Made by a program: the position numbers and the translations under genes. A stretch of DNA of 64,000 bases from the NCBI GenBank assembly GCA_963720545.1, contig OY970399.1, forward strand, positions 3,872,001-3,936,000, read 5' to 3'. Under the pieces are notes generated by a model. That model did no database searches. It was given only the letters and a program-made list of their open reading frames with translations, and had not been told where the DNA came from. This DNA is from an uncultured Acidobacteriota bacterium (lineage in GTDB: Bacteria; Acidobacteriota; Vicinamibacteria; Fen-336). Below are positions 1-64,000 of this stretch, in pieces (positions within the stretch are counted from its first letter, which is position 1; every line of letters starts with the position of its first letter).

Positions 1-202
1 CAAGCCACTTGATCATCGGGTTCAGCATCCCCATGATCATCAATCCCACGATGATGATGAGGAAGACTGGCACTAGCTGTACTACTAACCAGAGGCCCAC
101 TGCGACGAGGGCGATGCGCAGCAGCGTGTCCGTCGTTATCTGGATGCGCGACGGCGTACTAGTGTTCTTTCTCCCACAATATATACCACGCGTGATATTC
201 AC
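1..202 (-). CDS. AI-2E family transporter, N-terminal part (runs off the window start; start codon uncertain)
   Basis: Manual translation ...PSRIQITTDTLLRIALVAVGLWLVVQLVPVFLIIIVGLMIMGMLNPMIKWL matches the typical AI-2E N-terminus (TM helices ending LNP-x-x-x-WL); not in ORF track. Confidence 0.55.
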   Translation of the reverse strand, partial: MNITRGIYCGRKNTSTPSRIQITTDTLLRIALVAVGLWLVVQLVPVFLIIIVGLMIMGMLNPMIKWL

Positions 203-367
203 TGCTCGTATCGCGCCTGCGTTGGTGAGATGTGTGGTTGTGACCTCTTCGCCAGTTTCTAATATTGGTCATTTTCTGCAGGAGCGAACTAGCCGAAATT
301 CCCGGCAGCGCGTCTGGGTGATACCCCTCAATCGTGCGACAGTCCTCGCAGCTACCTTCCCCAAGTC

Positions 368-517
368 CTATCTGACGGTCCTTCCGCCGACAAAGTGCAT
401 TGCGAGAGAGACGAGAGCCACGAGCAATAGGATGTGGATCAGTCCGCTCGCGACGTGAAACACGGTAAAGCCGCCTATCCATGCAACTAAGAGAACGACA
501 AAGAGCGTCATCCACAT
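368..517 (-). CDS. Small membrane protein, lmo0937/DUF5670 family (49 aa)
   Basis: Manual translation MWMTLFVVLLVAWIGGFTVFHVASGLIHILLLVALVSLAMHFVGGRTVR; W-x-x-G...GLIHILL motif; GAGG upstream; below ORF-track cutoff. Confidence 0.8.
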   Translation of the reverse strand: MWMTLFVVLLVAWIGGFTVFHVASGLIHILLLVALVSLAMHFVGGRTVR

Positions 518-653
518 ACTCGTGAGCCTCACTTTTTCTTTTGCGGTATGGGTTCCACTGCGATGGTGAGCGAATGGCGGCTGCCGCCGCCATTCGCTTC
601 CAAGTGTCGGGCGGTTATCCCGTAGCGTCGGGGGAGCCGCAAGACGAGTCGCG

Positions 654-1202
654 CTATGAGATTGTGGCGGTCGTCTCCTTCACCGATGCTTCACCGGTAG
701 AGGAAACATCCTGGGCACCGGTCTGCTCAAGAATGTCCTTTGCACGTTCTCTCTCGGTAGAGCTGTCAGCGTGGACCGAAAGAAGAATCCCGCCGTCCTT
801 GACCCGACCCTCATAACGTTTGGCTTCGTACTCGGGGATTCCCATTCCAATGAGCGCACCCGTGAGCCCGCCGACCGCGCCACCGACTCCCGCTCCTGCG
901 AGTGCAGCCATGATGGGACCGGCGGCGATGAAGGGACCAAGTCCGGGGATCGCCAATGCGCCGATACCCGCCAACCACCCGAGCCCGCCCCCCAATACGG
1001 CGCCCGCGCCTGCGCCAGTCGAGGCACCTTCGGGCGCCTTGGTGTTCTTTTCGTGAGCGAAATCCTTAGTCCCTTCGCTGTGTGGGAACAGGACGGAGAT
1101 GTCTTCGTTGGAAAAGCGCCCCATCTTCAACGCTTCCACCGCATTTTCTACACTGGACTGGTCGGAATAGATGCCGAACACGGCCGTTTTGGTAACTGAC
1201 AT
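654..1202 (-). CDS. General stress protein (DUF3341/GSP17M-like, glycine-zipper membrane protein)
   Basis: MSVTKTAVFGIY...GAGAVLGGGLGWLAGIGALAIPGLGPFIAAGPI...GMGIPEYEAKRYE. Confidence 0.8.
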   Translation of the reverse strand: MSVTKTAVFGIYSDQSSVENAVEALKMGRFSNEDISVLFPHSEGTKDFAHEKNTKAPEGASTGAGAGAVLGGGLGWLAGIGALAIPGLGPFIAAGPIMAALAGAGVGGAVGGLTGALIGMGIPEYEAKRYEGRVKDGGILLSVHADSSTERERAKDILEQTGAQDVSSTGEASVKETTATIS

Positions 1203-1226
1203 TTGGATGCCTCTTCTCTCTCTCAA

Positions 1227-1655
1227 CTACTTTTTTGGTTGAACTTCCAGTTCGCTAACGACTTTGTCCTTCCCAACTACCTCCGCGGCCTTCGCTTCGA
1301 TCGAGAGTTTTTCGGCATCTGACCTAACCGGCCCTTTGAGGGTTACGATCCCGTCCTGGGAAACGACCTTGACGTTGTGTGCGTATGTGGACAGGGATTT
1401 ATCCTTCACGACTGATTGGCGAATTTGCCGTGCAATCTTGAGATCAGAACGATTGTTCAACTGGTCGCTCGCTGTCGGCTCACCGGCTTTGCGGTCGCGC
1501 TGGTTCACCTTCGTATTGTCTGCAGCGGGCGCTTGGGTAGTGCTTGCGGGATCCTGCGCGGCCCTAGCGTTTTCCTGTGAAAACGCTGAAACCAAGCCGA
1601 TAGCAAAAACGCCAATGACTACGGCGCAGGCAGTTTGTCCGAACGTATATTTCAT
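1227..1655 (-). CDS. BON domain-containing exported protein
   Basis: Signal peptide; DLKIARQIRQSVVKDKSLSTYAHNVKVVSQDGIVTLKGPV BON motif; RBS GAGGAG. Confidence 0.9.
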   Translation of the reverse strand: MKYTFGQTACAVVIGVFAIGLVSAFSQENARAAQDPASTTQAPAADNTKVNQRDRKAGEPTASDQLNNRSDLKIARQIRQSVVKDKSLSTYAHNVKVVSQDGIVTLKGPVRSDAEKLSIEAKAAEVVGKDKVVSELEVQPKK

Positions 1656-1737
1656 CTATGTCGCTCCTCATTCCTTCCAGCAACGTGTGATGCTGGCTGT
1701 GAGTCGCCTAACTCGAATGACGACCCCCGGAGCAATG

Positions 1738-1753
1738 AGCAACAATCGAGCCA
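1738..1753 (-). promoter_or_regulatory. Putative sigma54 (-24/-12) promoter for the BON/general-stress operon
   Basis: Minus strand TGGCTCGATTGTTGCT matches TGGCACG-N4-TTGCW with correct GG-N10-GC spacing, ~80 bp upstream of the BON start. Confidence 0.6.
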
Positions 1754-1988
1754 AGGAGTACGTCTGCGAGCGAACCCGCGGCGGTGGAGCGGCAGTCTGC
1801 CAGAGCGTTTTTCTACAGACGACATTCCTTTGCACGCTTGCGCCCTAATTGCTGACTCGAGTCTCTTCTTGGCTCACACCAGTCCGGGCTAGATAGCCCG
1901 GCGCAGACAAACGCATGGGCCGGGAAGAGCGAAGGCGTCATAGTGCTCCCCAAGGAACACCGCCCAGTACCCTTCAACAGAAAGCGTA

Positions 1989-2270
1989 CTAGTCCGCTGT
2001 GATCGGAGCGGCCGCGCCTTCCATAGTCGGGCTTTGCTTCGCAGCATCCTGGGCGCGAGATAGTCGCATAGTCGCTGTGGTGGGATCCTCTACTAGGCGG
2101 ATCTCAAACTTAAAGGCCGCGACGAACTTACCTTGCGACTCCACAACAACAATTTCCTGTCCATCTGGCAGGTACCTGACGCTAACAACCTTCCCGCAAT
2201 CGCCGCGAGCAACGGGAGGTGAGTCACGAAGAAACTCGACACGTAATCCCACAAGCGGATTGTGTTTCAT
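1989..2270 (-). CDS. Small hypothetical protein, predicted SH3/KOW-like beta-barrel (paralog A)
   Basis: LVGLRVEFLRDSPPVARGDCGKVV...; pattern shared with ORFs at 2554 and 3908. Confidence 0.55.
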   Translation of the reverse strand: MKHNPLVGLRVEFLRDSPPVARGDCGKVVSVRYLPDGQEIVVVESQGKFVAAFKFEIRLVEDPTTATMRLSRAQDAAKQSPTMEGAAAPITAD

Positions 2271-2553
2271 CGAGGAAGCTCCGGGTTAGGTTGGGGGGTG
2301 AACCTAAGCGACGGGCCAAAACGGGGTTTCGTGCTCAGGACACTCACCCTGTTCTAGCCCGTCAAGCAACGAATATAGTCACACCCGCGAAAATGGAGCA
2401 ATCAGGGAAATCCCGCACCCGGTCAGCGGAACGAAAGGGCATGAAGCTCGGGGCGGGCGTTTGCTAGGTCGATCCGCGGGACAGACGCTCTTGCCATACG
2501 ACAGAACGGCAAGTAGGTTGAAAATTGTCCTCCTCGAAACCTAGGCGTATGCA

Positions 2554-2766
2554 ATGGACGGCGTGCCCTCCCGGGGTCGCAGAGTAAAGCTACTAGTTGC
2601 CTTGACTCCAGCACCGTTAGGCGCTGTGTGTGTCGTAAAGAGCGAGTTCACCTATTCGGGTCGGCAGAGTCGAGAAGATGTTTTCCAACTCGTGTACGAC
2701 GGAACAACAATCAAAGCGTTCCGCAAAGAATTTGAGTTTGTTCCTTCGGAGACCGCGAAGCGTTAA
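2554..2766 (+). CDS. Small hypothetical protein, predicted SH3/KOW-like (paralog B)
   Basis: GRRVKLLVALTPAPLGAVCVVKSEFTYSG...EDVFQLVYDGT; clear similarity to the 3908 ORF. Confidence 0.6.
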   Translation: MDGVPSRGRRVKLLVALTPAPLGAVCVVKSEFTYSGRQSREDVFQLVYDGTTIKAFRKEFEFVPSETAKR

Positions 2767-3141
2767 GGCCTCCTGGGGTTGGCCCGGCGGCCAGGCATTT
2801 TCACCGAGAACTTGTCGTGACCGTTGACGCCGGGGTGTACAGTCCCCACCGTCTCTCCTGAGCCATCCCATACCGAGCTTCTCATCTGAAGGCATCGCCT
2901 TTTGAGGAGTGAACATGCTGAAGGGCTATCCGCCAAAAGGTACCAAAGTCAGATTCCTCACCGATGGGGTTCGCACCTTGCGGTTCATAGCCGCCGGCGA
3001 AACCTGAACGCTGATTTCGTCTCCGGACGGAGACATGAAAGAGCTTCCTCACGACTTATTCCTTGTCATGGACTGCCACGACAACATCGTGGTGGCTGAG
3101 CGCAAGGAGATCACCGAAGCAGAGTGACGGGGCGGGGTACG

Positions 3142-3336
3142 CTAATCACTAGGCTTGGACTTGGGTGCTTGCTTGGGTTGGCGGGGCCGTTTGTAGGTAT
3201 GTTCCTTGACCCGCAGGCATTGAACAGTCTCCACATCAGCCGTGTCCGCCAGGCGCTGAGCCTTGCCGCCACACTCAGTGCACCTCTTCCAGCCCAGAAA
3301 CTCACCGAGGTTAACTGCCTGCGGCCCACGTCCCAT
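3142..3336 (-). CDS. Possible small zinc-ribbon protein
   Basis: MGRGPQ...CTECGG...QCLRVKEH; CxxC plus later C/H and basic tail; no other support. Confidence 0.3.
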   Translation of the reverse strand: MGRGPQAVNLGEFLGWKRCTECGGKAQRLADTADVETVQCLRVKEHTYKRPRQPKQAPKSKPSD

Positions 3337-3466
3337 ACCCGCATCTTCTACGGGGGGATTTGACGCTACGCAAGACTCTTCAGGACCGCACACACTACTT
3401 TGCCCGCCCTGCCGCTTAGACCTGAGAGGAATTTTCACCAAGGTCCGTCCAGCGGCGCCTCGTCCG

Positions 3467-3482
3467 TGGCATCCAACCTGCA
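3467..3482 (+). promoter_or_regulatory. Putative sigma54 promoter, cassette copy 1
   Basis: TGGCATCCAACCTGCA, GG-N10-GC spacing, conserved in the second copy. Confidence 0.6.
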
Positions 3483-3516
3483 GTGCTGACCCATGAGAAT
3501 CCTAAAAGGGGCGTTC

Positions 3517-3693
3517 ATGGAACCTCGCACTTCAGATCCCGATGCAGAACCCGTTCCCCTCGACGACAAGCAGCCGAAGTACGGCGGCGTCAATCCCGGC
3601 AACACCAACAACGTCGATGAGCGTTTCTCGGATGACGTCGACGACGATGAAGACAATGACGAAGATCCGGGCGAGGCGGAACTGGGAGCGTAA
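3517..3693 (+). CDS. Small acidic protein, copy 1
   Basis: MEPRTSDPDAEPVPLDDKQPKYGGVNPGNTNNVDER + Asp-rich tail; RBS AAGGGG; several synonymous differences from copy 2. Confidence 0.75.
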   Translation: MEPRTSDPDAEPVPLDDKQPKYGGVNPGNTNNVDERFSDDVDDDEDNDEDPGEAELGA

Positions 3694-3750
3694 GAAACCA
3701 GGAAAGGCGTCGAGTATTTGCCCGCGCAGAATGAACAAGAGGGAAGAAAA

Positions 3751-3906
3751 TTGACGAAATGGCTGTTGGTTACAGCGCTAGCCCTTGGGCTGGCGGGTTG
3801 CGCCAGTGATCCGCCGGTGCCCCCAACACCGCCGGGAGACAACCTCCCATCGCCATCGCCTTCGCCAAAGCCAACACCGACACCCACGCCGCCATCGGGC
3901 CGGTGA
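3751..3906 (+). CDS. Small Pro/Ser/Thr-rich lipoprotein, copy 1
   Basis: TTG start; TKWLLVTALALGLAGC lipobox; (SP/TP)n tail. Confidence 0.7.
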   Translation: MTKWLLVTALALGLAGCASDPPVPPTPPGDNLPSPSPSPKPTPTPTPPSGR

Positions 3907-3907
3907 A

Positions 3908-4108
3908 ATGGACAGGCTCGTAGGCGAACACGTCAAGCTGTTGGTCGGCGTCGCACCGTTGGTGAAGGGCACGATATGCGTTGTCAGGGATGTACTGACC
4001 TATCGAGGTGCGGAGTTGCCAGAGGATCCGCTGTTCTTGGAGCATGATGGAACACGGGTTACTGTGCTACGCCGAGATGTTGAAGAGGTGAACGCTCTCA
4101 TCTCTTGA
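3908..4108 (+). CDS. Small hypothetical protein, predicted SH3/KOW-like (paralog C)
   Basis: MDRLVGEHVKLLVGVAPLVKGTICVVRDVLTYRG...EDPLFLEHDGT; ATG 1 nt after the lipoprotein stop. Confidence 0.6.
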   Translation: MDRLVGEHVKLLVGVAPLVKGTICVVRDVLTYRGAELPEDPLFLEHDGTRVTVLRRDVEEVNALIS

Positions 4109-4530
4109 CTAGCAACTTTGCTGGCGCCGATAGTGAAGTTCTTTTCGAAGCCGATGAACCTGTCGATTTGGGAGAGCCAACAGATCTGTTTTACCCCGCT
4201 CCTGTGGCGGTACGTGGGCCCCGTCCAACCGCCGAGCCCGTTACCCGTATTTTGAAATGGCGTAGCACGATCGGTTGATGTCGCCGATTTTTTGTTGACT
4301 ACATCTAGACCGCCATCCAGAGTGCGGGCGGTGGCTGCCTGCTGAAGGGGCCGGCCACCGAATGCTCGGTCCCTAGAGAATGCTCTCGCTACGGACCGGG
4401 CATTCTTTGCGTCGCCTTATCACGAGTCACGCTGCGCCAGCCTTTTATTCTTTTGTCCTTGGTGCGGCCGCCGGGTTTGTCGTGGCTCACCATTGCTCCA
4501 CGCCGCGCAGGTGCGCCAACCAACTCCTGG

Positions 4531-4546
4531 TGGCATCCAACATGCA
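4531..4546 (+). promoter_or_regulatory. Putative sigma54 promoter, cassette copy 2
   Basis: TGGCATCCAACATGCA. Confidence 0.6.
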
Positions 4547-4579
4547 GTGCTGCACGAAGGTAAACCCAAAAGGAGTGTT

Positions 4580-4780
4580 ATGGAACCTCGCACATCAGAT
4601 CCCGACGCAGAACCCGTTCCCTTCGACGACAAGCAGCCCAAGCATGGCGGCGTCAATCCCGGCAACACCAACAACGTGGATGAGCGTCTCGAGGCTGACG
4701 TCGACGACGATGAAGACGATGATGAAGATCAGGACGAGGACGAATCGGGAACGACAGAAACCAAGAAAGGCGTGGAGTAG
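4580..4780 (+). CDS. Small acidic protein, copy 2
   Basis: MEPRTSDPDAEPVPFDDKQPKHGGVNPGNTNNVDER + acidic tail; RBS AAGGAG. Confidence 0.75.
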   Translation: MEPRTSDPDAEPVPFDDKQPKHGGVNPGNTNNVDERLEADVDDDEDDDEDQDEDESGTTETKKGVE

Positions 4781-4812
4781 CACCACGCCAAATGAAATAA
4801 GAGGAAAGCAAA

Positions 4813-4987
4813 TTGACGAAACAACTCCTGTTAATTACAGCGCTGGCCCTCGGGCTAATCGGCTGCGCCAGCAATCCGCCCGCGCCTGGCACGACGCCAG
4901 CAGGGAACGTTCCTTCTCCCCCCCTCGCCCTCGCCCTCGCCATCGGTCAGCCCGACGCCCACCCCCACGCCCACCTCTAACCGATAA
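4813..4987 (+). CDS. Small Pro-rich lipoprotein, copy 2 (one extra C in the C7 run at ~4918-4924)
   Basis: TTG start, TKQLLLITALALGLIGC lipobox; removing one C restores SPPSPSPSPSVSPTPTPTPTSNR, like copy 1. Confidence 0.6.
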
Positions 4988-4998
4988 AGGGAGGAGCA

Positions 4999-5490
4999 AT
5001 GCCGGCTAAGACATCGAACGCTAGCAAGTCGCAACGCGGGACTGGAAAGCACGCGCTCGCGCTCCTAAAGAAGGACCACGAGACGGTTGCGGGCCTGTTC
5101 GAACAATTCGACAAAGCTAAGGAACCTAGCCGCAAGGCCAAGATCTTTAGCAGCATCAAGTCGGCGCTAGAAGTCCATGCGCGCATCGAAGAGCAGATCT
5201 TCTACAAGGAAGCCGAGAGCGAGGCGGGGCGTGAACTGCAGAAACAGCTTAAAGAGGCCCACGGGGAGCACGCCATCGTCAAGAAGTTGATGGGCGAGGG
5301 TGCCTCACTCGACCCGGACTCTGGTGAATTTGACGCTACCGTCGCCGGGCTGAAGGGGGCCGTCGAGCACCACGTCGAGGAAGAAGAAACGGAAATGTTC
5401 AAGGAGATCCGCAAGGCCTTCTCCCGCGCCGAGCTGCAGGAGATGGGTCAGCGTATGCAGGAGCTCAAGCGGAGTCTGCAGGCTCGATAG
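4999..5490 (+). CDS. Hemerythrin (HHE) domain protein
   Basis: LLKKDHETV, HARIEEQIFY, EAHGEH, HHVEEEETEMF motifs; RBS GGAGGAG. Confidence 0.9.
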   Translation: MPAKTSNASKSQRGTGKHALALLKKDHETVAGLFEQFDKAKEPSRKAKIFSSIKSALEVHARIEEQIFYKEAESEAGRELQKQLKEAHGEHAIVKKLMGEGASLDPDSGEFDATVAGLKGAVEHHVEEEETEMFKEIRKAFSRAELQEMGQRMQELKRSLQAR

Positions 5491-5593
5491 CGCCCACGGA
5501 CCGGTGTGCACGGCGTCGGCGTCAGAGGACTTGAGCCCGGTCTTTCCTTGACTGTTCCCGGCGTGAGCTAGATACCCCCACCCCCGGCACTAC

Positions 5594-6103
5594 TTACTGC
5601 TGTGGCGCCGAAGATTTCGCCTCATGGACAGACTCGTGGCCGTTCGCGTCGCGAATCGTCACCCGAACCACTGCCAGCAATACTGCGAACGTCTCGGGAA
5701 GGGAAGGATTCTGCTTTATCGAGACGACCGAAGTTGCCGGAATCTCGATGTTCTGCCTTGTCGGAATCTCGCAGGTTGACAGGTAGCCGGGCGAACAAAC
5801 GTGGGCGCTCAGTTGTTGGCCGGAAAACGTGGAATGGTACAAGACGTCGCCGGTGCGGTCGGTAACCGTCGTATCGAGGGCCACGATCGTGCCCGGCACG
5901 TTCCCCGAGGTGATGTTGGTTGTGAAATCGGCCCACAAGGTGAAGTGGCCGTGCCCGAAGAGGAACGTCAACCTGCCGATCGGATCCGGTGTAATGCTCA
6001 CTGAGAATTCGCCGGCGGGACCGGAAGGCGTGTCGTTCCCGCAACCTGCGAGGCCTATTGCCAACGCTGCCGTGGCTAATGCAAGCACCCTGATCATGCT
6101 CAC
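5594..6103 (-). CDS. Hypothetical lipoprotein
   Basis: Lipobox LAGC after a hydrophobic signal; beta-rich mature part. Confidence 0.65.
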   Translation of the reverse strand: MSMIRVLALATAALAIGLAGCGNDTPSGPAGEFSVSITPDPIGRLTFLFGHGHFTLWADFTTNITSGNVPGTIVALDTTVTDRTGDVLYHSTFSGQQLSAHVCSPGYLSTCEIPTRQNIEIPATSVVSIKQNPSLPETFAVLLAVVRVTIRDANGHESVHEAKSSAPQQ

Positions 6104-6208
6104 CCCCTGCGTTCAAGGGTAGTCGCCGAACGCGGCAAGCTGGTAATTGCCAAAACGCTTTCGTTCGAGATTTTGATTCGCTTAAGCTGCCAAACACTGG
6201 AGGCGGCC

Positions 6209-6814
6209 ATGTCGGACGACCCAAAACCGGGGCTGCTGGATTCGACGCGCCGTGAGTTTCTTCGCGCTACCGGCGGAGGCGCTGCCGCTGCGGCGATAGT
6301 AGGCGTCGTTCCGGGGCAGGCGAGTGGCGCCGCCGGGCCGGATGCAGAGGGCGCCGTCCAGGTCACGTTGCGCGTCAACGGCAAGGACCGGGCGTTGCGG
6401 GTCGATCCGCGGACGACACTTCTCGATTGTCTGCGCGAGACGGTTGCGCTGACGGGAACGAAGAAGGGGTGCGACCACGGCCAGTGCGGCGCGTGCACCG
6501 TTCACGTCAACGGCCGTCGCGTCAATTCGTGCCTCAGCCTGGCGCTCATGCACGACGGCGACGAGATCACCACCATCGAGGGCATTGGCACGCCGGATGC
6601 GATGCATCCGATGCAATCGTCCTTCGTCGCCTGCGACGCATACCAGTGCGGATACTGCACTTCCGGACAGATCATGTCGGCGGTGGCCCTGCTCAAGGAG
6701 CCGTGCGGTCCCGACGATGCCGCGGTGAAGGAGCTGATGAGCGGGAACATCTGCCGCTGCGGCGCGTACGGCAACATCGTGATGGCGATCCAGACCGTTC
6801 GTAAGAACGCCTAG
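6209..6814 (+). CDS. paoA: Aldehyde oxidoreductase 2Fe-2S subunit with Tat signal (PaoA/YagT-like)
   Basis: STRREFLR twin-arginine motif; GCDHGQCGAC, QCGYC, CRC. Confidence 0.9.
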   Translation: MSDDPKPGLLDSTRREFLRATGGGAAAAAIVGVVPGQASGAAGPDAEGAVQVTLRVNGKDRALRVDPRTTLLDCLRETVALTGTKKGCDHGQCGACTVHVNGRRVNSCLSLALMHDGDEITTIEGIGTPDAMHPMQSSFVACDAYQCGYCTSGQIMSAVALLKEPCGPDDAAVKELMSGNICRCGAYGNIVMAIQTVRKNA

Positions 6815-6833
6815 CGGGGCACGGAGCGACTCC

Positions 6834-7835
6834 ATGAAGACTTTCGAATTCGTCCGGCCTGCAAGCCTGACGGCGGCGGTGACGGCGGCAGCTCAGTCGA
6901 AGACCGCGCAGCAGGGCGCCGACGTGCGTTTCGTCGCCGGTGGAACGACGCTGGTCGACTTGATGAAGCTGAACGTCGAAACGCCCGTGCGGCTGCTCGA
7001 CATCAACCGGCTGCCCCTTGGCAGGGTGGAAGCGATGCCGGACGGCGGGCTGAAGATCGGCGCGACCGTCCGCAATTCCGATCTCGCCAACCATCCCGCC
7101 GTGAAGCGGGACTATCCGGTGTTGTCGCAGGCGCTGCTCGCTGGCGCGTCGGCGCAGCTCCGCAACATGGCAACGACCGGCGGCAACCTCTTGCAGCGAA
7201 CGCGGTGCGCCTACTTCCGCGACACCGCGATGGCCTGCAACAAACGCGAGCCCGGCAGCGGCTGTCCTGCCATCACCGGGAGCAACCGGACCCTGGCGAT
7301 TTTAGGAACGAGCGAACACTGCATCGCCACCAATCCGTCCGACATGAACGTGGCGCTGGCCGCGCTGGAAGCGACGGTCCACGTGCAGGGAGCGAAGGGC
7401 GTGCGCGCCATCCCCTTCGCCGACTTTCACCTGCTGCCGGGCAGCACGCCGAACCGCGAGACCGTGCTCGAACCCGGCGACCTCGTCGTCCACGTCACGC
7501 TGCCGCCGCCCGTGGCGGGGAGCAAGCAGGCGTATCTCAAGCTGCGCGACCGCGTTTCGTACGAGTTCGCGCTGGCCTCGGCCGCCGTGGTGATCACGAT
7601 GTCGGGCGGCACCATAGCGCATGCGCGGGTTGCGCTTGGCGGCGTCGGCACCAAGCCGTGGCGATCGCCCGAAGCGGAGGCCGCGCTCATAGGGAAACCA
7701 GCGGACGCGGCGCACTTCCGTGAGGCTGCCGAAGCGGCCATGCGCGACGCGCGTCCGCAGAGCGAGAACAGGTTCAAGGTCGAGCTTGCCAAGCGCTGCC
7801 TGTCGCACGCGCTACAGGTCGCCACCACGAGCTGA
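6834..7835 (+). CDS. paoB: Aldehyde oxidoreductase FAD-binding subunit (PaoB/YagS-like, with 4Fe-4S insert)
   Basis: AGGTTLVDLMK, GASAQLRNMATTGGNLLQRTRC, CNKREPGSGC. Confidence 0.9.
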   Translation: MKTFEFVRPASLTAAVTAAAQSKTAQQGADVRFVAGGTTLVDLMKLNVETPVRLLDINRLPLGRVEAMPDGGLKIGATVRNSDLANHPAVKRDYPVLSQALLAGASAQLRNMATTGGNLLQRTRCAYFRDTAMACNKREPGSGCPAITGSNRTLAILGTSEHCIATNPSDMNVALAALEATVHVQGAKGVRAIPFADFHLLPGSTPNRETVLEPGDLVVHVTLPPPVAGSKQAYLKLRDRVSYEFALASAAVVITMSGGTIAHARVALGGVGTKPWRSPEAEAALIGKPADAAHFREAAEAAMRDARPQSENRFKVELAKRCLSHALQVATTS

Positions 7836-7854
7836 ATCGAGCGAAGGAGCGAAC

Positions 7855-10114
7855 ATGTCGACAATGCCAGACAGCGCGAGCGCTTCTCCGATCGGCCGTG
7901 ACACGCCGCGCGTGGACGGGCCACACAAGGTCAGCGGGACCGCCCAATACACTTCCGATTTCCATTTTCCGGGGCTTCTCTACGCGGTTCCTGTCGAGGC
8001 GACGATCGCCAACGGCCGTATCGTCAAGCTCGACACGGCGGCGGCGGAGAAGATGCCCGGCGTGCGGGCGATCCTGCACCGCGAGAACATCGGCAAGATC
8101 TTCCGTTCCGTCGCGGGACCGGGATTCGAGGGCATCTGCGAGGAACGGCGCCCGCCGTTCGAGGACGACGTGGTCCGCTATTACGGCCAGTACGTTGCGG
8201 TGGCGGTGGCGGACCGGTTTGAGGCCGCCAAGGCCGCTGCGGACGCCGTGCGCGTCACCTACGCCGCCGAAAAGCCGAACGTCGCCACCGAGCTGACGGC
8301 CGACGACGACCCCGAGGTGGTCGCCACGTCGTTCGGTGACCGCAAGCGCGTCGACGGCGTGCGTGGCGACGCTGCCGCCGCCTTTGCCACGTCCCCGGTC
8401 AAGCTCGACCAGACGTACGTCACTCCCTCCGAGGCGCACAACCCGATTGAGCTGCACGCGACCACCGCGATCTGGGACGGGCCGGCGTTGACGCTCTACG
8501 AGACGGCGCAGGGAGTGTTCAACCTGAGGGGCGTGATCGCGCAGATGTTCGGCATGCAAAAGGAGAATGTCCGCGTCATCGCGAAGTACGTCGGTTCGGG
8601 ATTCGGCGGCAAGCTGTTCCCGTGGACCCAGTGCTCACTGGCTGCGGCCGCAGCGCGGCAAGTTGGCAAGCCCGTGAAACTGGTGGTGAGCCGCAAGATG
8701 ATGTTCCAGTCGGTGGGGCACCGCCCGCGCACACAGCAGCGCGTGCGCCTGGGCGCCACGCCCGAAGGCCGGCTGGTCTCGCTGCAGCACGACTACGTCT
8801 ATGAACGGTCGATGCTCGATGCCCATCACGAGGACTGCGGCGAAGCGACGCCGTTCCACTACAGCGTGCCCAACCTGCGGGTGTCGTTCGGGCGCGCCAA
8901 GCGGCACATCGGCGCGACCGCGGACATGCGCGGTCCCGGCGCCGTGCCCGGGCTCTACGCGACCGAGTCGGCGCTGAATGAACTGGCCGACCAGCTCAAG
9001 GTCGACCCGGTGAAGCTGCGCGTCATGAACGAGCCGAAGATCGACGAGTCGCTGGGCATTCCGTTCTCGTCACGCCATGTGCTCGAGTGCCTCGAGCGCG
9101 GTGCGAAGACGTTCGGCTGGTCGTCGCGCACTCCCGCGGTCGGTTCGATGAAGCGCGATGGCCTGACTCTCGGCTGGGGCATGGCGGGGGCCGCGTGGAT
9201 CGCCGCGCGCTTCGACGCAGCCGCCAGCATCGAGCTGCGCGACGATGGCACCGTTCGGGTCGCGTGCGGCACCCAGGACATCGGTACGGGCACCTACACG
9301 AACCTTGCGCAGCTCGCCGCCCACAAGACCGGCGTGCCACTCGCGAAGGTCGAGGTCGCGCTCGGTGATACGACGCTTCCCGAAGGGCCGATCTCGGGCG
9401 GTTCGATGGCGACCTCATCGGTGATCCCGGCCGTTTTTGCCGCGGCGGACAATGCCATCAAGGCGCTGCTCGGCATTGCCGCGACCACGCAGGGATCGCC
9501 ATTCGCGGCACGCCCGGCCAGCGAACTCGCCTTCGAAGGCGGGCGAGTCTTCGTAAAGGCCGATGGCGCCGCGGCCGGCGTGCCGTTCGCCGACATACTG
9601 CGCAAGGCCAACCTGCGCCAGGCCGCGGGCAGCGGCAAGTCGGCGGCGACGTTCGGCGATCCCAGTCCGAAGTTCTCGGTGCACTCCTACGGCTGTCACT
9701 TCGTCGAGGTCGACATGGCAGCCGGAAACCGCCCGGCTGCGCGTCAGCCGCGTGGTGACGGTCATCGATGCCGGCCATATCCTCAACCCGCTGGCGGGCC
9801 GCAACCAGATCGTCGGCGCCGTGGTGATGGGCATCGGCATGGCGCTGCTCGAGCACGTGTCGTACGACCCGCAGAACGGCGCGCCGATCAACAGCAACCT
9901 GGCCGACTACGTGGTGGCCGTGAACGCCGACGTGCCGCCGATCGACGTGCACTTCCTCGACTATCCCGACAAGGAGCTGAACGAGCTCGGCGCCCGCGGC
10001 ATTGGCGAGATCGGCCTGGCTGGTGTGGCCGCTGCCATCACCGCCGCGGTCCACCACGCCACCGGCGTGCGCGTGCGCGAACTGCCGGTAAAGATCGAGG
10101 ACCTGCTGGCCTGA
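7855..10114 (+). CDS. paoC: Aldehyde oxidoreductase molybdopterin-binding subunit (PaoC/YagR-like); +1 frameshift at ~9712
   Basis: GSGFGGK, MRGPG, QDIGTGTYT, GGSMAT; C-terminus (GARGIGEIG) continues in ORF 9563-10114. Confidence 0.9.
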
Positions 10115-10128
10115 CGCATCCCCTGAAG

Positions 10129-10167
10129 TCCTGACGGCTTCATCGCTTGCGCTGGCCCGAAGGACCC
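10129..10167 (-). repeat. REP-like hairpin repeat, family A (inverted copy)
   Basis: Reverse complement GGTCCTTCGGGCCAGCGCAAGCGATGAAGCCGTCAGGA matches the copies at 10287, 12209 and 27791. Confidence 0.65.
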
Positions 10168-10225
10168 GCCGAGCTTTCATGGAAGCAGTCGTTGCCGTGT
10201 GTGCGCGTGTGTCGTTCGGTAACGA

Positions 10226-10243
10226 ACTGCGTCCGGACGCAGT
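10226..10243. repeat. 18-bp perfect palindrome ACTGCGTCCGGACGCAGT (family C)
   Basis: Same or compensated palindrome at 27721 and 27762. Confidence 0.8.
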
Positions 10244-10286
10244 CCACCAGTTCTTTCGACACGCACATCAGACTTGGTGTGCGATT

Positions 10287-10335
10287 GGGAGATCCATCGG
10301 CGGCAGCGCAAGCGATGGGCCGCCTCGGGAAAACG
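10287..10335 (+). repeat. REP-like hairpin repeat, family A
   Basis: GATCCATCGGCGGCAGCGCAAGCGATGGGCCGCCTCGGGAAAACG. Confidence 0.75.
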
Positions 10336-10340
10336 ATTGC

Positions 10341-10727
10341 CTACTTCATGGAGTGGATGCCGACCACGTTGTTCTCGGTGTCGGTTATGAGGGCGATGAA
10401 GCCCCATTCGCCGATCGGGAACTTCTCCTTCATGACCTTGCCGCCGGCTCCGGCCGCGCGTCCTGCCTCCACTGAGCAGTCGTCCGAAACGAAGTACACG
10501 ATGGTGCTCGTGCCACCGCCGGTGGGGCCGCCCTCCATCTTGATCAGCGAGCCCGCTGCACCGGCCGCATCCCTGGTCATGGGGAAGGTCCACATTTCCA
10601 TCGTCTTGTCGGGCGAGTCCATCTTGTCGAGCTTCAGTGCGAAGCACTTTTCGTAGAAGGCCCTTGCGCGATTCATGTCGGCGACGTAGATCTCGAACCA
10701 GCCCACCGGGTTCTGGGACATTGCCAC
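10341..10727 (-). CDS. VOC/glyoxalase family protein
   Basis: NPVGWFEIYVADMNRARAFYE...GFIALITDTENNVVGIHS. Confidence 0.9.
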   Translation of the reverse strand: MAMSQNPVGWFEIYVADMNRARAFYEKCFALKLDKMDSPDKTMEMWTFPMTRDAAGAAGSLIKMEGGPTGGGTSTIVYFVSDDCSVEAGRAAGAGGKVMKEKFPIGEWGFIALITDTENNVVGIHSMK

Positions 10728-10816
10728 TCTCCTCGGTCCAATGCTTGTTGAGCTTCAACCGTAGCACCGGCTTTCACCGCGAACATGCAAAGAGATTTGC
10801 CGGGTGGCCCGATGCC

Positions 10817-12049
10817 TCAACGCTCCGGTGACAGCCGCGCGACGATGGCGGTGGCGGCGAGGTTGCCGGTGACGTTATGGATGGTGATGAATCGGTCGGG
10901 GATGGCGTCGAGTGCGATCAGGAGGCCGACGCCCTCGGCGGGCAGGCCGACCGTCACCAGCAGCGGGGCGAGCATGATGAAGCCGCCGTTGGGAATGCCG
11001 GGCGCGGCAAATCCGAGGAACACCGCGGCGAACGCGACGATCGCAACCTGTGGCGCGGGCAGCGGCAGGTTGTAGAACCAGGCGACGAACATTGGTCCGA
11101 TCGTCCACGAGACGGGTGCGGCGATCTTGAACACTGCGGTCGCGAGCGGCACGACGAAGCCGGTCACCTTCTTGGGCAGCGCCAGGCCAACCTCGGCGGA
11201 CTCGACGAGCGCGGGCAGCGAGGCGATGGACGAACTGGAACTGAAGGCGATGAGCTGCGTGGGCAGCGCCGCGCGCGCGAAGCGCGACATCGGAATCGCC
11301 GCGGCCAGGCGCACCGCCGGATAGAGGAGCAGCGTGCAGGCGATCGCCGCCAGCGAATAGATGACGATGTAGGCGCCGATCGCGCCGGCGAGCGATGCGC
11401 CCGCGTGCGCTGCAAACGGCAGTAGCAGTGCGAACACGCCGAGCGGCGCCAGCCAGATGACGCCGCGCACCAGCGTCATCATCGCGTCGCCGAGCGCGCG
11501 AAAGAAAGCCAGCAGGGTGGCACGCGATTCGGAAGCGGTGTTCGCGATCGCCACCGCCAGCACCAGCGCGAACAGGACATAGGGCACCATTGCGCCGTTG
11601 GCTGCCGCGGCTATGGGGTTGGCCGGCAGCAGCGACGCGAACCACGTAGAGAAGGACGTCGCGACGCCGCTCGCCGCCACGGCGCTCGCGGCCTCGGCGG
11701 CACCCGGCGGCAGGGCCGGCCGCACGCCGTCGGGAAACTGGCTGAGGATGAACTGCGACAGCGGCACCATCACGACCGCGGTGGCGACGAGCAGCCCCAG
11801 GAACACGCCGAGCGTGCGCACGCCGAGGCGGCCGATGGCCTGCACCTCGGACGCCGAAGCAATGCCGGTGACGACCAGCGCCAGCACCAGCGGAATCACG
11901 GTCATGCGGATGGCGTTGATCCAGAGGGTGCCGAGCGGCGCGATGGCGTCGGCGAACTGCAGCGCCCGTTCGCTCCCGCTGGCGGCGATGGCGCCGCCAG
12001 CGACGATGGCGGCGGCCAGCGCGAGGATGACGCGGGTTTGCGCGTTCAC
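10817..12049 (-). CDS. Dicarboxylate/amino acid:cation symporter (DAACS)
   Basis: GTLWINAIRMTVIPLV, AFSSSSSIASLP, multiple TM helices; GTG start inferred. Confidence 0.9.
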   Translation of the reverse strand: MNAQTRVILALAAAIVAGGAIAASGSERALQFADAIAPLGTLWINAIRMTVIPLVLALVVTGIASASEVQAIGRLGVRTLGVFLGLLVATAVVMVPLSQFILSQFPDGVRPALPPGAAEAASAVAASGVATSFSTWFASLLPANPIAAAANGAMVPYVLFALVLAVAIANTASESRATLLAFFRALGDAMMTLVRGVIWLAPLGVFALLLPFAAHAGASLAGAIGAYIVIYSLAAIACTLLLYPAVRLAAAIPMSRFARAALPTQLIAFSSSSSIASLPALVESAEVGLALPKKVTGFVVPLATAVFKIAAPVSWTIGPMFVAWFYNLPLPAPQVAIVAFAAVFLGFAAPGIPNGGFIMLAPLLVTVGLPAEGVGLLIALDAIPDRFITIHNVTGNLAATAIVARLSPER

Positions 12050-12103
12050 AGTGGCGACCCCCTTGGAGTGAGTGCGGGATCGTCCTATAACGAGGCGCGT
12101 TGC

Positions 12104-12207
12104 ACAAATGAACGGAACGAACGCTGACGCGAAGCGCCAAGGGAACGAACAACGGACCAAAGGAGATCGACGGATTGGACGGCACGGATGCCAATCCGTC
12201 GATGGCG
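12104..12207 (-). repeat. ~100-nt structured repeat, family B
   Basis: 13-bp perfect stem ATCGACGGATTGG/CCAATCCGTCGAT at 12166-12203 plus conserved tail; inverted homolog at 27614-27714. Confidence 0.8.
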
Positions 12208-12208
12208 G

Positions 12209-12259
12209 GGGGATCCCTCGGGCGCAGCGCAGGCGACGGGCGCCCTCGGGAAAAACGGG
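12209..12259 (+). repeat. REP-like hairpin repeat, family A
   Basis: GGGGATCCCTCGGGCGCAGCGCAGGCGACGGGCGCCCTCGGGAAAAACGGG. Confidence 0.8.
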
Positions 12260-12889
12260 CTAGCGGATGGAGATTTCGCCGGCCATGAGGCGGGCGGAGA
12301 GGCGATAGCGGCCGATGCCGTGGTGGTCGAGGCTGCGGAAGATGCCGTCGGCGGAGCGGCCGAAAGGCGCTGCGGAGATCTCGCCGGCCATGACGCTTGC
12401 CTTCACCGGACCGTATTCGTCGGGGTCGCTCACGGCGATGTTGAGCTCGCCGGCGTTGAGGCGTACGTCCTTGTCGCCGTGGATGCCGCTGATGCTCAGT
12501 TCTCCGGCGGGCATGCGCACCCGCAGGTGCAGCTGCGCAGGCACCGAGATCCGCAGCGCGAAGTGGTTGCGGGGGCCGCCCTTGATCTCGAGGTTGCTGC
12601 CGTGCAGCGCCGCGCTCAGTTCGGAACAGCGCTGTGCGTAGCGCCCGCCGCACTCCACGAGCAGCCGGCCGTCCGCGCCGCCCTGGATCGTGACATCGCC
12701 CGAACGCACGTCAAGGTTGAGGCTTTGGGCCGCGAAAGGCTCGTCGAGCGCCACGTTCGACGCCATGCCGGCATGGCGCGGGGTGGGATCGTCTACGCTC
12801 GCCTCGCGGCTGCCATGAGGCCGGCAGGCGACTGTAAGGGCGGCACCGGCAACGAGGAAAAGGGCGAAACGGGGAAAAGACAGGGCCAT
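12260..12889 (-). CDS. Hypothetical lipoprotein with adhesin-like (DUF4097-type) beta repeats
   Basis: LTVAC lipobox; repeated AGEL/AGEI strands; RBS AGGAGG. Confidence 0.7.
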   Translation of the reverse strand: MALSFPRFALFLVAGAALTVACRPHGSREASVDDPTPRHAGMASNVALDEPFAAQSLNLDVRSGDVTIQGGADGRLLVECGGRYAQRCSELSAALHGSNLEIKGGPRNHFALRISVPAQLHLRVRMPAGELSISGIHGDKDVRLNAGELNIAVSDPDEYGPVKASVMAGEISAAPFGRSADGIFRSLDHHGIGRYRLSARLMAGEISIR

Positions 12890-12977
12890 GCGGCCTCCTT
12901 ACTTGTTCCAAACGCGCCCGGTGACCGGGGGGTTCCAGTTTCTGCGGCTCGCCGAGGTCGCTTAGCATTCTCGCCAC

Positions 12978-14129
12978 ATGAAGGCAGGAATCCTCAAGGA
13001 AACGTTCGCCGGAGAGCGCCGGGTGGCGATGGTCCCGGCCGTCGTGCCCGCCCTCCTGAAGATGGGGCTGGCCGTCGTCGTCGAAGCCTCGGCAGGCTTC
13101 GCAGCCGGGTTCCCGGATGCGCAGTATGTGGAGAAGGGCGCGACAGTCCTGCCCACCGCGGCGGAGGTCCTCGCGCAGTCCGATATCGTCTTTTCGGTGC
13201 GCTCGTTCGCCGCCAGCGCCGCGCCGGATCTCAGCGGCCTCGGCAGCCGCCACACGCTCGTCGCCATGCTCGAGCCGCTGGCCAGCCCGGAGGGCGCGCG
13301 CAGCATCGCCGCCACCGGCGCCACCAGCTTCTCGCTGGAGCTCGTGCCGCGCATCACCCGCGCGCAGGCCATGGACGTGCTGTCGTCGATGGCGATGGTG
13401 GCCGGCTACAAAGCCGTGCTGCTGGCCGCCACGGAGTCGCCGCGCCTCATCCCCATGATGACGACCGCCGGAGGTACCCTCACTCCCGCGCGCGCCTTCA
13501 TCATCGGCGGCGGGGTCGCGGGCCTGCAGGCGATCGCCACCGCCCGCCGCCTCGGTGCGGTGGTTTCCGGCTACGACATCCGCCCGGCGGTGAAGGAGCA
13601 GGTGGAGAGCCTCGGCGCGAAGTTCGTCGAGCTGCCGCTCGAAGCGGGCGAAACCCAGGACGCCGGCGGGTATGCGAAGGCGATGGACGAAGCCTTCTAC
13701 CAGAAGCAGCGCGAGCTGCTCGGCCGCACCGTGGCGCAGAGCGACATCGTGGTGACGACCGCCGCTGTTCCCGGCAAGAAAGCGCCGATACTCATCACCG
13801 CCGCGATGGTGGACGGCATGCAGCCGGGCTCGGTGATCGTGGACGTCGCCGCCGAGCAGGGCGGCAACTGCGAGGCCACCCGCCCCGGAGAACGGGTGGT
13901 GCGAAACGGAGTCACCATCCTCGGCCCGCTGAACCTTGCTTCCACCATCCCGGCGCACGCGAGCTTCCTGTGGTCGCGCAACCTCGCGAGCTTCCTCGCG
14001 CTCATCGTCCGCAAGGACCAGGACGCGCCCTTCATCGACACCGAGGACCCGATCATCGCCGGGAGCCTCCTGACGCGCGGCGGGGAAGTGGTGGAGCCTC
14101 GGGTGCGCGAGGCGCTGGGCCTCGGCTAG
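12978..14129 (+). CDS. pntA: NAD(P) transhydrogenase subunit alpha, soluble domain I
   Basis: KETFAGERRVA, PRITRAQAMDVLSS, GGGVAGLQA, GGYAK, TTAAVPGKKAP, GGNCE. Confidence 0.92.
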   Translation: MKAGILKETFAGERRVAMVPAVVPALLKMGLAVVVEASAGFAAGFPDAQYVEKGATVLPTAAEVLAQSDIVFSVRSFAASAAPDLSGLGSRHTLVAMLEPLASPEGARSIAATGATSFSLELVPRITRAQAMDVLSSMAMVAGYKAVLLAATESPRLIPMMTTAGGTLTPARAFIIGGGVAGLQAIATARRLGAVVSGYDIRPAVKEQVESLGAKFVELPLEAGETQDAGGYAKAMDEAFYQKQRELLGRTVAQSDIVVTTAAVPGKKAPILITAAMVDGMQPGSVIVDVAAEQGGNCEATRPGERVVRNGVTILGPLNLASTIPAHASFLWSRNLASFLALIVRKDQDAPFIDTEDPIIAGSLLTRGGEVVEPRVREALGLG

Positions 14130-14138
14130 AGGTAGCGC

Positions 14139-15023
14139 TCATTTCGGCTGCGACCCCGGCGGGTAGTAGCCGCTGCGATGGCGCGCATCAGCCCCCTTGC
14201 GGCGCACCAGCACCTGCAGCTTGCGGAACGACTTGCCCGGCTGCGGCGTGAAACCGAGGACGTACTGCGACATGATGTCGGCACGGATCCGCGCAAATAC
14301 CGTTGCCGGGTCGACGCGGTCGCCCACCATCAGCAAGCCGCCGGTGACGGTGGTGAGCTTCATCATCGCGAGGGCCGACAGCGGGCGCGCGTTGGGCACG
14401 CCGCTGTAGGCTAGCCCGTCGCGGAACTGCACCACGTAGACGGTCGCGCCCGCCGCCAGCAGGCGGCGGTTGAGCGCGTCGAGGCTGAGTGCGCTGCTCT
14501 CGTCCAGGCCGTCGGTGAGCACAACCAGGACGCGCCGCTTGCCGCTCGGCGCCATCGCGTTGAGCGCATAGTCGACGCCGGCGTAGACCGCGGAACCGCC
14601 ACCGGCTGGTGCTTTCTCCACCCAGCGGCGCACGCGCTCCTTGTCTTCCGGCCGGTAGCGCATCGACTGCGCCATGTGGTCGAACATCGTCACCGTCATA
14701 TCCTGTGCGTTCGGCACGCTGTCGAGAAATGCGAGGGCCGACGCGCGTGACGCGGCGATGGCGGGCACCATGCTCGCGCTCACGTCGAACAACAGCCCGA
14801 GGTTGAGGCTGTACAGGCTGTCGTCGCCGGCCTCGCCCTGCCGCCCGAACAGCTCGATCGGCACGCTGGCGCCGTCCTGCAGCAGCACGAAGTCTTCCTT
14901 GCGCAGGTCGGTGACGGCGGCGCCGCTGTGATCGCGCACGTTGACCCACAGGTTCACCACCTCGCTCGCGGCCTCGAACGTCGGCACCTGCGCGGCCAGC
15001 GCCAGGAACAGCGCTGCGATCAT
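14139..15023 (-). CDS. Exported VWA domain protein (Acidobacterial VWFA-related)
   Basis: DVSAS MIDAS motif, LVVLTDG, SQYVLGF, RHRSGYY. Confidence 0.85.
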   Translation of the reverse strand: MIAALFLALAAQVPTFEAASEVVNLWVNVRDHSGAAVTDLRKEDFVLLQDGASVPIELFGRQGEAGDDSLYSLNLGLLFDVSASMVPAIAASRASALAFLDSVPNAQDMTVTMFDHMAQSMRYRPEDKERVRRWVEKAPAGGGSAVYAGVDYALNAMAPSGKRRVLVVLTDGLDESSALSLDALNRRLLAAGATVYVVQFRDGLAYSGVPNARPLSALAMMKLTTVTGGLLMVGDRVDPATVFARIRADIMSQYVLGFTPQPGKSFRKLQVLVRRKGADARHRSGYYPPGSQPK

Positions 15024-15901
15024 CGACCGTCCGCCCAGTAGGCCGGACGATGGCGCGCCTTCAGACCCTTCCGGTCGACGCGCACCCGCAGGCGGCGCAC
15101 CCCGCTGCCGCCGCCCGGCGCGAAGCCCAGGACGTACTGCGTGGTCAGGTCGTCGATCACCGCGTCGAGCATGTCCGGCGCCGAACCGCGCGCCGTCAAC
15201 ACCAGGCCGCCGGTGGCGTCCGCCAGTTCGTTGAGCCGCATGCGTGCCGAGGCTTGCTCGACCATTGGCCGCGCATCGAGACGCGCGCGGAATTGCAGCG
15301 CGTAGAAGGTCACGCCCAGCGTTTGCATGCGCTGCGCCGCCTCATGGCAGCGGTGCGGGCTCACCTGGTCGAACCCGTCCGTCAGCGCCACCACGACCCG
15401 GCGTTGTGGCGATGGCCGCAGCCGCGCGGTCGCCTGGACGATGCCGGCGCAGAAGGCGCTGGCGCCGCCGACCGTTGCCTGCTCCAGCCATTCGCGCGTG
15501 CTCGCGGCCTGCGCCGCGGCCGCGCCGGAATCGACGCGCGTATCGTTGTAAAGGGCGAAGGTGGTTGGCATCTTGTCGATGAAGCCAAGCGCTGCCTCGC
15601 GGGCCTTGTCGATGTCGAGCGCCATCCGTGCGCTGGTGTCGAGCAGCAGCAGGGTCGCCACCCGGCCGAGCTCATCGGAGTCGCTCGAGAACCCGAAGAG
15701 GACGATCGGCCGCTCCTTGCCTTCTTCCTGCAAGGTAAACGCCTCCTGCGGCAGGCCGCGCGCCACCTTGCCGTCGCCGTCGCGCACGCTCACCCACACG
15801 TGCACCAGGTCGGTCGCGGCTTCAAAGGTCGGGACCTGGGCGTTGGCCGCGGCCGGTGCGACGGCCACGCTTGCCAGCAGTGCTGCGGCTCGGCCAAACA
15901 C
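15020..15901 (-). CDS. Exported VWA domain protein (paralog; MIDAS DTSAR degenerate)
   Basis: AQVPTFEAA, LLLDTSARM, ALTDG, QYVLGF, RHRPAYW. Confidence 0.85.
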   Translation of the reverse strand: MFGRAAALLASVAVAPAAANAQVPTFEAATDLVHVWVSVRDGDGKVARGLPQEAFTLQEEGKERPIVLFGFSSDSDELGRVATLLLLDTSARMALDIDKAREAALGFIDKMPTTFALYNDTRVDSGAAAAQAASTREWLEQATVGGASAFCAGIVQATARLRPSPQRRVVVALTDGFDQVSPHRCHEAAQRMQTLGVTFYALQFRARLDARPMVEQASARMRLNELADATGGLVLTARGSAPDMLDAVIDDLTTQYVLGFAPGGGSGVRRLRVRVDRKGLKARHRPAYWADGR

Positions 15902-15936
15902 GTCGCGATGTTACGCCGTGGCCGGCGTCGCGGGCC

Positions 15937-16932
15937 TCAGAAGACCGAGAACTTGAAGTACTTCTTCGGGTTCTTGCGGATGTCGGCGGAGAGCTGCGAC
16001 AGCTCGGTGGCCGTCGAGTTGAGGCTCTTGATCGAGGAATTGAGGTTCGTGTACAGCTCCTCGTCCTTCGACAGCTTGCCGATCGTGCCCTCGCCCTTGT
16101 CGATGCGCGTGACGAAGCTCTCCATGGTGGCGGAGGTGCGCTTGAACGACTGCGTCAGCTCCTCCATCTGCGCCGTGACCGTGTCGAGCCGGGTGATGGC
16201 GCGGTCGAGCTCGGGCCTCGCCACCAGCTTCTCGGCGCTGTCCGCGGAGCGCTGCAGGCTGGCCGTGAGGTTGGCGAAGCTCTTGCGCTGCTCGACGATC
16301 GTGGCATTGAGGGTGCGCAGTGCCGCGTTCAGCTCGGTGGTGCCGGTCTCGACGTTGGTGATGGTGGTGTCGGACATAAGCCGGTCCACCCGTTTCAGCG
16401 TGTCTTCGGCCTTCACAGCCACCGCCGACGCCTGGTCCATGAGGTTCGGCGCGCTGGCGACGCGGTGCTGCAGTTCGTCGCCCTGCTTGGCCGCCTCATT
16501 GGAGGTGCCCGGATCGATCGCGACCACCATCCCCTGGATGAGGCTCGCCGAGCGGATCTCGACGAACGAGTCCTTCGGCACTTTGTACTCGCCCTCGATC
16601 TCCATGAAGATGTTGACTGCAGTCTGGTTGGCGCCGCTCTTGTCGATGTCGAACTTCTGCACCCGGCCGATGTTGACGCCGCGCAGCACGATGGGGTCGC
16701 CCTTGCGCACGCCGCGCGCGTCGTCGACGCGGGTGTGCAGGATGTAGCGGCCGCGGAACATCGAGGCGTCGGTGAGCGTGAAGAGCGCTATCAGGATGCC
16801 GGCGACGCTGCCGATGACGAACAGCCCCACCTTGGCCTCGCGGTCGAAGGCGCGGGTCTTGGGCAGCGGCGGCAGCTCCTCGTTGCTGCTTCCGGGCTTG
16901 CGTGGGTTGGGCTTTTCGGTCGTCTGGCTCAT
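15937..16932 (-). CDS. mlaD: MCE/MlaD family protein with helical extension
   Basis: EAKVGLFV TM helix, GVRKGDPIVLRGVNIGRV, GEGTIGKL, DIRKNPKKY. Confidence 0.88.
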   Translation of the reverse strand: MSQTTEKPNPRKPGSSNEELPPLPKTRAFDREAKVGLFVIGSVAGILIALFTLTDASMFRGRYILHTRVDDARGVRKGDPIVLRGVNIGRVQKFDIDKSGANQTAVNIFMEIEGEYKVPKDSFVEIRSASLIQGMVVAIDPGTSNEAAKQGDELQHRVASAPNLMDQASAVAVKAEDTLKRVDRLMSDTTITNVETGTTELNAALRTLNATIVEQRKSFANLTASLQRSADSAEKLVARPELDRAITRLDTVTAQMEELTQSFKRTSATMESFVTRIDKGEGTIGKLSKDEELYTNLNSSIKSLNSTATELSQLSADIRKNPKKYFKFSVF

Positions 16933-16953
16933 GTCCTTTTTCTTTCCTCGCCG

Positions 16954-17718
16954 CTAGTCTTCCATGATGGCAAGGGCCGCGGCGGCGGCCTCCTTGCGGT
17001 CGGCGAATGCCTTCACCAGCGGCTCGGCGCTGCGGCGGAACTCATCGGGAGTGCCGACGAAGCGGATGCGGCCGTGGTCGAGCAGGGCGATGCGGTCGCA
17101 GATATGGAGGGCGCCCTCGATGTCATGGGTGACGACGATCGAGGTGACGTGCATCTTTTCGCGGATGTCGCTGATCAGGTGTTCGACCGTGGCGGTATTG
17201 ACCGGGTCGAGGCCGGTGACCGGCTCGTCATAGAGCAGGATGCGCGGCTGGCCGACGATGGCGCGCGCCAGGCCCACGCGCTTGCGCATGCCGCCCGACA
17301 GCTCGGCGGGCAGCTTGTTCAGCACCACGAACGGGTCGAGGTTGACGTCGTCGAGCGCGCCGCACACCCGCTTCAGCACTTCCTGCTGGCCGACCTCCTT
17401 CTGCAGGTCGTCGCGCAGCCCCTGGGCGACGTTCTGGAACACCGTCATCGAGTCGAAGAGCGCCGCGTACTGGAAGACGTAACCCACCTTCTGGCGGATC
17501 TGCTCCAGCACCTTCGCGTCCGCCAGCACCGACACGCCGTCCACCTTGACGTCGCCGCTGTCGGGCTTGATGAGGCCGATCGTCGTCTTCAGCAGCACGC
17601 TCTTGCCGGTGCCCGACGGGCCGACGACGCCCAGGGTTTCGCCGTCGGCGATGGTGAGGTTCACCCCGGCGAGCACCGGGACGTCGAACTTCTTGTAGAG
17701 ATCGATGTATTCGATCAA
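16954..17718 (-). CDS. mlaF: ABC transporter ATP-binding protein, MlaF/Mkl family
   Basis: TTG start overlapping the mlaE stop; GPSGTGKS, LSGGMRKRVGLARA, YDEPVTGLDP. Confidence 0.9.
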   Translation of the reverse strand: MIEYIDLYKKFDVPVLAGVNLTIADGETLGVVGPSGTGKSVLLKTTIGLIKPDSGDVKVDGVSVLADAKVLEQIRQKVGYVFQYAALFDSMTVFQNVAQGLRDDLQKEVGQQEVLKRVCGALDDVNLDPFVVLNKLPAELSGGMRKRVGLARAIVGQPRILLYDEPVTGLDPVNTATVEHLISDIREKMHVTSIVVTHDIEGALHICDRIALLDHGRIRFVGTPDEFRRSAEPLVKAFADRKEAAAAALAIMED

Positions 17719-18509
17719 TTGAGGAACAGGGGCGGGAAAGTGGCGTCGACCAGCAGGGTGGCGAGGATCATGAACACCACCGAGGTCGTGGTGTTGCGGC
17801 CCACCCCCTCGGCGCCGCCACGGGTGAGCAGTCCCATGTGGCAGGAGATCATCGGGATGATGAAGCCGAAGGCGAATGCCTTCAGCAGCGAGTAGAAGAA
17901 GTCCCAGTTGTGCCAGAAGAGGCGTGCGCCGTAGAAGAACGCCTCGCTGCCGAGGCCGACTGTGGCCTGGGCCGACACCTGGCCGGCGAACAGCCCGACG
18001 CCGTTCGCGAAGCCGACCAGGAGCGGCATGCAGATGATGCCGGCGATGAGGCGCGGCGCCGCCAGCGCCGCCACCGGGTCGCGGCCGAGCGAGTAGAGCG
18101 CGTCGATCTGCTCCGAGACCTGCATGGTGCCGATCTGCGCGGTGTTGCGCGCACCCACCCGGCCGATGACCACGAACGCGGTCATAACCGGGCCGAGTTC
18201 GAGCACCACGCTGTTCGCGACCACGCTGCCGAGGATGTAGAGCGGGATGTTGCCGGTGAACTGGTAGCCGCCCTGCATCGACATGACGATGCCCGAAAGC
18301 ACCGCAGTGAGGAACACGAGCGGCGCGCTGCGCACCCCGGTTTCGTGCATTTCCGTGAAGATGTCGCGCCACGCCACCTTGCCGCGGACGGTGGCGACCA
18401 CGATCTGGCTGAACAGGCTCCATAGACCTGCGGCATGTCGGGCGGTGCCGAGAGCCACCCGGGCTATGGTGCGAAAAAAGGCCAGTAGTTTCCCGACAAT
18501 GAAGTCCAT
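17715..18509 (-). CDS. mlaE: ABC transporter permease, MlaE family
   Basis: ELGPVMTAFVVIGRVGA, GTMQVSEQIDAL, GGAEGVGRNTTTSVV. Confidence 0.92.
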   Translation of the reverse strand: MDFIVGKLLAFFRTIARVALGTARHAAGLWSLFSQIVVATVRGKVAWRDIFTEMHETGVRSAPLVFLTAVLSGIVMSMQGGYQFTGNIPLYILGSVVANSVVLELGPVMTAFVVIGRVGARNTAQIGTMQVSEQIDALYSLGRDPVAALAAPRLIAGIICMPLLVGFANGVGLFAGQVSAQATVGLGSEAFFYGARLFWHNWDFFYSLLKAFAFGFIIPMISCHMGLLTRGGAEGVGRNTTTSVVFMILATLLVDATFPPLFLN

Positions 18510-18536
18510 GCGCTGGCTTTCGATTGTAGCCGGGGG

Positions 18537-19286
18537 TTAGCGCAGGTCGAAATCAGCCACGATCGGCAGGTGATCGCTGGCGATGCGGCTGACGCGCAGT
18601 TCGCAGGGACGGAAGCGGACGGAGCGGATGGGTCCCCGGTAGTACATCCGGTCGAGCTCGCCCTGGGGGAAGAACGACGGGAAGGTGGCACGCGAGCGCC
18701 GCTCGTTGCCCCTGGCCGTGCGGCCGGCCCGGCGGAAGCCCAGTTCGGTGAGCGGGCCCATCAGGAGCGACCGCCAGTCGTTGAAGTCGCCTGCCACCAG
18801 GCACGGCTGGTCTTCGCCCAGCGACTCGAACACCGCGCTGTCGCGCAATAGCTCCACCTGCAGCTCGCGCTCGCGCGCCGACAGTCCCAGGTGCAGGTTG
18901 AAGATGTCGAGCTTGCGCGCATCGGCCCCCGCACCCGGCTTGATGGCCAGCCGCGTGTGCTGGCAGCCGCGGCGCTTGCGCCTGCCGACGGTCAGGTCGA
19001 TGTGGGTCTTCTTCACGATCGGGAAGCGGCTGAGCGTGGCGTTGCCGTAACGGCCGCGCCACAACGTGACGTTGTGCGACACCGCGACGTGCGGGAAGGC
19101 GAGGGCGTCGGCGAGTTCGTGCGCGAGGTCCATCCCCCGTGAGCGCGGCACGCCTTCGTCCACCTCCTGCAGCAACACGATGTCGGGGTCGTGGTGCGCC
19201 ACGATCGAGGCGATGCGCATCGGCCGGAAGCGCCGGTCGAGCCCAATCGCGCGATGGATGTTGTAGCTGAGGACGCGGATCCTCAA
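18537..19286 (-). CDS. Endonuclease/exonuclease/phosphatase family protein
   Basis: SYNIH, LQEVD, HLGL, GDFNDW, ASDHLP. Confidence 0.9.
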   Translation of the reverse strand: MRIRVLSYNIHRAIGLDRRFRPMRIASIVAHHDPDIVLLQEVDEGVPRSRGMDLAHELADALAFPHVAVSHNVTLWRGRYGNATLSRFPIVKKTHIDLTVGRRKRRGCQHTRLAIKPGAGADARKLDIFNLHLGLSARERELQVELLRDSAVFESLGEDQPCLVAGDFNDWRSLLMGPLTELGFRRAGRTARGNERRSRATFPSFFPQGELDRMYYRGPIRSVRFRPCELRVSRIASDHLPIVADFDLR

Positions 19287-19293
19287 GAGGCTT

Positions 19294-20361
19294 TCACAGC
19301 CAGCCGGCGCGCTTGAACCGCCAGTAGAGCACCACGCAAATGACCGCCATCAGGGTCAGCGAGAACGGATATCCCCACGGCGAGCGAATCTCGGGCATGT
19401 TGGCGAAGTTCATGCCGTAGATGCCGGCGATCATGGTGGGCACCGCGATGATGGCGGCCCAGGCGGCCAGGCGCTTGGTGTCGTCGTTCTGCGACACGGC
19501 GATCAGCGAGAGGTTGGCCTCGAGCGCGGTGTTGAGCAGCTCGCGCTGCGAGTCGATGGTCTCGTTGATCTTGAGGACGTGGTCGTAGATGTCGCGGAAG
19601 TAGACGCGGGTCGCCTCGGGGATCGTCGGGTTGTCCCAGCGCATCAGCCGGTTCGCCACCTCGATCAGCGGCGAGACCGCGCGCTTCAGCGAGATCAGGT
19701 CGCGCTTCAGCGTGTAGATGCGGCTGGTGATGTGGCGGTCCTTGGTCTCGCCGAAGATCTGCTCCTCGAGCGATTCGAGCTCTTCCTCGAGCGCGTGCGC
19801 GATGGGGAAGTACTGGTCGACGACGAAGTCCATGAGCGCGTACAGCACGTACGCGGGCCCCTTGGTGAGCAGCGCCGGCGAGGCCTCGCAGCGCGCGCGC
19901 AGGCCGACGTGCGACTTCATCGAGCCGTGGCGCACGGTGACCACGTAGTTGCGCCCGACGAAGATGTGGGTCTCGCCGAACTCGACGTGGCAGTCGGCCG
20001 CAAGGCTGGCGGTGCGCAGCACCGTGAACAGGCCGTCGCCGTACTGCTCGAGCTTGGCGCGCTGGTGGGCGAGGTGCGCATCCTCGATCGCGAGGTCGTG
20101 CAGGCCGAAGCGGCGCTGGACCTCCTTCAGGAGCTCCTCGCTCGGCTCATACAGGCCGAGCCAGATGAAGGCGCCGTCCCTGGCGAGGTACTCGTCTATG
20201 CGCTCGAGCGGCACCTCGCCGACGCGCACGCCGTCGGCATAGGCCGCGCAATTGATGATGGCCGACTGCGCCTCGGCGGAGAGCGGCGTTGCGGGCTCGA
20301 CTTGTGGGATGGCGGACACAACGGTTGGCCGGATTGTAGGACCGGGCGAGCCGCCGTTCAA
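19294..20361 (-). CDS. corA: Magnesium/cobalt transporter CorA
   Basis: GIYGMNF signature, two C-terminal TM helices. Confidence 0.93.
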   Translation of the reverse strand: MNGGSPGPTIRPTVVSAIPQVEPATPLSAEAQSAIINCAAYADGVRVGEVPLERIDEYLARDGAFIWLGLYEPSEELLKEVQRRFGLHDLAIEDAHLAHQRAKLEQYGDGLFTVLRTASLAADCHVEFGETHIFVGRNYVVTVRHGSMKSHVGLRARCEASPALLTKGPAYVLYALMDFVVDQYFPIAHALEEELESLEEQIFGETKDRHITSRIYTLKRDLISLKRAVSPLIEVANRLMRWDNPTIPEATRVYFRDIYDHVLKINETIDSQRELLNTALEANLSLIAVSQNDDTKRLAAWAAIIAVPTMIAGIYGMNFANMPEIRSPWGYPFSLTLMAVICVVLYWRFKRAGWL

Positions 20362-21870
20362 TGACGGCGGCGCGCCTTTGGCTTGACGAGCCCCTCGTAG
20401 ACCGCCCGCCCGTCCGGGTACTGAGGGCGGTTCCCCGGCGCCTGCTGCAGGAGGGCCAGGAACTCGGGCTCGAGCGCGGGGCCGCCGAGATCCTTGACGA
20501 GCTCGATCGCCCGGGCGGCGTGGCCGAGCACCTGGACCGGTTCGAGCCCGGCGATGTCGTCGAAGAAGAAGCCGCAGCTCGCGAGCATCAGCACCGCCTG
20601 GCGGCGCGCTTCAAGCAGCGCCAGGGCGCGTTCGCGCACCTCCGCATTGCGGCGGGCCAGATGGCGCGAGTAGAAGGCCTCGTACGCGTTGCCGTCCACC
20701 GGCCGCGCCAGATCGACGGATTCGATGAGCGCCTGCGCCGGGTCCTTCAGCACCGCGGCGGCTGCCGTGGCATAGAACGCCGCGACCTGCGCCGCGGCGA
20801 AATCGACCGCCGAGCGCAGGCCCACGCGCCACTGCTGCTGCCAGCCCGCGCGGCCGGTGCTGCAGCCGCAGTTGCTGCGCCAGCGCTCGACTCCGTGCAC
20901 GCAGCTCCACGACGTGTTGGGCTCGATCTCGACCACGTCTTTCGGCGGATGCCGGCTGAGGAACTCGGCGTAGTTGGTGAGGGCGAACGACCCGGACTGC
21001 TCGATGAGGCGCGTGGCATAGCGCGAGGCCCATGTCGCCGAACTTGTGGTGGTGGCCGTAGGTCTCGCCGTCGGTTGCCACGTGCGAGAGGCGCGTGCCG
21101 CGCGCCGGGCCTTGCAGGGGCGTGGTGAGGCGTGCGGCGAAGGCGGCGCCGTCAGCCAGCAGCTTCTCGAACGCGATCGCCCGCGACGTCGGGCCGTCGT
21201 AGAAGAAGATCGCGATCTCGCGACCCGAAGGCAGCGGGCAACGGTAGGCGCGGGTGGTGTCGATCGAGGCGTTTGGAACCGCGGTGAAGGCGCCCTTGCC
21301 CTGCGGCTGCACCCGCCGCGCCTGGTGCGGCGCCAGGATCGTGAATCGCACCGAGTGGCGCGCCAGCGCCTCGAGGCTAGCCACGTCCACGGCGGTCTCG
21401 GCGAGCCACATGCCGTCGGCGGAGCGGCCGAAGCGCGAGTGGAAGTCGCGCAAACCCCAGACGACCTGCAGGTCCTGGTCGGCCGCCGACGCCAGCGGCA
21501 GGATGGCATGCGAATAGGCCTGCGCCATCGCCGAGCCGTGGCCCGAGAACCGCAGGGCGCTCTCGCCGTCGGCCGCGACGATCGCCGCATGGGTCGCGGG
21601 CGCCTTGCGCTCCAGCCAGTCGAGGAGCGTCGGCCCGAAGTTCCAGCTGATGCGCGCGTAGTTGTTCACTTCCTCGGCGACCGTACCGCCCGGCCCGAGG
21701 ATGCGGGCGTGGGCATTCGGCTCGTAGCACTCGCTGGCGATGCGCTCGTTCCAGTCGTGGAAGGGCGCCGCCGATTTCTCGGCGTCCACCTCGCCGGTCC
21801 ACGGGTTCTCGCGCGGCGGCTGGTAGAAGTGCCCGTGAATGGCCACGAGGCGCGTGGCGGCGCGCTTCAA
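20358..21870 (-). CDS. Glycoside hydrolase family 57 / DUF3536 protein; +1 frameshift at ~21021
   Basis: IHGHFYQPPRENPW, GMWLAETAVD, ATDGETYGHH, then in the other frame SWSCVHGVERWRSNCGC, SCGFFFDD. Confidence 0.88.
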
Positions 21871-23819
21871 CGAGCGGCCTTGCGAGGCTGGCGGCCCGGC
21901 TTGAGGAAGACGGCGCCGAGCGGCGGCAGGGTGAGCGACAGCCTTGCCGGCCAGTCGCGATGCGACTGCGCGGTCGCCGTGGCGCCGCCGAGGTTGCCGA
22001 CTCCGCTGCCGTCGTATTCCGCGGCGTCGCTGTTCAGCACCTCGCGCCAGTAACCCTTCTTCGGCACACCCACGTGGTAGTCGTAGCGCGCCACCGGGGT
22101 GAAATTGAAGACGGCGATGATCATGTCGCCCGGTTTCTTGCCACGGCGCACCACGCTGAGGACGCTCAGCGGCGAGTCGTCGCACTCGAGCCACTGGAAG
22201 CCCTTCGGGTCGAAGTCGAGGACGCTCAGCGCCGGTTCGCGCCGGTACAGCCGGTTGAGCGACGCCACGAAGTCGCGCAGGCCGCGGTGGCTCGGGAACT
22301 CGAGCACCTCCCACTCGAGGCCGCGGTCGTGGCTCCACTCCTTCCAGGAGCCGAATTCGCTGCCCATGAACAGCAGCTTCTTGCCCGGCAGCGCCCACAT
22401 GTACGCGAACAGCAGGCGCACGTTGGCGAACTTCTGCCACTCGTCGCCCGGCATCTTGCCGACCAGAGGGCTCTTGCCGTGCACCACCTCGTCGTGCGAG
22501 AGCGGCAGCACGAAGTTCTCGTTGTAGGCGTACATCATGCGGAAGGTGAGGTCGTCGTGGTGGTGCGAGCGGAAGAACGCGTCCCACTTCAGGTACTTGA
22601 GCGTGTCGTGCATCCAGCCCAGGTCCCACTTCATCGTGAAGCCGAGGCCGCCGATGTCCACCGGCCGCGTCACCATCGGCCAGTCGGTCGATTCCTCCGC
22701 GACCGTCTGCACGTCGGGGAACGCCTTGAACACTTCGGCGTTGAAGCGCCGCAGGAACGCGACCGCCTCGATGTTCTCGCGGCCGCCGTGCCGGTTCGGC
22801 AGCCACTCGCCGGCCTTGCGCGAGAAGTCGAGGTAGAGCATGGACGCGACCGCGTCGACGCGGAAGCCGTCGGCGTGATAGTGCTCGAGCCAGAAGAGCG
22901 CGCTCGAGAGCAGGAAGCTGCACACCTCGCCGCGGCCGTAGTTGAAGATCGAGCTGTGCCAGTCGGGATGATGGCCCTGTCGCGGGTCGGCGTGCTCGTA
23001 GAGGTGCGTGCCGTCGAAGTAGCCGAGGCCGTGTTCGTCGGTGGGGAAATGCGAGGGCACCCAGTCGAGCAGCACGCCGATGCCGGCGCGGTGCAGCGTG
23101 TCCACCAGGAACATGAAGTCCTGGGGTGTGCCGTAGCGGCTCGAGGGCGCGAAGTAGCCGGTTGTCTGGTAGCCCCACGACGCGTAGTAGGGATGCTCCA
23201 TGACCGGCAGGAACTCGACGTGGGTGAAGCCCATCTCGTTGAGATAGGCCGGCAGCGTTTCGGCCAGGCCCCGGTAGGTCGGCAGCTGCTGCGGCTGCGC
23301 CGGATCCCGCCGCCACGAGCCGAGGTGCATCTCGTAGATCGAGATCGGTGCCCCGAGCGCGTTGCGCTCCGCGCGCGAGCGCAGCCACGACTCGTCCTGC
23401 CAGTCGTACGCGAGGTCCCACACGACCGAAGCGGTTTGCGGCGGCGTCTCGCAGCGCAGCGCGAGCGGGTCGGCCTTGTCCACCGTGTACCCGCCCTGTG
23501 TGGAGACGAGGTGGTACTTGTACAAGGCGCCGGCCGCAACGCCGGGGACGAACGCTTCCCAGACGCCCGAGCCGCTGCGCTGGACCATCGGGTGCCGCTT
23601 CACGTCCCAGCCGTTGAAATCGCCCGCGACGCTCACCGAGCGCGCGTTCGGCGCCCACACCGCGAAGAAGGTGCCGTCACGGCCGCCGCTGCTCACCCGG
23701 TGCGCGCCGAGCTTCTCGTGCAGCCGGACGTGCGAGCCCTCGGCGAACAGGTACAGGTCCTGGTCGCCGAGAAGCGTGCCATCGGCGAGCACCGGCAGCG
23801 GAATGCTGGCACTGGACAA
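21867..23819 (-). CDS. glgB: 1,4-alpha-glucan branching enzyme
   Basis: FAVWAPNA, YEMHLGSW, GFRVDAVASMLY, AEEST, LSHDEVVHGK. Confidence 0.97.
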   Translation of the reverse strand: MSSASIPLPVLADGTLLGDQDLYLFAEGSHVRLHEKLGAHRVSSGGRDGTFFAVWAPNARSVSVAGDFNGWDVKRHPMVQRSGSGVWEAFVPGVAAGALYKYHLVSTQGGYTVDKADPLALRCETPPQTASVVWDLAYDWQDESWLRSRAERNALGAPISIYEMHLGSWRRDPAQPQQLPTYRGLAETLPAYLNEMGFTHVEFLPVMEHPYYASWGYQTTGYFAPSSRYGTPQDFMFLVDTLHRAGIGVLLDWVPSHFPTDEHGLGYFDGTHLYEHADPRQGHHPDWHSSIFNYGRGEVCSFLLSSALFWLEHYHADGFRVDAVASMLYLDFSRKAGEWLPNRHGGRENIEAVAFLRRFNAEVFKAFPDVQTVAEESTDWPMVTRPVDIGGLGFTMKWDLGWMHDTLKYLKWDAFFRSHHHDDLTFRMMYAYNENFVLPLSHDEVVHGKSPLVGKMPGDEWQKFANVRLLFAYMWALPGKKLLFMGSEFGSWKEWSHDRGLEWEVLEFPSHRGLRDFVASLNRLYRREPALSVLDFDPKGFQWLECDDSPLSVLSVVRRGKKPGDMIIAVFNFTPVARYDYHVGVPKKGYWREVLNSDAAEYDGSGVGNLGGATATAQSHRDWPARLSLTLPPLGAVFLKPGRQPRKAAR

Positions 23820-23844
23820 GATGCGCGCAGGCTAAGCTGCGGGG

Positions 23845-25152
23845 ATGAAGCGCGCAATCCCGATCCTCGCCTTCTGCTCATTGCTTTTCGCCGCGTGCGG
23901 CGACCTGCCGTCGAGCGCCGGCGGCGATCCCGGGACCGCCTCGTGCACGGTGGTGCAGGCGAACACGCTCGTCGCCAACACCATGAAGGACTGGTACTTC
24001 TGGTACCACGACCTGCCCGACGTCAACCCGGCGAGCTACGCATCGCCCGAGGCCTACCTCGAGGCTGTGCGCTTCCGGCCCATCGACGAGACCTTCAGCT
24101 TCATCGCCGGCAAGGCCGCCGACAACGCGTTCTTCTCGGACAGCCAGTTCATCGGCTTCGGCGTCGGCATCCTGTTCGTGGGCCGCGATCTCTACGTGTC
24201 GGAGGCGTACCCCGGCTCGCCGGCATCCGAAGCGCACCTTGCGCGCGGCGACCGCTTCGTCTCGATCGGCGGCAAGGCCATCGAGGAGTTGCTCACGAGC
24301 AACACCTTCAACGACGCCTTCGGCGGTGACGAAGTCGGGGTTGCGATCGATGCCGTGGTGCGCACGCCGCAAGGCGCCGAGCGCCCGGTGCACCTGGTGA
24401 AGCGGCTGGTGACCATCCCGACCGTCTCCGATACCCAAGTGTTCCAGGCCGGGCCGCGCAAGATCGGCTACGTGTTCTTCCGCAACTTCGTGGAGCCGTC
24501 CGGCCCGGCGCTGACCACCGCGTTCGCGCAGTTGAAACAAGCGGGAGCCACGGACCTCATCCTCGACCTGCGCTACAACGGCGGCGGGCTCATCTCGGTG
24601 GCGCAGCAGCTGGCGTCGCTCATCGGCGGCACCCGCACCGCCGACCAGGTGTTCGTCGCCTACACGCACAACGACAAGCACACCGACCGCAACACCCAGA
24701 CGAAGTTCCAGGACATCGCCGGTTCCCTGAACCTCGGCTCGCTGGTGGTCATCACCACCGGCGCCTCGGCGTCGGCGAGCGAGCTGATCGTGAACGCGCT
24801 GCGGCCGTTCATCCCGGTCACCATCGTCGGCGCGCGCACCTACGGCAAGCCGGTGGGGCAGTACAGCTTCGACTTCTGCGACAAGGTGCTGCACCCCGTT
24901 TCCTTCGCCACCGTGAACGCCCGCGGCGAAGGCAACTACTTCGGCGGCTTTCCGCCCGACTGCTCCGCCGCTGACGACGTCACGCACCAGATCGGCGACA
25001 CCAACGAGGCGTCGCTCGAGACCGCGCTGCGCTTCGTGAACTCGCGCTCCTGCGGTACTGCGAGCACGGCCAGAGCCGCGGCGGCAGCAGCCGCACAGAC
25101 CCGACGCGTGCCGGCGCGCGACGCGTTTCACGAGCTGATCGGCGCGTACTGA
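23845..25152 (+). CDS. S41 family peptidase lipoprotein with PDZ domain
   Basis: LFAAC lipobox; LDLRYNGGG, SASASE, GARTYGK. Confidence 0.92.
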   Translation: MKRAIPILAFCSLLFAACGDLPSSAGGDPGTASCTVVQANTLVANTMKDWYFWYHDLPDVNPASYASPEAYLEAVRFRPIDETFSFIAGKAADNAFFSDSQFIGFGVGILFVGRDLYVSEAYPGSPASEAHLARGDRFVSIGGKAIEELLTSNTFNDAFGGDEVGVAIDAVVRTPQGAERPVHLVKRLVTIPTVSDTQVFQAGPRKIGYVFFRNFVEPSGPALTTAFAQLKQAGATDLILDLRYNGGGLISVAQQLASLIGGTRTADQVFVAYTHNDKHTDRNTQTKFQDIAGSLNLGSLVVITTGASASASELIVNALRPFIPVTIVGARTYGKPVGQYSFDFCDKVLHPVSFATVNARGEGNYFGGFPPDCSAADDVTHQIGDTNEASLETALRFVNSRSCGTASTARAAAAAAAQTRRVPARDAFHELIGAY

Positions 25153-25215
25153 GCGTGCCAATTCCAATCGGTCCTTGACTTGCCGGCACGCGATCGGCGA
25201 GGCTCGACTCCAGCG

Positions 25216-25608
25216 ATGAAGAAGGCAAAAGCGCGGCCGGCACGAGAGAAGGAAGCTCCCGAAGGGCCGCATCTCAAGTCGGGCACCGCAATCGCCGCCG
25301 AGGCGCTGCGCCGCGGCGTGCTGCCCGACCGGCCGGGCACGGTGGACCGCCGCGTGCTGAACGGCAACAGCGACACCGAACGCATGCGTGTCGGCGATCC
25401 CGACGACGACGCGATGGCCAACGAGTACGTGGGCGACGAAACTCCCGGCGGCAGCGCGCCGACCCCCGACCAGAACGAGGTCGACGAAATCGGGCGCGCG
25501 TACGGCCTGCAGGACGAGGACAGCGGCACCCTGCGCAGCGCGGAGGAGGTCCTCGGCAACCGCGACCGCCACCGCAGCGAGCTGCGGCCGCCGCGCCGCA
25601 GCTCCTGA
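25216..25608 (+). CDS. DUF6335-like acidic protein
   Basis: EYVGDETPGGSAPTPDQNEVDEIGRAYG...RDRHRSEL. Confidence 0.75.
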   Translation: MKKAKARPAREKEAPEGPHLKSGTAIAAEALRRGVLPDRPGTVDRRVLNGNSDTERMRVGDPDDDAMANEYVGDETPGGSAPTPDQNEVDEIGRAYGLQDEDSGTLRSAEEVLGNRDRHRSELRPPRRSS

Positions 25609-25796
25609 GCACGCCGCAGCCGCCGCCCGCGCCGCTTCCTTATCCCACGAGCCTCTGTCACAGCTGCGCCGCGCCGCCGCGCTACGTGACGAGCGACAAG
25701 GGCAGCGTCTTCATCCGTTGCCCAATCCTGAATGCCTACCCGCCGCAGCCGGTCAGCTCCTGCCCCGTGTTCGTCCCGGCCGCTTCCGCCACCTGA
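25605..25796 (+). CDS. Small 4-Cys protein (63 aa), apparent CTG start overlapping the upstream stop
   Basis: Manual translation ...PYPTSLCHSCAAPPRYVTSDKGSVFIRCPILNAYPPQPVSSCPVFVP; exactly fills the gap between genes; absent from ORF track. Confidence 0.6.
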   Translation: MSTPQPPPAPLPYPTSLCHSCAAPPRYVTSDKGSVFIRCPILNAYPPQPVSSCPVFVPAASAT

Positions 25797-25830
25797 GCGC
25801 GCCGCGGCCGCCTTGATAGACTGGCCGCCG

Positions 25831-27612
25831 TTGAATCGGCTCGAGGTTGCGATCGCGGCGGCGCGGGAAGCGGGCGACATGCTGCGCGCGGACTTCCATC
25901 GCCACGGTGGCGCTCGCGGCAGGGGCGACAAGGCCGACGCCGACCTCGAAGCGGAGAACCACATCCGCACGCGGCTGCTGCAGGCGTTTCCCGGAGACGG
26001 CTACCTCGGGGAGGAAACCGGCCGCGTGGCGGGGAAGCCAGGCAGCCGGGTGTGGGTGGTCGACCCGAACGACGGCACCCGCGATTACCTGAAGGGCGCG
26101 CGCGGCAGCAGCGTCTCGATAGCGCTCGTCTGGCGCGGCCGGCCGGTGCTCGGCGTGGTGTTCGCATTCGCCTATCCGGACGGGCGCGGCGACCTTTTCA
26201 CATGGTCGGAGGAGGGCGGCCGGCTGGAACGAAACGGAGTGCGTATCCGCCCGCACCCGGGTGTGTCGCTCGGCGCGCAGGACACGGTGCTGGTGTCGGC
26301 GAGCGGCGCCAACGACCCGCTCACCAACCTGCGGTGCTCGGAACCGGCGCGCTTTCGCACGGTGCCGAGCATCGCGCACCGCCTGGCGCTCGTTGCCGCG
26401 GGCGAGGCGGCGGCGACCTCGTCCATCTTCGGCCCGGTGTCCTGGGACTTTGCGGCGGGCCACGCATTGCTGCGCGGCGCCGGGCGCACGCTGCTCGACC
26501 AGACGCGCACCGAGGTCGTGTACGACGATGCCGGCTGGAGCGCCACCGGCTTCGCCTTCGCGGGCTCGGAGCCGATCGCGAAGCTGCTGGCCGGACGCCG
26601 CTGGGCGCGGCGCGCCTCACCACCGCCAGCGGCCGTGGTGCCGTTCCGCCTCGAACGCGGCCGCGCCATCACCGAATCGGAAGTGCTGTCGCGGGCGCAG
26701 GGCAGCCTGCTCGCGGCGATCGCCGCCGACAACCTCGGTGCCTCGGTCGAGGGCTCGACTGCCGCGCACATCGCACCGCTCATCGGTGCCGGCAGCTTCG
26801 CGGAACTGCAGGACGGCGGCCGCTACGGCCTGCTCGCGGGCCAGCCGTCGGACGACACGGAGATGGCTCTCGTCCTGGCGCGGCTGCTGGTGACGAACGG
26901 CGAGTACGACCCGCGCGCCGCGCGCCGCGCCTATCGCGAGTGGCTGCGCACGCCGCCGCTGTCGCTCGGCTCGCGCACCCGTGCCGCCGTCGAGGGGCGC
27001 CTGGGCGACGACCAGCCGGTCGACTCGAACGGCTCACTGATGCGCGCGGCCCCACTCGGCATCTTCGGCTGGCGGCTGCGGCCGGCGGCGCTCGCGCGCC
27101 TGGCCCGCGAGGAAAGCGCCTCGACCCATCCGGGCCGCATGTGCGGCGACTCGGTGGCGGCGTACGTCATCGCGTTGGCGCATCAGGTGCGCACGGGAGA
27201 GGGCGCCGAGGCGGCCTACGCCGCGGCGCTGCGCTGGGCCGAACGCGAAGCCGTGGCTTCTGTGCGCAACACCCTGCGCCGGGCGCAGCGCGAGCCGCCG
27301 GCCGTGGACGAAGCCGCCGGCTCGGTGCTGACCGCGCTGCACGCCGCCTTTCACGCAAGCCTCACGGAAGACTCGCTGCCCGCCGCGGTCCGCAGCGTCA
27401 TCGCCCGCGGCATGCACACCGACACCAACGCAGCGGTAACCGGCGGCCTGGCCGGCGCGATGCACGGCCGCGAAGGCGTCCCCGACCAGTGGCGCCTGAT
27501 GGTCCTGAGCTGCCGCGCCCACAGCCTGCGCACTGCCCGCCCGCGCCCGCCCGCCCTGTGGCCAACCGACGCGTTGGAACTCGCCGAGCTGCTGCTCCTG
27601 GCAGGCGAGTAG
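25831..27612 (+). CDS. Inositol monophosphatase / ADP-ribosylglycohydrolase fusion (start TTG 25813 or 25831)
   Basis: N-terminal GEE, VDPNDGT, WDFAAG; C-terminal GQPSDDTEMA, NGSLMRAAP, TDTNAAVTGGL. Confidence 0.88.
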   Translation: MNRLEVAIAAAREAGDMLRADFHRHGGARGRGDKADADLEAENHIRTRLLQAFPGDGYLGEETGRVAGKPGSRVWVVDPNDGTRDYLKGARGSSVSIALVWRGRPVLGVVFAFAYPDGRGDLFTWSEEGGRLERNGVRIRPHPGVSLGAQDTVLVSASGANDPLTNLRCSEPARFRTVPSIAHRLALVAAGEAAATSSIFGPVSWDFAAGHALLRGAGRTLLDQTRTEVVYDDAGWSATGFAFAGSEPIAKLLAGRRWARRASPPPAAVVPFRLERGRAITESEVLSRAQGSLLAAIAADNLGASVEGSTAAHIAPLIGAGSFAELQDGGRYGLLAGQPSDDTEMALVLARLLVTNGEYDPRAARRAYREWLRTPPLSLGSRTRAAVEGRLGDDQPVDSNGSLMRAAPLGIFGWRLRPAALARLAREESASTHPGRMCGDSVAAYVIALAHQVRTGEGAEAAYAAALRWAEREAVASVRNTLRRAQREPPAVDEAAGSVLTALHAAFHASLTEDSLPAAVRSVIARGMHTDTNAAVTGGLAGAMHGREGVPDQWRLMVLSCRAHSLRTARPRPPALWPTDALELAELLLLAGE

Positions 27613-27613
27613 C

Positions 27614-27714
27614 CGTCATCGACGGATTGGCTCTCCGTCCCCATCCAATCCGTCGATTTTCGTTCGTTCGTTCTTTCGTTACCCAGGCGCTTGCGTCAGC
27701 GTCCGTTCCTTTGT
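27614..27714 (+). repeat. ~100-nt structured repeat, family B (possible terminator for the upstream gene)
   Basis: Stem ATCGACGGATTGG/CCAATCCGTCGAT at 27618-27657 followed by TTT and the conserved tail. Confidence 0.8.
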
Positions 27715-27720
27715 CTAAAT

Positions 27721-27779
27721 ACTGTGTCCGGACACAGTGACCTCGAGTAGCTTCTCGCGCTACTGCGTCCGGACGCAGT
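27721..27779. repeat. Two 18-bp palindromes ACTGYGTCCGGACRCAGT (family C)
   Basis: 27721-27738 and 27762-27779. Confidence 0.8.
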
Positions 27780-27790
27780 TGGGTTGCAAC

Positions 27791-27910
27791 GGGGATCCCT
27801 CGGGCGCAGCGCAAGCGTTGAACGCCCTCGGGAAAACGGGGCCAGCGCAAGCGTTGAACGCCCTCGGGAAAACGGGGCCAGCGCATAGCGCGCCAGCCCT
27901 TCGGGAACAC
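27791..27910 (+). repeat. Family A repeat with internal 36-bp tandem amplification
   Basis: CAGCGCAAGCGTTGAACGCCCTCGGGAAAACGGGGC at 27807 and 27843, degenerate third unit at 27879. Confidence 0.85.
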
Positions 27911-27924
27911 AGTGCGAGTCGCAG

Positions 27925-28791
27925 CTAGTTCGCTGGGGCTTTGGCGAAGCCCAACGTGTCGCGGCCGCGGTCGCGGTCGTGCAGGCGGTCGCGGCCGTAG
28001 GGCGCATCGGGGATGATGCCGAGGGCGCGCAGGCCGGAGGCGTACTCGTAGCGCAGGGTGACGTTTTGCGCCGCCACGGGCTCGTAGTCGAAGTCGACGA
28101 GCTGCACACGGTCGTCGGTGCGCTCGCCCCAGCCGGTGCCGGGGTAGCTGCGTCGGCTTTCGCGCGCGGCGCCTGCCGCCGCTTTCGCCTCGGGCGCGGC
28201 CGCGGCCGGAGCGGCGTCGGCGCTCTGGTCACTGCGAGCGCGGGCGCCTGAGTCCGTCTCGGCTTCCGGGCCGGCTTCGCTGCGTTCGAGCTGCGCCATG
28301 GCGCGCAGCGGACGGCGCTCGCGATACGCGGCGACTTCCACCCAGCCCATCTTTTCGTTGGCCTTGCCGGAACGCGCGGCATACGAGCGGCGCTCGTCGA
28401 TGAAGGTGAAGCGGCGCACTTCCGCGAGCGAACTGCGCCAGCCGCGGATGGTCGCCTCCTGCCACGGGTCGAGGATGTACATGCGCCCCGGGCTCCCGGC
28501 GTGGTCGCGTTCTCCGCTGATGACGTTGAGGCCGTCGACGTCGAGGTCGACGCCGATGCGGCCGCCGGTCCGGTTGCGCAACACGATTTCGTACGGCGCG
28601 CCGGCGCGGGCCTCGAAGTAGGAACGGCCCGAGGCATCGACGGCGTCGTAGAGGGGTGTCGTGGCCCCGTCGATGCGGATCTCGACCGCGACCAGCGGCC
28701 ATCGTCCGCGGGACAGGACCTCGTGCGCGGCGGCCGGCACGGCTGCGGCGGGGATCGAAACGGCAAGAAGAGCCAGGATTCTCGGGTTCAT
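27925..28791 (-). CDS. Exported hypothetical protein
   Basis: Signal peptide; RNRTGGR...VDGLNVISG...IRGWRSS...GTGWGE; RBS GAGG. Confidence 0.8.
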   Translation of the reverse strand: MNPRILALLAVSIPAAAVPAAAHEVLSRGRWPLVAVEIRIDGATTPLYDAVDASGRSYFEARAGAPYEIVLRNRTGGRIGVDLDVDGLNVISGERDHAGSPGRMYILDPWQEATIRGWRSSLAEVRRFTFIDERRSYAARSGKANEKMGWVEVAAYRERRPLRAMAQLERSEAGPEAETDSGARARSDQSADAAPAAAAPEAKAAAGAARESRRSYPGTGWGERTDDRVQLVDFDYEPVAAQNVTLRYEYASGLRALGIIPDAPYGRDRLHDRDRGRDTLGFAKAPAN

Positions 28792-28834
28792 GGTTTGTCC
28801 CTCGTTCAGCCTGGATACGCGGCCGAACGCCCGG

Positions 28835-29614
28835 TTATTCCTGTTCGCGGTGGAAACCTCGCCGCGAGGCGGCGGCGAAAGCACCCATTTCCTGCGCCAG
28901 CGGCTCGCCGAGCGCCGCGACCCTGGCCAGCGCCTCGGCCAGCGGCAGGCCGGTGCGCGCCAGCAGGCGATAGGCCTCCTTCAGGGCCTGGCGGCTCTCC
29001 GCAGAGACCCCGGCGCGGCGCAGGCCGACCGTGTTGAGGCCGCGAGCGTGTCCCGGGTTGCCGTCGGTGACGGTGAACGGCAGGCAATCCTGCACGATCT
29101 TGGCGAGGCCGCCGACCATCGCCAGACGCCCGATACGGCAGAACTGGTGCACGCCGCAGATCCCGCCAAGGAACGCGCGGTCGCCGACCTCCACATGGCC
29201 CGCGAGCGCGACGTTGTTGGCTATCACCACGGAGTCGCCGATGGTGTCGTCGTGCGCGACGTGCGCGTTCACCATAAGGAAGCAGTGCGAGCCGATGCGC
29301 GTCGTGCCGCCGAGTACCGTGCTGCGGTGCGCGGTGACGTTCTCGCGAATGCGGTTGTTGTCGCCGATGACGAGGTGCGACACAGCGTCCTTGAAACCGA
29401 CGTGCTGTGGTTCGCCGCCCAGCACCGCGCCCTCGTGGACGACGTTGCCCTTGCCCAGGGTCGTGTGGCTCTTGATCGAGACCCGCGGGTGCAGCACCGT
29501 ACCGTCGCCCAGCACGGTGTGCGCCTCGACCACGCACCACGCGCCGATCACGACGCCGTCGCCGAGCACCGCATCGGCGCTGACGACTGCCGTCTCGTGG
29601 ATGCGCGCGTTCAC
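28835..29614 (-). CDS. lpxA: Acyl-ACP--UDP-N-acetylglucosamine O-acyltransferase
   Basis: Hexapeptide repeats, GGEPQ, IRENVTAHR, NAHVAHD, VHQFCRIG, GLNTVGLRR. Confidence 0.9.
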   Translation of the reverse strand: MNARIHETAVVSADAVLGDGVVIGAWCVVEAHTVLGDGTVLHPRVSIKSHTTLGKGNVVHEGAVLGGEPQHVGFKDAVSHLVIGDNNRIRENVTAHRSTVLGGTTRIGSHCFLMVNAHVAHDDTIGDSVVIANNVALAGHVEVGDRAFLGGICGVHQFCRIGRLAMVGGLAKIVQDCLPFTVTDGNPGHARGLNTVGLRRAGVSAESRQALKEAYRLLARTGLPLAEALARVAALGEPLAQEMGAFAAASRRGFHREQE

Positions 29615-31056
29615 TGGGCGCGCGGGGCGGGACCGAGCACTTCGTCGATGCTGCGCACGCTCACGGTGCCGAGATTCAGTGCCCGCAGCGGCGCTTCCAC
29701 CGTCTTGCGGTCGCCGACCACCACCAGCGCCATCCTCGCCGGGTCGATCCACGTCGCAGCCGCCTTCTGCATGCGCGGCGGGTCCACGGCGAGCGCGTCG
29801 GGGACGAACGCCGCAATCCCGTCCACGGGCAGGCCGTAAACCCAGGCGGCCGCGAGCTTCGCGCCGAGCTGACGCGTCGTTTCCAGTGTGGCGCCGTACC
29901 CCAGCGCCTTGTAGTTGCGGGTGCGCTCGGCTTCCGCGGCCGTCGGCAGGGTGCGGATGCGGCGCAGCTCGTTCATGAACTCGGACACCGCCGGCGCCGT
30001 CTTGTCGGTCTGCACGTCGGCGGCGGCCACGAACGAGCCGCCCGCGCCGCGATAGTCGAAGCGCGAGCTGGCGCTATATCCGTAGCCGTTGCGCTCGCGG
30101 ATGTTGGAATTGAGGCGCGACGAGAACGAGCCGCCGAGGAGCGTGTTGAGCACCTCGAGAGTCGCGAAGTCGGGGGTGCGGCGCGACGGACCGACGGCGC
30201 CGAAGCGGATCACGGATTGGGCCGCGTCCGGCTTGTCGACGAGGACGATCGCCAGGCGGCGAAGCGGCGCCGGTATTGGCAACTCGGCGGCGGCAGCGCT
30301 GCCTTTGGCCCACGCACCGAATGCCTTTTCGAGCAGCGGCAGCACCGCGTCCGCTGAAGTCGCGCCGGTCACCACGATGGCGGCGCGGTCGGCCGTGTAG
30401 CGCGCGGCGTGGAACGCCTGCAGGTCGGCCCGCGTCAATCCCGCGACGGCGGCGGCAGTGCCGCGGATCGGCGTGCCGTAGCGATGCGCGGCGCCGAACA
30501 CCGCCCGTGCGAGTGCCGCGGAGGCGATGTCCTGGGATTCATCGCGCGACTGCAGGAACTCGGCGAGCCGGTCGGCGCGCACGCGCTCCAGGTCGGCGGC
30601 TGGGAAGTCGGGCCGCAGGACGATCTCGGCGAGCACCGGCAGCGCCTGCTCGAGCCGCGCTACGGGCACGTGCAGCACCACTGCGGCGTGGTCCCACGCG
30701 GCACCGGCAGTCACCTCCGCGCCGAGGAAGTCGAGGCTGTCTTCCACTTGCAGTGCGTCCTTGCCACCGGCGCCTTCGTCCAGCATGTCGGCGGTGAGGA
30801 GTGCCAGCCCCGGCTTTCCGGCAGGATCGGTCGCGGCGCCCGCGCGCACCACCACCGAGATGTCGACAACCGGCACCTCGTCCATGGTCGCGACCATCAC
30901 CGGAATGCCGTTCGCAAGCGTGCGGCTGACGACGGCCGGCAGCTTCAGCGGCCGCACCGGGCCGGGGGCCGGCGGCTTGCTGCGGTCGGCCGCGGGCGCC
31001 GTTGCGCCGGCTGCGGCAAGGGTGAGCGCTGCGAGGCTGCCGAGGGCGCGGTTCAT
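29611..31056 (-). CDS. M16 family peptidase, non-catalytic subunit
   Basis: LANGIPV, GLALLTADMLDEG (no HxxEH), GGSFSSRLNSNIRERNGYGY. Confidence 0.88.
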   Translation of the reverse strand: MNRALGSLAALTLAAAGATAPAADRSKPPAPGPVRPLKLPAVVSRTLANGIPVMVATMDEVPVVDISVVVRAGAATDPAGKPGLALLTADMLDEGAGGKDALQVEDSLDFLGAEVTAGAAWDHAAVVLHVPVARLEQALPVLAEIVLRPDFPAADLERVRADRLAEFLQSRDESQDIASAALARAVFGAAHRYGTPIRGTAAAVAGLTRADLQAFHAARYTADRAAIVVTGATSADAVLPLLEKAFGAWAKGSAAAAELPIPAPLRRLAIVLVDKPDAAQSVIRFGAVGPSRRTPDFATLEVLNTLLGGSFSSRLNSNIRERNGYGYSASSRFDYRGAGGSFVAAADVQTDKTAPAVSEFMNELRRIRTLPTAAEAERTRNYKALGYGATLETTRQLGAKLAAAWVYGLPVDGIAAFVPDALAVDPPRMQKAAATWIDPARMALVVVGDRKTVEAPLRALNLGTVSVRSIDEVLGPAPRAQ

Positions 31057-32438
31057 TGGCCAGCCTGCGCGGCGGCGACGCCGAGCTGCCTGGCACCTTG
31101 CGGCACCACCGACAGCACCGCGCGGCCGGGGCCGAGGAAGCGGGTGGCGGCGGCGCGCACGTCCGCAGGCTTCACCGCCATGTAGCGCGCCAGGTCGGCG
31201 CCGAAATAGTCGGGGATACCGGTATAGAAGAAGTAGCGGTTGAGGCTGTCGGCCTTGCCGTCGAACGAGCCCACCGACTCGAGGCCGTCGTAGAACGAGG
31301 CCTCGGTGCGATTGCGGAAGCGCGCGACTTCCCGCTCGGCCGGTGCTTCCGCCTGCAGCTTCGCGATCTCTTCGTCCACCAGCTTCAGAATCGAGCCCAG
31401 GTCTTTGCCGGCGCGGGCGGTGACGACGATGACGAAGGTGGAGGCCATGCCGCCCGGCTGCTGGAAGGCGGCGACATCCTGCGCCGCCTTGAGGTCGTAC
31501 ACGAGCCGCTTGTAGAGCCGCGAGTTCTTGCCGTTCGCGAGCACGCCGGCGAGCGTGTCGAGCGGCGCCTCGGCGGGCGAGAATGCCGGCGGCGTCGGCC
31601 AGACGATGTAGAGGCGCGGCACCTGCACCTGATCCTCGATCACGCGCCGCTTCTCGCTCGTGAGCGTCACCGGCCGCGGCACTAGCGGCTCGAGCGGCTC
31701 GCTCTTCGGCACGTCGCCAAACCACTTCTCGGCGAGCGTGCGGACCTGCGCGGTGTCGACGTCGCCGGCAATCGACACGCTCGCGTTCGCCGGCCCGTAG
31801 TACGTCTTGAAGAAGTCGACCACGTCCTGGTAGCCGGCCGCGCCCAGGTCGGTCATCGAGCCTATGGTCGGCCACGAGTACGGGTGGTCCTTCGGAAAGA
31901 TCATCTCGATGAGGTTCAGCTCGGCCATCCCGTAAGGGCGGTTCTCGTAAGACTGGCGGCGCTCGTTCTTCACGACATCGCGCTGGCCGTCCACCTTGGC
32001 GGGCGACATCGCGTCGAGCAGGAAGCCCATGCGGTCGGACTCGAGGAACATCGGCAGCTCCACGGCGTTGCTCGGCGCATCCTCGAAGTACATGGTGCGG
32101 TCGTTGTCGGTGGTGCCGTTGTTGCGCCCGCCGGCTTGTTCGAGCCACGCGTCGAACGCTCCCTCGGGCACGTTCTTCGAGCCCTCGAAAAGGATGTGCT
32201 CGAAAAGGTGCGCGAAGCCGGTGCGTCCCGGCTTCTCGCGGCCCGAGCCCACCCAGTAGAAGGTGTTGACGCTGACCACCGGCGCCGAATGGTCTTCGTG
32301 CACCAGCACGGTGAGCCCGTTCTGCAGCCGGAACACTTCCGTAGGGACCGCAAGCCGCGCCTCGCCGGCCCAGGCGGGGACGGCGAGGCACACGGCAAGG
32401 GCCGCGGCGGCGACGGCTCGTGGCGGTGACTGGCGCAT
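31053..32438 (-). CDS. M16 family zinc peptidase, catalytic subunit
   Basis: GRTGFAHLFEH (HxxEH), VVKNERRQ, HPYSWPTIGS. Confidence 0.92.
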   Translation of the reverse strand: MRQSPPRAVAAAALAVCLAVPAWAGEARLAVPTEVFRLQNGLTVLVHEDHSAPVVSVNTFYWVGSGREKPGRTGFAHLFEHILFEGSKNVPEGAFDAWLEQAGGRNNGTTDNDRTMYFEDAPSNAVELPMFLESDRMGFLLDAMSPAKVDGQRDVVKNERRQSYENRPYGMAELNLIEMIFPKDHPYSWPTIGSMTDLGAAGYQDVVDFFKTYYGPANASVSIAGDVDTAQVRTLAEKWFGDVPKSEPLEPLVPRPVTLTSEKRRVIEDQVQVPRLYIVWPTPPAFSPAEAPLDTLAGVLANGKNSRLYKRLVYDLKAAQDVAAFQQPGGMASTFVIVVTARAGKDLGSILKLVDEEIAKLQAEAPAEREVARFRNRTEASFYDGLESVGSFDGKADSLNRYFFYTGIPDYFGADLARYMAVKPADVRAAATRFLGPGRAVLSVVPQGARQLGVAAAQAGQ

Positions 32439-32459
32439 GACCGCTGAGCTTACGCCGTC

Positions 32460-33065
32460 TTACTTCGCGGCTGCTGGCGCGTTCTTCGCGTTCGTCTCGA
32501 GGTTGATCTCGATCGTGACTTCGTCGCCGAGGATGAAGCCGGCATCGAGCGCGCGGTTCCAGGAGACGCCGTAGTCCTTGCGGTTCACCCTGGTCTCCAG
32601 CTCGAAGCTCGCGATGTCGTTGCCGCGCGGATCCTTGCCGGTGCCGAGCAGGGTGACCGGCAGGACCACTTCCTTGGCGACACCGCGGATCGTGAGCGTG
32701 CCGGCGACTTCGAACAGGTTGTTGCCCTTGGCGGTGATCCTGCTGCTCTTGAAGGTGATCTCCGGGAACTGCGCGACATCGAAGAAGTCCGCGCTCTTCA
32801 GGTGGTTGTCGCGGTCGGGGACACCGGTGTCGATGCTCGCCGCCTTGATCGTGAACTCGACCGAGCCGCCCTCGGGCTTCGCGGGGTCGGCCGCGACGGT
32901 GCCGGCGAATTCGTTGAAGCGGCCGCGCACGTTGCCGGTGAGGTGGCGGATCTTGAAGCTCGCCTCGGAGTGTGCCTTGTCGATCTGGTACGCGGTGGAC
33001 GCGGCCATGCCCGGCGCTGCGGCGAGGGCAAGGACGGCTGCGGCGGTGAGGATGAGACCCTTCAT
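32460..33065 (-). CDS. yceI: YceI family lipid/polyisoprenoid-binding protein
   Basis: IDKAHS, SIDTGVPDRDNHLKSADFFD, GTLTIRGV. Confidence 0.93.
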   Translation of the reverse strand: MKGLILTAAAVLALAAAPGMAASTAYQIDKAHSEASFKIRHLTGNVRGRFNEFAGTVAADPAKPEGGSVEFTIKAASIDTGVPDRDNHLKSADFFDVAQFPEITFKSSRITAKGNNLFEVAGTLTIRGVAKEVVLPVTLLGTGKDPRGNDIASFELETRVNRKDYGVSWNRALDAGFILGDEVTIEINLETNAKNAPAAAK

Positions 33066-33105
33066 GAGTGCGACCTCCTGTGTGTTGGGGAAAACGGTTG
33101 CTGCT

Positions 33106-33603
33106 TCAGGAAATTACTGGACCGGGATGCGCGCCGCTGACGAGCGACGAACGCACGGCATCGAGAAGACGGACGAGACGGGCGAGGTCGGCCTTGCCGA
33201 GCGCCGCCAGCGCGCGCTTGTTGGCGGCACGCACGGGGCGGTCGAGTGCGGCGAGAATGCGCAGGCCTTGCGGGGTGATCCAGGCGAGGACCTGGCGCTT
33301 GTCCGCGTCGCAGCGGCGGCGCGTGACGAGCCCCTTGGCTTCGAGCCTGTCGAGTAGCCGGGTGATGCCCGGAGTTCGTTCCACCATGCGGCCGCCGATC
33401 TCGAGCGTCGGCAGCCCGGCGTCGCCGGCGCCGCGCAGGATGCGCAGCACGTTGTACTGCTGCGGGGTGATCCCGGCCGGCTCGACCACAGCCGTGACCC
33501 GCGCGCGGACCACGTCGGCGGTGCGAAACAGCGCCAGCGCCGCCTCTTCGGCGACGCTCGCAAACGGCCGCGTCTGCTGCAGCTCCTCCTGCATCCTGCC
33601 CAT
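33106..33603 (-). CDS. MarR family transcriptional regulator
   Basis: ITPQQYNVLRILRGAG...PGITRLLDRLEAKGLV...DKRQV. Confidence 0.9.
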   Translation of the reverse strand: MGRMQEELQQTRPFASVAEEAALALFRTADVVRARVTAVVEPAGITPQQYNVLRILRGAGDAGLPTLEIGGRMVERTPGITRLLDRLEAKGLVTRRRCDADKRQVLAWITPQGLRILAALDRPVRAANKRALAALGKADLARLVRLLDAVRSSLVSGAHPGPVIS

Positions 33604-33627
33604 GCTGCCGCTGAAGTTAGGGCAGAA

Positions 33628-33645
33628 TGCTTGACGTATCAAGCA
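33628..33645. promoter_or_regulatory. Putative MarR operator
   Basis: Inverted repeat TGCTTGA-CGTA-TCAAGCA ~25 bp upstream of the marR start. Confidence 0.6.
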
Positions 33646-33692
33646 AAAGGTTGTTGCGTCATGTATCCGCGGGTCACCGCACGTAACTGCGG

Positions 33693-34793
33693 CTACCGGA
33701 CCCGGCCGCGCGCGACGATCTCGATGTCTTCCACCACGCGGCCGCCGCGCACCCCGAGCAGGCGATCGTGCAGGTTGCTGACGACGCAGGCGTGGTTGGG
33801 CAGGATGCGCACGCGCTGGCCGACGCTGAAGCTGTCGCCTGGCGCCGCCTCGATGACACCGTGTTCTTCGGAGAGGCGCGCAATGCGGCTGTTGGTGCCG
33901 AGCACCAGGCCGTGGCCGCCGCCGCGCGGTCGCAGCGGATCGCTCGAGAGCGTCTTGCTGCCGGCATCCACCACGGCCTGGTTGGCTGCACCCGAGGTGC
34001 TGATCACCGTTGCGATCACCGTCATCGCGCAGTCTTCGAGGCCGCAGGTGCCGAGCGCCACCTGCGAGGCGTCGTGGTAGACGTAGTTGCCGGGACGGCA
34101 TTCGTCGAAGCCGCCGGCGCGCATCGCGGCACGCGCGGTCGGCGTCGAGCCAACCGACACGGTCCCGACCTCGATGCCGTCGGCGCGCAGCTCGGCCGCC
34201 GCCTTCGCCATCACGCCGCCTTCCTCCGCTCCCACCCGCGCCACGTCCGCCGGGGTCTCGCCGGAGTAGCCGTGACCGGCGTGGGTGAAGATTCCCTTGA
34301 GGCGCAGGCCGCGCATCCTGCCGAGCGCGCGCGCCAGTGCCAGCACGTCGCGCGGCTGGACGCCGACGCGGTGGTAGCCGCAATCGACCTTGATGACGAC
34401 GTCGAGAACGCGGTTGGCGGCTGCGAACGTCGCCGCCAGGCTCTCGGCCCCGGCCACCGAGTCGACGCCCACCGAGAGCGTCGCCCGCTCCGCCACGTCC
34501 AGCAGCCGCCGCGCCTTCGCGGCACCGATGACCGGATAGGCGAGGAACAGGTCGGTGAAGCCGCGCGCCGCGAACACCTCGGCTTCACCGGTCTTCGCGA
34601 GCGACAGTCCGCGCGCGCCGGCGTCCAGTTGCAGCTGCGCGATGCGCTCCGACTTGTGGGTTTTCGCGTGCGGGCGCAGCGACACCGAGGCGGCGGCCGC
34701 CGCGGCCGCCATGCTCGCGATGTTGCGCTCCGCCACGTCGAGGTCGACGACGACGGCGGGCGTGTCCACGGAATCGATTTCGAGGGAGGTCAT
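33693..34793 (-). CDS. PLP-dependent fold III enzyme (D-threonine aldolase / D-serine dehydratase family)
   Basis: TPAVVVD, LRPHAKTHK, GSTPT, RPGNYVYHD, DAGSK, SEEHG, PNHAC. Confidence 0.9.
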   Translation of the reverse strand: MTSLEIDSVDTPAVVVDLDVAERNIASMAAAAAAASVSLRPHAKTHKSERIAQLQLDAGARGLSLAKTGEAEVFAARGFTDLFLAYPVIGAAKARRLLDVAERATLSVGVDSVAGAESLAATFAAANRVLDVVIKVDCGYHRVGVQPRDVLALARALGRMRGLRLKGIFTHAGHGYSGETPADVARVGAEEGGVMAKAAAELRADGIEVGTVSVGSTPTARAAMRAGGFDECRPGNYVYHDASQVALGTCGLEDCAMTVIATVISTSGAANQAVVDAGSKTLSSDPLRPRGGGHGLVLGTNSRIARLSEEHGVIEAAPGDSFSVGQRVRILPNHACVVSNLHDRLLGVRGGRVVEDIEIVARGRVR

Positions 34794-34837
34794 TGGCGAT
34801 GTAGCTTACCGGCACCGTCAGCGGGAGGTGAGCGAGC

Positions 34838-35929
34838 GTGGGAGTCCGTGCCATGGTGATGACAGCGCCGCACACCGCCGTGGTGATGCGCGAGTTCGCC
34901 GAGCCGCACGCCGCCGACGGCGGCGCGGTGCTCGACACGATCGCGAGCGAAGTGTGCGGCACCGACGTCCACCTGCACCACGGCCGGCTCGCGGGGGTGC
35001 CGTACCCGATCGTTCCCGGACACGTCAGCCTCGGCACCATCCGTGAGCTGCGCGGCGAGCTCCGCGACGTCGACGGCCGCGCCTTCCGCACCGGCGAGCG
35101 GGTGACCTACTACGACGTCTTCGGCATCTGCGGCGAGTGCTGGCATTGCCTGGTCGCGAAGGCCGGGACGCGCTGCCCGCAGCGCCGCGTCTACGGCATC
35201 ACCACCTCGGCCGCGGATGGACTGCTCGGCGGCTGGTCGGAGCGCATCGAGATCCTGCCTGGCGTGCGGCTCCTGCGAATTCCCGACGAGCTCGACGATC
35301 TCGCTTTCCTCGGCGGCGGTTGCGGCGCGCCCACGGGTTTCCACGCCGTCGAGCGAGCCGGCATTCGCATGGGCGACACGGTGGTGGTGCAGGGCTCGGG
35401 GCCGGTGGGGTTGAGCGCCGCGGTGTTCGCCCAGCTGGCCGGCGCCGATCGCGTGCTGGTGATCGGCTCGCCGCAGCTGCGGCTCGCGGCGGCAGGGCGG
35501 CTCGGCGCCGCCGAAACGCTCGACATCGCGACGGCGTCGAGTGGCGAGCGCGCCGCGTGGGTTCGCGAACGCACTTCAGGCCGCGGCGCCGACGTTGTCA
35601 TCGAGGCGTCTGGCAATCCGGCGGCGGTCCGCGAGGGCCTCGAGATGCTGCGCGACGCCGGTCGCTACGTGGTCGTTGGGCAATACACCGACGCGGGCGA
35701 CGTCAGCCTCAACCCGCACGCGCACATCAACCGCAGGCACGCGACCATCCTCGGCTGCTGGGGATACGAGTTCACGCACCTGCACCGATGCCTGCGGATG
35801 ATGGCGCGCCACGCGCAACGCTTCGACTGGGGTTCGCTGGTGAGCGCCGACTATCGCCTCGAGCGCGCCAACGAGGCGCTCGACGACATGGCCAACCTGC
35901 GCGTGGTGAAGGCCGTGATCCGGCCTTAG
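34838..35929 (+). CDS. Zinc-binding alcohol dehydrogenase family protein
   Basis: VCGTD, CGECWHC, GSGPVG. Confidence 0.9.
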   Translation: MGVRAMVMTAPHTAVVMREFAEPHAADGGAVLDTIASEVCGTDVHLHHGRLAGVPYPIVPGHVSLGTIRELRGELRDVDGRAFRTGERVTYYDVFGICGECWHCLVAKAGTRCPQRRVYGITTSAADGLLGGWSERIEILPGVRLLRIPDELDDLAFLGGGCGAPTGFHAVERAGIRMGDTVVVQGSGPVGLSAAVFAQLAGADRVLVIGSPQLRLAAAGRLGAAETLDIATASSGERAAWVRERTSGRGADVVIEASGNPAAVREGLEMLRDAGRYVVVGQYTDAGDVSLNPHAHINRRHATILGCWGYEFTHLHRCLRMMARHAQRFDWGSLVSADYRLERANEALDDMANLRVVKAVIRP

Positions 35930-35933
35930 CCGC

Positions 35934-36596
35934 TCAGAAGCGCAGGGTGTGGCGCTGCTTGCGCCACTCGATCTCGACCTCGCCGGTGCCGATGCGCAGC
36001 ACCTTGACGTCGCCGATCTCGTCGCCCTCGAAGAAGATCCTGTCGTCGATGAGCGCGATCGGCTTGCCGTCGCGGGAGCTGATCGCCTGGAGGTGCGGCT
36101 CGCCCTTCATGCTCCCCGGCCCTGACGCACGGGGTTCGTTCGCAGCGCCCGATCCGCTGTCCGCCGGCGCCGCGGCTTCCGCAGTGCGTTGCGGGAGCGG
36201 TTCGGGTCGTACCGCCGGCGCCGCGGAGCGCGGCTGCACTTCACGCGGTGACTCGGGAACGTTGGCGGCGGCCGGCGCCGCGGTGCGGAACGTGCTGGGT
36301 GCAACCGGGGGCGGCTCGGCCGGCGCGACTACGGGCGCCGCAACCACCGGCGGCTGTGCCGCGGCGGGCGGCGGGGCGGCGGCTTGCCTCGCCGGTGGCA
36401 CCGAGTTCCTCGACGTCAGGAACGTCGTGCCGAGCCCGCCGAGCGCCACCAGCGCCAGTGCGCCGATCGCCAGCAGCCACACCGGCACCGCCCGCCTGCC
36501 GTCGCGCCACGGCGCTTCACCGGCGGTGATGATCGGCGCCGCGGCGCGGGCCTGCTCGCGCTCCAGCTTCTTCAGGGCTTCCAGGATGAGGCTCAC
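35934..36596 (-). CDS. GspB/ExeB-like protein
   Basis: SLILEALKKLE N-terminus, TM helix, Pro/Ala linker, short C-terminal domain; coupled to exeA. Confidence 0.75.
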   Translation of the reverse strand: MSLILEALKKLEREQARAAAPIITAGEAPWRDGRRAVPVWLLAIGALALVALGGLGTTFLTSRNSVPPARQAAAPPPAAAQPPVVAAPVVAPAEPPPVAPSTFRTAAPAAANVPESPREVQPRSAAPAVRPEPLPQRTAEAAAPADSGSGAANEPRASGPGSMKGEPHLQAISSRDGKPIALIDDRIFFEGDEIGDVKVLRIGTGEVEIEWRKQRHTLRF

Positions 36597-38131
36597 GGGC
36601 GCGCTCCTCCAAGTCTCGGCCGCGGGTAGTCGAGCCCGCTGTAGAGCGCCATCAACGTGCGCTGGCCGGGAATGCCGTCGGCCACGAGCGCGGTGTCGCG
36701 CTGGAAGTTCGCCACGTCGTCGGCCAGCAGGCCGGTGCCGCGCCGCCCGAGCCGCGCCAGGGCGCTCGACGCCCAGGGATAGGAGCGCGTGGAGTCGTCG
36801 GCGACGCCGTCGAAGTCGCGCCAGAGAAAGGTCGTCTGTCCCGTCCAGTACCGCTCCAGCACGCCCAGCGGCACGCGCAGGTCGCCCGACTCGAGGCGCA
36901 GCGTTGCGGAACCTCCATCGAGCGCCACCAGCGGCACGAAGCAGGTGGTCTCGGCGTTGGGCGGCGCCAGTTCGAGGATCGCGGGCACGTCGAGGCGGCG
37001 CACCTGGTCCAGCCGGCTCAGCATGGTCAAAGAGCGCAGCGGCGGTCCCGGCGTCCAGGCGGAGCGCACGCTGTTGACGGCGCTGCTCCACGACGCTTCG
37101 CGCTGCGCCGAGGCGAGAAACGCGTCGAGCGGCGGTGTCGGCACGGGAGTGGGCACCGAAGGCGCCGGGGCCGGCGTGGCGGCAGTAGCTTCGAGGCGTT
37201 CGCGCGCCTGCAGGCGCCCGGCGGGCAGCCACAGGTAGGCGGCGATCGCCAGCAGCGCGATGGCGCCGGCGCCCACCGCCCACGGCAGCGCGCGCTTCGG
37301 CATCCACGGCCCGGCGCCGCCGAACACCTCCTGCGCGGAACGATCGACCATGCCGCGGTCGATCTCGCGGGTGCCGCCGACGTAGCCGGCGAGAAGCGCC
37401 CGGTCGCACACCAGGTTGATGAGGCGGGGAATGCCGCCGGAGCGGCGCTGCACGGCGCGCAGCGCGCCGGTCGTGAACGCGACTTTGCCTTCGCCGCCGG
37501 CAACCGCCAGCCGATGCTTCACGTACGCCGACGTGTCGGCGAGGTCGAAAGGCGCCAGGTGGTAGCGCGCGGTGACGCGCTGCGCCAGCTGCCGCAGGTC
37601 GCGCCGCGCGAGCATCTCCTTCAGCTCGGTCTGGCCGATGAGGACGATCTGGATGAGCTTCTCGGTGTCGGTCTCGAGGTTCGAGATGAGCCGCACCTGC
37701 TCCAGCACGTCGCGGGTCAGGCCCTGAGCCTCATCGACCACCAGCACCACGCGCTGGGCGCGGGCGCGCGCGTCGAGGAGGTACCCGTGCAGGGCGTCCA
37801 TGTACGGCTTGGTCGCTCCGCGCTCGGTGTCGCGTGGCGTCGGGACGTGCAGTTCGTTCAGCACCGTCTCCAGCAGCTCGCCGGCGCTCACCGACGGATA
37901 CAGCACCACCGCGGTCGCGGTGCCCGGCTCGAGCTGCGACAGAAAGTAGCGGGCGAGTGTGGTCTTGCCCATGCCCACTTCGCCGGTGACGACCACGAAG
38001 CCGCCCCGTTCCTGGAAACCGAACTCGAGGTGCGCGAAGGCCTCGGCGTGACGGCCGGACAGGTACAGGTATTTCGGGTCCGGCGTGAGGTTGAATGGCT
38101 TCTCGGTGAAGCCGTAAAACGACTCGTACAT
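36593..38131 (-). CDS. exeA: ExeA/GspA-like AAA ATPase with peptidoglycan-binding domain
   Basis: MYESFYGFTEKPFNLTPDP, GEVGMGKT, VDEAQ, GIPRLINLVCDRAL, FQ...ADGIPGQRT. Confidence 0.88.
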   Translation of the reverse strand: MYESFYGFTEKPFNLTPDPKYLYLSGRHAEAFAHLEFGFQERGGFVVVTGEVGMGKTTLARYFLSQLEPGTATAVVLYPSVSAGELLETVLNELHVPTPRDTERGATKPYMDALHGYLLDARARAQRVVLVVDEAQGLTRDVLEQVRLISNLETDTEKLIQIVLIGQTELKEMLARRDLRQLAQRVTARYHLAPFDLADTSAYVKHRLAVAGGEGKVAFTTGALRAVQRRSGGIPRLINLVCDRALLAGYVGGTREIDRGMVDRSAQEVFGGAGPWMPKRALPWAVGAGAIALLAIAAYLWLPAGRLQARERLEATAATPAPAPSVPTPVPTPPLDAFLASAQREASWSSAVNSVRSAWTPGPPLRSLTMLSRLDQVRRLDVPAILELAPPNAETTCFVPLVALDGGSATLRLESGDLRVPLGVLERYWTGQTTFLWRDFDGVADDSTRSYPWASSALARLGRRGTGLLADDVANFQRDTALVADGIPGQRTLMALYSGLDYPRPRLGGARP

Positions 38132-38178
38132 GGAGATCGTTGACCGTTTCGGAGTGTAGCATCGAAGCTTTGGCGGCC

Positions 38179-38835
38179 ATGGAAGCGACGATCGACGCCG
38201 GTGGTGGGGGCAAGGCGCCCTTTTCGCTCGCGGTGTTCGGCAGCGGCGGACCCGTCCTGGTGCTCGGCCACGGCGCCGGCGGCAACCGCAGGACCCCCTG
38301 GCTCGTGCGCATGGCCGAAACGCTCGGCGGTCGCGGCCGGCGCGTCGTCCTTTACAACTTTCCCTACACCGAAGCCGGTCGGAAGGTGCCCGACAAGCCC
38401 GACGTGCTCGAAGCCGCGATTGCCGCCGCCGCAGAGTGGTGCCGCAGCACACTCGGCGCGGAGAAGTTGGCGCTCGGCGGCAAGTCGATGGGTGGCCGCA
38501 TCGCCTCGCAGGCCGTCGCCAAGGGCCTGCGCTGCGACGCGCTCGTGTTCCTCGGCTATCCGCTGCACCCGCCGGGACAGCCGGACAAGCTGCGCGATGC
38601 ACACCTCGGGGGGATCCCGGTGCCGATGCTGTTCCTGCAGGGAACCCGCGACGCCTTCGCTTCGTGGGACCGGCTCGAGCCGGTGCTGGCGCGCCTGCCG
38701 AAAGCGACGCTCCACAAGGTCGAGGGCGGCGACCATTCGTTCGCGGTGCCGAAGAAGACCGGGCGCACAGCTGCCGCGGTCGAGGCCGAATGCGCCGCGG
38801 CCGTCTCGGACTGGCTCAGCGCGAAGGGACTGTAA
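38179..38835 (+). CDS. Alpha/beta hydrolase (KANL3/Tex30-like)
   Basis: [30 protein letters not shown]. Confidence 0.9.
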
Positions 38836-40889
38836 AAGCCGCCGCCTCCGCCTGCAGCGCTTCCCACTGCGCCATCAGGTCGTCGATGCCGGCGAGGTGT
38901 TTCTGGCGGTCGGACACCGCCTGGTCGGCGCGGGCGCGGTCGTCGTAAAAGCCCGCCGAAGCCATCAACGACTCGAGGTCGCGGACCGCCTGTTCCTGCA
39001 CAGCGATCTGCTGCTCAAGTTCCTTGAGCCGCGTCGCACGTTTGCGCGCTTCGCGCTCCTGCGCCTGCTTCTCGGCATGCGAGATCGCGCCGCGCAGCCG
39101 CGGCGCCAGCGGGTTGGCGTTCGCGGCGGGGGCAGCAGCGGGCGCCGCTTCCGCCTGCGGCGCAACCGCGTGCTGCCTCGGCCGCTCCCGCTTCTGCACG
39201 CGCGCCGGCGCCTGCGGCCGCGCCGCGGGCGCGGCAACCACGGCCGGCTTCGCGGCAGCGAGCGGCGGCAGGGCGGCGCCCAGTTCGCGCGCCTTCTTCC
39301 AGGCGAGGAAATCTTCGTAGCCGCCGCTGTAGGAGAACGCCTCGCCCCCGCCCACCTCGACCACGCGGTTCGCGAGCTTGTCCACGAAATAGCGGTCGTG
39401 CGAAACGAAGATCAGCGTGCCGGCATAGTCGAGCAGCGCCTCGAGCAGGATCTCCTTCGAGTCGAGGTCGAGATGGTTGGTCGGCTCGTCGAGCACCAGC
39501 AGGTTGCTCGCGGTCAGCAGCATCTTGGCGAGCGCCAGGCGGTTGCGCTCGCCGCCCGAGAGCACGTTCGTTTTCTTGTAAACGTCGTCGCCCGAGAACA
39601 GGAAGCCGCCGAGGATGTGGCGGATCATCGGCACCATCGTCGACGGGCTGGCCGACGACATCTCCTCGTACACCGTGCGCGCCGGGTTCAGGATCTCGGC
39701 CTGGTTCTGCGCGAAGTAGTCGAGCAGCACCTGGTGGCCGACGATGCGCACGCCCGCATCCGGCTGGTCCACACCCGCGAGGATGCGCATCAGGGTCGAC
39801 TTGCCGGCGCCGTTCGGCCCGACGAGCGCCACGCGCTCGCCGCGCTCCACCAGCAGGTCCACGCTGCGCAGCACCACGTTGGCGCCGTACGTGCGGCCCA
39901 CGCGCCTTGGCCTCGAGGACGATGCGCCCCGGACGCGGCGCCTCGGGAAACTTGAAGCGGATCTTCTTGCGCTGCGGCGGGATCTCGATGCGCTCCACCT
40001 TGTCGAGCTGCTTGATGCGGCTCTGCACCTGCTTCGCCTTGGTCGCCTGGTAGCGGAAGCGGTTGATGAACGCCTCGGTCTTCTCGATCTCCTCCGACTG
40101 GCGGCGGTGCGACTCGAGCAGGCGCTCCATGCGCGCGGCGTGCTCGACCACGTACTTCGAGTAGTTGCCGTGATAGTCGGTCAGCGTCTTCAGGCCCACC
40201 TCCGTGACGCGCTTGACGGTCGCGTCCAGGAAGTAGCGGTCGTGCGACACCAGCACCACCGAGCCCGGGTATTCGTTGAGGTAGTCCTCGAGCCAGTTGC
40301 GCGCGGGCAGGTCGAGATGGTTGGTCGGCTCGTCCATCAGCAGCAGGTTGGGGCGCGCCAGCAGCAGCTTGGCGAGAGCGATGCGCATCTGCCAGCCGCC
40401 GGAGAACTCCTCGGTCTTGCGCTCCTGGTCGGCGAGCGTGAAGCCGAGCCCCTTCAGGACGTCGGCGATGCGCGCATCCATCTCGTAGCCACCGAGGTGC
40501 TTGAAGCGCTCGGTGATGTCGGCATAGCGCTCGAGCAGCTTTTCGTGCGCTCCCTCGGCATCCTCGACCGCCAGCTTGTCCTCGATCTCGTGCTGCTCCG
40601 CCTTCAGCGCCAGCAGCTCCGCGAACGCGAGCATCACCTCGGCGTGCACGGTGCGTCCCTTGTGGACGATGCCGTCCTGCGGCAGGTAGCCGATGGTGGT
40701 GTCCGATGCCATGCGAATCTGGCCCGCGTCCGGCTCTTCGAGGCCCGCGAGCATGCGCAGCAGTGTCGTCTTGCCCGAGCCGTTCGGGCCGGACAGGCCG
40801 ATGCGATCGCGCTTCTTCACGTGCCAGGACACGTCCTGGAGGAGCACGCGTTCGCCGTACCGTTTGGTGAGGCCTTCGACGTGGATCAT
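38816..40889 (-). CDS. ABC-F family ATP-binding protein; +1 frameshift at ~39903
   Basis: Two ABC domains ([15 protein letters not shown] and [16 protein letters not shown]) split over ORFs 39015-40889 and 38816-39901. Confidence 0.92.
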
Positions 40890-40978
40890 GGTGTGTGCAA
40901 GAGCTCGAACCCCCTATTTTAGGCGATCCGGCCCGGTTCCTTGCAGGGGCGGCCGTTGCGCCGGGATAATGTCCCCCA

Positions 40979-42418
40979 ATGTCATCGGTCACCGTTGAAA
41001 AGTCGTTTGCCGGCCTCGGCCTTAAGGACGCCACCCTCCAAAGCCTCGAAGCCAAGGGTTACAAGACCCCCACCGACGTGCAGTTCGAGACCATCCCGAA
41101 GGCAATCGCCGGCATCGACCTGGTGGTGCAGTCGCGCACCGGCACCGGCAAGACCGCCGCCTTCGGCATCCCGATCGTCGAGAAGGTGGACCTCGCGAAG
41201 GCCGAGCCGCAGGCGCTGGTGCTGGCACCGACGCGCGAGCTCGCCGTGCAGGTGGCGCAGGAAGTGACCGAGCTGGGGCGCGCGGGCAAGATCAAGGTGG
41301 AGGCGGTCTACGGCGGCGATTCGCTCGACCGCCAGATCGAAGGCATCAAGGCGGGGGCGCAGGTCATCGTCGGCACCCCCGGCCGCGTCCTCGACCACCT
41401 GCGCCGGGGCACGCTGGTGTTGAAGGGCCTGCGCATGCTGGTGCTCGACGAAGCCGACCGCATGCTCGACATGGGCTTCGCGCAGGAGATGAGCCAGATC
41501 ATGGAGTACCTGCCGGCGGAGCGGCAGACGCTGCTGTTCTCGGCGACGGTGCCGGTGAGCATCCGCGGGCTCATCTACCACTACCTCACCGACCCCGAGT
41601 GGGTGCTGCTCTCGACCGACCAGGTGTACGTGCGCGAGGTCGAGCACCTCTACGTGCTGACCTCACGCCTGCACAAGGAGGCGACGCTCGAGCGCATCCT
41701 CGAGTACGAGAAGCCGGCCGCCTCGATGATCTTCTGCAACACCAAGGAGGAGACGCGCAACGTCTCGGCGTTCCTCGCCGGCCGCGGCCACCGCGCCGCC
41801 ATGCTCTCGTCGGACCTGACGCAGAAGAAGCGCGAATCGGTGCTGCTCGCGTTCCGCAACGGCAAGGTGCATCACCTCGTCACCACCGACGTCGCCTCGC
41901 GCGGCATCGACATCGAGGACCTGAGCCACGTCTTCATCTTCTCGACGCCCGATTCGCCCGAACAGTACATTCACCGCGCCGGCCGCACCGGGCGGGTGGG
42001 GAAGTCGGGGCGCGCCATCAGCCTGGTCTCGGCCCACGACCTGATGAACTTCAACCGCCAGGTGCGCCGCTACCGCATCGAGGTGCAGGAACTGCAGGCA
42101 CCCTCCGACGACGAGGTGCGCGCGCGCAAGGCGCAGCGCATCGTCGACGACATCGCCGTGGACGCAGCGACGCTGCCGCTCGAGACCTTCTTCGAGCTGT
42201 CGGGGGCCGCGCGCCTGCTGGCGGCACGCGAGGACCGCGACCGGGTGGTCGTGCTGCTGCTCGCGAAATACCTGGCGGCGAACGCGCCGCCGCCCGAACC
42301 GGAAGAGCCGGCCGACGAGGAGCCGCCCTACCGCGCGGGCGACCAGGCGGGCGGACCGCGCCGGCGCTACGGCGGCGGTGGCGGCGGCAGCAGCCGGCGC
42401 CGCGGGCGCGGCCGCTAG
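40979..42418 (+). CDS. DEAD-box RNA helicase
   Basis: TGTGKT, PTRELA, DEAD, SAT, HRAGRTGR. Confidence 0.95.
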   Translation: MSSVTVEKSFAGLGLKDATLQSLEAKGYKTPTDVQFETIPKAIAGIDLVVQSRTGTGKTAAFGIPIVEKVDLAKAEPQALVLAPTRELAVQVAQEVTELGRAGKIKVEAVYGGDSLDRQIEGIKAGAQVIVGTPGRVLDHLRRGTLVLKGLRMLVLDEADRMLDMGFAQEMSQIMEYLPAERQTLLFSATVPVSIRGLIYHYLTDPEWVLLSTDQVYVREVEHLYVLTSRLHKEATLERILEYEKPAASMIFCNTKEETRNVSAFLAGRGHRAAMLSSDLTQKKRESVLLAFRNGKVHHLVTTDVASRGIDIEDLSHVFIFSTPDSPEQYIHRAGRTGRVGKSGRAISLVSAHDLMNFNRQVRRYRIEVQELQAPSDDEVRARKAQRIVDDIAVDAATLPLETFFELSGAARLLAAREDRDRVVVLLLAKYLAANAPPPEPEEPADEEPPYRAGDQAGGPRRRYGGGGGGSSRRRGRGR

Positions 42419-42437
42419 CTCGTCCCGACGTCAGCGC

Positions 42438-43016
42438 TCAGGAGACGCGGTTCCAGTCCATGAACCAGTCTTCCTGCCAGGTCTTGCCGCCGTCCTTCGA
42501 CAGCCCCTGGCGCCAGCGGCAGGACGTGGGCGTGATCCGGTCCCACACGCCGCGCGAGATCAGCGTCTGGCCGTTCTCCTCCTCGCTCGCCGTAAACGTG
42601 CCGACGCCGTCGACGAAGGCGCCGCGCAAGCCGTCCGGGCAGCCCAGCACCCCCGATTTCGCGTTCACCCAGTAGTCGTTCCACACCTGCTTCTCGAGGT
42701 CGAGAAGGCGGATGCCCGAGCCCATGAAGTCGCGCGCCGGGACGCGCAACTCCTCGATGCTGCCGACGCCGCCGAGGATGGTGAAGCAGGTGGCCTCGCC
42801 CGCGAAGGTGTCCCACTCGCCCGACTTCTTCGCCTGGCGGTGGCTGATCTTCCATTTACCTGCGAGGAAATCGAAGTCGCCCGGCTTGCCCACGCCCTGT
42901 GGCGCGGCCGGTGCCGGATGCGCCGCAGCCGGCAGTCCGGCAGCGGCGAAGGTGAGAGAAGCTGCGGCGCACTTGAGGAGGGTACGGCGCTCGCTGTCGG
43001 TCGGGCCCTTTGTCAT
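42438..43016 (-). CDS. Tat-exported DUF1579-like protein
   Basis: SERRTLLK twin-Arg motif; DFDFLAGKW...SKDGGKTWQEDW. Confidence 0.75.
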   Translation of the reverse strand: MTKGPTDSERRTLLKCAAASLTFAAAGLPAAAHPAPAAPQGVGKPGDFDFLAGKWKISHRQAKKSGEWDTFAGEATCFTILGGVGSIEELRVPARDFMGSGIRLLDLEKQVWNDYWVNAKSGVLGCPDGLRGAFVDGVGTFTASEEENGQTLISRGVWDRITPTSCRWRQGLSKDGGKTWQEDWFMDWNRVS

Positions 43017-43070
43017 GAATAATCTCCCTTGTGTTGGAACAAGCCGTGAACGGCAAGGGTAAAGGGCCAT

Positions 43071-43091
43071 TCCTGACAACGTCCGTCAGGA
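43071..43091. promoter_or_regulatory. Putative WYL-regulator operator
   Basis: TCCTGAC-N7-GTCAGGA inverted repeat between the divergent genes. Confidence 0.65.
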
Positions 43092-43112
43092 TCTCGGCGG
43101 CGCTCTGAGCGC

Positions 43113-44129
43113 ATGCGCGCGAGCCGGCTGCTCTCGATACTGGTGCTCCTGCAGCTGCGGGCGCGGTTGACGGCCGAGGCCCTCGCCGCGGAGTTCGAGG
43201 TTTCGGTGCGCACCATCTACCGCGACATCGAGGAGCTCGGCGCAGCCGGAATCCCGGTCTACGGAGACCGCGGCCCGGGCGGCGGCTTCCAGCTGCTCGA
43301 CGGATGGCAGACCCGCCTCACCGGCCTGGCGCGCGACGAGGCGGAGGCGCTCTTCATGATCGGCATGCCGGGGCCGGCCGCGGCCCTCGGCCTCGGTTCG
43401 GCGGCGGCCGCGGCGCGCAACAAGCTGCTCGCGGCGCTGCCCCAGGCGTGGACCGGCGGCGCCCTGCGCATCGCGGCGCGCTTCCACCTCGACCCCGTCG
43501 ACTGGTACCGCGCCGCGGAGGCGGCCGGGCACCTGCCGCGCGTGGCGCGCGCGGTGCTCGATGAGCGGCGCATCCGCTTCTCGTACGAGAGCTGGAGGGG
43601 GCAGAGGCTGCGGGTGGTCGAGCCGCTCGGCCTGGTGCTGAAGGCCGGTGCCTGGTACCTCGTCGCCGGCAGCGGCGCTTCGGTCCGCACCTACAAGGTG
43701 GCGAACATCCGCAAGCTCGCCGTGCTCGGCGCCACCCAGGCGTTCGTGCGCCCGGCCGGCTTCGACCTCGCCGTGCACTGGGCCGAGTCGCTGCGGCAGT
43801 TCGAGGCCGCGCTGCGCCCGGAGGTCGCGGTCCTGCGCGCATCGCCGCAGGGCCGCGTGCGCCTCGCGCGCCTCGGTGCCTGGGCTGCGGCGGCCGTGAA
43901 GGCGGCATCGCCTCTGCGCGGCGCGCGCGGGCTGATGCGGGTGCGACTGCCGATCGAGAACGTCGAGGACGCGGCCCTCCTGCTGCTCGGCATCGGGCCA
44001 CAGGTCGAGGTGGAGGCGCCCAGGGCGCTGCGCGAGCGCCTGGCGCAGCTCGCCGCGGAGATCGTGAGGAAGGCTGGCCCGCGCGCGCACACGAGGCGCA
44101 CGCGGGCTGGCGCTTACGGGAGCCGCTAG
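43113..44129 (+). CDS. YafY family HTH-WYL transcriptional regulator
   Basis: MRASRLLSIL...EVSVRTIYRDIE, GPGGG, GAWYLVA. Confidence 0.93.
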   Translation: MRASRLLSILVLLQLRARLTAEALAAEFEVSVRTIYRDIEELGAAGIPVYGDRGPGGGFQLLDGWQTRLTGLARDEAEALFMIGMPGPAAALGLGSAAAAARNKLLAALPQAWTGGALRIAARFHLDPVDWYRAAEAAGHLPRVARAVLDERRIRFSYESWRGQRLRVVEPLGLVLKAGAWYLVAGSGASVRTYKVANIRKLAVLGATQAFVRPAGFDLAVHWAESLRQFEAALRPEVAVLRASPQGRVRLARLGAWAAAAVKAASPLRGARGLMRVRLPIENVEDAALLLLGIGPQVEVEAPRALRERLAQLAAEIVRKAGPRAHTRRTRAGAYGSR

Positions 44130-47100
44130 AAGCTGATCAGCAGGCCGAGCATGAACTTGCTGAACGCGAGGTCGGGCGAGGCGGTGATCGCCCGGTTGTA
44201 GTCGTAGGCGGCCTCGAACGAGAAGCGCTTGCCGGCCGGCAGGTTGACGCCCACGCCGACGTTGAAGCCGGCCTCGAAGCTGCCGGGGTCGAAGTGGTAG
44301 AGGTCGGGGCCGAGGTTCACGAACAGCCGCAACGGGTCGCCGGGGTTGAACGTGTACTTCGCGTTCGCGCCGAGGCGCCACACCTTGAAGTCGGCGGCCG
44401 AGTTGACGCCGTCGAAGCGCGCGCGGCCGAGCCGCAGGTCGAAGGCGAGCTTGGCAGAGACGTTGTTGACGAAGTCGAGGTCGAGCGTCGAGCCGGTGCC
44501 GGCAACGTTGCCGAACGCGCCGTGGGCGTCGACGAGCCCCGCGTGGATGCTGAATGCCGGTGGCGTGCGCGCGGTCAGGGTGCGCGTCACGAGCGGAGTG
44601 TCGGGGTCGTTGCTCGCCACCTGAAGTTGGCACGACTTCGGCCCGGGAAGCTGCGGGGTGAACTCGATCGTCAGGTCGGTGCAGGCGGCCGGCGCCAGCG
44701 TCTTCGGCAGTGGATTGCCGCTGAGCGTGAAGTCGGCGCAGTCGATGGCTGCGCTGGTGACGGTGAGCGGGCACTGGCCCACGTTGCACGCGGTGACCGT
44801 GCGCTCGCCGGGGCTCCATGCCGACACCACGCCGAACGCAGTTGATCCGGTGACTGCGATGTCCTTCTCGGTGCCGCTGCCGCTCGCGGTGACCGCGACG
44901 GCCGGCGTCTCGGGATCGTTGCTCGAGATCGTGAGGGTTGCGGTTTGCGGGCCCTGCGCCGTCGGCGCGAATGACGCCTTGAACGGGAAGCAGGCGCTGG
45001 GAGCGACAGTTACGGGATATCCCGCCGACGGCGCCAGCACGGAGAACTGCGGGTTCGACGAGGCGATGCCGCTGACGATGAGGTCGGCCGAGCCGGTGTT
45101 GCAAACGTTGAGGTCGGCCAGCGCGCTGCTCGCAAGGCATTGCGGCGCGAAGGCGACACCCCCCGGCACCTGGATGGCAGGCGCCGACACGCGCGCGGTC
45201 GCCACCACCGCGAAACCCTGTCCCGGTGCGCCGACGTTCACGGCCGCGCCGCCCACGCGGATCGTCCAGGTGCCGGTCTGCGGAGCGTTCACCACCACCT
45301 GCTCGACGTTGTTCAGGTTGTCCGGCGCGCCGCCCGGAGTCGACTGGCCGGCGGCGAACGCGTTGCCGCGGAACGTCGTCGCATCGGGTGCCGTCACCGT
45401 GAGGTCGAGATCGTTGACACGCGGCGCCGCGGCGCCGGCGGTGCCCGGCGGGTCGCTCCACGCGAGCGTTATCCGCAGTGGCTCGGTGCTCGCCGCCACC
45501 TCGATCGTGAACGCCTGGAACTCGCCGGTGGCGACGCCGTCGGCGTTGCGCACGTCCCACGAACGCAGGCGCCGCGGCGCGCCGGAGAAGAACAGCACGT
45601 TGTTGAGCCGCGCGATGCCCCAGCCTTCGGTGACGCTTGGATAGCCGGTCTCGCCGGCCATGTCGAGGGTGCCGTTCAGCAGCGTCGCCTTCAGCAGGGC
45701 CCCGGTGGGGGTGCGCGCATCCTGCGGCCGCGCCGTGCCGGTGGGGTACCAGCCTTCGGTGTAGTACTGACGGATCAGCGCCACGGTCGCCGAGGCGGCC
45801 GGCGTCGCCCAGCTGGTCGCACACACGTTGGGGCTGCCGGGCCACGTCTGTACGCCGCAGCCGCTGGCGGCGATCGCCGAGGTGATGGCGCAGCCCGGAG
45901 TGACCACGTCGGGCTTGCGGCGGCCGTCGGCGGTGGGCCCGGGATTGCCGTCGCCCACCGTGCCTTCGTTGGGATCGCGCAGCGAAGCGTTCACGCCGAC
46001 CGAGTCCTTCGCAGTGCCGGGCGGTCCCTGCTCCTCGCCGTTGTTGCCCATGGAGCCGAGCACCAGGTGGTCCTCGTTGTTCCACATGAAGGTGTCCACG
46101 TCTTCGGCGGTCTGGTTGTAGGTCGCCGGGTTGCCGGCGCCGGCGGTGTTGTCGTGCCAGCTGTTCGAGTGGATGCGTGCGCCGAGGCCGGCATTGTTGT
46201 TGAGGGTGTTGAGCAGCACGCCGCCGTTGGTAGCCGAGACCAGGCGCGCGGCCCAGGCGTTGCCGCGGTTCAGGCCGGTGCCGGGATTGTTGAAGTCGTC
46301 GCCGGCAAGTATTCCCGCGACGAAGGTGGCATGCGCGGTGGCGGTGCCGCCGGCGACCGCCAGCATCTTGCGGTGCAGCGGGCCGGCCGCCGGGTTCGCC
46401 GGGTCGTTGAACATGCAGTGCGCGATGTCCACCGGGCCGCCGTCGATCACCGCGGCCACCTGGCCTTCGCCATGCAGCCCGCGGTTCCAGACGGGCGTGG
46501 TGCCCGGGGTGCCCGACTGGATGGTGCCGGCAGTGTTGCCGTTGTCCTCGATGCGCTCGGCGACCTCCTCGATGAAGCGCACTGCCTCGAGGCGCGCCAC
46601 CGCCGGCAGCGACTCGCGCGTGGCCAGGTGGAACTCGACGCGCGGCGCGCCGTGCTGCTGGCGCAGGTCCCAGGCCTGCACTTCGCTGGCGCCGGGCAAC
46701 GCACGGATCGCGGCTGCCACGGGCGCGGGATCGGCATCGGCGAACAGGATCGCGCGCAGCAGCAGGCCAGGGGCGGCGCGCCGCTCGGGGCTGCGCAGCG
46801 GCACGCGGCCGATGCGCGGCGAGATCTTGTAAGCCGGCTGCCAGGCAGCCACTGCGCGCACCAGCGGCGAGCGGCGCAGCGCGGCGAGCTGCGCCTGCGG
46901 CACGCGCTCCAGGTACGCAAGGTTCGGGATGTAGCGGTCGAGCGCGAGGCCGAACTCCTTCGTCAGGGCGGCGCGCTGTGCGCGCGTCAGCGGCGCCTTC
47001 ACCTGCACCAGGAAATGTTCGGTTGCAGAATCGGCGACGCGCAGTCCTTCCGCGACGCGGGCGGGCCCGCGCAGCGGATCGAACGCGCCGGTTTCCAGCA

Positions 47101-47224
47101 CGATGCGCATGTCCTGCGCCGGTTGCACTCCTTGCGCAGCCGCGGGACACGGCAGGATCGTGAGAAGGAGGAGGGCTAGTGAAACTGCCGCGGCAAGGCG
47201 GCGTGTGAACCTTCGAGACACCAT
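44126..47224 (-). CDS. Secreted S8 serine peptidase with choice-of-anchor D (ASH-like) Ig domains and C-terminal outer-membrane beta-barrel
   Basis: Signal peptide; VIDGG, HATFVAG, TSWATP triad; two SNDP repeats; amphipathic strands ending LLISF. Confidence 0.85.
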   Translation of the reverse strand: MVSRRFTRRLAAAVSLALLLLTILPCPAAAQGVQPAQDMRIVLETGAFDPLRGPARVAEGLRVADSATEHFLVQVKAPLTRAQRAALTKEFGLALDRYIPNLAYLERVPQAQLAALRRSPLVRAVAAWQPAYKISPRIGRVPLRSPERRAAPGLLLRAILFADADPAPVAAAIRALPGASEVQAWDLRQQHGAPRVEFHLATRESLPAVARLEAVRFIEEVAERIEDNGNTAGTIQSGTPGTTPVWNRGLHGEGQVAAVIDGGPVDIAHCMFNDPANPAAGPLHRKMLAVAGGTATAHATFVAGILAGDDFNNPGTGLNRGNAWAARLVSATNGGVLLNTLNNNAGLGARIHSNSWHDNTAGAGNPATYNQTAEDVDTFMWNNEDHLVLGSMGNNGEEQGPPGTAKDSVGVNASLRDPNEGTVGDGNPGPTADGRRKPDVVTPGCAITSAIAASGCGVQTWPGSPNVCATSWATPAASATVALIRQYYTEGWYPTGTARPQDARTPTGALLKATLLNGTLDMAGETGYPSVTEGWGIARLNNVLFFSGAPRRLRSWDVRNADGVATGEFQAFTIEVAASTEPLRITLAWSDPPGTAGAAAPRVNDLDLTVTAPDATTFRGNAFAAGQSTPGGAPDNLNNVEQVVVNAPQTGTWTIRVGGAAVNVGAPGQGFAVVATARVSAPAIQVPGGVAFAPQCLASSALADLNVCNTGSADLIVSGIASSNPQFSVLAPSAGYPVTVAPSACFPFKASFAPTAQGPQTATLTISSNDPETPAVAVTASGSGTEKDIAVTGSTAFGVVSAWSPGERTVTACNVGQCPLTVTSAAIDCADFTLSGNPLPKTLAPAACTDLTIEFTPQLPGPKSCQLQVASNDPDTPLVTRTLTARTPPAFSIHAGLVDAHGAFGNVAGTGSTLDLDFVNNVSAKLAFDLRLGRARFDGVNSAADFKVWRLGANAKYTFNPGDPLRLFVNLGPDLYHFDPGSFEAGFNVGVGVNLPAGKRFSFEAAYDYNRAITASPDLAFSKFMLGLLISF

Positions 47225-47315
47225 TTCGAAACCTCCAAGCGTCGGGATGTGCGCAAACTACCCACTCGGAGCGGTTCGAGTCTTCACACTTCGGTCAGGA
47301 TTTGATGCGAACGCG

Positions 47316-48366
47316 TCAGGCGCGGCCGGGCACGGCGGTCGCGGCGCGCCGCAGCCACCGGTCGAAGAACCAGTTGCCGATGCGGCACTTGCCGAGCGCC
47401 GTGACGATGTAGCCCATGCGCTCGAGGCCATAGAGGAGCGAGTCGATGCGCTCCGGACCGCCGAGGCTGCTGGTGAGGGTCGTGATCGTCACCTCGCCCT
47501 CGCGCGCGATCGTCAGCAGCATCTCGCGCTCGTCCTTGCCGAGCGTCTGGAAGTCGACCGCGAAGAAGTTCGCGACCATTTCGTCGGCGGCCACCTGCGA
47601 CAGGGTCGCGCCGAGGTCGCGGCTCTCGAACAGGCGGCTCGCGATGAGCTGCACCAGGAACGGGTTGCAGCCGGTGCGGTCGATGATGGTGGCGCGCTCG
47701 TCGCCGGTGAAGTTGCCGCGCGCCAGCAGCTCGCCGGTCTCCTCGGGGGTCAAGCGGCGTCAGGTAGACGGGCGGGATGAAGCCTTGCAGGAACGGGGAA
47801 GTGGCGAAGCTCGTGGTCTCGTCGATCATCGCGAGCCTCTTGGTGGAGGTGAGCACCGAGCGCAGGTCGGGGCCCTTTTGCAGGATGCGCCGCAGCCGCG
47901 CCAGCACCACCGGCGCCTGTTCGGCGACCGTCAGCAGCTCCTCCGCCTCGTCCACCAGCAGCAGCATGCGCCAGCCGCTCTTGACGGTGCGGCGCGCCAG
48001 CGTCGTGAGCATGTCGGGCACCGTGAGGCCCTCGAGCTGGTCGATCTCGACGTCGGTGGCGCGGCGGAACGGGTCGCTGTCCTCGACGCTCTCCAGCAGG
48101 CTGTCGGCCAGCCCGCGGGCGTCGCCGCTGCCCTGCAGGTCCCAGTAGAGCGGCGCGTAGGGGGTCTGCGGATTCTGCAGCACCCGGTACTCGAGCTCCT
48201 TCAGGAGGCTGGTCTTGCCGAGGCGGCGTGCACCCACCACCCACAGCGAGTCGCGTTCGCCGTCGAGGATCTGGCGCACCAGGGAGCCGCGGCCGAAGAA
48301 GTTCTCGCCGCGCACCCAGCTGCCGGCGACGTACGGATTGCGCGCTTCGCTCACCACGCTGCCCAT
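47316..48366 (-). CDS. Stand-alone STAND-like P-loop ATPase; +1 frameshift at ~47752
   Basis: NPYVAG...FFGR, GARRLGKT, LLLVDEAE; C-terminus GCNPFLVQ + winged helix-like segment in ORF 47316-47753. Confidence 0.85.
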
Positions 48367-48370
48367 TCTC

Positions 48371-50829
48371 TCAGGAGACCGCTTGTGCGGCGCTGCCCCC
48401 CGCTTCGTCGGGGGCATCGCCTTCGCGCCCCTCTTCGTAGACGAAGGCTTCGCCGGCCGCTGCGATGTCGGCCGCGGTGACGGTCGAGCGGCCCTCCTCG
48501 AGCATGCGGTTGACCGCATGGATGCACAGCCGCTGGATCGCGTACGGCTTCATGCCGCTGATCCGCAGCACCGCCTCCACCGCGTCGCCCTGGTAGCGGA
48601 AGATGCCCTGGACCGGCTCGCGGATCAGCCCCTCGGCCTCTTCGCGCGAGAACTCCTTCAGCTCGATCTCGTCGAAGAAGTTGTACCAGGGGCTGCCTTC
48701 GCTCTTCCAGTTGCGGCGGATGCCGACGCCGCTCATCACCGCCACCAGGTGCTCGGAGAAGGTCTTCATGAAGATGCTGCGCAGCCGCTGGTTGACGCGG
48801 TCGGAGTACTCGTTCAGCACGTCCACCTCGTCGATGAGCAGCGCCAGCTTGACCTTCTTGGCGGTGCGTCCCTTCAGGTCCTCGATGACGCGCTGCAGGT
48901 CGTGCGCAGAAGTCGCGGCCGTCGTAGTCGTCGTCGTCGGGGCCGAACTTGCAGCGCCGCCATGGCCTCGGGCGAGGGCACCGTGGTCTCGACCACGTCG
49001 GCCATCACGGTGTGGAAGAACGCGGCTTCGGGAACGCCCTGCAGGTCGGAGGCGACCGGGAAGAAGCGGTAGTCGTCGCGGTCGTCCTTCTCGAGCGCCT
49101 TCTTCAGGTGGTGCAGCAGGCTGGTCTTGCCGATGCGTCGCTCGCCCGTGATCATCAGGCTGTTGTGGTGCAGGACGTTGAGGATCCGTGTCAGCAGCTT
49201 CTGCCGGCCGAAGAACATGTCGTCGGCGAGCACCGGCGCGCCGGCGATGTAGGGGTTGAAGCGCCGGTTGACCGCGCGCCGCCGTCGCACGCGCTGCATC
49301 GCGAAGCCGGCGCCGACGAGACCGAGGGCGGTGAGCGCCGCCGCCGGCAGGAAGGCGCGCGTCTCGTAAAAGCGCAGCTGCCGCGTGATGGTGAACGGCT
49401 GCGAGGCGCGCAGCCCCTGGGCGTCGGTCGCGACGATCAGCAACTCGTTGGCGCCGGGCGCCAGCGGGAAGGTGCTGTTGATCGCCTGGGTGCGGGCCGG
49501 CTCGCCGTCTTCGACCGCGGTCGGCCGCAGGTCGGCGACCAGCGCCTGGTTGAGGTAGATCTCGACGCGCGAGAGTTGCCGCTCGTCGCTGACCACCGCC
49601 TCCACCTTGACCGTCGGCTGGTCCACCTTCGGCTGCGGCACCGACGGCGCCATCATGACGATGAGCGGCATGCGGTTGGGGAAGAAGCGCGCCAGCAGCG
49701 AGGCCGCCGTCAGCTCCAGCGAGCGCTCGCGGCGCTGCGCGGCGCGTGCGTTCTGCGGGTCGAGGCGCAGGATTTCCTCGTAGCGCAGCTCGGCCTCGGG
49801 ATGCCTGCCGCTCGTGAACAGGGCATCCGCTTCCGACTCGAGACGGCTGATCTCCGCGCGGCGATCGGTCTCGACGCGCAGGCTGTTGACCCGGTCCTCG
49901 GCCTGGGCGCGCAGGCGGCGCGCTTCGGCGTTCCCGGGATCGGCGGCCGCCTCGGTGAGCGGGCGCAGCGCGTCGGCGAACTGCCCCGCGGCGAACAGGC
50001 GCTTGCCTTCCTCGAACTTGCCGGCGAGCTCCGCCTTCGAAGTGGTTTGCCGCAGCTGCTCCTGCGCGGCGGCGATGCCTTCCTGCGCCTCGCGGTTGAC
50101 GGCGTCGAGCGACAGCACCTCGGTGAACTTGAGGATGGCGTCGGTCTCGTTGCCGGCGCGCACCGCCGCCTTCGCCTCGTCGAGCGCCGTCTGCAGGCGC
50201 CGCGCGCGGGTCTGACGCTCAGCGGCCATGCGGCGCTCCTCGAGCAGGTCGTTCTTGCGCTTCTCGATCGACGGGATGAGCGCGGGGTTGATCTTCTGGT
50301 AGATCGACTCCGCCTTGGTCCAGGCGGCGAGCGCCTCGTCGTCGCGGCCGGCGCGGCGCTTGTCGTCGCCTTCCTTCAGGAAGCGCTCGGCTTCGTCGCG
50401 CGCGGCGCGGATCTGGTTCTGCTCGCTTTGCGACTTCACCTCGGCCTGGCGCGCCTGCAGCTTCTGCCACAACTCGGCGCGCTTCTTGATGATGCCCTGT
50501 GTTTCCTCGGAGCCGAACATCGCCACCGCGCGGTCGTTGTCGCCGCGCTCCAGGTAGCAAAGGCCGAGGTAGTAGTAGGGCGTGTAGTCGACGAAGTCGA
50601 CGCCGTAGGTGCGCACGCTCAGCTCCGAGCGCGGCCGCAGTTCCACGGCCTTCTGCAGGTCGGCGAGCGCCGCGGGGGTGCACTGGCCGGCGCGGAAGTT
50701 GCGGCCGCGGTCGTCGATGGCGCGCTGGTAGTAGACGTACCACTCGTCGGCCGCGCGCGCCGGGACGGCGCGCAGGCCGAGGTGGGTGGCGACCAGGAGG
50801 CAGGCGGCGACAATACGTCCGGACGGCAT
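48371..50829 (-). CDS. Signal peptide-TPR-Ig-TM-STAND ATPase; two +1 frameshifts at ~48952 and ~48908
   Basis: Signal peptide, TPRs (YYYLGLCY), Ig-like LAPGANELLIVATD, TM helix, NPYIAG...FFGR, GERRIGKT; Walker B LLIDEVD after frame correction. Confidence 0.85.
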
Positions 50830-50864
50830 GCTGCGGACCTTACGCCCCTGCGCTGCCGCCCGTG

Positions 50865-51926
50865 CTACTTCTCGTACATCGCGGCAATCAGGGCCCCGCG
50901 CGCGGTGGCGGTGAGGGGATCCTTGGCGAGACGCACGCCGGCGATCTCGATGGGCAGCGGCCTGGCCTTCATGGTGCGCTCGAACAGCTCCTTGAAGCCC
51001 TTGGCCTTGGCGGTGCCGCCGGAAAGCACGATCGGCAGCGGCCGGTCGGTGCGCGGCAGCTTGTCGGTCGCGGCCAGCGACTTGCGCAGCGAGTCGACCA
51101 GCGCGTCGACCAGATCCTCGTAGTAGATGTTGAGGGCCTTCTCGATCTTGTCCTTGCCGGGACGGCCGAGGTCGAGCCCCTCTTCCTTCGCCATCTTCAC
51201 CCGCGTCGCCGACTCGGCAACCACCGCACCCACCGAGGCGTCGATCGAATCGCCGCCCTTCTGGAGGCTGTACATGATGGCCGGGATCGACAGGAAGGCG
51301 AGGGCGACGTTGCACATGCCACCGCCGCAGGAGATGCCGATGCCGCTGAAGTTGTTGTCCTCGAGTTCGCTGAAGACGACTGCCAGGCCCTCGTTGACCG
51401 CAACCGCGCGGTAACCGAGGCCGTCGAAGTACTTGCGCAGCGTGGCCTCGTGGTAGGTGAGCTCGCTCTCACGGCCGTCGGGCGCCGCGGGCACCGAGAA
51501 CGCCAGCACGTCGCCCTGGCCCTTGGCCTTCGGCACCACGTTCTGCACGATCACGTCGAGCACCTGCATCGCCGACTTCTCGCGCGCGTTCAGCAGGCCG
51601 AAGGCCATGGGCCGGCGGCTCTCCGCGCCGAACATGTTGGCGAACTTGTCGGTGGCGTCGCCGTAGACGACGATCTCCTCGCCGTCGCGGTAGTAGGGAA
51701 TGTTCTGCTGGCCGAGGATCGTCTCGGTGAAGCGCGAATACGGCACCTGGATGAACGCGTTCAATTGCGCCACCGTCTCGACCCCGTTGCCGCGCTTGCG
51801 GGCGGCGACGATGCGGCTCGTTCCGACATCGACGCCTTGGGGACTGCTACCCTTCTGGGCTTCCTCGTTCATCCGCTCCTCCGCATCGGGTTGCACCTTC
51901 CACAACTGATCCTTGCGTTCTTCCAT
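50865..51926 (-). CDS. Actin-like ATPase, volactin-like
   Basis: Phosphate-1 GVDVGT, NEGLAV, phosphate-2 GISCGGG, adenosine IVLSGGT, TARGA. Confidence 0.85.
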   Translation of the reverse strand: MEERKDQLWKVQPDAEERMNEEAQKGSSPQGVDVGTSRIVAARKRGNGVETVAQLNAFIQVPYSRFTETILGQQNIPYYRDGEEIVVYGDATDKFANMFGAESRRPMAFGLLNAREKSAMQVLDVIVQNVVPKAKGQGDVLAFSVPAAPDGRESELTYHEATLRKYFDGLGYRAVAVNEGLAVVFSELEDNNFSGIGISCGGGMCNVALAFLSIPAIMYSLQKGGDSIDASVGAVVAESATRVKMAKEEGLDLGRPGKDKIEKALNIYYEDLVDALVDSLRKSLAATDKLPRTDRPLPIVLSGGTAKAKGFKELFERTMKARPLPIEIAGVRLAKDPLTATARGALIAAMYEK

Positions 51927-51936
51927 TATCTAGGGC

Positions 51937-53262
51937 CTAGCCTCCGCTGGCGACGTCAACCTCGTCCTTCCGGGCCGAGACTTCCTGCGCTCCGGCCTTC
52001 GTCTGCTCCAGAATCCACCGGTCGTACATCGCGCGCTTGCGCAGGCGCAGCGCCTCGATGCTCTCGCCCGTCTGGCGGGCTTCCGCGACCAGCGCCTGCT
52101 CGGCGCTCGCGACGCCCGGCCACGGCTCGCCCTGCATCTTCGCCAGGAACTCGTCGTCGTAGTGGAAGCCGAACTCCAGCACCGCCGGCGACGGCACGTC
52201 GTAGGCGTTCGGCAGGCCGAACGCGCCGAACGGAAAGCCGCGCGCCCAGTCGACGTGGTGGCCGATGAGGTGCTCACGCGAGTTGACGCTCGTCAGGCCG
52301 TGCGTGACGCACATCTGCGGCGCGATCTCGTAGCGCAAGCGCAGATGCTCCGTGAGAGCGAGTCCCGATGCAAGCTGGGCCTGGGTGATGGGCAGCGCGC
52401 GCCCGCCCTCCCAGCGCGTCTCGAAGCACACGCCGATGAAGGCGCTGTTGAGGTTGAGGAAAGTGGTGTCGCCGTCCTTCCACACGGAAAAGCCCGCGTG
52501 GTTGGCGCGGCCGTTCTCCTCGACGATGCGGTAGACGCGGCCGAAGCGGTCGATGACGTAGTTGTAGAGCCGGCGCCTGGCGATGTACTTCATCAGGCCG
52601 TGCGAGCTCTTCTTGAGGTTGTCGTTGAACGATTCCTCGAGCGGCCAGATGTCGCTTTCCGAGGTGTGAAACAGGATGCCGACAGGCCTGGTGTAGGTCT
52701 CGCGCTGCATCCCGGTGCGGCGGAACACGCGGTATCGGCGCTCGGGGCCGGCCACGGCGAAATTGGTCTCGATGCGCAGGCCGTTGCTGTACTGCTCGAA
52801 GTTCGCGCCGCGCTCCACCAGCCAGATGCTCTTCGGCGCGGGCGCGGACGAGGCCGGCATCGGTTCGGCGACAGGATCGAGACGCGGCGCGCCTGCCAGC
52901 ACGGGCGCCGCGGCGCGGGCCGCGCGCGCGTCGCGCGTGCTCCAGCGGGCCGCCGCGAACAAGGAAGCCGCGAGCAGCGCGCCGACCACGGCGAAGCCGA
53001 GCCAGGCGGGACGGTGCCGCTTCGTCTTCCTGGCGACCGCGCGGCTCAGGCTGGAGTGGCCGAGCAACGGATCCACCGAGTCGTAGCCGAGCATGCGCTG
53101 CGCCATGCGGTGCACGCCGGGGATGGGGATGAGGCGCAGCAGGCGGTCGGTGCGGCGGTAGCGGGAGATCGACCCGCGCAGGTGGCGCAGCTTGGCCACC
53201 GGATCGGCAATGACCTCGGTTTCGCGCTCGAGCGCGCGCAGCAGCGGCTCGCCTGTGTTCAC
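51937..53262 (-). CDS. Membrane-anchored N-acetylmuramoyl-L-alanine amidase (Amidase_2/PGRP fold)
   Basis: TM helix at ~aa 86-105; ILFHTSE, YNYVIDRFG, ANHAG, IGVCFE, VTHG; RBS AGGAG. Confidence 0.85.
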   Translation of the reverse strand: MNTGEPLLRALERETEVIADPVAKLRHLRGSISRYRRTDRLLRLIPIPGVHRMAQRMLGYDSVDPLLGHSSLSRAVARKTKRHRPAWLGFAVVGALLAASLFAAARWSTRDARAARAAAPVLAGAPRLDPVAEPMPASSAPAPKSIWLVERGANFEQYSNGLRIETNFAVAGPERRYRVFRRTGMQRETYTRPVGILFHTSESDIWPLEESFNDNLKKSSHGLMKYIARRRLYNYVIDRFGRVYRIVEENGRANHAGFSVWKDGDTTFLNLNSAFIGVCFETRWEGGRALPITQAQLASGLALTEHLRLRYEIAPQMCVTHGLTSVNSREHLIGHHVDWARGFPFGAFGLPNAYDVPSPAVLEFGFHYDDEFLAKMQGEPWPGVASAEQALVAEARQTGESIEALRLRKRAMYDRWILEQTKAGAQEVSARKDEVDVASGG

Positions 53263-53336
53263 GGACTCCTAAATCCTTTGTGGCCTGCGAATTATAGGAC
53301 ACGAATTTCGGACCCGGCAATGCTTTCGCGAAGCCG

Positions 53337-54332
53337 ATGTGCGCTGGATCCGCCGCCGGGCCCATTGTATGGTTGCGAATCGCCACCATTGTCCCAAATG
53401 CGCAGCTGGCGCGGCTTCCGAGGGATCCCCGCGCCTTGCGGCCGCTCATCGAGGAGGAGTCGCAGGCCTGGGCGGCCGATCTCGACTGGGACTATGCCGA
53501 CGTGGCCCGGGCACTCCTCGCCGGGCTCGAGAACGGCTCGCTGCGCGGCTTCGGCTTCGAGGACTCGGGCAGGGTGGTCGCCTACGGTTACTACCTGCTC
53601 GACGGCCGGCGGGCGGTGCTGGGGTCGCTGTTCGCCTCGGCCGCCCATCGCGGGCGCGGCTACGAGGCGACACTCGTGGACGCCCTGGTGGCCGACGCGC
53701 GCGGCGCCGCGCACGGCCGCCGCATCGAGTGCCAGACGCTTTTCACCAGCGACCAGGCGGTGGACGAGCGGTTCCGCGCGCTCGGCTTCACGAGCCACGA
53801 CCGGCACTATCTCGCCGCATCGCTGCTGGCGGGAGAGGTGCTCGCCGCGCCGGCGATCGCCGGCGCGCGCGGCCTGACGCTTGGCGACATCCCGCAGGCG
53901 GCCGCCGTCATCCACAGCAGCCATCAGGGCACCGTGGACGCCGAGATGAACACCACCTACAAGACCGAGAACCATTGCCGCACTTTCCTCGAGACGTTGA
54001 TCCTGCGTTCGGGCTGCGGCGAATTCGACGCCGAGGCTTCGCTGTTCGTCGAAGGCGCGCCCGGCACAGGTCCGGTCGCTGTGCTGCTCGCGAGCCGCCT
54101 GTCGCGAGACAACGGCCACATCTGCCAGGTGTCGGTGGTGCCGCAGGCGCAGCGCAAGGGTCTCGGCCGCGCGCTCGTGAGCCACGCGCTCGGCGTGTTC
54201 CGCGCGCGCGGCCTGCGGCAGGCGACGCTCAGCGCGACGGTCGCGAACGCGCGCGCCTACGCCCTCTACCGCGACCTCGGCTTCGCGCCGCGGCGCCTCT
54301 TCAAGGCGCACGCGTGGCAAGCGCCCGCATGA
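53337..54332 (+). CDS. Tandem GNAT acetyltransferase (start uncertain)
   Basis: HRGRGY and QRKGLG acetyl-CoA motifs, NARAYALYRDLGF. Confidence 0.85.
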   Translation: MCAGSAAGPIVWLRIATIVPNAQLARLPRDPRALRPLIEEESQAWAADLDWDYADVARALLAGLENGSLRGFGFEDSGRVVAYGYYLLDGRRAVLGSLFASAAHRGRGYEATLVDALVADARGAAHGRRIECQTLFTSDQAVDERFRALGFTSHDRHYLAASLLAGEVLAAPAIAGARGLTLGDIPQAAAVIHSSHQGTVDAEMNTTYKTENHCRTFLETLILRSGCGEFDAEASLFVEGAPGTGPVAVLLASRLSRDNGHICQVSVVPQAQRKGLGRALVSHALGVFRARGLRQATLSATVANARAYALYRDLGFAPRRLFKAHAWQAPA

Positions 54333-55909
54333 CCCTTGCGGGCCTCGCGGCGCTGCTCGTCGCCAGCGCTGCAGCGAACGCCGAGCCGCAGCCGCGCGTG
54401 ATGGTGGTGCCGTTCGTCATGCAGCCCGCCTCTGCGGCCTGGGTGGGCGAGTACCTCGCCGACGACATGCCGCGTACCCTGGCGCTCGCCGGCGTCGCCG
54501 CGGTGCCGCGACCGATGCGCACGGCCGCCCACGACGCCTTCGGCCTGGCGCAGGCGCCGCTCTCGCGCGCCACCGCCATCCGCATGGCCGAGGCGCTCGC
54601 GGCCGACCGCGTCGTCATCGGCAGCGGCACGTTCGACACGTCCGGCGTGACGCTCGAGGCGCGCATCCTCGACGTTTCGCGCGGCTCGCTGTCGGCGCCG
54701 CTGCGCGCCTCGGGCAGCCTCGAGACGCTCACCGATGTCGCCTTCTCGCTCGCCTGGGACGTCGCGCTGGCCGGCTCGCCGGGACCAGCCCGCACCCGCG
54801 TCGAAACCGCGCGCGAGCGGGTGCGCCGCCACTACACGGTGCTGCGCGCCTACGGCGAGGCGCTCGTCGCCGGCGACCTGGCGCGCCGCCTGAAGATGCT
54901 CGCCGAGGCCGTTTCCCTGGCGCCCGACTTCGATGCGGCGCGCCTCGACCTGGTGCGCGCGCGTCTCGATGCCCGCGACTTCGCCGCGGCGCTCGAGGAG
55001 GTGCGGCGCATTGCTCCAGGCGCGCCCGCCGCGACCCGGCGCGAGGCCGACTTCCTGCAAGGTGCTGTGCTCTTCGGCCTCGGCCGTTGCGACGAGGCGG
55101 ACGCGCTCTACCAGCGGCTGTCGGCTGCGAACGAAACGGCGGCGGTGCTCGCGAACCGCGCGCTCGCGGTGCTGCGCTCGCCTCGGCCTGCGGCCCTGCG
55201 CGCCGGCTCGGCGCGCGCCTCGGATTTGCTGCGCCAGGCGAACGCGCTCCTGCCGGGGTCCACCGAAGTCACCTTCGACCTCGGCTTCGCGCTCTTTGTC
55301 GAAGGCGATGACGACGCCGCGATCTTCTGGTTGCGCGGCCTGCAGGAGCTCGACCCCGAGGACAACGACGCGCGCGTCGTGCTCGCCTGGGCGCTGCGCC
55401 GCGCCGGCCGCACCGCCGAAGCCGACGCCACGTGGCAGGCGCTCGTCAGCCATTCGCGCTCGCTCTCGGGCATGGCGGCGCCGGACCCCGCGCGCCGGCT
55501 CGAGCGCGTGTTGTCGACGGAAAACCCGTTCGTCCTCGACCCGAACCGCCGCGGCGACTCGGCCGATGCCGCGGGGCTGCGCGACCACGGCGAGCGCGCG
55601 CTCCTGGCGGGCGACCTCGACACCGCGTTTCGCGAGCTGTCGCGCGCCGCGTACCTCAACCCCTACGAAGCCTCGGTGCATCGTTCATTGGCGCAGGTGC
55701 ACGTGCGGCGCGGCGACCGCGAAAACGCCGCCGCCGAGCTGCGCACGTCGCTGTGGTGCGCCGAGAGCACCGCGGTCCGCGTCGAGCTCATGAACCTGTT
55801 CGCCGAGCTCGGCCGCCGCGCCGAGGCCGAGAGCGAAGCGCGCCGCATCCTCAAGGCCGATCCCGGCAACGAGGCGGCCCGCAAGCTCGCGCCAAACGGG
55901 TCGCTATAA
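54329..55909 (+). CDS. Exported TPR protein with N-terminal CsgG/TolB-N-like domain
   Basis: Signal peptide, VMVVPF, multiple TPRs; ATGA overlap with the upstream gene. Confidence 0.8.
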   Translation: MTLAGLAALLVASAAANAEPQPRVMVVPFVMQPASAAWVGEYLADDMPRTLALAGVAAVPRPMRTAAHDAFGLAQAPLSRATAIRMAEALAADRVVIGSGTFDTSGVTLEARILDVSRGSLSAPLRASGSLETLTDVAFSLAWDVALAGSPGPARTRVETARERVRRHYTVLRAYGEALVAGDLARRLKMLAEAVSLAPDFDAARLDLVRARLDARDFAAALEEVRRIAPGAPAATRREADFLQGAVLFGLGRCDEADALYQRLSAANETAAVLANRALAVLRSPRPAALRAGSARASDLLRQANALLPGSTEVTFDLGFALFVEGDDDAAIFWLRGLQELDPEDNDARVVLAWALRRAGRTAEADATWQALVSHSRSLSGMAAPDPARRLERVLSTENPFVLDPNRRGDSADAAGLRDHGERALLAGDLDTAFRELSRAAYLNPYEASVHRSLAQVHVRRGDRENAAAELRTSLWCAESTAVRVELMNLFAELGRRAEAESEARRILKADPGNEAARKLAPNGSL

Positions 55910-55927
55910 TGGACGGCAAGCAGCGAC

Positions 55928-56512
55928 ATGATCACCCTCCTCCTGGCCGCGGCACTCGCGGCGCAAGCAGCCGGCAATCCGCTCGCACTCACCAAGGCGG
56001 CTGCCGACACGTGCCGCGCGAAGATCGACGCGCTCGATCGCCGCTTCAAGGCCAAGGCGACAACACCCGCTGAGCCGGTCGCCTTCTCGGAGCAGGAGGT
56101 GAACTCGTACCTCGCGCTCGGCGGCGCCGTCCTGCCGGTTGGCATCAAGTCCTTCACCGTGAGCCTGCGCCGCGATCGCCTCGAAGCCAAGGGCATGGTG
56201 GACCTCGACGCCCTGAAGGCGAAAGTGCCGGCTTCGAAGAGCGCCACCAATCCTTTGTGGCTGCTTGGCGGGCTGATGCCCTTCGAGTTGAAGGGCAAGT
56301 TCAAGAGCGCCAACCGCTTCGGCCAGGCGGAGATCGAGGAAGTGCGGCTCGGGCCGGTGATGCTGCCGCCGAGCGTCGTGGCGCAGCTGGTCGCATCCTC
56401 CACCAAGAGCCCGAGCATGCCGCAAGGTGTCGATTTGATGGCGCCGTTCCGCTTGCCTTACGGCGTCAGGAGCCTTCGGCTCGAGGCGTACCGCGCCGTG
56501 GTGGAGCCGTAA
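55928..56512 (+). CDS. Exported hypothetical protein
   Basis: Signal peptide; [10 protein letters not shown]...PFRLPYGV. Confidence 0.75.
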
Positions 56513-56532
56513 GGGCAGGATCGAGGCCGGGC

Positions 56533-58650
56533 CTGGCCCTCGACACGACCGCACTCGACACGCCGGTCCAGTTCGTCAAGGGAGTCGGCCCGCAGCGCGC
56601 TGCCGCGCTCGCCAAGGAGGGCATCCACACCGTCTCCGACCTGCTGTGGCGGCTGCCGTTTCGCTACGAAGACCGCAGCCGCTTCGTGCCGGTGCGGGCG
56701 CTGCGCGCCGGCGAAAAGGCGCTCGTCGCCGGACGGGTCGCCGTGTGCGGCCTGCGGCGGATCCGGCGCCTGAGCCTGTTCGAGGCGCGCATCGAGGACG
56801 CGGCCGGCGATCGCCTCAAGGTGCTCTGGTTCAACCAGCCCTATCTCGCCGACAGCATCGAGCGCGGCACGAACCTGGTGCTCTACGGCGCCGTCGAGCG
56901 CGACACTCGCGGCGGCTCGCTGATGCTCTCGTCGCCGGAGTTCGAGATCGTCGACGACGCGGACGAGCCGGCATCGGTGCACGTCGGCCGCATCGTGCCG
57001 ATCTACGAGCGCTTCGCGGGGCTCGGCGGCCGGCAGGTGCGCCGGCTGCTCGCGGCGGTGATCGCGGGGCTGCCCGACGAGCTGCCCGACTCGCTGCCGC
57101 AGGAAGCGCGGCGAGCGCTCGGCACAGAGCCGCTCGCCGCCGCGTTTCGCGCGGTGCACCGGCCGCCGGACGATGCGGACCTGGCGCTCCTCAACCGCTT
57201 CCGCGGGCCGGGCCACCTGCGCCTCATCCTCGAGGAGCTGTTCTTGTTCCAGCTCGGCCTCGCGGCGCGGCGCTCGGCGGTGAAGCATTCGCCGAAGGGC
57301 ATCGCCTTCGCCATCACCGACGCCACGCGCGAAGCGGTCAAGGCGATCCTGCCGTTCCACCTGACCGGCGCGCAACGGCGCGTGCTGCAGGAGATCGCCG
57401 ACGACATGAAGTCGCCGCACCCGATGCACCGCCTGGTGCAGGGCGACGTCGGCTCCGGCAAGACGATCGTCGCGCTGCTGGCGATGGTGATCGCGGTCGA
57501 GAACGGCTACCAGGCCGCCTTCATGGCGCCGACCGAGATACTGGCCGAGCAGCACTTCCTGAACTTCAAGCGGCTGCTGCGCCGCCGCCCCTATGCCGCC
57601 GAGGCGCTGACCGGCGGCCTCACGAAGAAAGAGCGCGGCGCGCTCCTCGAGCGCATCGCCGCAGGGGCGGCGCGCATCGTCGTGGGGACGCATGCGCTCA
57701 TCCAGGAGAGCGTGCGCTTCCAGCGTCTCGGCCTCGCCGTGGTGGACGAGCAGCACCGCTTCGGCGTGCTGCAGCGCGACGAGCTGCAGAAGAAGGGCTA
57801 CGACGTGGACGTCCTCATCATGACGGCGACGCCGATCCCGCGCACGCTCTCGCTCACGGCCTACGGCGATCTCGACATCTCGGTGCTCGACGAGAAGCCG
57901 CCCGGCCGCACGCCGATCGTCACCAGCCAGCACCCGGCCGGAGAGCGCGCGCGGGTGGTGGCCGCCGTGCGCGAGGAACTCGGCGCCGGGCGCCGCGCCT
58001 ACATCGTGTACCCGCTGGTCGCCGAGTCGGAAAAGCTCGAGGACGTGAACGCGGCCACCGCCATGGCCGTCGAGTGGCAGCGCCTGCTCCCCGGGAACAC
58101 CGTGGCGCTGCTGCACGGCCGCATGAAGAGTGCCGACAAGGAAGCGGTGATGGCCGACTTCGCCGCCGGCCGTGCGCAGGTGCTGGTCGCGACCAGCGTC
58201 ATCGAGGTGGGGGTGGACGTTCCCGAGGCGACGCTCATGGTCATCGAACATGCCGAACGCTTTGGCCTGGCCCAGCTCCACCAGCTGCGCGGTCGCGTCG
58301 GCCGCGGCGCGGCGCGCTCGCGCTGCCTGCTCGTGACCCACGGCCGGTTGTCGGAGATCGCGCGCCAGCGGCTCGACACGCTCTGCGCCAGCACCGACGG
58401 CTTCGCCATCGCCGAGGCCGACCTGTTGATCCGCGGGCCGGGCGACTTCTTCGGCACGCGCCAGTGGGGCATGCCGCAGTTCCGCGCCACCAACCTGCTG
58501 CGCGACCGCGACCTGCTGGAGCAGGCGCGCGCGCACGCGCAGGCGCTCTACCCGCAGGCGGCCGCCGGCGTGGGCGAGTGGGCGCCGCTGCGGAAATTTC
58601 TCGAGGACGGCGGCTGGGCGCGGCGTTTCGGACTGGCCGTGGTCGGGTAG
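56533..58650 (+). CDS. recG: ATP-dependent DNA helicase RecG (apparent CTG start)
   Basis: [42 protein letters not shown]. Confidence 0.96.
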
Positions 58651-58653
58651 GCG

Positions 58654-59211
58654 ATGCCGCGGATCCTGGGCGGCAGCGGACGCGGGCGGCGCCTCGGTTC
58701 GCCGCGCGGTGCGGCGGTGCGTCCCACCGGCGCGCGCGTGCGGCAGAGCCTCTTCGACATCCTCGCGGCGCGCCTGCCGGGCGCCGCGTTCCTCGATCTG
58801 TGCGCCGGCAGCGGTGCCATCGGCCTCGAAGCGCTGTCGCGCGGCGCGGCACGCGCCGTGTTCGTGGACAAGGCAGGCTCCGCCGCGGCGCTCGTCGCAA
58901 AGAACCTGCGCCTGAGTGGCGAGGTGGCGCCGCGCGGCACGGTAATCCGGGCGGACGCGCTCGCCGCACTGAAGACATTGGCAAGCGCCGGCGAACGGTT
59001 CGACATCGTGTTCTTCGACCCGCCTTACGAGAGCGCGCTCTACGAGCCGGTGCTCGAGCGGGCCGGCCGAGGCGAGCTGCTGGCCGCGGGCGGGCTGCTG
59101 ATCGCGGAACACTTCCACAAGCGGGCGCTGCCGGAGACAATAGGCGGGCTCGCGCGCACCCGCCAGGTGAAGGTTTCGGATCACGTGCTGTCGTTCTACG
59201 AGGTGCCATGA
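58654..59211 (+). CDS. rsmD: 16S rRNA (guanine(966)-N2)-methyltransferase
   Basis: [26 protein letters not shown]. Confidence 0.93.
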
Positions 59212-59699
59212 CCAACAAGCGGATCGCCCTCTTTCCAGGCTCTTTCGATCCCATCACCAACGGCCATGTGGACATCATCGGCCGCGGCCTCACGGTGTTC
59301 GACGAGGTCATCGTCGCGATCCTGGTGAACACCGAAAAGACGCCGCTGTTCACGGTCGAGGAGCGCGTCGCGATCATCGAGGACGCTTTCTCGGGCGAGT
59401 CGCGCCTGCGGGTCGCGAGCTTCTCCGGGCTGCTCGTCGACTACGCGCGCAAGGCGTCCGCCTCGGTGATCGTGCGCGGCCTGCGCGCCGTCTCCGACTT
59501 CGAGTACGAGTTCCAGATGGCGCTCATGAACCGCCGCCTCGACCCGGCGATCGAGACCGTGTTCATGATGCCGGCCGAGCAGTACTCGTACCTGTCCTCG
59601 CGGCTCGTCAAGGAAGTGGCGCAGCTCGGCGGCGACGTCAGCGGTTTGGTGCCGCCGGGGGTCGCCGCGGCGCTTGCGGGCAAGTTGAAGAAATCCTGA
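59208..59699 (+). CDS. coaD: Phosphopantetheine adenylyltransferase
   Basis: [32 protein letters not shown]. Confidence 0.97.
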
Positions 59700-59765
59700 G
59701 CGGCCTTGTAAGAAACCGCCGGTCCCGTTCGTAGTTACAGGCAGGAGCGCCCATTCCGGGCGGCC

Positions 59766-60308
59766 ATGGGCAAGAGCCGTAACCATGAATTTGACGAGCT
59801 TTACGGGGGGCACGCCACGCGGGTGCTCGCGGCTTGCCGCCGCCTCCTCGGCCCCGGAACCGGCGCCGAAGACGCCGCCCACGAGACCTTCCTGCGCGCC
59901 GGGCGCGGCTTCGAAAGCTACGAGCCGGAGCGGCCGTTCGCACCCTGGGTGCTGCGCATCGCGGCCAACGTCTGCCTCGACGAGCTGCGCCGCCGCAAGC
60001 GCGACGCGCAGCTCTTCGCACCGATCGACGCCGACCGCGAAGGTCGGGAACTCGCCGACGGCGGGGGCGCCAGCGCTTCGCCGCTGTCGCAGGCACTCGC
60101 AGCGGAAGAGCGGGAACTGCTGCGCCGCGCCCTCGACGCGCTACCCGATCGGGAGCGGGCTCTGATGACCCTGCGCTACGAGGCTGAGATGAGCTACGAC
60201 GAGATCGGCCGCGCCGTCTCGCTCACGCCGGCGAACGTCGGCGTCATCATCCACCGGGTCAAGCTGCGGCTGCGCGCCGCTCTCGGCGAAACGCTGGGGC
60301 GGCGATGA
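59766..60308 (+). CDS. ECF RNA polymerase sigma factor
   Basis: AEDAAHETFLRA, WVLRIAANVCLD, MSYDEIG. Confidence 0.92.
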   Translation: MGKSRNHEFDELYGGHATRVLAACRRLLGPGTGAEDAAHETFLRAGRGFESYEPERPFAPWVLRIAANVCLDELRRRKRDAQLFAPIDADREGRELADGGGASASPLSQALAAEERELLRRALDALPDRERALMTLRYEAEMSYDEIGRAVSLTPANVGVIIHRVKLRLRAALGETLGRR

Positions 60309-61927
60309 GCATCGAATCGATCGTCACCTGCCGCGACGACCTGACGCTGAGCCTGCATGCCGAAGGTGCGCTCACCGGCGAGGAGGCGTGGCGCATCAAG
60401 TCGCATGTGCAGCACTGCGGGCGGTGCACCCGCCGGCTTGCGGAGCTGGCCGCAGAAGACGCGGTGCTGGCCGAGGCACTCGCGGGTACGGTGCGCCGCG
60501 TGTCCTTCCTGCAGCGCTTCGGGCCGTGGGCGGCGGCGCTTGGCGTGCTGCTCGCGGGCCGGCTCGGACTGCAACTCCTCGACGACACCTGGGACGAGGC
60601 GCTCGGCGCGCTCAACCTGCAGTGGTTCGATCCGCGTGGTTCGCAGATGGCCGGAAATGCGCTCTACAGCGCTTTGTTCTTTGTGACGAGGGAAGCCATG
60701 GACTGGTTGAGTTCCTACCTGCTGCCGGTGGCGTCGGTGCTTGCCGGCGCGTCGATCGTGGGCCTGTTGCTGTGGTCGCTGCGGCGCACGCGGCTGCCGC
60801 GGGTGGCCGCAGCGTTCGCATTTTCGCTCGCGTGTCTCTTGGTCACAGCCGCGCCCGCCGCGGCCATGACGGTGCGCAAGGGCGAGGACGTCACCGTGCC
60901 GGCAGGGGAGACGCTGCACGATTCGCTGATCGCCGCCGGCGAGGTGGTGCGCATCGACGGCATCGTCGAAGGCGACGTGGTGGTGTTCGCGGGGCGTGTG
61001 GTGGTGAAGGGCACGATCACCGGCAACCTGGTGGCCTGGACCCAGCGCCTGCAGCTCGACGGCACCGTGTCCGGCACGGTGTTCGCCGGCGCGCAGCAAG
61101 TCGCCCTGGCCGGCGGGGTCGGCAGGAACGCGTTCACGTTCGCGCAGACGGCGACGCTCCCGCCCGGCGGCCGCGTGGACGGCGACCTCATCAGCTGGGT
61201 GCAGGATCTCGCGGTCGACGGCCGTGTGGGCCGCGACTTGTGGGCGATGTCGGAAACGCCGACGGTGTCGGGCGAAGTCGGCCGCAACGTCAGGGCAAAG
61301 ACCAGGCGGCTGCACCTCCTCGGCACGGCGAAGGTCGCCGGCGACGTGTCGGCGATCGTCCCGGCCACCGACCGCGTGGTCGTCGACCAGGGGGCTTCCA
61401 TTGGCGGGAAGGTGAGTGCCGAGCTGCCCGAGCCGAAGAGCCGCAAGAAGGTGTGGCTATGGCGCCTGGTCGGCCTGGGAGCGGCGCTCTTCACCGGTCT
61501 CTTCCTTGCGTGGCTGGCGCCCGCCACCACCACCGGCCCGGTCGACACGCTGCGCGTCCTGGGCCAGGCATGGGGGCGCGGCGCGATCGTGCTGTTCGTG
61601 TTGATCGCCGCGACCATTGTGCTGTGCGTGACCCTCGTGGGCCTGCCGCTCGGCCTCGCGTCGCTGGCGGTCTTCGTCTTCGCGCTCTATACCGGGCCCA
61701 TCGTGCTCGCGGGCGCCATCGGCCGCAAGCTGCTGGGGGCTCCGGCCGGCCTCAACGCCCGCTACGCGCTGGGGCTCGTCGCCGGCCTGGTGCTGTTGAC
61801 GATCGCGCTGCAGATGCCGTTCGTCGGCGTTTTGACCAGGCTGATTGCGACGCCGCTCGGCGTCGGCATGGCGTACACCGCGCTGCGGGCGCGCTGGGCG
61901 ACGGCGACGACGGCGGAGAGGGCCTAG
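60305..61927 (+). CDS. Anti-sigma factor: zf-HC2 + beta-helix (bactofilin-like) repeats + multi-TM domain
   Basis: HVQHCGRC; repeated IDGIVEGD/LDGTVSG/VDGRVGRD; C-terminal TM helices. Confidence 0.82.
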   Translation: MSIESIVTCRDDLTLSLHAEGALTGEEAWRIKSHVQHCGRCTRRLAELAAEDAVLAEALAGTVRRVSFLQRFGPWAAALGVLLAGRLGLQLLDDTWDEALGALNLQWFDPRGSQMAGNALYSALFFVTREAMDWLSSYLLPVASVLAGASIVGLLLWSLRRTRLPRVAAAFAFSLACLLVTAAPAAAMTVRKGEDVTVPAGETLHDSLIAAGEVVRIDGIVEGDVVVFAGRVVVKGTITGNLVAWTQRLQLDGTVSGTVFAGAQQVALAGGVGRNAFTFAQTATLPPGGRVDGDLISWVQDLAVDGRVGRDLWAMSETPTVSGEVGRNVRAKTRRLHLLGTAKVAGDVSAIVPATDRVVVDQGASIGGKVSAELPEPKSRKKVWLWRLVGLGAALFTGLFLAWLAPATTTGPVDTLRVLGQAWGRGAIVLFVLIAATIVLCVTLVGLPLGLASLAVFVFALYTGPIVLAGAIGRKLLGAPAGLNARYALGLVAGLVLLTIALQMPFVGVLTRLIATPLGVGMAYTALRARWATATTAERA

Positions 61928-62340
61928 CGGCAGCGCGGCGCGAACGCGCGGTTGCCGACAACGCCGCGGACGCCGTGGAACGAACGAAACTGGGATGGCC
62001 GCGGCGCGTAGCCGTAGCCCGACTGAAAACCGTAGCCGTAATAGCCGTATCCGTAGCCGTGCGCTGGGCCGCTCGGTTCGCTGCTGCGATAGAACGACGA
62101 GATCGAACGCGGGTCGATCGTGACCCGTCCGTCCTCGTCCTCGAAGCGCGGCGCCGCGGGGCCCGCGCCGTCGGCACGGTAGTAAGAAGAAATCTCGTAG
62201 GGATCGCGCAGCACGCGAACGTGAGGCCTGGGCGCCGCTTCTTCGGCCGCGGCTTCCTGAGGCTGAACCTGCGCCTGAGTTTCGCCCGCGAAGACCGGCG
62301 GTGCGGCAAGAAGCAACGTCGCAAGCAGCGTCAGTCTCAT
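61924..62340 (-). CDS. Small exported hypothetical protein with internal repeat
   Basis: Signal peptide; DPYEISSYYR / DPRSISSFYR; GY-rich tail. Confidence 0.65.
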   Translation of the reverse strand: MRLTLLATLLLAAPPVFAGETQAQVQPQEAAAEEAAPRPHVRVLRDPYEISSYYRADGAGPAAPRFEDEDGRVTIDPRSISSFYRSSEPSGPAHGYGYGYYGYGFQSGYGYAPRPSQFRSFHGVRGVVGNRAFAPRCR

Positions 62341-62545
62341 GGCGAAAACCTCTCTCTGACAATCTACGCGCCAGCCCGCGCGTTGTTCGCTGCCGAAGCA
62401 GCGCGTGTGAGCGCTGGCACAAGCAATGATGAAGTGCCGCGCAGACGGCCAAAGTATAATGACGGACCCACGAACCTCAGAAACGCAAATCGCATGCCGC
62501 CGTCATGCTGCTGTTACAGAGTGCAAACAGCAAGAAGTCGTCGGC

Positions 62546-62610
62546 AAGCAACAACTTAGCAACACGATCGGGCGACTTTGCACAGGCTTTTCCACAGAAA
62601 CTGTGGAAGC
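62546..62610. promoter_or_regulatory. IHF-like site plus DnaA-box-like cluster
   Basis: AAGCAACAACTTA (62546-58); CTTTGCACA (62576), TTTTCCACA (62588), inverted TGTGGAAGC (62602). Confidence 0.45.
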
Positions 62611-62656
62611 TCACAAAATCTCCCAGCGACGGTTCAGAAAGGCGCCTGCTCACTCC

Positions 62657-63817
62657 ATGCTCAAGAAGGAAAGGCTCTTCACTCCCGGCCCGACGCCTTT
62701 GTCGCCGGAAGTCCAGCTGGCGATGGCGCGCCCGATCGTCCATCACCGCACCGACGAGTTCCGCAAGATCTTCCGCGACGCCGCGGCGCGGCTGCAATCG
62801 TTCCTGAAGACGAAGCACGACGTGCTGCTGCTCGCCGCGTCCGGCAGCGGCGCGATGGAAGCGGCCGTCGTCAACACGATGTCGCCGGGCGACACCATGC
62901 TGGCGCTGGTCGCCGGCAGCTTCGGCGAGCGCTGGGCGGCGATCGGCAAGGCGCACGGCATGAACGTCGTGACGATCGACGCCGAGTGGGGCGAGGCGGT
63001 CGCTCCCGCGGCCGTCAAGGCCGCTCTCGATGCCAATCCGTCGATCCGCGGCGTGTTCGTGCAGCTGAACGAGTCGTCTACCGGGGCAAAGCACGACATC
63101 GAAGGCATCGGCGCCGTGGTCAAGGGGCGGCCCGACACGCTGCTGGTGGTGGACGCCATCTCCGGCGCGGGCGCGATGGCGCTCGACACCGACGCCTGGG
63201 GTGTGGACATCGCGGTCGTCGGCAGCCAGAAGTCGCTCGCGCTGCCGCCCGGCCTGGTCTTCCTGGCCGTCAGTCCGGATGCCTGGAAGCGAATCGACCA
63301 AAGCACCTCGCCGCGCTTCTATTTCGACCTGCGCCGCGAATTCAAGGTCCAGCCGACCGGCGAATCCTCGTTCACGCCCGCGATTTCCATCATCGTGGCG
63401 CTCGGCGCCGCTCTCGACAACGTCGACAAGCTGGGCGGAGTCGACGCGCTCGTCGAGAACGCAGCCACCTTGGCGGCCATGATGCGCGCCGCCGCCGCGG
63501 CGCTAGGCATGCCGCTGCTTTCGCCCACCGCGCACGGCGATGCCTTGAGCGCGCTGCGGCCGCCACCGGGCATCGACGCCTCGGCCATCGTGAAAGGGCT
63601 GAAAGCGGAGTTCCGCTCGACGGTCGCCGGCGGCCAGGGCAAGCTGAAGGGCGAGATCATCCGAGTCGCGCACCTCGGCTACTACGACGTCACGGACATC
63701 CTCGGCCTCATCGGCACGCTCGAGATCGTCCTGCACCGACTGGGCCACAAGATGGCTCTGGGTGCCGGATCCGCGGCAGCCGTTGGCGCATACCTGAAGC
63801 GCCGGCCCAAGGCATGA
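62657..63817 (+). CDS. Class V aminotransferase (serine-pyruvate/alanine-glyoxylate family)
   Basis: LFTPGPT, SGSGAMEAA, VVDAIS, GSQKSLALPPG, GGQGKLKG. Confidence 0.93.
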   Translation: MLKKERLFTPGPTPLSPEVQLAMARPIVHHRTDEFRKIFRDAAARLQSFLKTKHDVLLLAASGSGAMEAAVVNTMSPGDTMLALVAGSFGERWAAIGKAHGMNVVTIDAEWGEAVAPAAVKAALDANPSIRGVFVQLNESSTGAKHDIEGIGAVVKGRPDTLLVVDAISGAGAMALDTDAWGVDIAVVGSQKSLALPPGLVFLAVSPDAWKRIDQSTSPRFYFDLRREFKVQPTGESSFTPAISIIVALGAALDNVDKLGGVDALVENAATLAAMMRAAAAALGMPLLSPTAHGDALSALRPPPGIDASAIVKGLKAEFRSTVAGGQGKLKGEIIRVAHLGYYDVTDILGLIGTLEIVLHRLGHKMALGAGSAAAVGAYLKRRPKA

Positions 63818-64000
63818 CCTACAAGATCCTGGTCCTCGAGGGCATCACCGAGCGGGGGCTCGAGGTGCTGAAGGCGGAAGGCTGGGAGGTCGACCAGCGC
63901 AAGGCGATGCCGGCGGCCGAGATCGCCGCCATCATCGAGCCGTTCCATGCCCTGACGATCCGTAGCGGCAGCAACATCAACGAAGCGGTGACGGCCGCGG
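63814..64000 (+). CDS. serA: D-3-phosphoglycerate dehydrogenase, N-terminal part (runs off the window end)
   Basis: MTYKILVLEGITERGLEVLKAEGWEVD...ALTIRSG; ATGA coupling to the aminotransferase, a common arrangement. Confidence 0.8.
   Translation, partial: MTYKILVLEGITERGLEVLKAEGWEVDQRKAMPAAEIAAIIEPFHALTIRSGSNINEAVTAA

Follow-up and report, generated by a model that had tools for sequence, protein, structure and literature searches.

Bacteria commonly pass signals across the membrane through two-component systems, Ser/Thr kinases, anti-sigma/ECF pairs, chemoreceptors, cyclic-nucleotide enzymes and ToxR-like one-component proteins, and in Bacteroides two-component and hybrid receptors carry periplasmic sensors of the Reg_prop/Y_Y_Y type. 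STAND NTPases, as Leipe et al. are said to have defined them in 2004, combine a Walker A motif GxxxxGK[ST] and a Walker B motif hhhhD[DE] with a NOD made of nucleotide-binding, helical and winged-helix domains; their sensor repeats and effector reportedly lie on the NTPase's own polypeptide and in its own compartment. MalT and the AfsR-type SARP-NB-ARC-TPR architectures are cytoplasmic STAND regulators, and in the plant sensor/helper NLR pairs of the NRC network sensing and execution are divided. KAP NTPases are P-loop NTPases embedded in the membrane. We know of no ATPase_2 or Orc1/Cdc6 protein that works in a receptor–transducer pair. According to the accessible parts of two reports, 'transmembrane STAND ATPases' act as sensors in Pepco protease systems (bioRxiv 10.1101/2025.11.14.688446), and Tmn/YobI is a membrane-embedded P-loop NTPase associated with defence (PMC13001434).

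Here we describe two neighbouring genes, A and B, on the minus strand of a window of 64,000 nucleotides (the whole stretch of DNA analysed) from an uncultured soil acidobacterium (Table 1). We propose, with a probability of about 0.6, that they encode a two-protein transmembrane signalling module of ATPase_2/STAND-like P-loop NTPases. The proposal starts from what can be observed of the pair, namely its architecture, its gene linkage, the swapping of output domains and of ectodomains, and its fold class. Full-text literature searches returned no description of such a pair.

Table 1. Features of the A-B locus, in the direction of transcription (positions in the window)
Feature	Position	Strand	Basis or detail
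Candidate sigma-70-like promoter, TTGCCG-18-TATAAT	53291..53320	-	29 nt upstream of amidase start
Peptidoglycan amidase (Amidase_2), membrane-anchored, operon gene 1	51937..53262	-	Pfam Amidase_2 55.5 bits
Volactin-family actin-like ATPase, operon gene 2	50865..51926	-	Pfam PF25216 Volactin
Gene A, signal peptide-TPR-Ig-TM-NTPase, receptor-like	48371..50829	-	ATG at 50829; stop TGA 48373..48371
A, predicted signal peptide, aa 1-26, ...VPARA/ADEWY	50752..50829	-	sequence, orthologue N-termini
A, periplasmic helical/TPR region	49666..50751	-	TPR Pfam and PDB profile matches, model helices 28-380
A, Ig-like beta-sandwich, membrane-adjacent, aa ~389-487	49369..49665	-	AlphaFold2 model of P0002
A, predicted TM helix AFLPAAALTALGLVGAGFA, aa 492-510, then QRVRRRR stop-transfer	49276..49356	-	hydropathy, positive-inside rule
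A, cytoplasmic NTPase and helical lid	48374..49257	-	Pfam, motifs, P0002 model
A, motif NPYIAG	49240..49257	-	
A, motif FFGR	49204..49215	-	
A, Walker A GERRIGKT	49123..49146	-	
A, frameshift 1, one extra base, CTG-C-AAG-TTC	48946..48951	-	homologues ...L-K/R-F-G-P
A, frameshift 2, one extra base, TTC-TGCG-CAC	48905..48908	-	homologues F-S/A-H
A, Walker B LLIDEVD	48821..48841	-	
A, SPWYNFF	48674..48694	-	
Gene B, soluble NTPase paralogue, helical and winged-helix domains	47316..48366	-	ATG 48366; stop 47316..47318
B, Walker A GARRLGKT	48211..48234	-	
B, Walker B LLLVDEAEE	47938..47964	-	
B, frameshift, one extra base, CCG-CTTG-ACC	47751..47754	-	homologues P-L-x-P/x-E-E

A first-pass annotation, made from the sequence, had given A a signal peptide, an Ig-like domain, a single TM helix with a poly-Arg stretch and a set of NTPase motifs, and all of these were recovered, the Ig-like domain in the AlphaFold2 model of P0002, an intact homologue 71% identical to A that serves as its structural model (mean pLDDT 85.9). 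The predicted signal peptide ends in ARA, a site of the kind described by the AxA rule for cleavage. The TPR/helical repeats are also present (TPR_2 at 35 bits in Pfam, cut-off 27; profile matches to designed TPR proteins in the PDB, E 1.9e-29), over ~360 aa instead of the ~450 aa first estimated. This region contains a conserved beta-hairpin, RTYGVDFVDYTPYY, and the ectodomain has the invariant residues W28, Y73, Y80 and P82 (P0002 numbering). The Ig-like domain, modelled with seven strands at 387-481 of P0002 (block pLDDT 79-96), has weak sequence matches to Big_7 (E 0.024) and to the sulfite-oxidase chain 6y0k (E 0.0019). At the C-terminal end the model predicts a four-helix lid and no winged helix.

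The structures matched by the cytoplasmic part of A are AAA+ and ATPase_2 proteins, for example RFC, Orc1/Cdc6, RuvB and 2qen. Against the ATPase_2 profile PF01637 (cut-off 33.2 bits) four A-type sequences pass (L064 35.4, P0138 35.8, P0091 36.0, P0163 36.2), L046 reaches 31.6, and the two frameshift-split pieces from the window score 16.5 and 17.7. The best nSTAND match of A is nSTAND6, at 18.2 bits for a cut-off of 27.7, and nSTAND1 was not matched.

All 61 extracted A orthologues begin with a signal-like hydrophobic stretch before a conserved WY motif. A TM segment at residues 476-539, followed by 4-9 K/R in the next 15 residues and then by RRFNPY, was flagged in 46 of 52. The signal peptide and TM calls use hydropathy and the positive-inside rule. 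Since the signal-like N-terminus recurs in every orthologue, we infer that the sensor lies outside and the NTPase inside, in agreement with the earlier prediction that the TPRs and the NTPase lie on opposite sides of the membrane.

The start codon of B follows the stop codon of A after 4 nt ('gaga'), and B repeats the motifs of A, including NPYVAG...FFGR, as the first-pass annotation had reported. In the B model (pLDDT 84.5) the strands and helices of the NTPase are predicted to extend to about residue 195, followed by a helical part (200-266) and a winged helix (270-342) whose beta-hairpin lies at 314-323. Over its full length the model matches the archaeal ATPases 2qen (E 8e-13) and 2fna (E 1e-11) with TM ~0.6, and next NLR resistosomes, Orc1/Cdc6, Apaf-1, Avs3 and MalT. 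By sequence, the B fragment of the window scores 26.6 bits against nSTAND1 (PF20703, cut-off 27.1); four intact orthologues pass (L003 29.4, L079 36.6, L080 36.8, L053 34.4) and others reach just 20-27. Scores against ATPase_2 are 17-29 bits, under its cut-off of 33.2. The window fragment passes AAA_22 (PF13401; 32.6 bits, cut-off 27, profile positions 5-123 of 130), but this profile describes P-loops in general and says little about function. A profile of B gave nothing below E 0.2 among the sequences of solved structures, and NCBIfam has no family for A or B at cut-off. Across 52 A and 39 B sequences the Walker A and B residues G, K, T, D and E do not vary.

Both proteins thus have the P-loop motifs of STAND NTPases, and the tripartite NOD is found in B (by its model and by full-length matches to NB-ARC/NOD structures) and not in A. 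The usual placing of sensor and effector does not apply, as a TM helix parts the N-terminal TPR-Ig region of A from its NTPase, and the window's B lacks both sensor and effector. Of the two ATPases initially read as STAND, B fits the term better than A, which lacks a winged helix. B had also been called effector-less. This is correct for its clade, and in the window neither Pfam nor the model revealed a domain beyond the NTPase/helical/winged-helix module, but relatives elsewhere carry outputs. Among 40 B-type ORFs outside the clade, 20 have Pkinase, 11 an N-terminal Trans_reg_C and two an ECF sigma domain, one of which sits behind a kinase, while eight have nothing further; 21 of 23 longer database relatives are kinase fusions. 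The ectodomain varies as well. Four of ten distant proteins with the A-type NTPase half have Reg_prop propellers, two of them together with Y_Y_Y, and nine keep the junction of TM helix, basic stretch and FNPYxAG.

Co-occurrence of the two genes, which had been named as a check, was found in 77 of 80 related loci, where a B-type ORF adjoins A; in the other three (L006, L018 and L073) A lies at the contig edge. The gap between the genes ranges from -4 to 100 nt and is at most 7 nt in 20 of 35 loci. In a quick tree of the NTPase cores a single branch separates A from B (SH-aLRT 100; 31 rows versus 21), and the paralogy is old, judging from this split. The tree was built from every second A and every third clade-B sequence, with 30 of 38 distant B ORFs removed by a motif filter; because of this thin sampling and quick search only the A/B split is taken from it. 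The A-type NTPase half is not rare: with clustering at 50% identity it is found in 141 clusters for a threshold of E<=1e-30 and in 459 for E<=1e-10, and the genomic loci that encode a relative of A number at least 478. When metagenomes were scanned with the Reg_prop-type receptor P0163, seven loci matched its propeller part only, with 0 matches to the A- and B-type NTPase HMMs at E<=1e-3. Where the source databases name relatives of A or B, the names given are 'TPR repeat protein' or 'protein kinase'.

In the window both genes are interrupted. A reads in three frames as a result of two 1-nt insertions (48952..50829, ~48909..48948 and 48374..48907) and B in two (47755..48366 and 47319..47750), giving three frameshifts in all, not two, a dense cluster within ~1.2 kb. 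The closest relatives by DNA are at most 78% identical over any aligned stretch (best long match 76%), so the inserted bases can be judged only against diverged homologues. These show a 1-nt gap at the first A site in two of the three relatives aligned over it, at the second in 11 of 11, and at the B site in 10 of 12 alignments, the remaining two stopping short of it.

Three frame breaks in two neighbouring genes, and a public A gene call that ends at 651 aa (P0001), could mean that A and B are true pseudogenes, with real insertions in a module that decays in this organism and works in its relatives. However, 352 frame switches that lack a stop nearby were counted in 4.09 Mb of the genome; 263 (75%) belong to the same +1 class, and the switches as a whole are strongly clustered (184 spacings <1.5 kb versus 42.5 expected). 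The window holds four further ones, three of which split ABC-F, GH57 and molybdo-hydroxylase genes (named by their translations and not by a family search). When the frame changes are allowed for, A and B show no in-frame stops or other decay, GC3 is at least 0.9 through all pieces away from the junctions, and the family-invariant residues are kept at 67 of 68 positions in A and 72 of 77 in B, where the five changes are conservative. All 30 relatives from the same family or order retain the locus, and 13 of the 14 matched A homologues are intact (699-827 aa), the 14th being P0001, the window's own gene call. We consider decay unlikely; comparison with the homologues suggests that the three frameshifts are most likely assembly errors and, if so, A and B are probably intact in the organism. 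Programmed frameshifting was ruled out by three separate +1 sites with no shared motif seen, by intact single-frame genes in relatives and by the hundreds of similar breaks genome-wide.

Two genes precede A on the same strand. In the amidase a hydrophobic stretch, PAWLGFAVVGALLAASLFAAA, comes before the Amidase_2 domain. The second product matches PF25216 over profile positions 3-321 of 321 (E 6.4e-80; 269.5 bits, cut-off 35) and belongs to the Volactin family of actin-like proteins, which to our knowledge has so far been studied in Haloferax; among our control genomes the family was matched in Haloferax volcanii only. The promoter match upstream of the amidase (10 of 12 positions; two such sites in the region versus 0.3 expected; a match to the consensus only) is a candidate start of a four-gene operon comprising amidase, Volactin, A and B. 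Volactin was found in 40 of 43 Vicinamibacteria-type loci, the remaining three contigs beginning within A, and in 38 related loci the amidase precedes Volactin and A. On the other side of the pair, an S8 peptidase with an outer-membrane barrel (44126..47224) and a WYL regulator (43113..44129) were ruled out as parts of the system, each having a homologue nearby in 0 of 80 related loci. The first 5 kb of the window have a low GC content, of which rRNA was ruled out as the cause (0 Rfam matches).

The four-gene operon is kept wherever the contig has room. This would also be expected if A and B formed an assembly or remodelling machine, an AAA+-like membrane anchor or loader placing the actin-like filament at the wall with the amidase, with no signalling involved. 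The matches of the cytoplasmic domain of A to loader and initiator AAA+ proteins, besides STAND-like ones, are compatible with such a role, as are the SPOR-domain genes that adjoin the amidase–Volactin pair in another family. Yet the two pairs also occur apart: amidase and Volactin are found without A-B, and the other 37 loci kept (L046-L082) have A-B but neither amidase nor Volactin; there B bears kinase, HTH and sigma outputs that a loader would not need. The sensor ectodomains are swapped as in receptors. Moreover, two genomes from a different acidobacterial family have genes for a HisKA/HATPase_c kinase and a sigma-54 response regulator after amidase and Volactin; judging from these two genomes of one family, this two-component system appears to hold the slot of A-B. 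A loader function is in our opinion improbable.

Across the phylum the pair is patchy (7 of 301 genomes), a pattern common to mobile defence genes, and A-B could be a STAND-type anti-phage or conflict system in which B answers an invader cue, sensed by A at the envelope, with a protective or suicidal reaction. The fold of B resembles the NOD modules of NLR and Avs proteins, and some B orthologues pass the cut-off of nSTAND1, a family defined in conflict systems (PMC8195603). One distant relative, P0140, is a SIR2-nSTAND1 fusion without a TM helix, the Pepco sensors, as far as the preprint's accessible part describes them, are transmembrane STAND ATPases, and A has weak candidate matches in PADLOC-DB 2.0 (PDC-S01, E 1.8e-5; PDC-S27, E 1.2e-4), each confined to the 43-48 residues that run from FFGR to the end of the P-loop. 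By this database neither A nor B falls within a known anti-phage family: it gave 0 families for B, the amidase and the actin, and kinase-type B proteins match generic kinase models only. As, in addition, a single syntenic operon in all 30 relatives is core-like and not island-like, the outputs are regulatory (kinase, OmpR-type HTH, ECF sigma) instead of nucleases, NADases or pore-formers, and the sole recurring neighbours are cell-wall and cytoskeletal genes, we rate defence as the least probable of these readings.

We thus favour a signalling module. The sensor-out topology, the linkage and the swappable B outputs form the pattern expected of a sensor–transducer pair. A would be the receptor, with its TPR-plus-Ig ectodomain facing the periplasm and its TM helix leading within ~15 residues into the N-terminal NPYxAG...FFGR element of the cytoplasmic NTPase, while B, the paralogous NTPase that has helical and winged-helix domains, would be the soluble transducer. 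A cue derived from the envelope may alter the association of the ectodomain and TM helix of A, and this in turn would set the nucleotide state or assembly of its NTPase, which would then recruit or release B through contacts between the paralogous NTPase domains. Such hetero-oligomerization of A and B, with a periplasmic ligand as trigger, was part of the initial proposal and we retain it as a working model. B would deliver the output, elsewhere through a fused Ser/Thr kinase, OmpR-type DNA-binding domain or ECF sigma, and in this clade, where it has the winged helix only, either through that domain on DNA or directly on the actin-like protein.

Since the pair appears to be co-transcribed with a membrane-anchored amidase and a Volactin actin, its output in this clade probably bears on cell-wall remodelling or cell shape; with no recognizable output domain on B here, this is a guess, and the link to amidase and Volactin is one of adjacency only. 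On a wider scale, and somewhat short of an even chance in our estimation, A-type receptors and B-type partners may constitute a separate, undescribed class of prokaryotic transmembrane signalling. In this class the receptor would cross the membrane once, its ectodomain being of the TPR-Ig, beta-propeller/Y_Y_Y or another type, and would act through its membrane-proximal P-loop NTPase on a soluble paralogue. The outputs of this second NTPase would be interchangeable (Ser/Thr kinase, OmpR-type DNA binding, ECF sigma or only a winged helix), and nucleotide-dependent hetero-assembly would take the place of phosphotransfer in passing the signal; in Vicinamibacterales such a module would control the Volactin-type actin and the amidase, and hence cell shape or separation. 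If true, a STAND/AAA+-like NTPase transmitter with an output-bearing sister NTPase would add a mechanism to the list of transmembrane signalling systems. The operon of this clade ties a Volactin-family actin to a bacterial cell-wall amidase and offers a testable entry to the control of cell shape in Acidobacteriota.

Among described systems, the Pepco transmembrane STAND ATPases, Tmn/YobI and KAP NTPases share with A the use of a membrane-tied P-loop NTPase as sensor or switch. Compared by their descriptions only, they differ in being associated with defence and either fused to proteases or acting alone; none is reported, in the accessible parts of these descriptions, with a TPR-Ig ectodomain and a paralogous partner bearing kinase, HTH or sigma outputs. 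The archaeal ATPase_2 proteins (PF01637; 2qen PAB2304, 2fna SSO1545) and Orc1/Cdc6 share with B the order of NTPase, helical lid and winged helix. ATPase_2 structures are the best full-length matches of B and also match the cytoplasmic part of A, and the GR motif before the P-loop is shared, the alignment to the ATPase_2 profile starting at profile position 1. A further ATPase_2 hallmark is presumably the 'SP..' loop that follows strand 4, which reads SPWYNFF in A and SPFLQGF in B. The ATPase_2 and Orc1/Cdc6 proteins differ in being soluble and having no ectodomain.

MalT and AfsR-type regulators resemble A-B in joining an NTPase switch to TPR sensor repeats and a DNA-binding or kinase-linked output. 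The MalT structure 8bob and the STAND-TPR protein 6mfv are among the matches of B, and B in its Trans_reg_C-NTPase forms is similar to AfsR-like proteins in their N-terminal half. In A-B, by contrast, the sensor repeats occupy the N-terminal part of a separate polypeptide and lie across the membrane, the output is on a paralogous second NTPase, and A has no winged helix. With two-component and hybrid receptors the pair shares the logic of periplasmic sensor, TM helix, cytoplasmic transmitter and output-domain partner, and the Reg_prop-bearing distant receptors also share the sensor type. A Pfam search of A and B for HisKA, HATPase_c and receiver domains found none, and the resemblance is functional only; as P-loop NTPases stand on both the transmitting and the receiving side, the signal would be carried by nucleotide-dependent assembly, not by phosphotransfer. 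Plant NRC pairs likewise consist of two paralogous NOD-type NTPases, and the NRC2, NRC3 and NRC4 resistosomes are among the structure matches of B. They differ in being cytosolic, immune and much larger, and their homology to B is at the level of the NOD fold only (11-17% identity). If the proposed module is real, A-B would be a bacterial analogue of these sensor/helper NLR pairs, one that reads the cell exterior.

Gene A encodes a receptor-like protein that starts with a signal-peptide sequence (MPSGRIVAACLLVATHLGLRAVPARA|ADEWY) and continues with a helical region of about 360 residues, a beta-rich segment, a hydrophobic helix (AFLPAAALTALGLVGAGFA) and the basic stretch QRVRRRR, C-terminal of which lie the NTPase motifs NPYIAG...FFGR, GERRIGKT and LLIDEVD. 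The helical region matches TPR_2 (35 bits, above the cut-off) and, in a profile search, designed TPR proteins (E 1.9e-29). The fold of A was examined on an AlphaFold2 model of P0002, an intact homologue 71% identical to A (52-sequence alignment, mean pLDDT 85.9). This model comprises helices (residues 28-380), a seven-strand sandwich (387-481), a single long helix (491-520) and an alpha/beta NTPase (541-720) followed by a four-helix lid up to the C-terminus; a winged helix is absent from it. The stop codon of A (48373..48371) is separated by 4 nt from the ATG of gene B (48366), which carries the same NTPase motifs. The model of a B orthologue (pLDDT 84.5) contains the NTPase, a helical domain and a winged helix, with no other domain, and no third NTPase copy of this type was found in the genome. 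The first-pass annotation, which had described a signal peptide-TPR-Ig-TM-NTPase protein followed 4 bp later by a second NTPase, therefore stands, apart from two minor corrections: the TPR/helical repeats are present but shorter than the ~450 aa proposed, and the frameshifts exist but interrupt A twice, not once.

The placement of the sensor outside and the NTPase inside the cell, also proposed initially, agrees with sequence rules. All 61 extracted A orthologues have a hydrophobic, signal-like N-terminus with a small-x-small site before a conserved WY motif. A TM segment was flagged at residues 476-539 in 46 of 52 orthologues (in the remaining six the threshold missed the segment or chose another peak), and the next 15 residues contain 4-9 Lys/Arg before RRFNPY. 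Because TM helices obey the positive-inside rule and an ATPase requires cytoplasmic ATP, the TPR-Ig part of A is probably periplasmic and its NTPase cytoplasmic.

Judged against intact homologues (...LKFGPDDDSYDGRDFSHDLQRVIEDLKG...), A extends over three frames, its successive pieces being ...EAMAAL, KFGPDDDDYDGRDF and AHDLQRVIEDL..., while the frame of B changes at ...YLTPL|TPEETGELL. Every break corresponds to one extra base. DNA alignments with relatives show a 1-nt gap at the first site of A in two of three cases, at the second in 11 of 11 and at the site of B in 10 of 12 (the remaining two stop short of it). In the Viterbi parse of this single-contig assembly, 352 of 2005 same-strand frame transitions are frame switches without a stop within 45 nt; both flanks reach at least 150 nt in 164 of them, and 263 (75%) belong to the +1 class seen in A and B. 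These switches are strongly clustered (184 spacings below 1.5 kb versus 42.5 expected), and gene calls in this assembly will be fragmented. Seven fall within the window; outside A and B they lie at 9716, 21021, 34783 and 39902, and those at 9716, 21021 and 39902 split genes for a molybdo-hydroxylase large subunit, a GH57 enzyme and an ABC-F ATPase, respectively (names read off the translations). Across the frames, A retains 67 of 68 family-invariant residues and B 72 of 77, with five conservative changes. The genome-wide frequency and clustering of the breaks, together with the retained residues, suggest that the three breaks in A and B are probably assembly errors. The alternative that both are true pseudogenes, which the breaks taken by themselves would suggest, appears unlikely.

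In the protein database, 13 of 14 matches to A are unbroken proteins of 699-827 aa. Relatives of A were found at no fewer than 478 loci in a survey that took one genome from each species; 80 of these loci were kept, and they belong to Vicinamibacteria, Holophagae, Thermoanaerobaculia, Sulfomarinibacteraceae-like lineages and Woeseiaceae (Gammaproteobacteria). The co-occurrence of the pair, which the first-pass annotation had singled out as a check, is borne out: a B-type ORF adjoins A in 77 of the 80 loci, and in the other three A lies at a contig edge. Among the 35 loci of the window's clade in which the intergenic gap was measured, 20 have a gap of at most 7 nt. The locus is present in all 30 relatives of the same family and order. 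Phylum-wide, a sample of 301 genomes contains seven with A, counting the genome of the window. In a maximum-likelihood tree of the NTPase core from a quick search, computed with every second A and every third clade B after a motif filter had removed 30 of 38 distant B ORFs, the A (31 rows) and B (21 rows) sequences are split by one branch (SH-aLRT 100), which places the A/B duplication before the spread of the pair.

The description of B as 'effector-less' holds in Vicinamibacterales but not elsewhere. Among 40 B-type ORFs from outside this clade, 20 carry a C-terminal Ser/Thr kinase, 11 an N-terminal OmpR/CadC-type Trans_reg_C domain and two an ECF sigma factor, which in one case lies behind a kinase; eight have no further domain. 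Similarly, of the longer proteins related to B in the database, 21 of 23 are kinase fusions, one of these also with an ECF sigma domain. These fusions point to B as the subunit that would bear the output. B-type proteins with a fused ECF sigma factor (PF07638) are encoded at two loci of relatives (L058, 8267..11092; L074, 10310..12043) and represented by the database protein P0033; a single chain of NTPase, winged helix, kinase and sigma factor occurs once among them. In two Woeseiaceae loci (L046, 6271..7893, +; L061, 6160..7812, +), the gene immediately 5' of A encodes a DUF5666+DUF2807 protein, and before this gene lies B, a Trans_reg_C-NTPase, in divergent orientation; this arrangement makes the DUF5666+DUF2807 protein a candidate target or periplasmic partner.

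The C-terminal half of the NTPase of A matches 973 representative clusters at E<=1e-3, 459 at 1e-10 and 141 at 1e-30, and is nearly always C-terminal in full-length matches. Ten distant A-type proteins were scanned for domains: four carry Reg_prop beta-propellers (two of them with Y_Y_Y), one a longer TPR array and one a FadL-like (FadL/Toluene_X-like) N-terminus, three are shorter (~715 aa), and one (P0140) is a cytoplasmic, TM-less SIR2-nSTAND1 fusion. Database proteins with these varied N-terminal parts include P0159, P0169, P0175, P0163, P0138 and P0140. In hybrid two-component systems, the Reg_prop/Y_Y_Y cassette serves as the periplasmic sensor. The junction of TM helix, basic stretch and FNPYxAG is kept in nine of the ten, whose varied ectodomains and constant membrane-proximal NTPase would fit a receptor family, as expected.

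Genes were placed by GC3 periodicity and a Viterbi parse with a codon model derived from long ORFs of the same genome. Between 44.1 and 53.3 kb, only a WYL regulator (43113..44129) departs from the minus-strand orientation that all other genes share. The subtilase gene is conserved beside A-B in none of the 80 related loci. At the start of the window, positions 1..5044 have a GC content of 0.565-0.587 (about 0.70 elsewhere) and are not called coding by the host-trained model; their small ORFs encode BON, ActD/YflT-like and hemerythrin domains, and no Rfam match was found there.

Features of the A-B region in 5' to 3' order
Feature	Coordinates	Strand	Remarks
Sigma-70-like promoter match	53320..53291	-	consensus match
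Membrane-anchored Amidase_2 protein	51937..53262	-	3' of promoter match
Volactin-family actin	50865..51926	-	PF25216, E 6.4e-80, 269.5 bits
Gene A	50829..48371	-	3' of Volactin gene
Gene B	48366..47316	-	3' of gene A
S8 subtilase, 1032 aa	44126..47224	-	PPC and HYDIN/ASH-type Ig domains, C-terminal outer-membrane beta-barrel; 92 nt 3' of B

In the clade of the window, A-B come after Volactin in 40 of the 43 loci and after the amidase in 38; both genes are there wherever the contig extends far enough. Of the 301 phylum genomes, 10 have a Volactin-family member, and three of these 10 also carry A. Volactin neighbourhoods were read in all seven A-less genomes, the gene parse of the seventh being too sparse for domains: two, of one family, encode one after another amidase, Volactin, a HisKA/HATPase_c kinase and a sigma-54 response regulator; in two others a SPOR protein stands before amidase and Volactin; a further one has amidase and Volactin, and another Volactin with a ParA-like gene. 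The actin-amidase pair is found in several Acidobacteriota families (window 50865..53262, -; loci L097, L100, L101, L102 and L103), followed in one by the histidine kinase and sigma-54 regulator and preceded in another by the SPOR-domain protein. The available portion of PMC10869688 treats Volactin only for Haloferax, not bacteria. In two genomes of one family, a classical two-component system appears to take the slot that A-B occupy here; these few cases, with the operon context, support a putative functional tie of a signalling pair to a cell-wall and cytoskeleton module. The same vicinity to an actin gene could be read as A-B being a filament loader and not a signalling device, which we regard as rather improbable.

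We favour, with a probability of about 0.6, a mechanism in which A is a single-pass receptor whose ectodomain and TM helix would change their association upon a periplasmic cue. This change may act directly on the nucleotide-binding domain, since about 15 residues separate the membrane from the start of NPYxAG...FFGR. The NTPase of A would then assemble with, or let go of, its paralogue B, and B would deliver the output, which in this organism could be exerted on DNA through its winged helix, or directly on the actin-like protein and the amidase.

Transmembrane STAND ATPases fused to proteases appear in the available part of a 2025 preprint (bioRxiv 10.1101/2025.11.14.688446), and nSTAND1 was defined by Kaur et al. 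2021 (PMC8195603, available in part). The receptor-partner pair is undescribed in the accessible portions of the literature, including Kaur et al. 2020 (PMC7159879), PMC8195603, the 2025 preprint and a 2026 STAND survey (PMC13581612), whose supplements could hold clade tables. The best structural matches of the B model are 2qen and 2fna, archaeal members of ATPase_2 that align with it from end to end (E 8e-13 and 1e-11, TM about 0.6); plant NLR resistosomes, Orc1/Cdc6, Apaf-1, Avs3, CED-4 and MalT come after them. For A, PADLOC returned only two weak partial matches. A role of A-B as a defence system is improbable. The cytoplasmic part of A matches proteasomal Rpt subunits, RFC, Orc1/Cdc6, RuvB, RuvBL and 2qen/2fna. 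Both proteins score near the Pfam cut-offs of ATPase_2, nSTAND1 and AAA_22, and neither has an NCBIfam model. Together, these matches would place A and B at the ATPase_2/STAND boundary of P-loop NTPases, B resembling in its model a full NOD-like module and A a shortened one.
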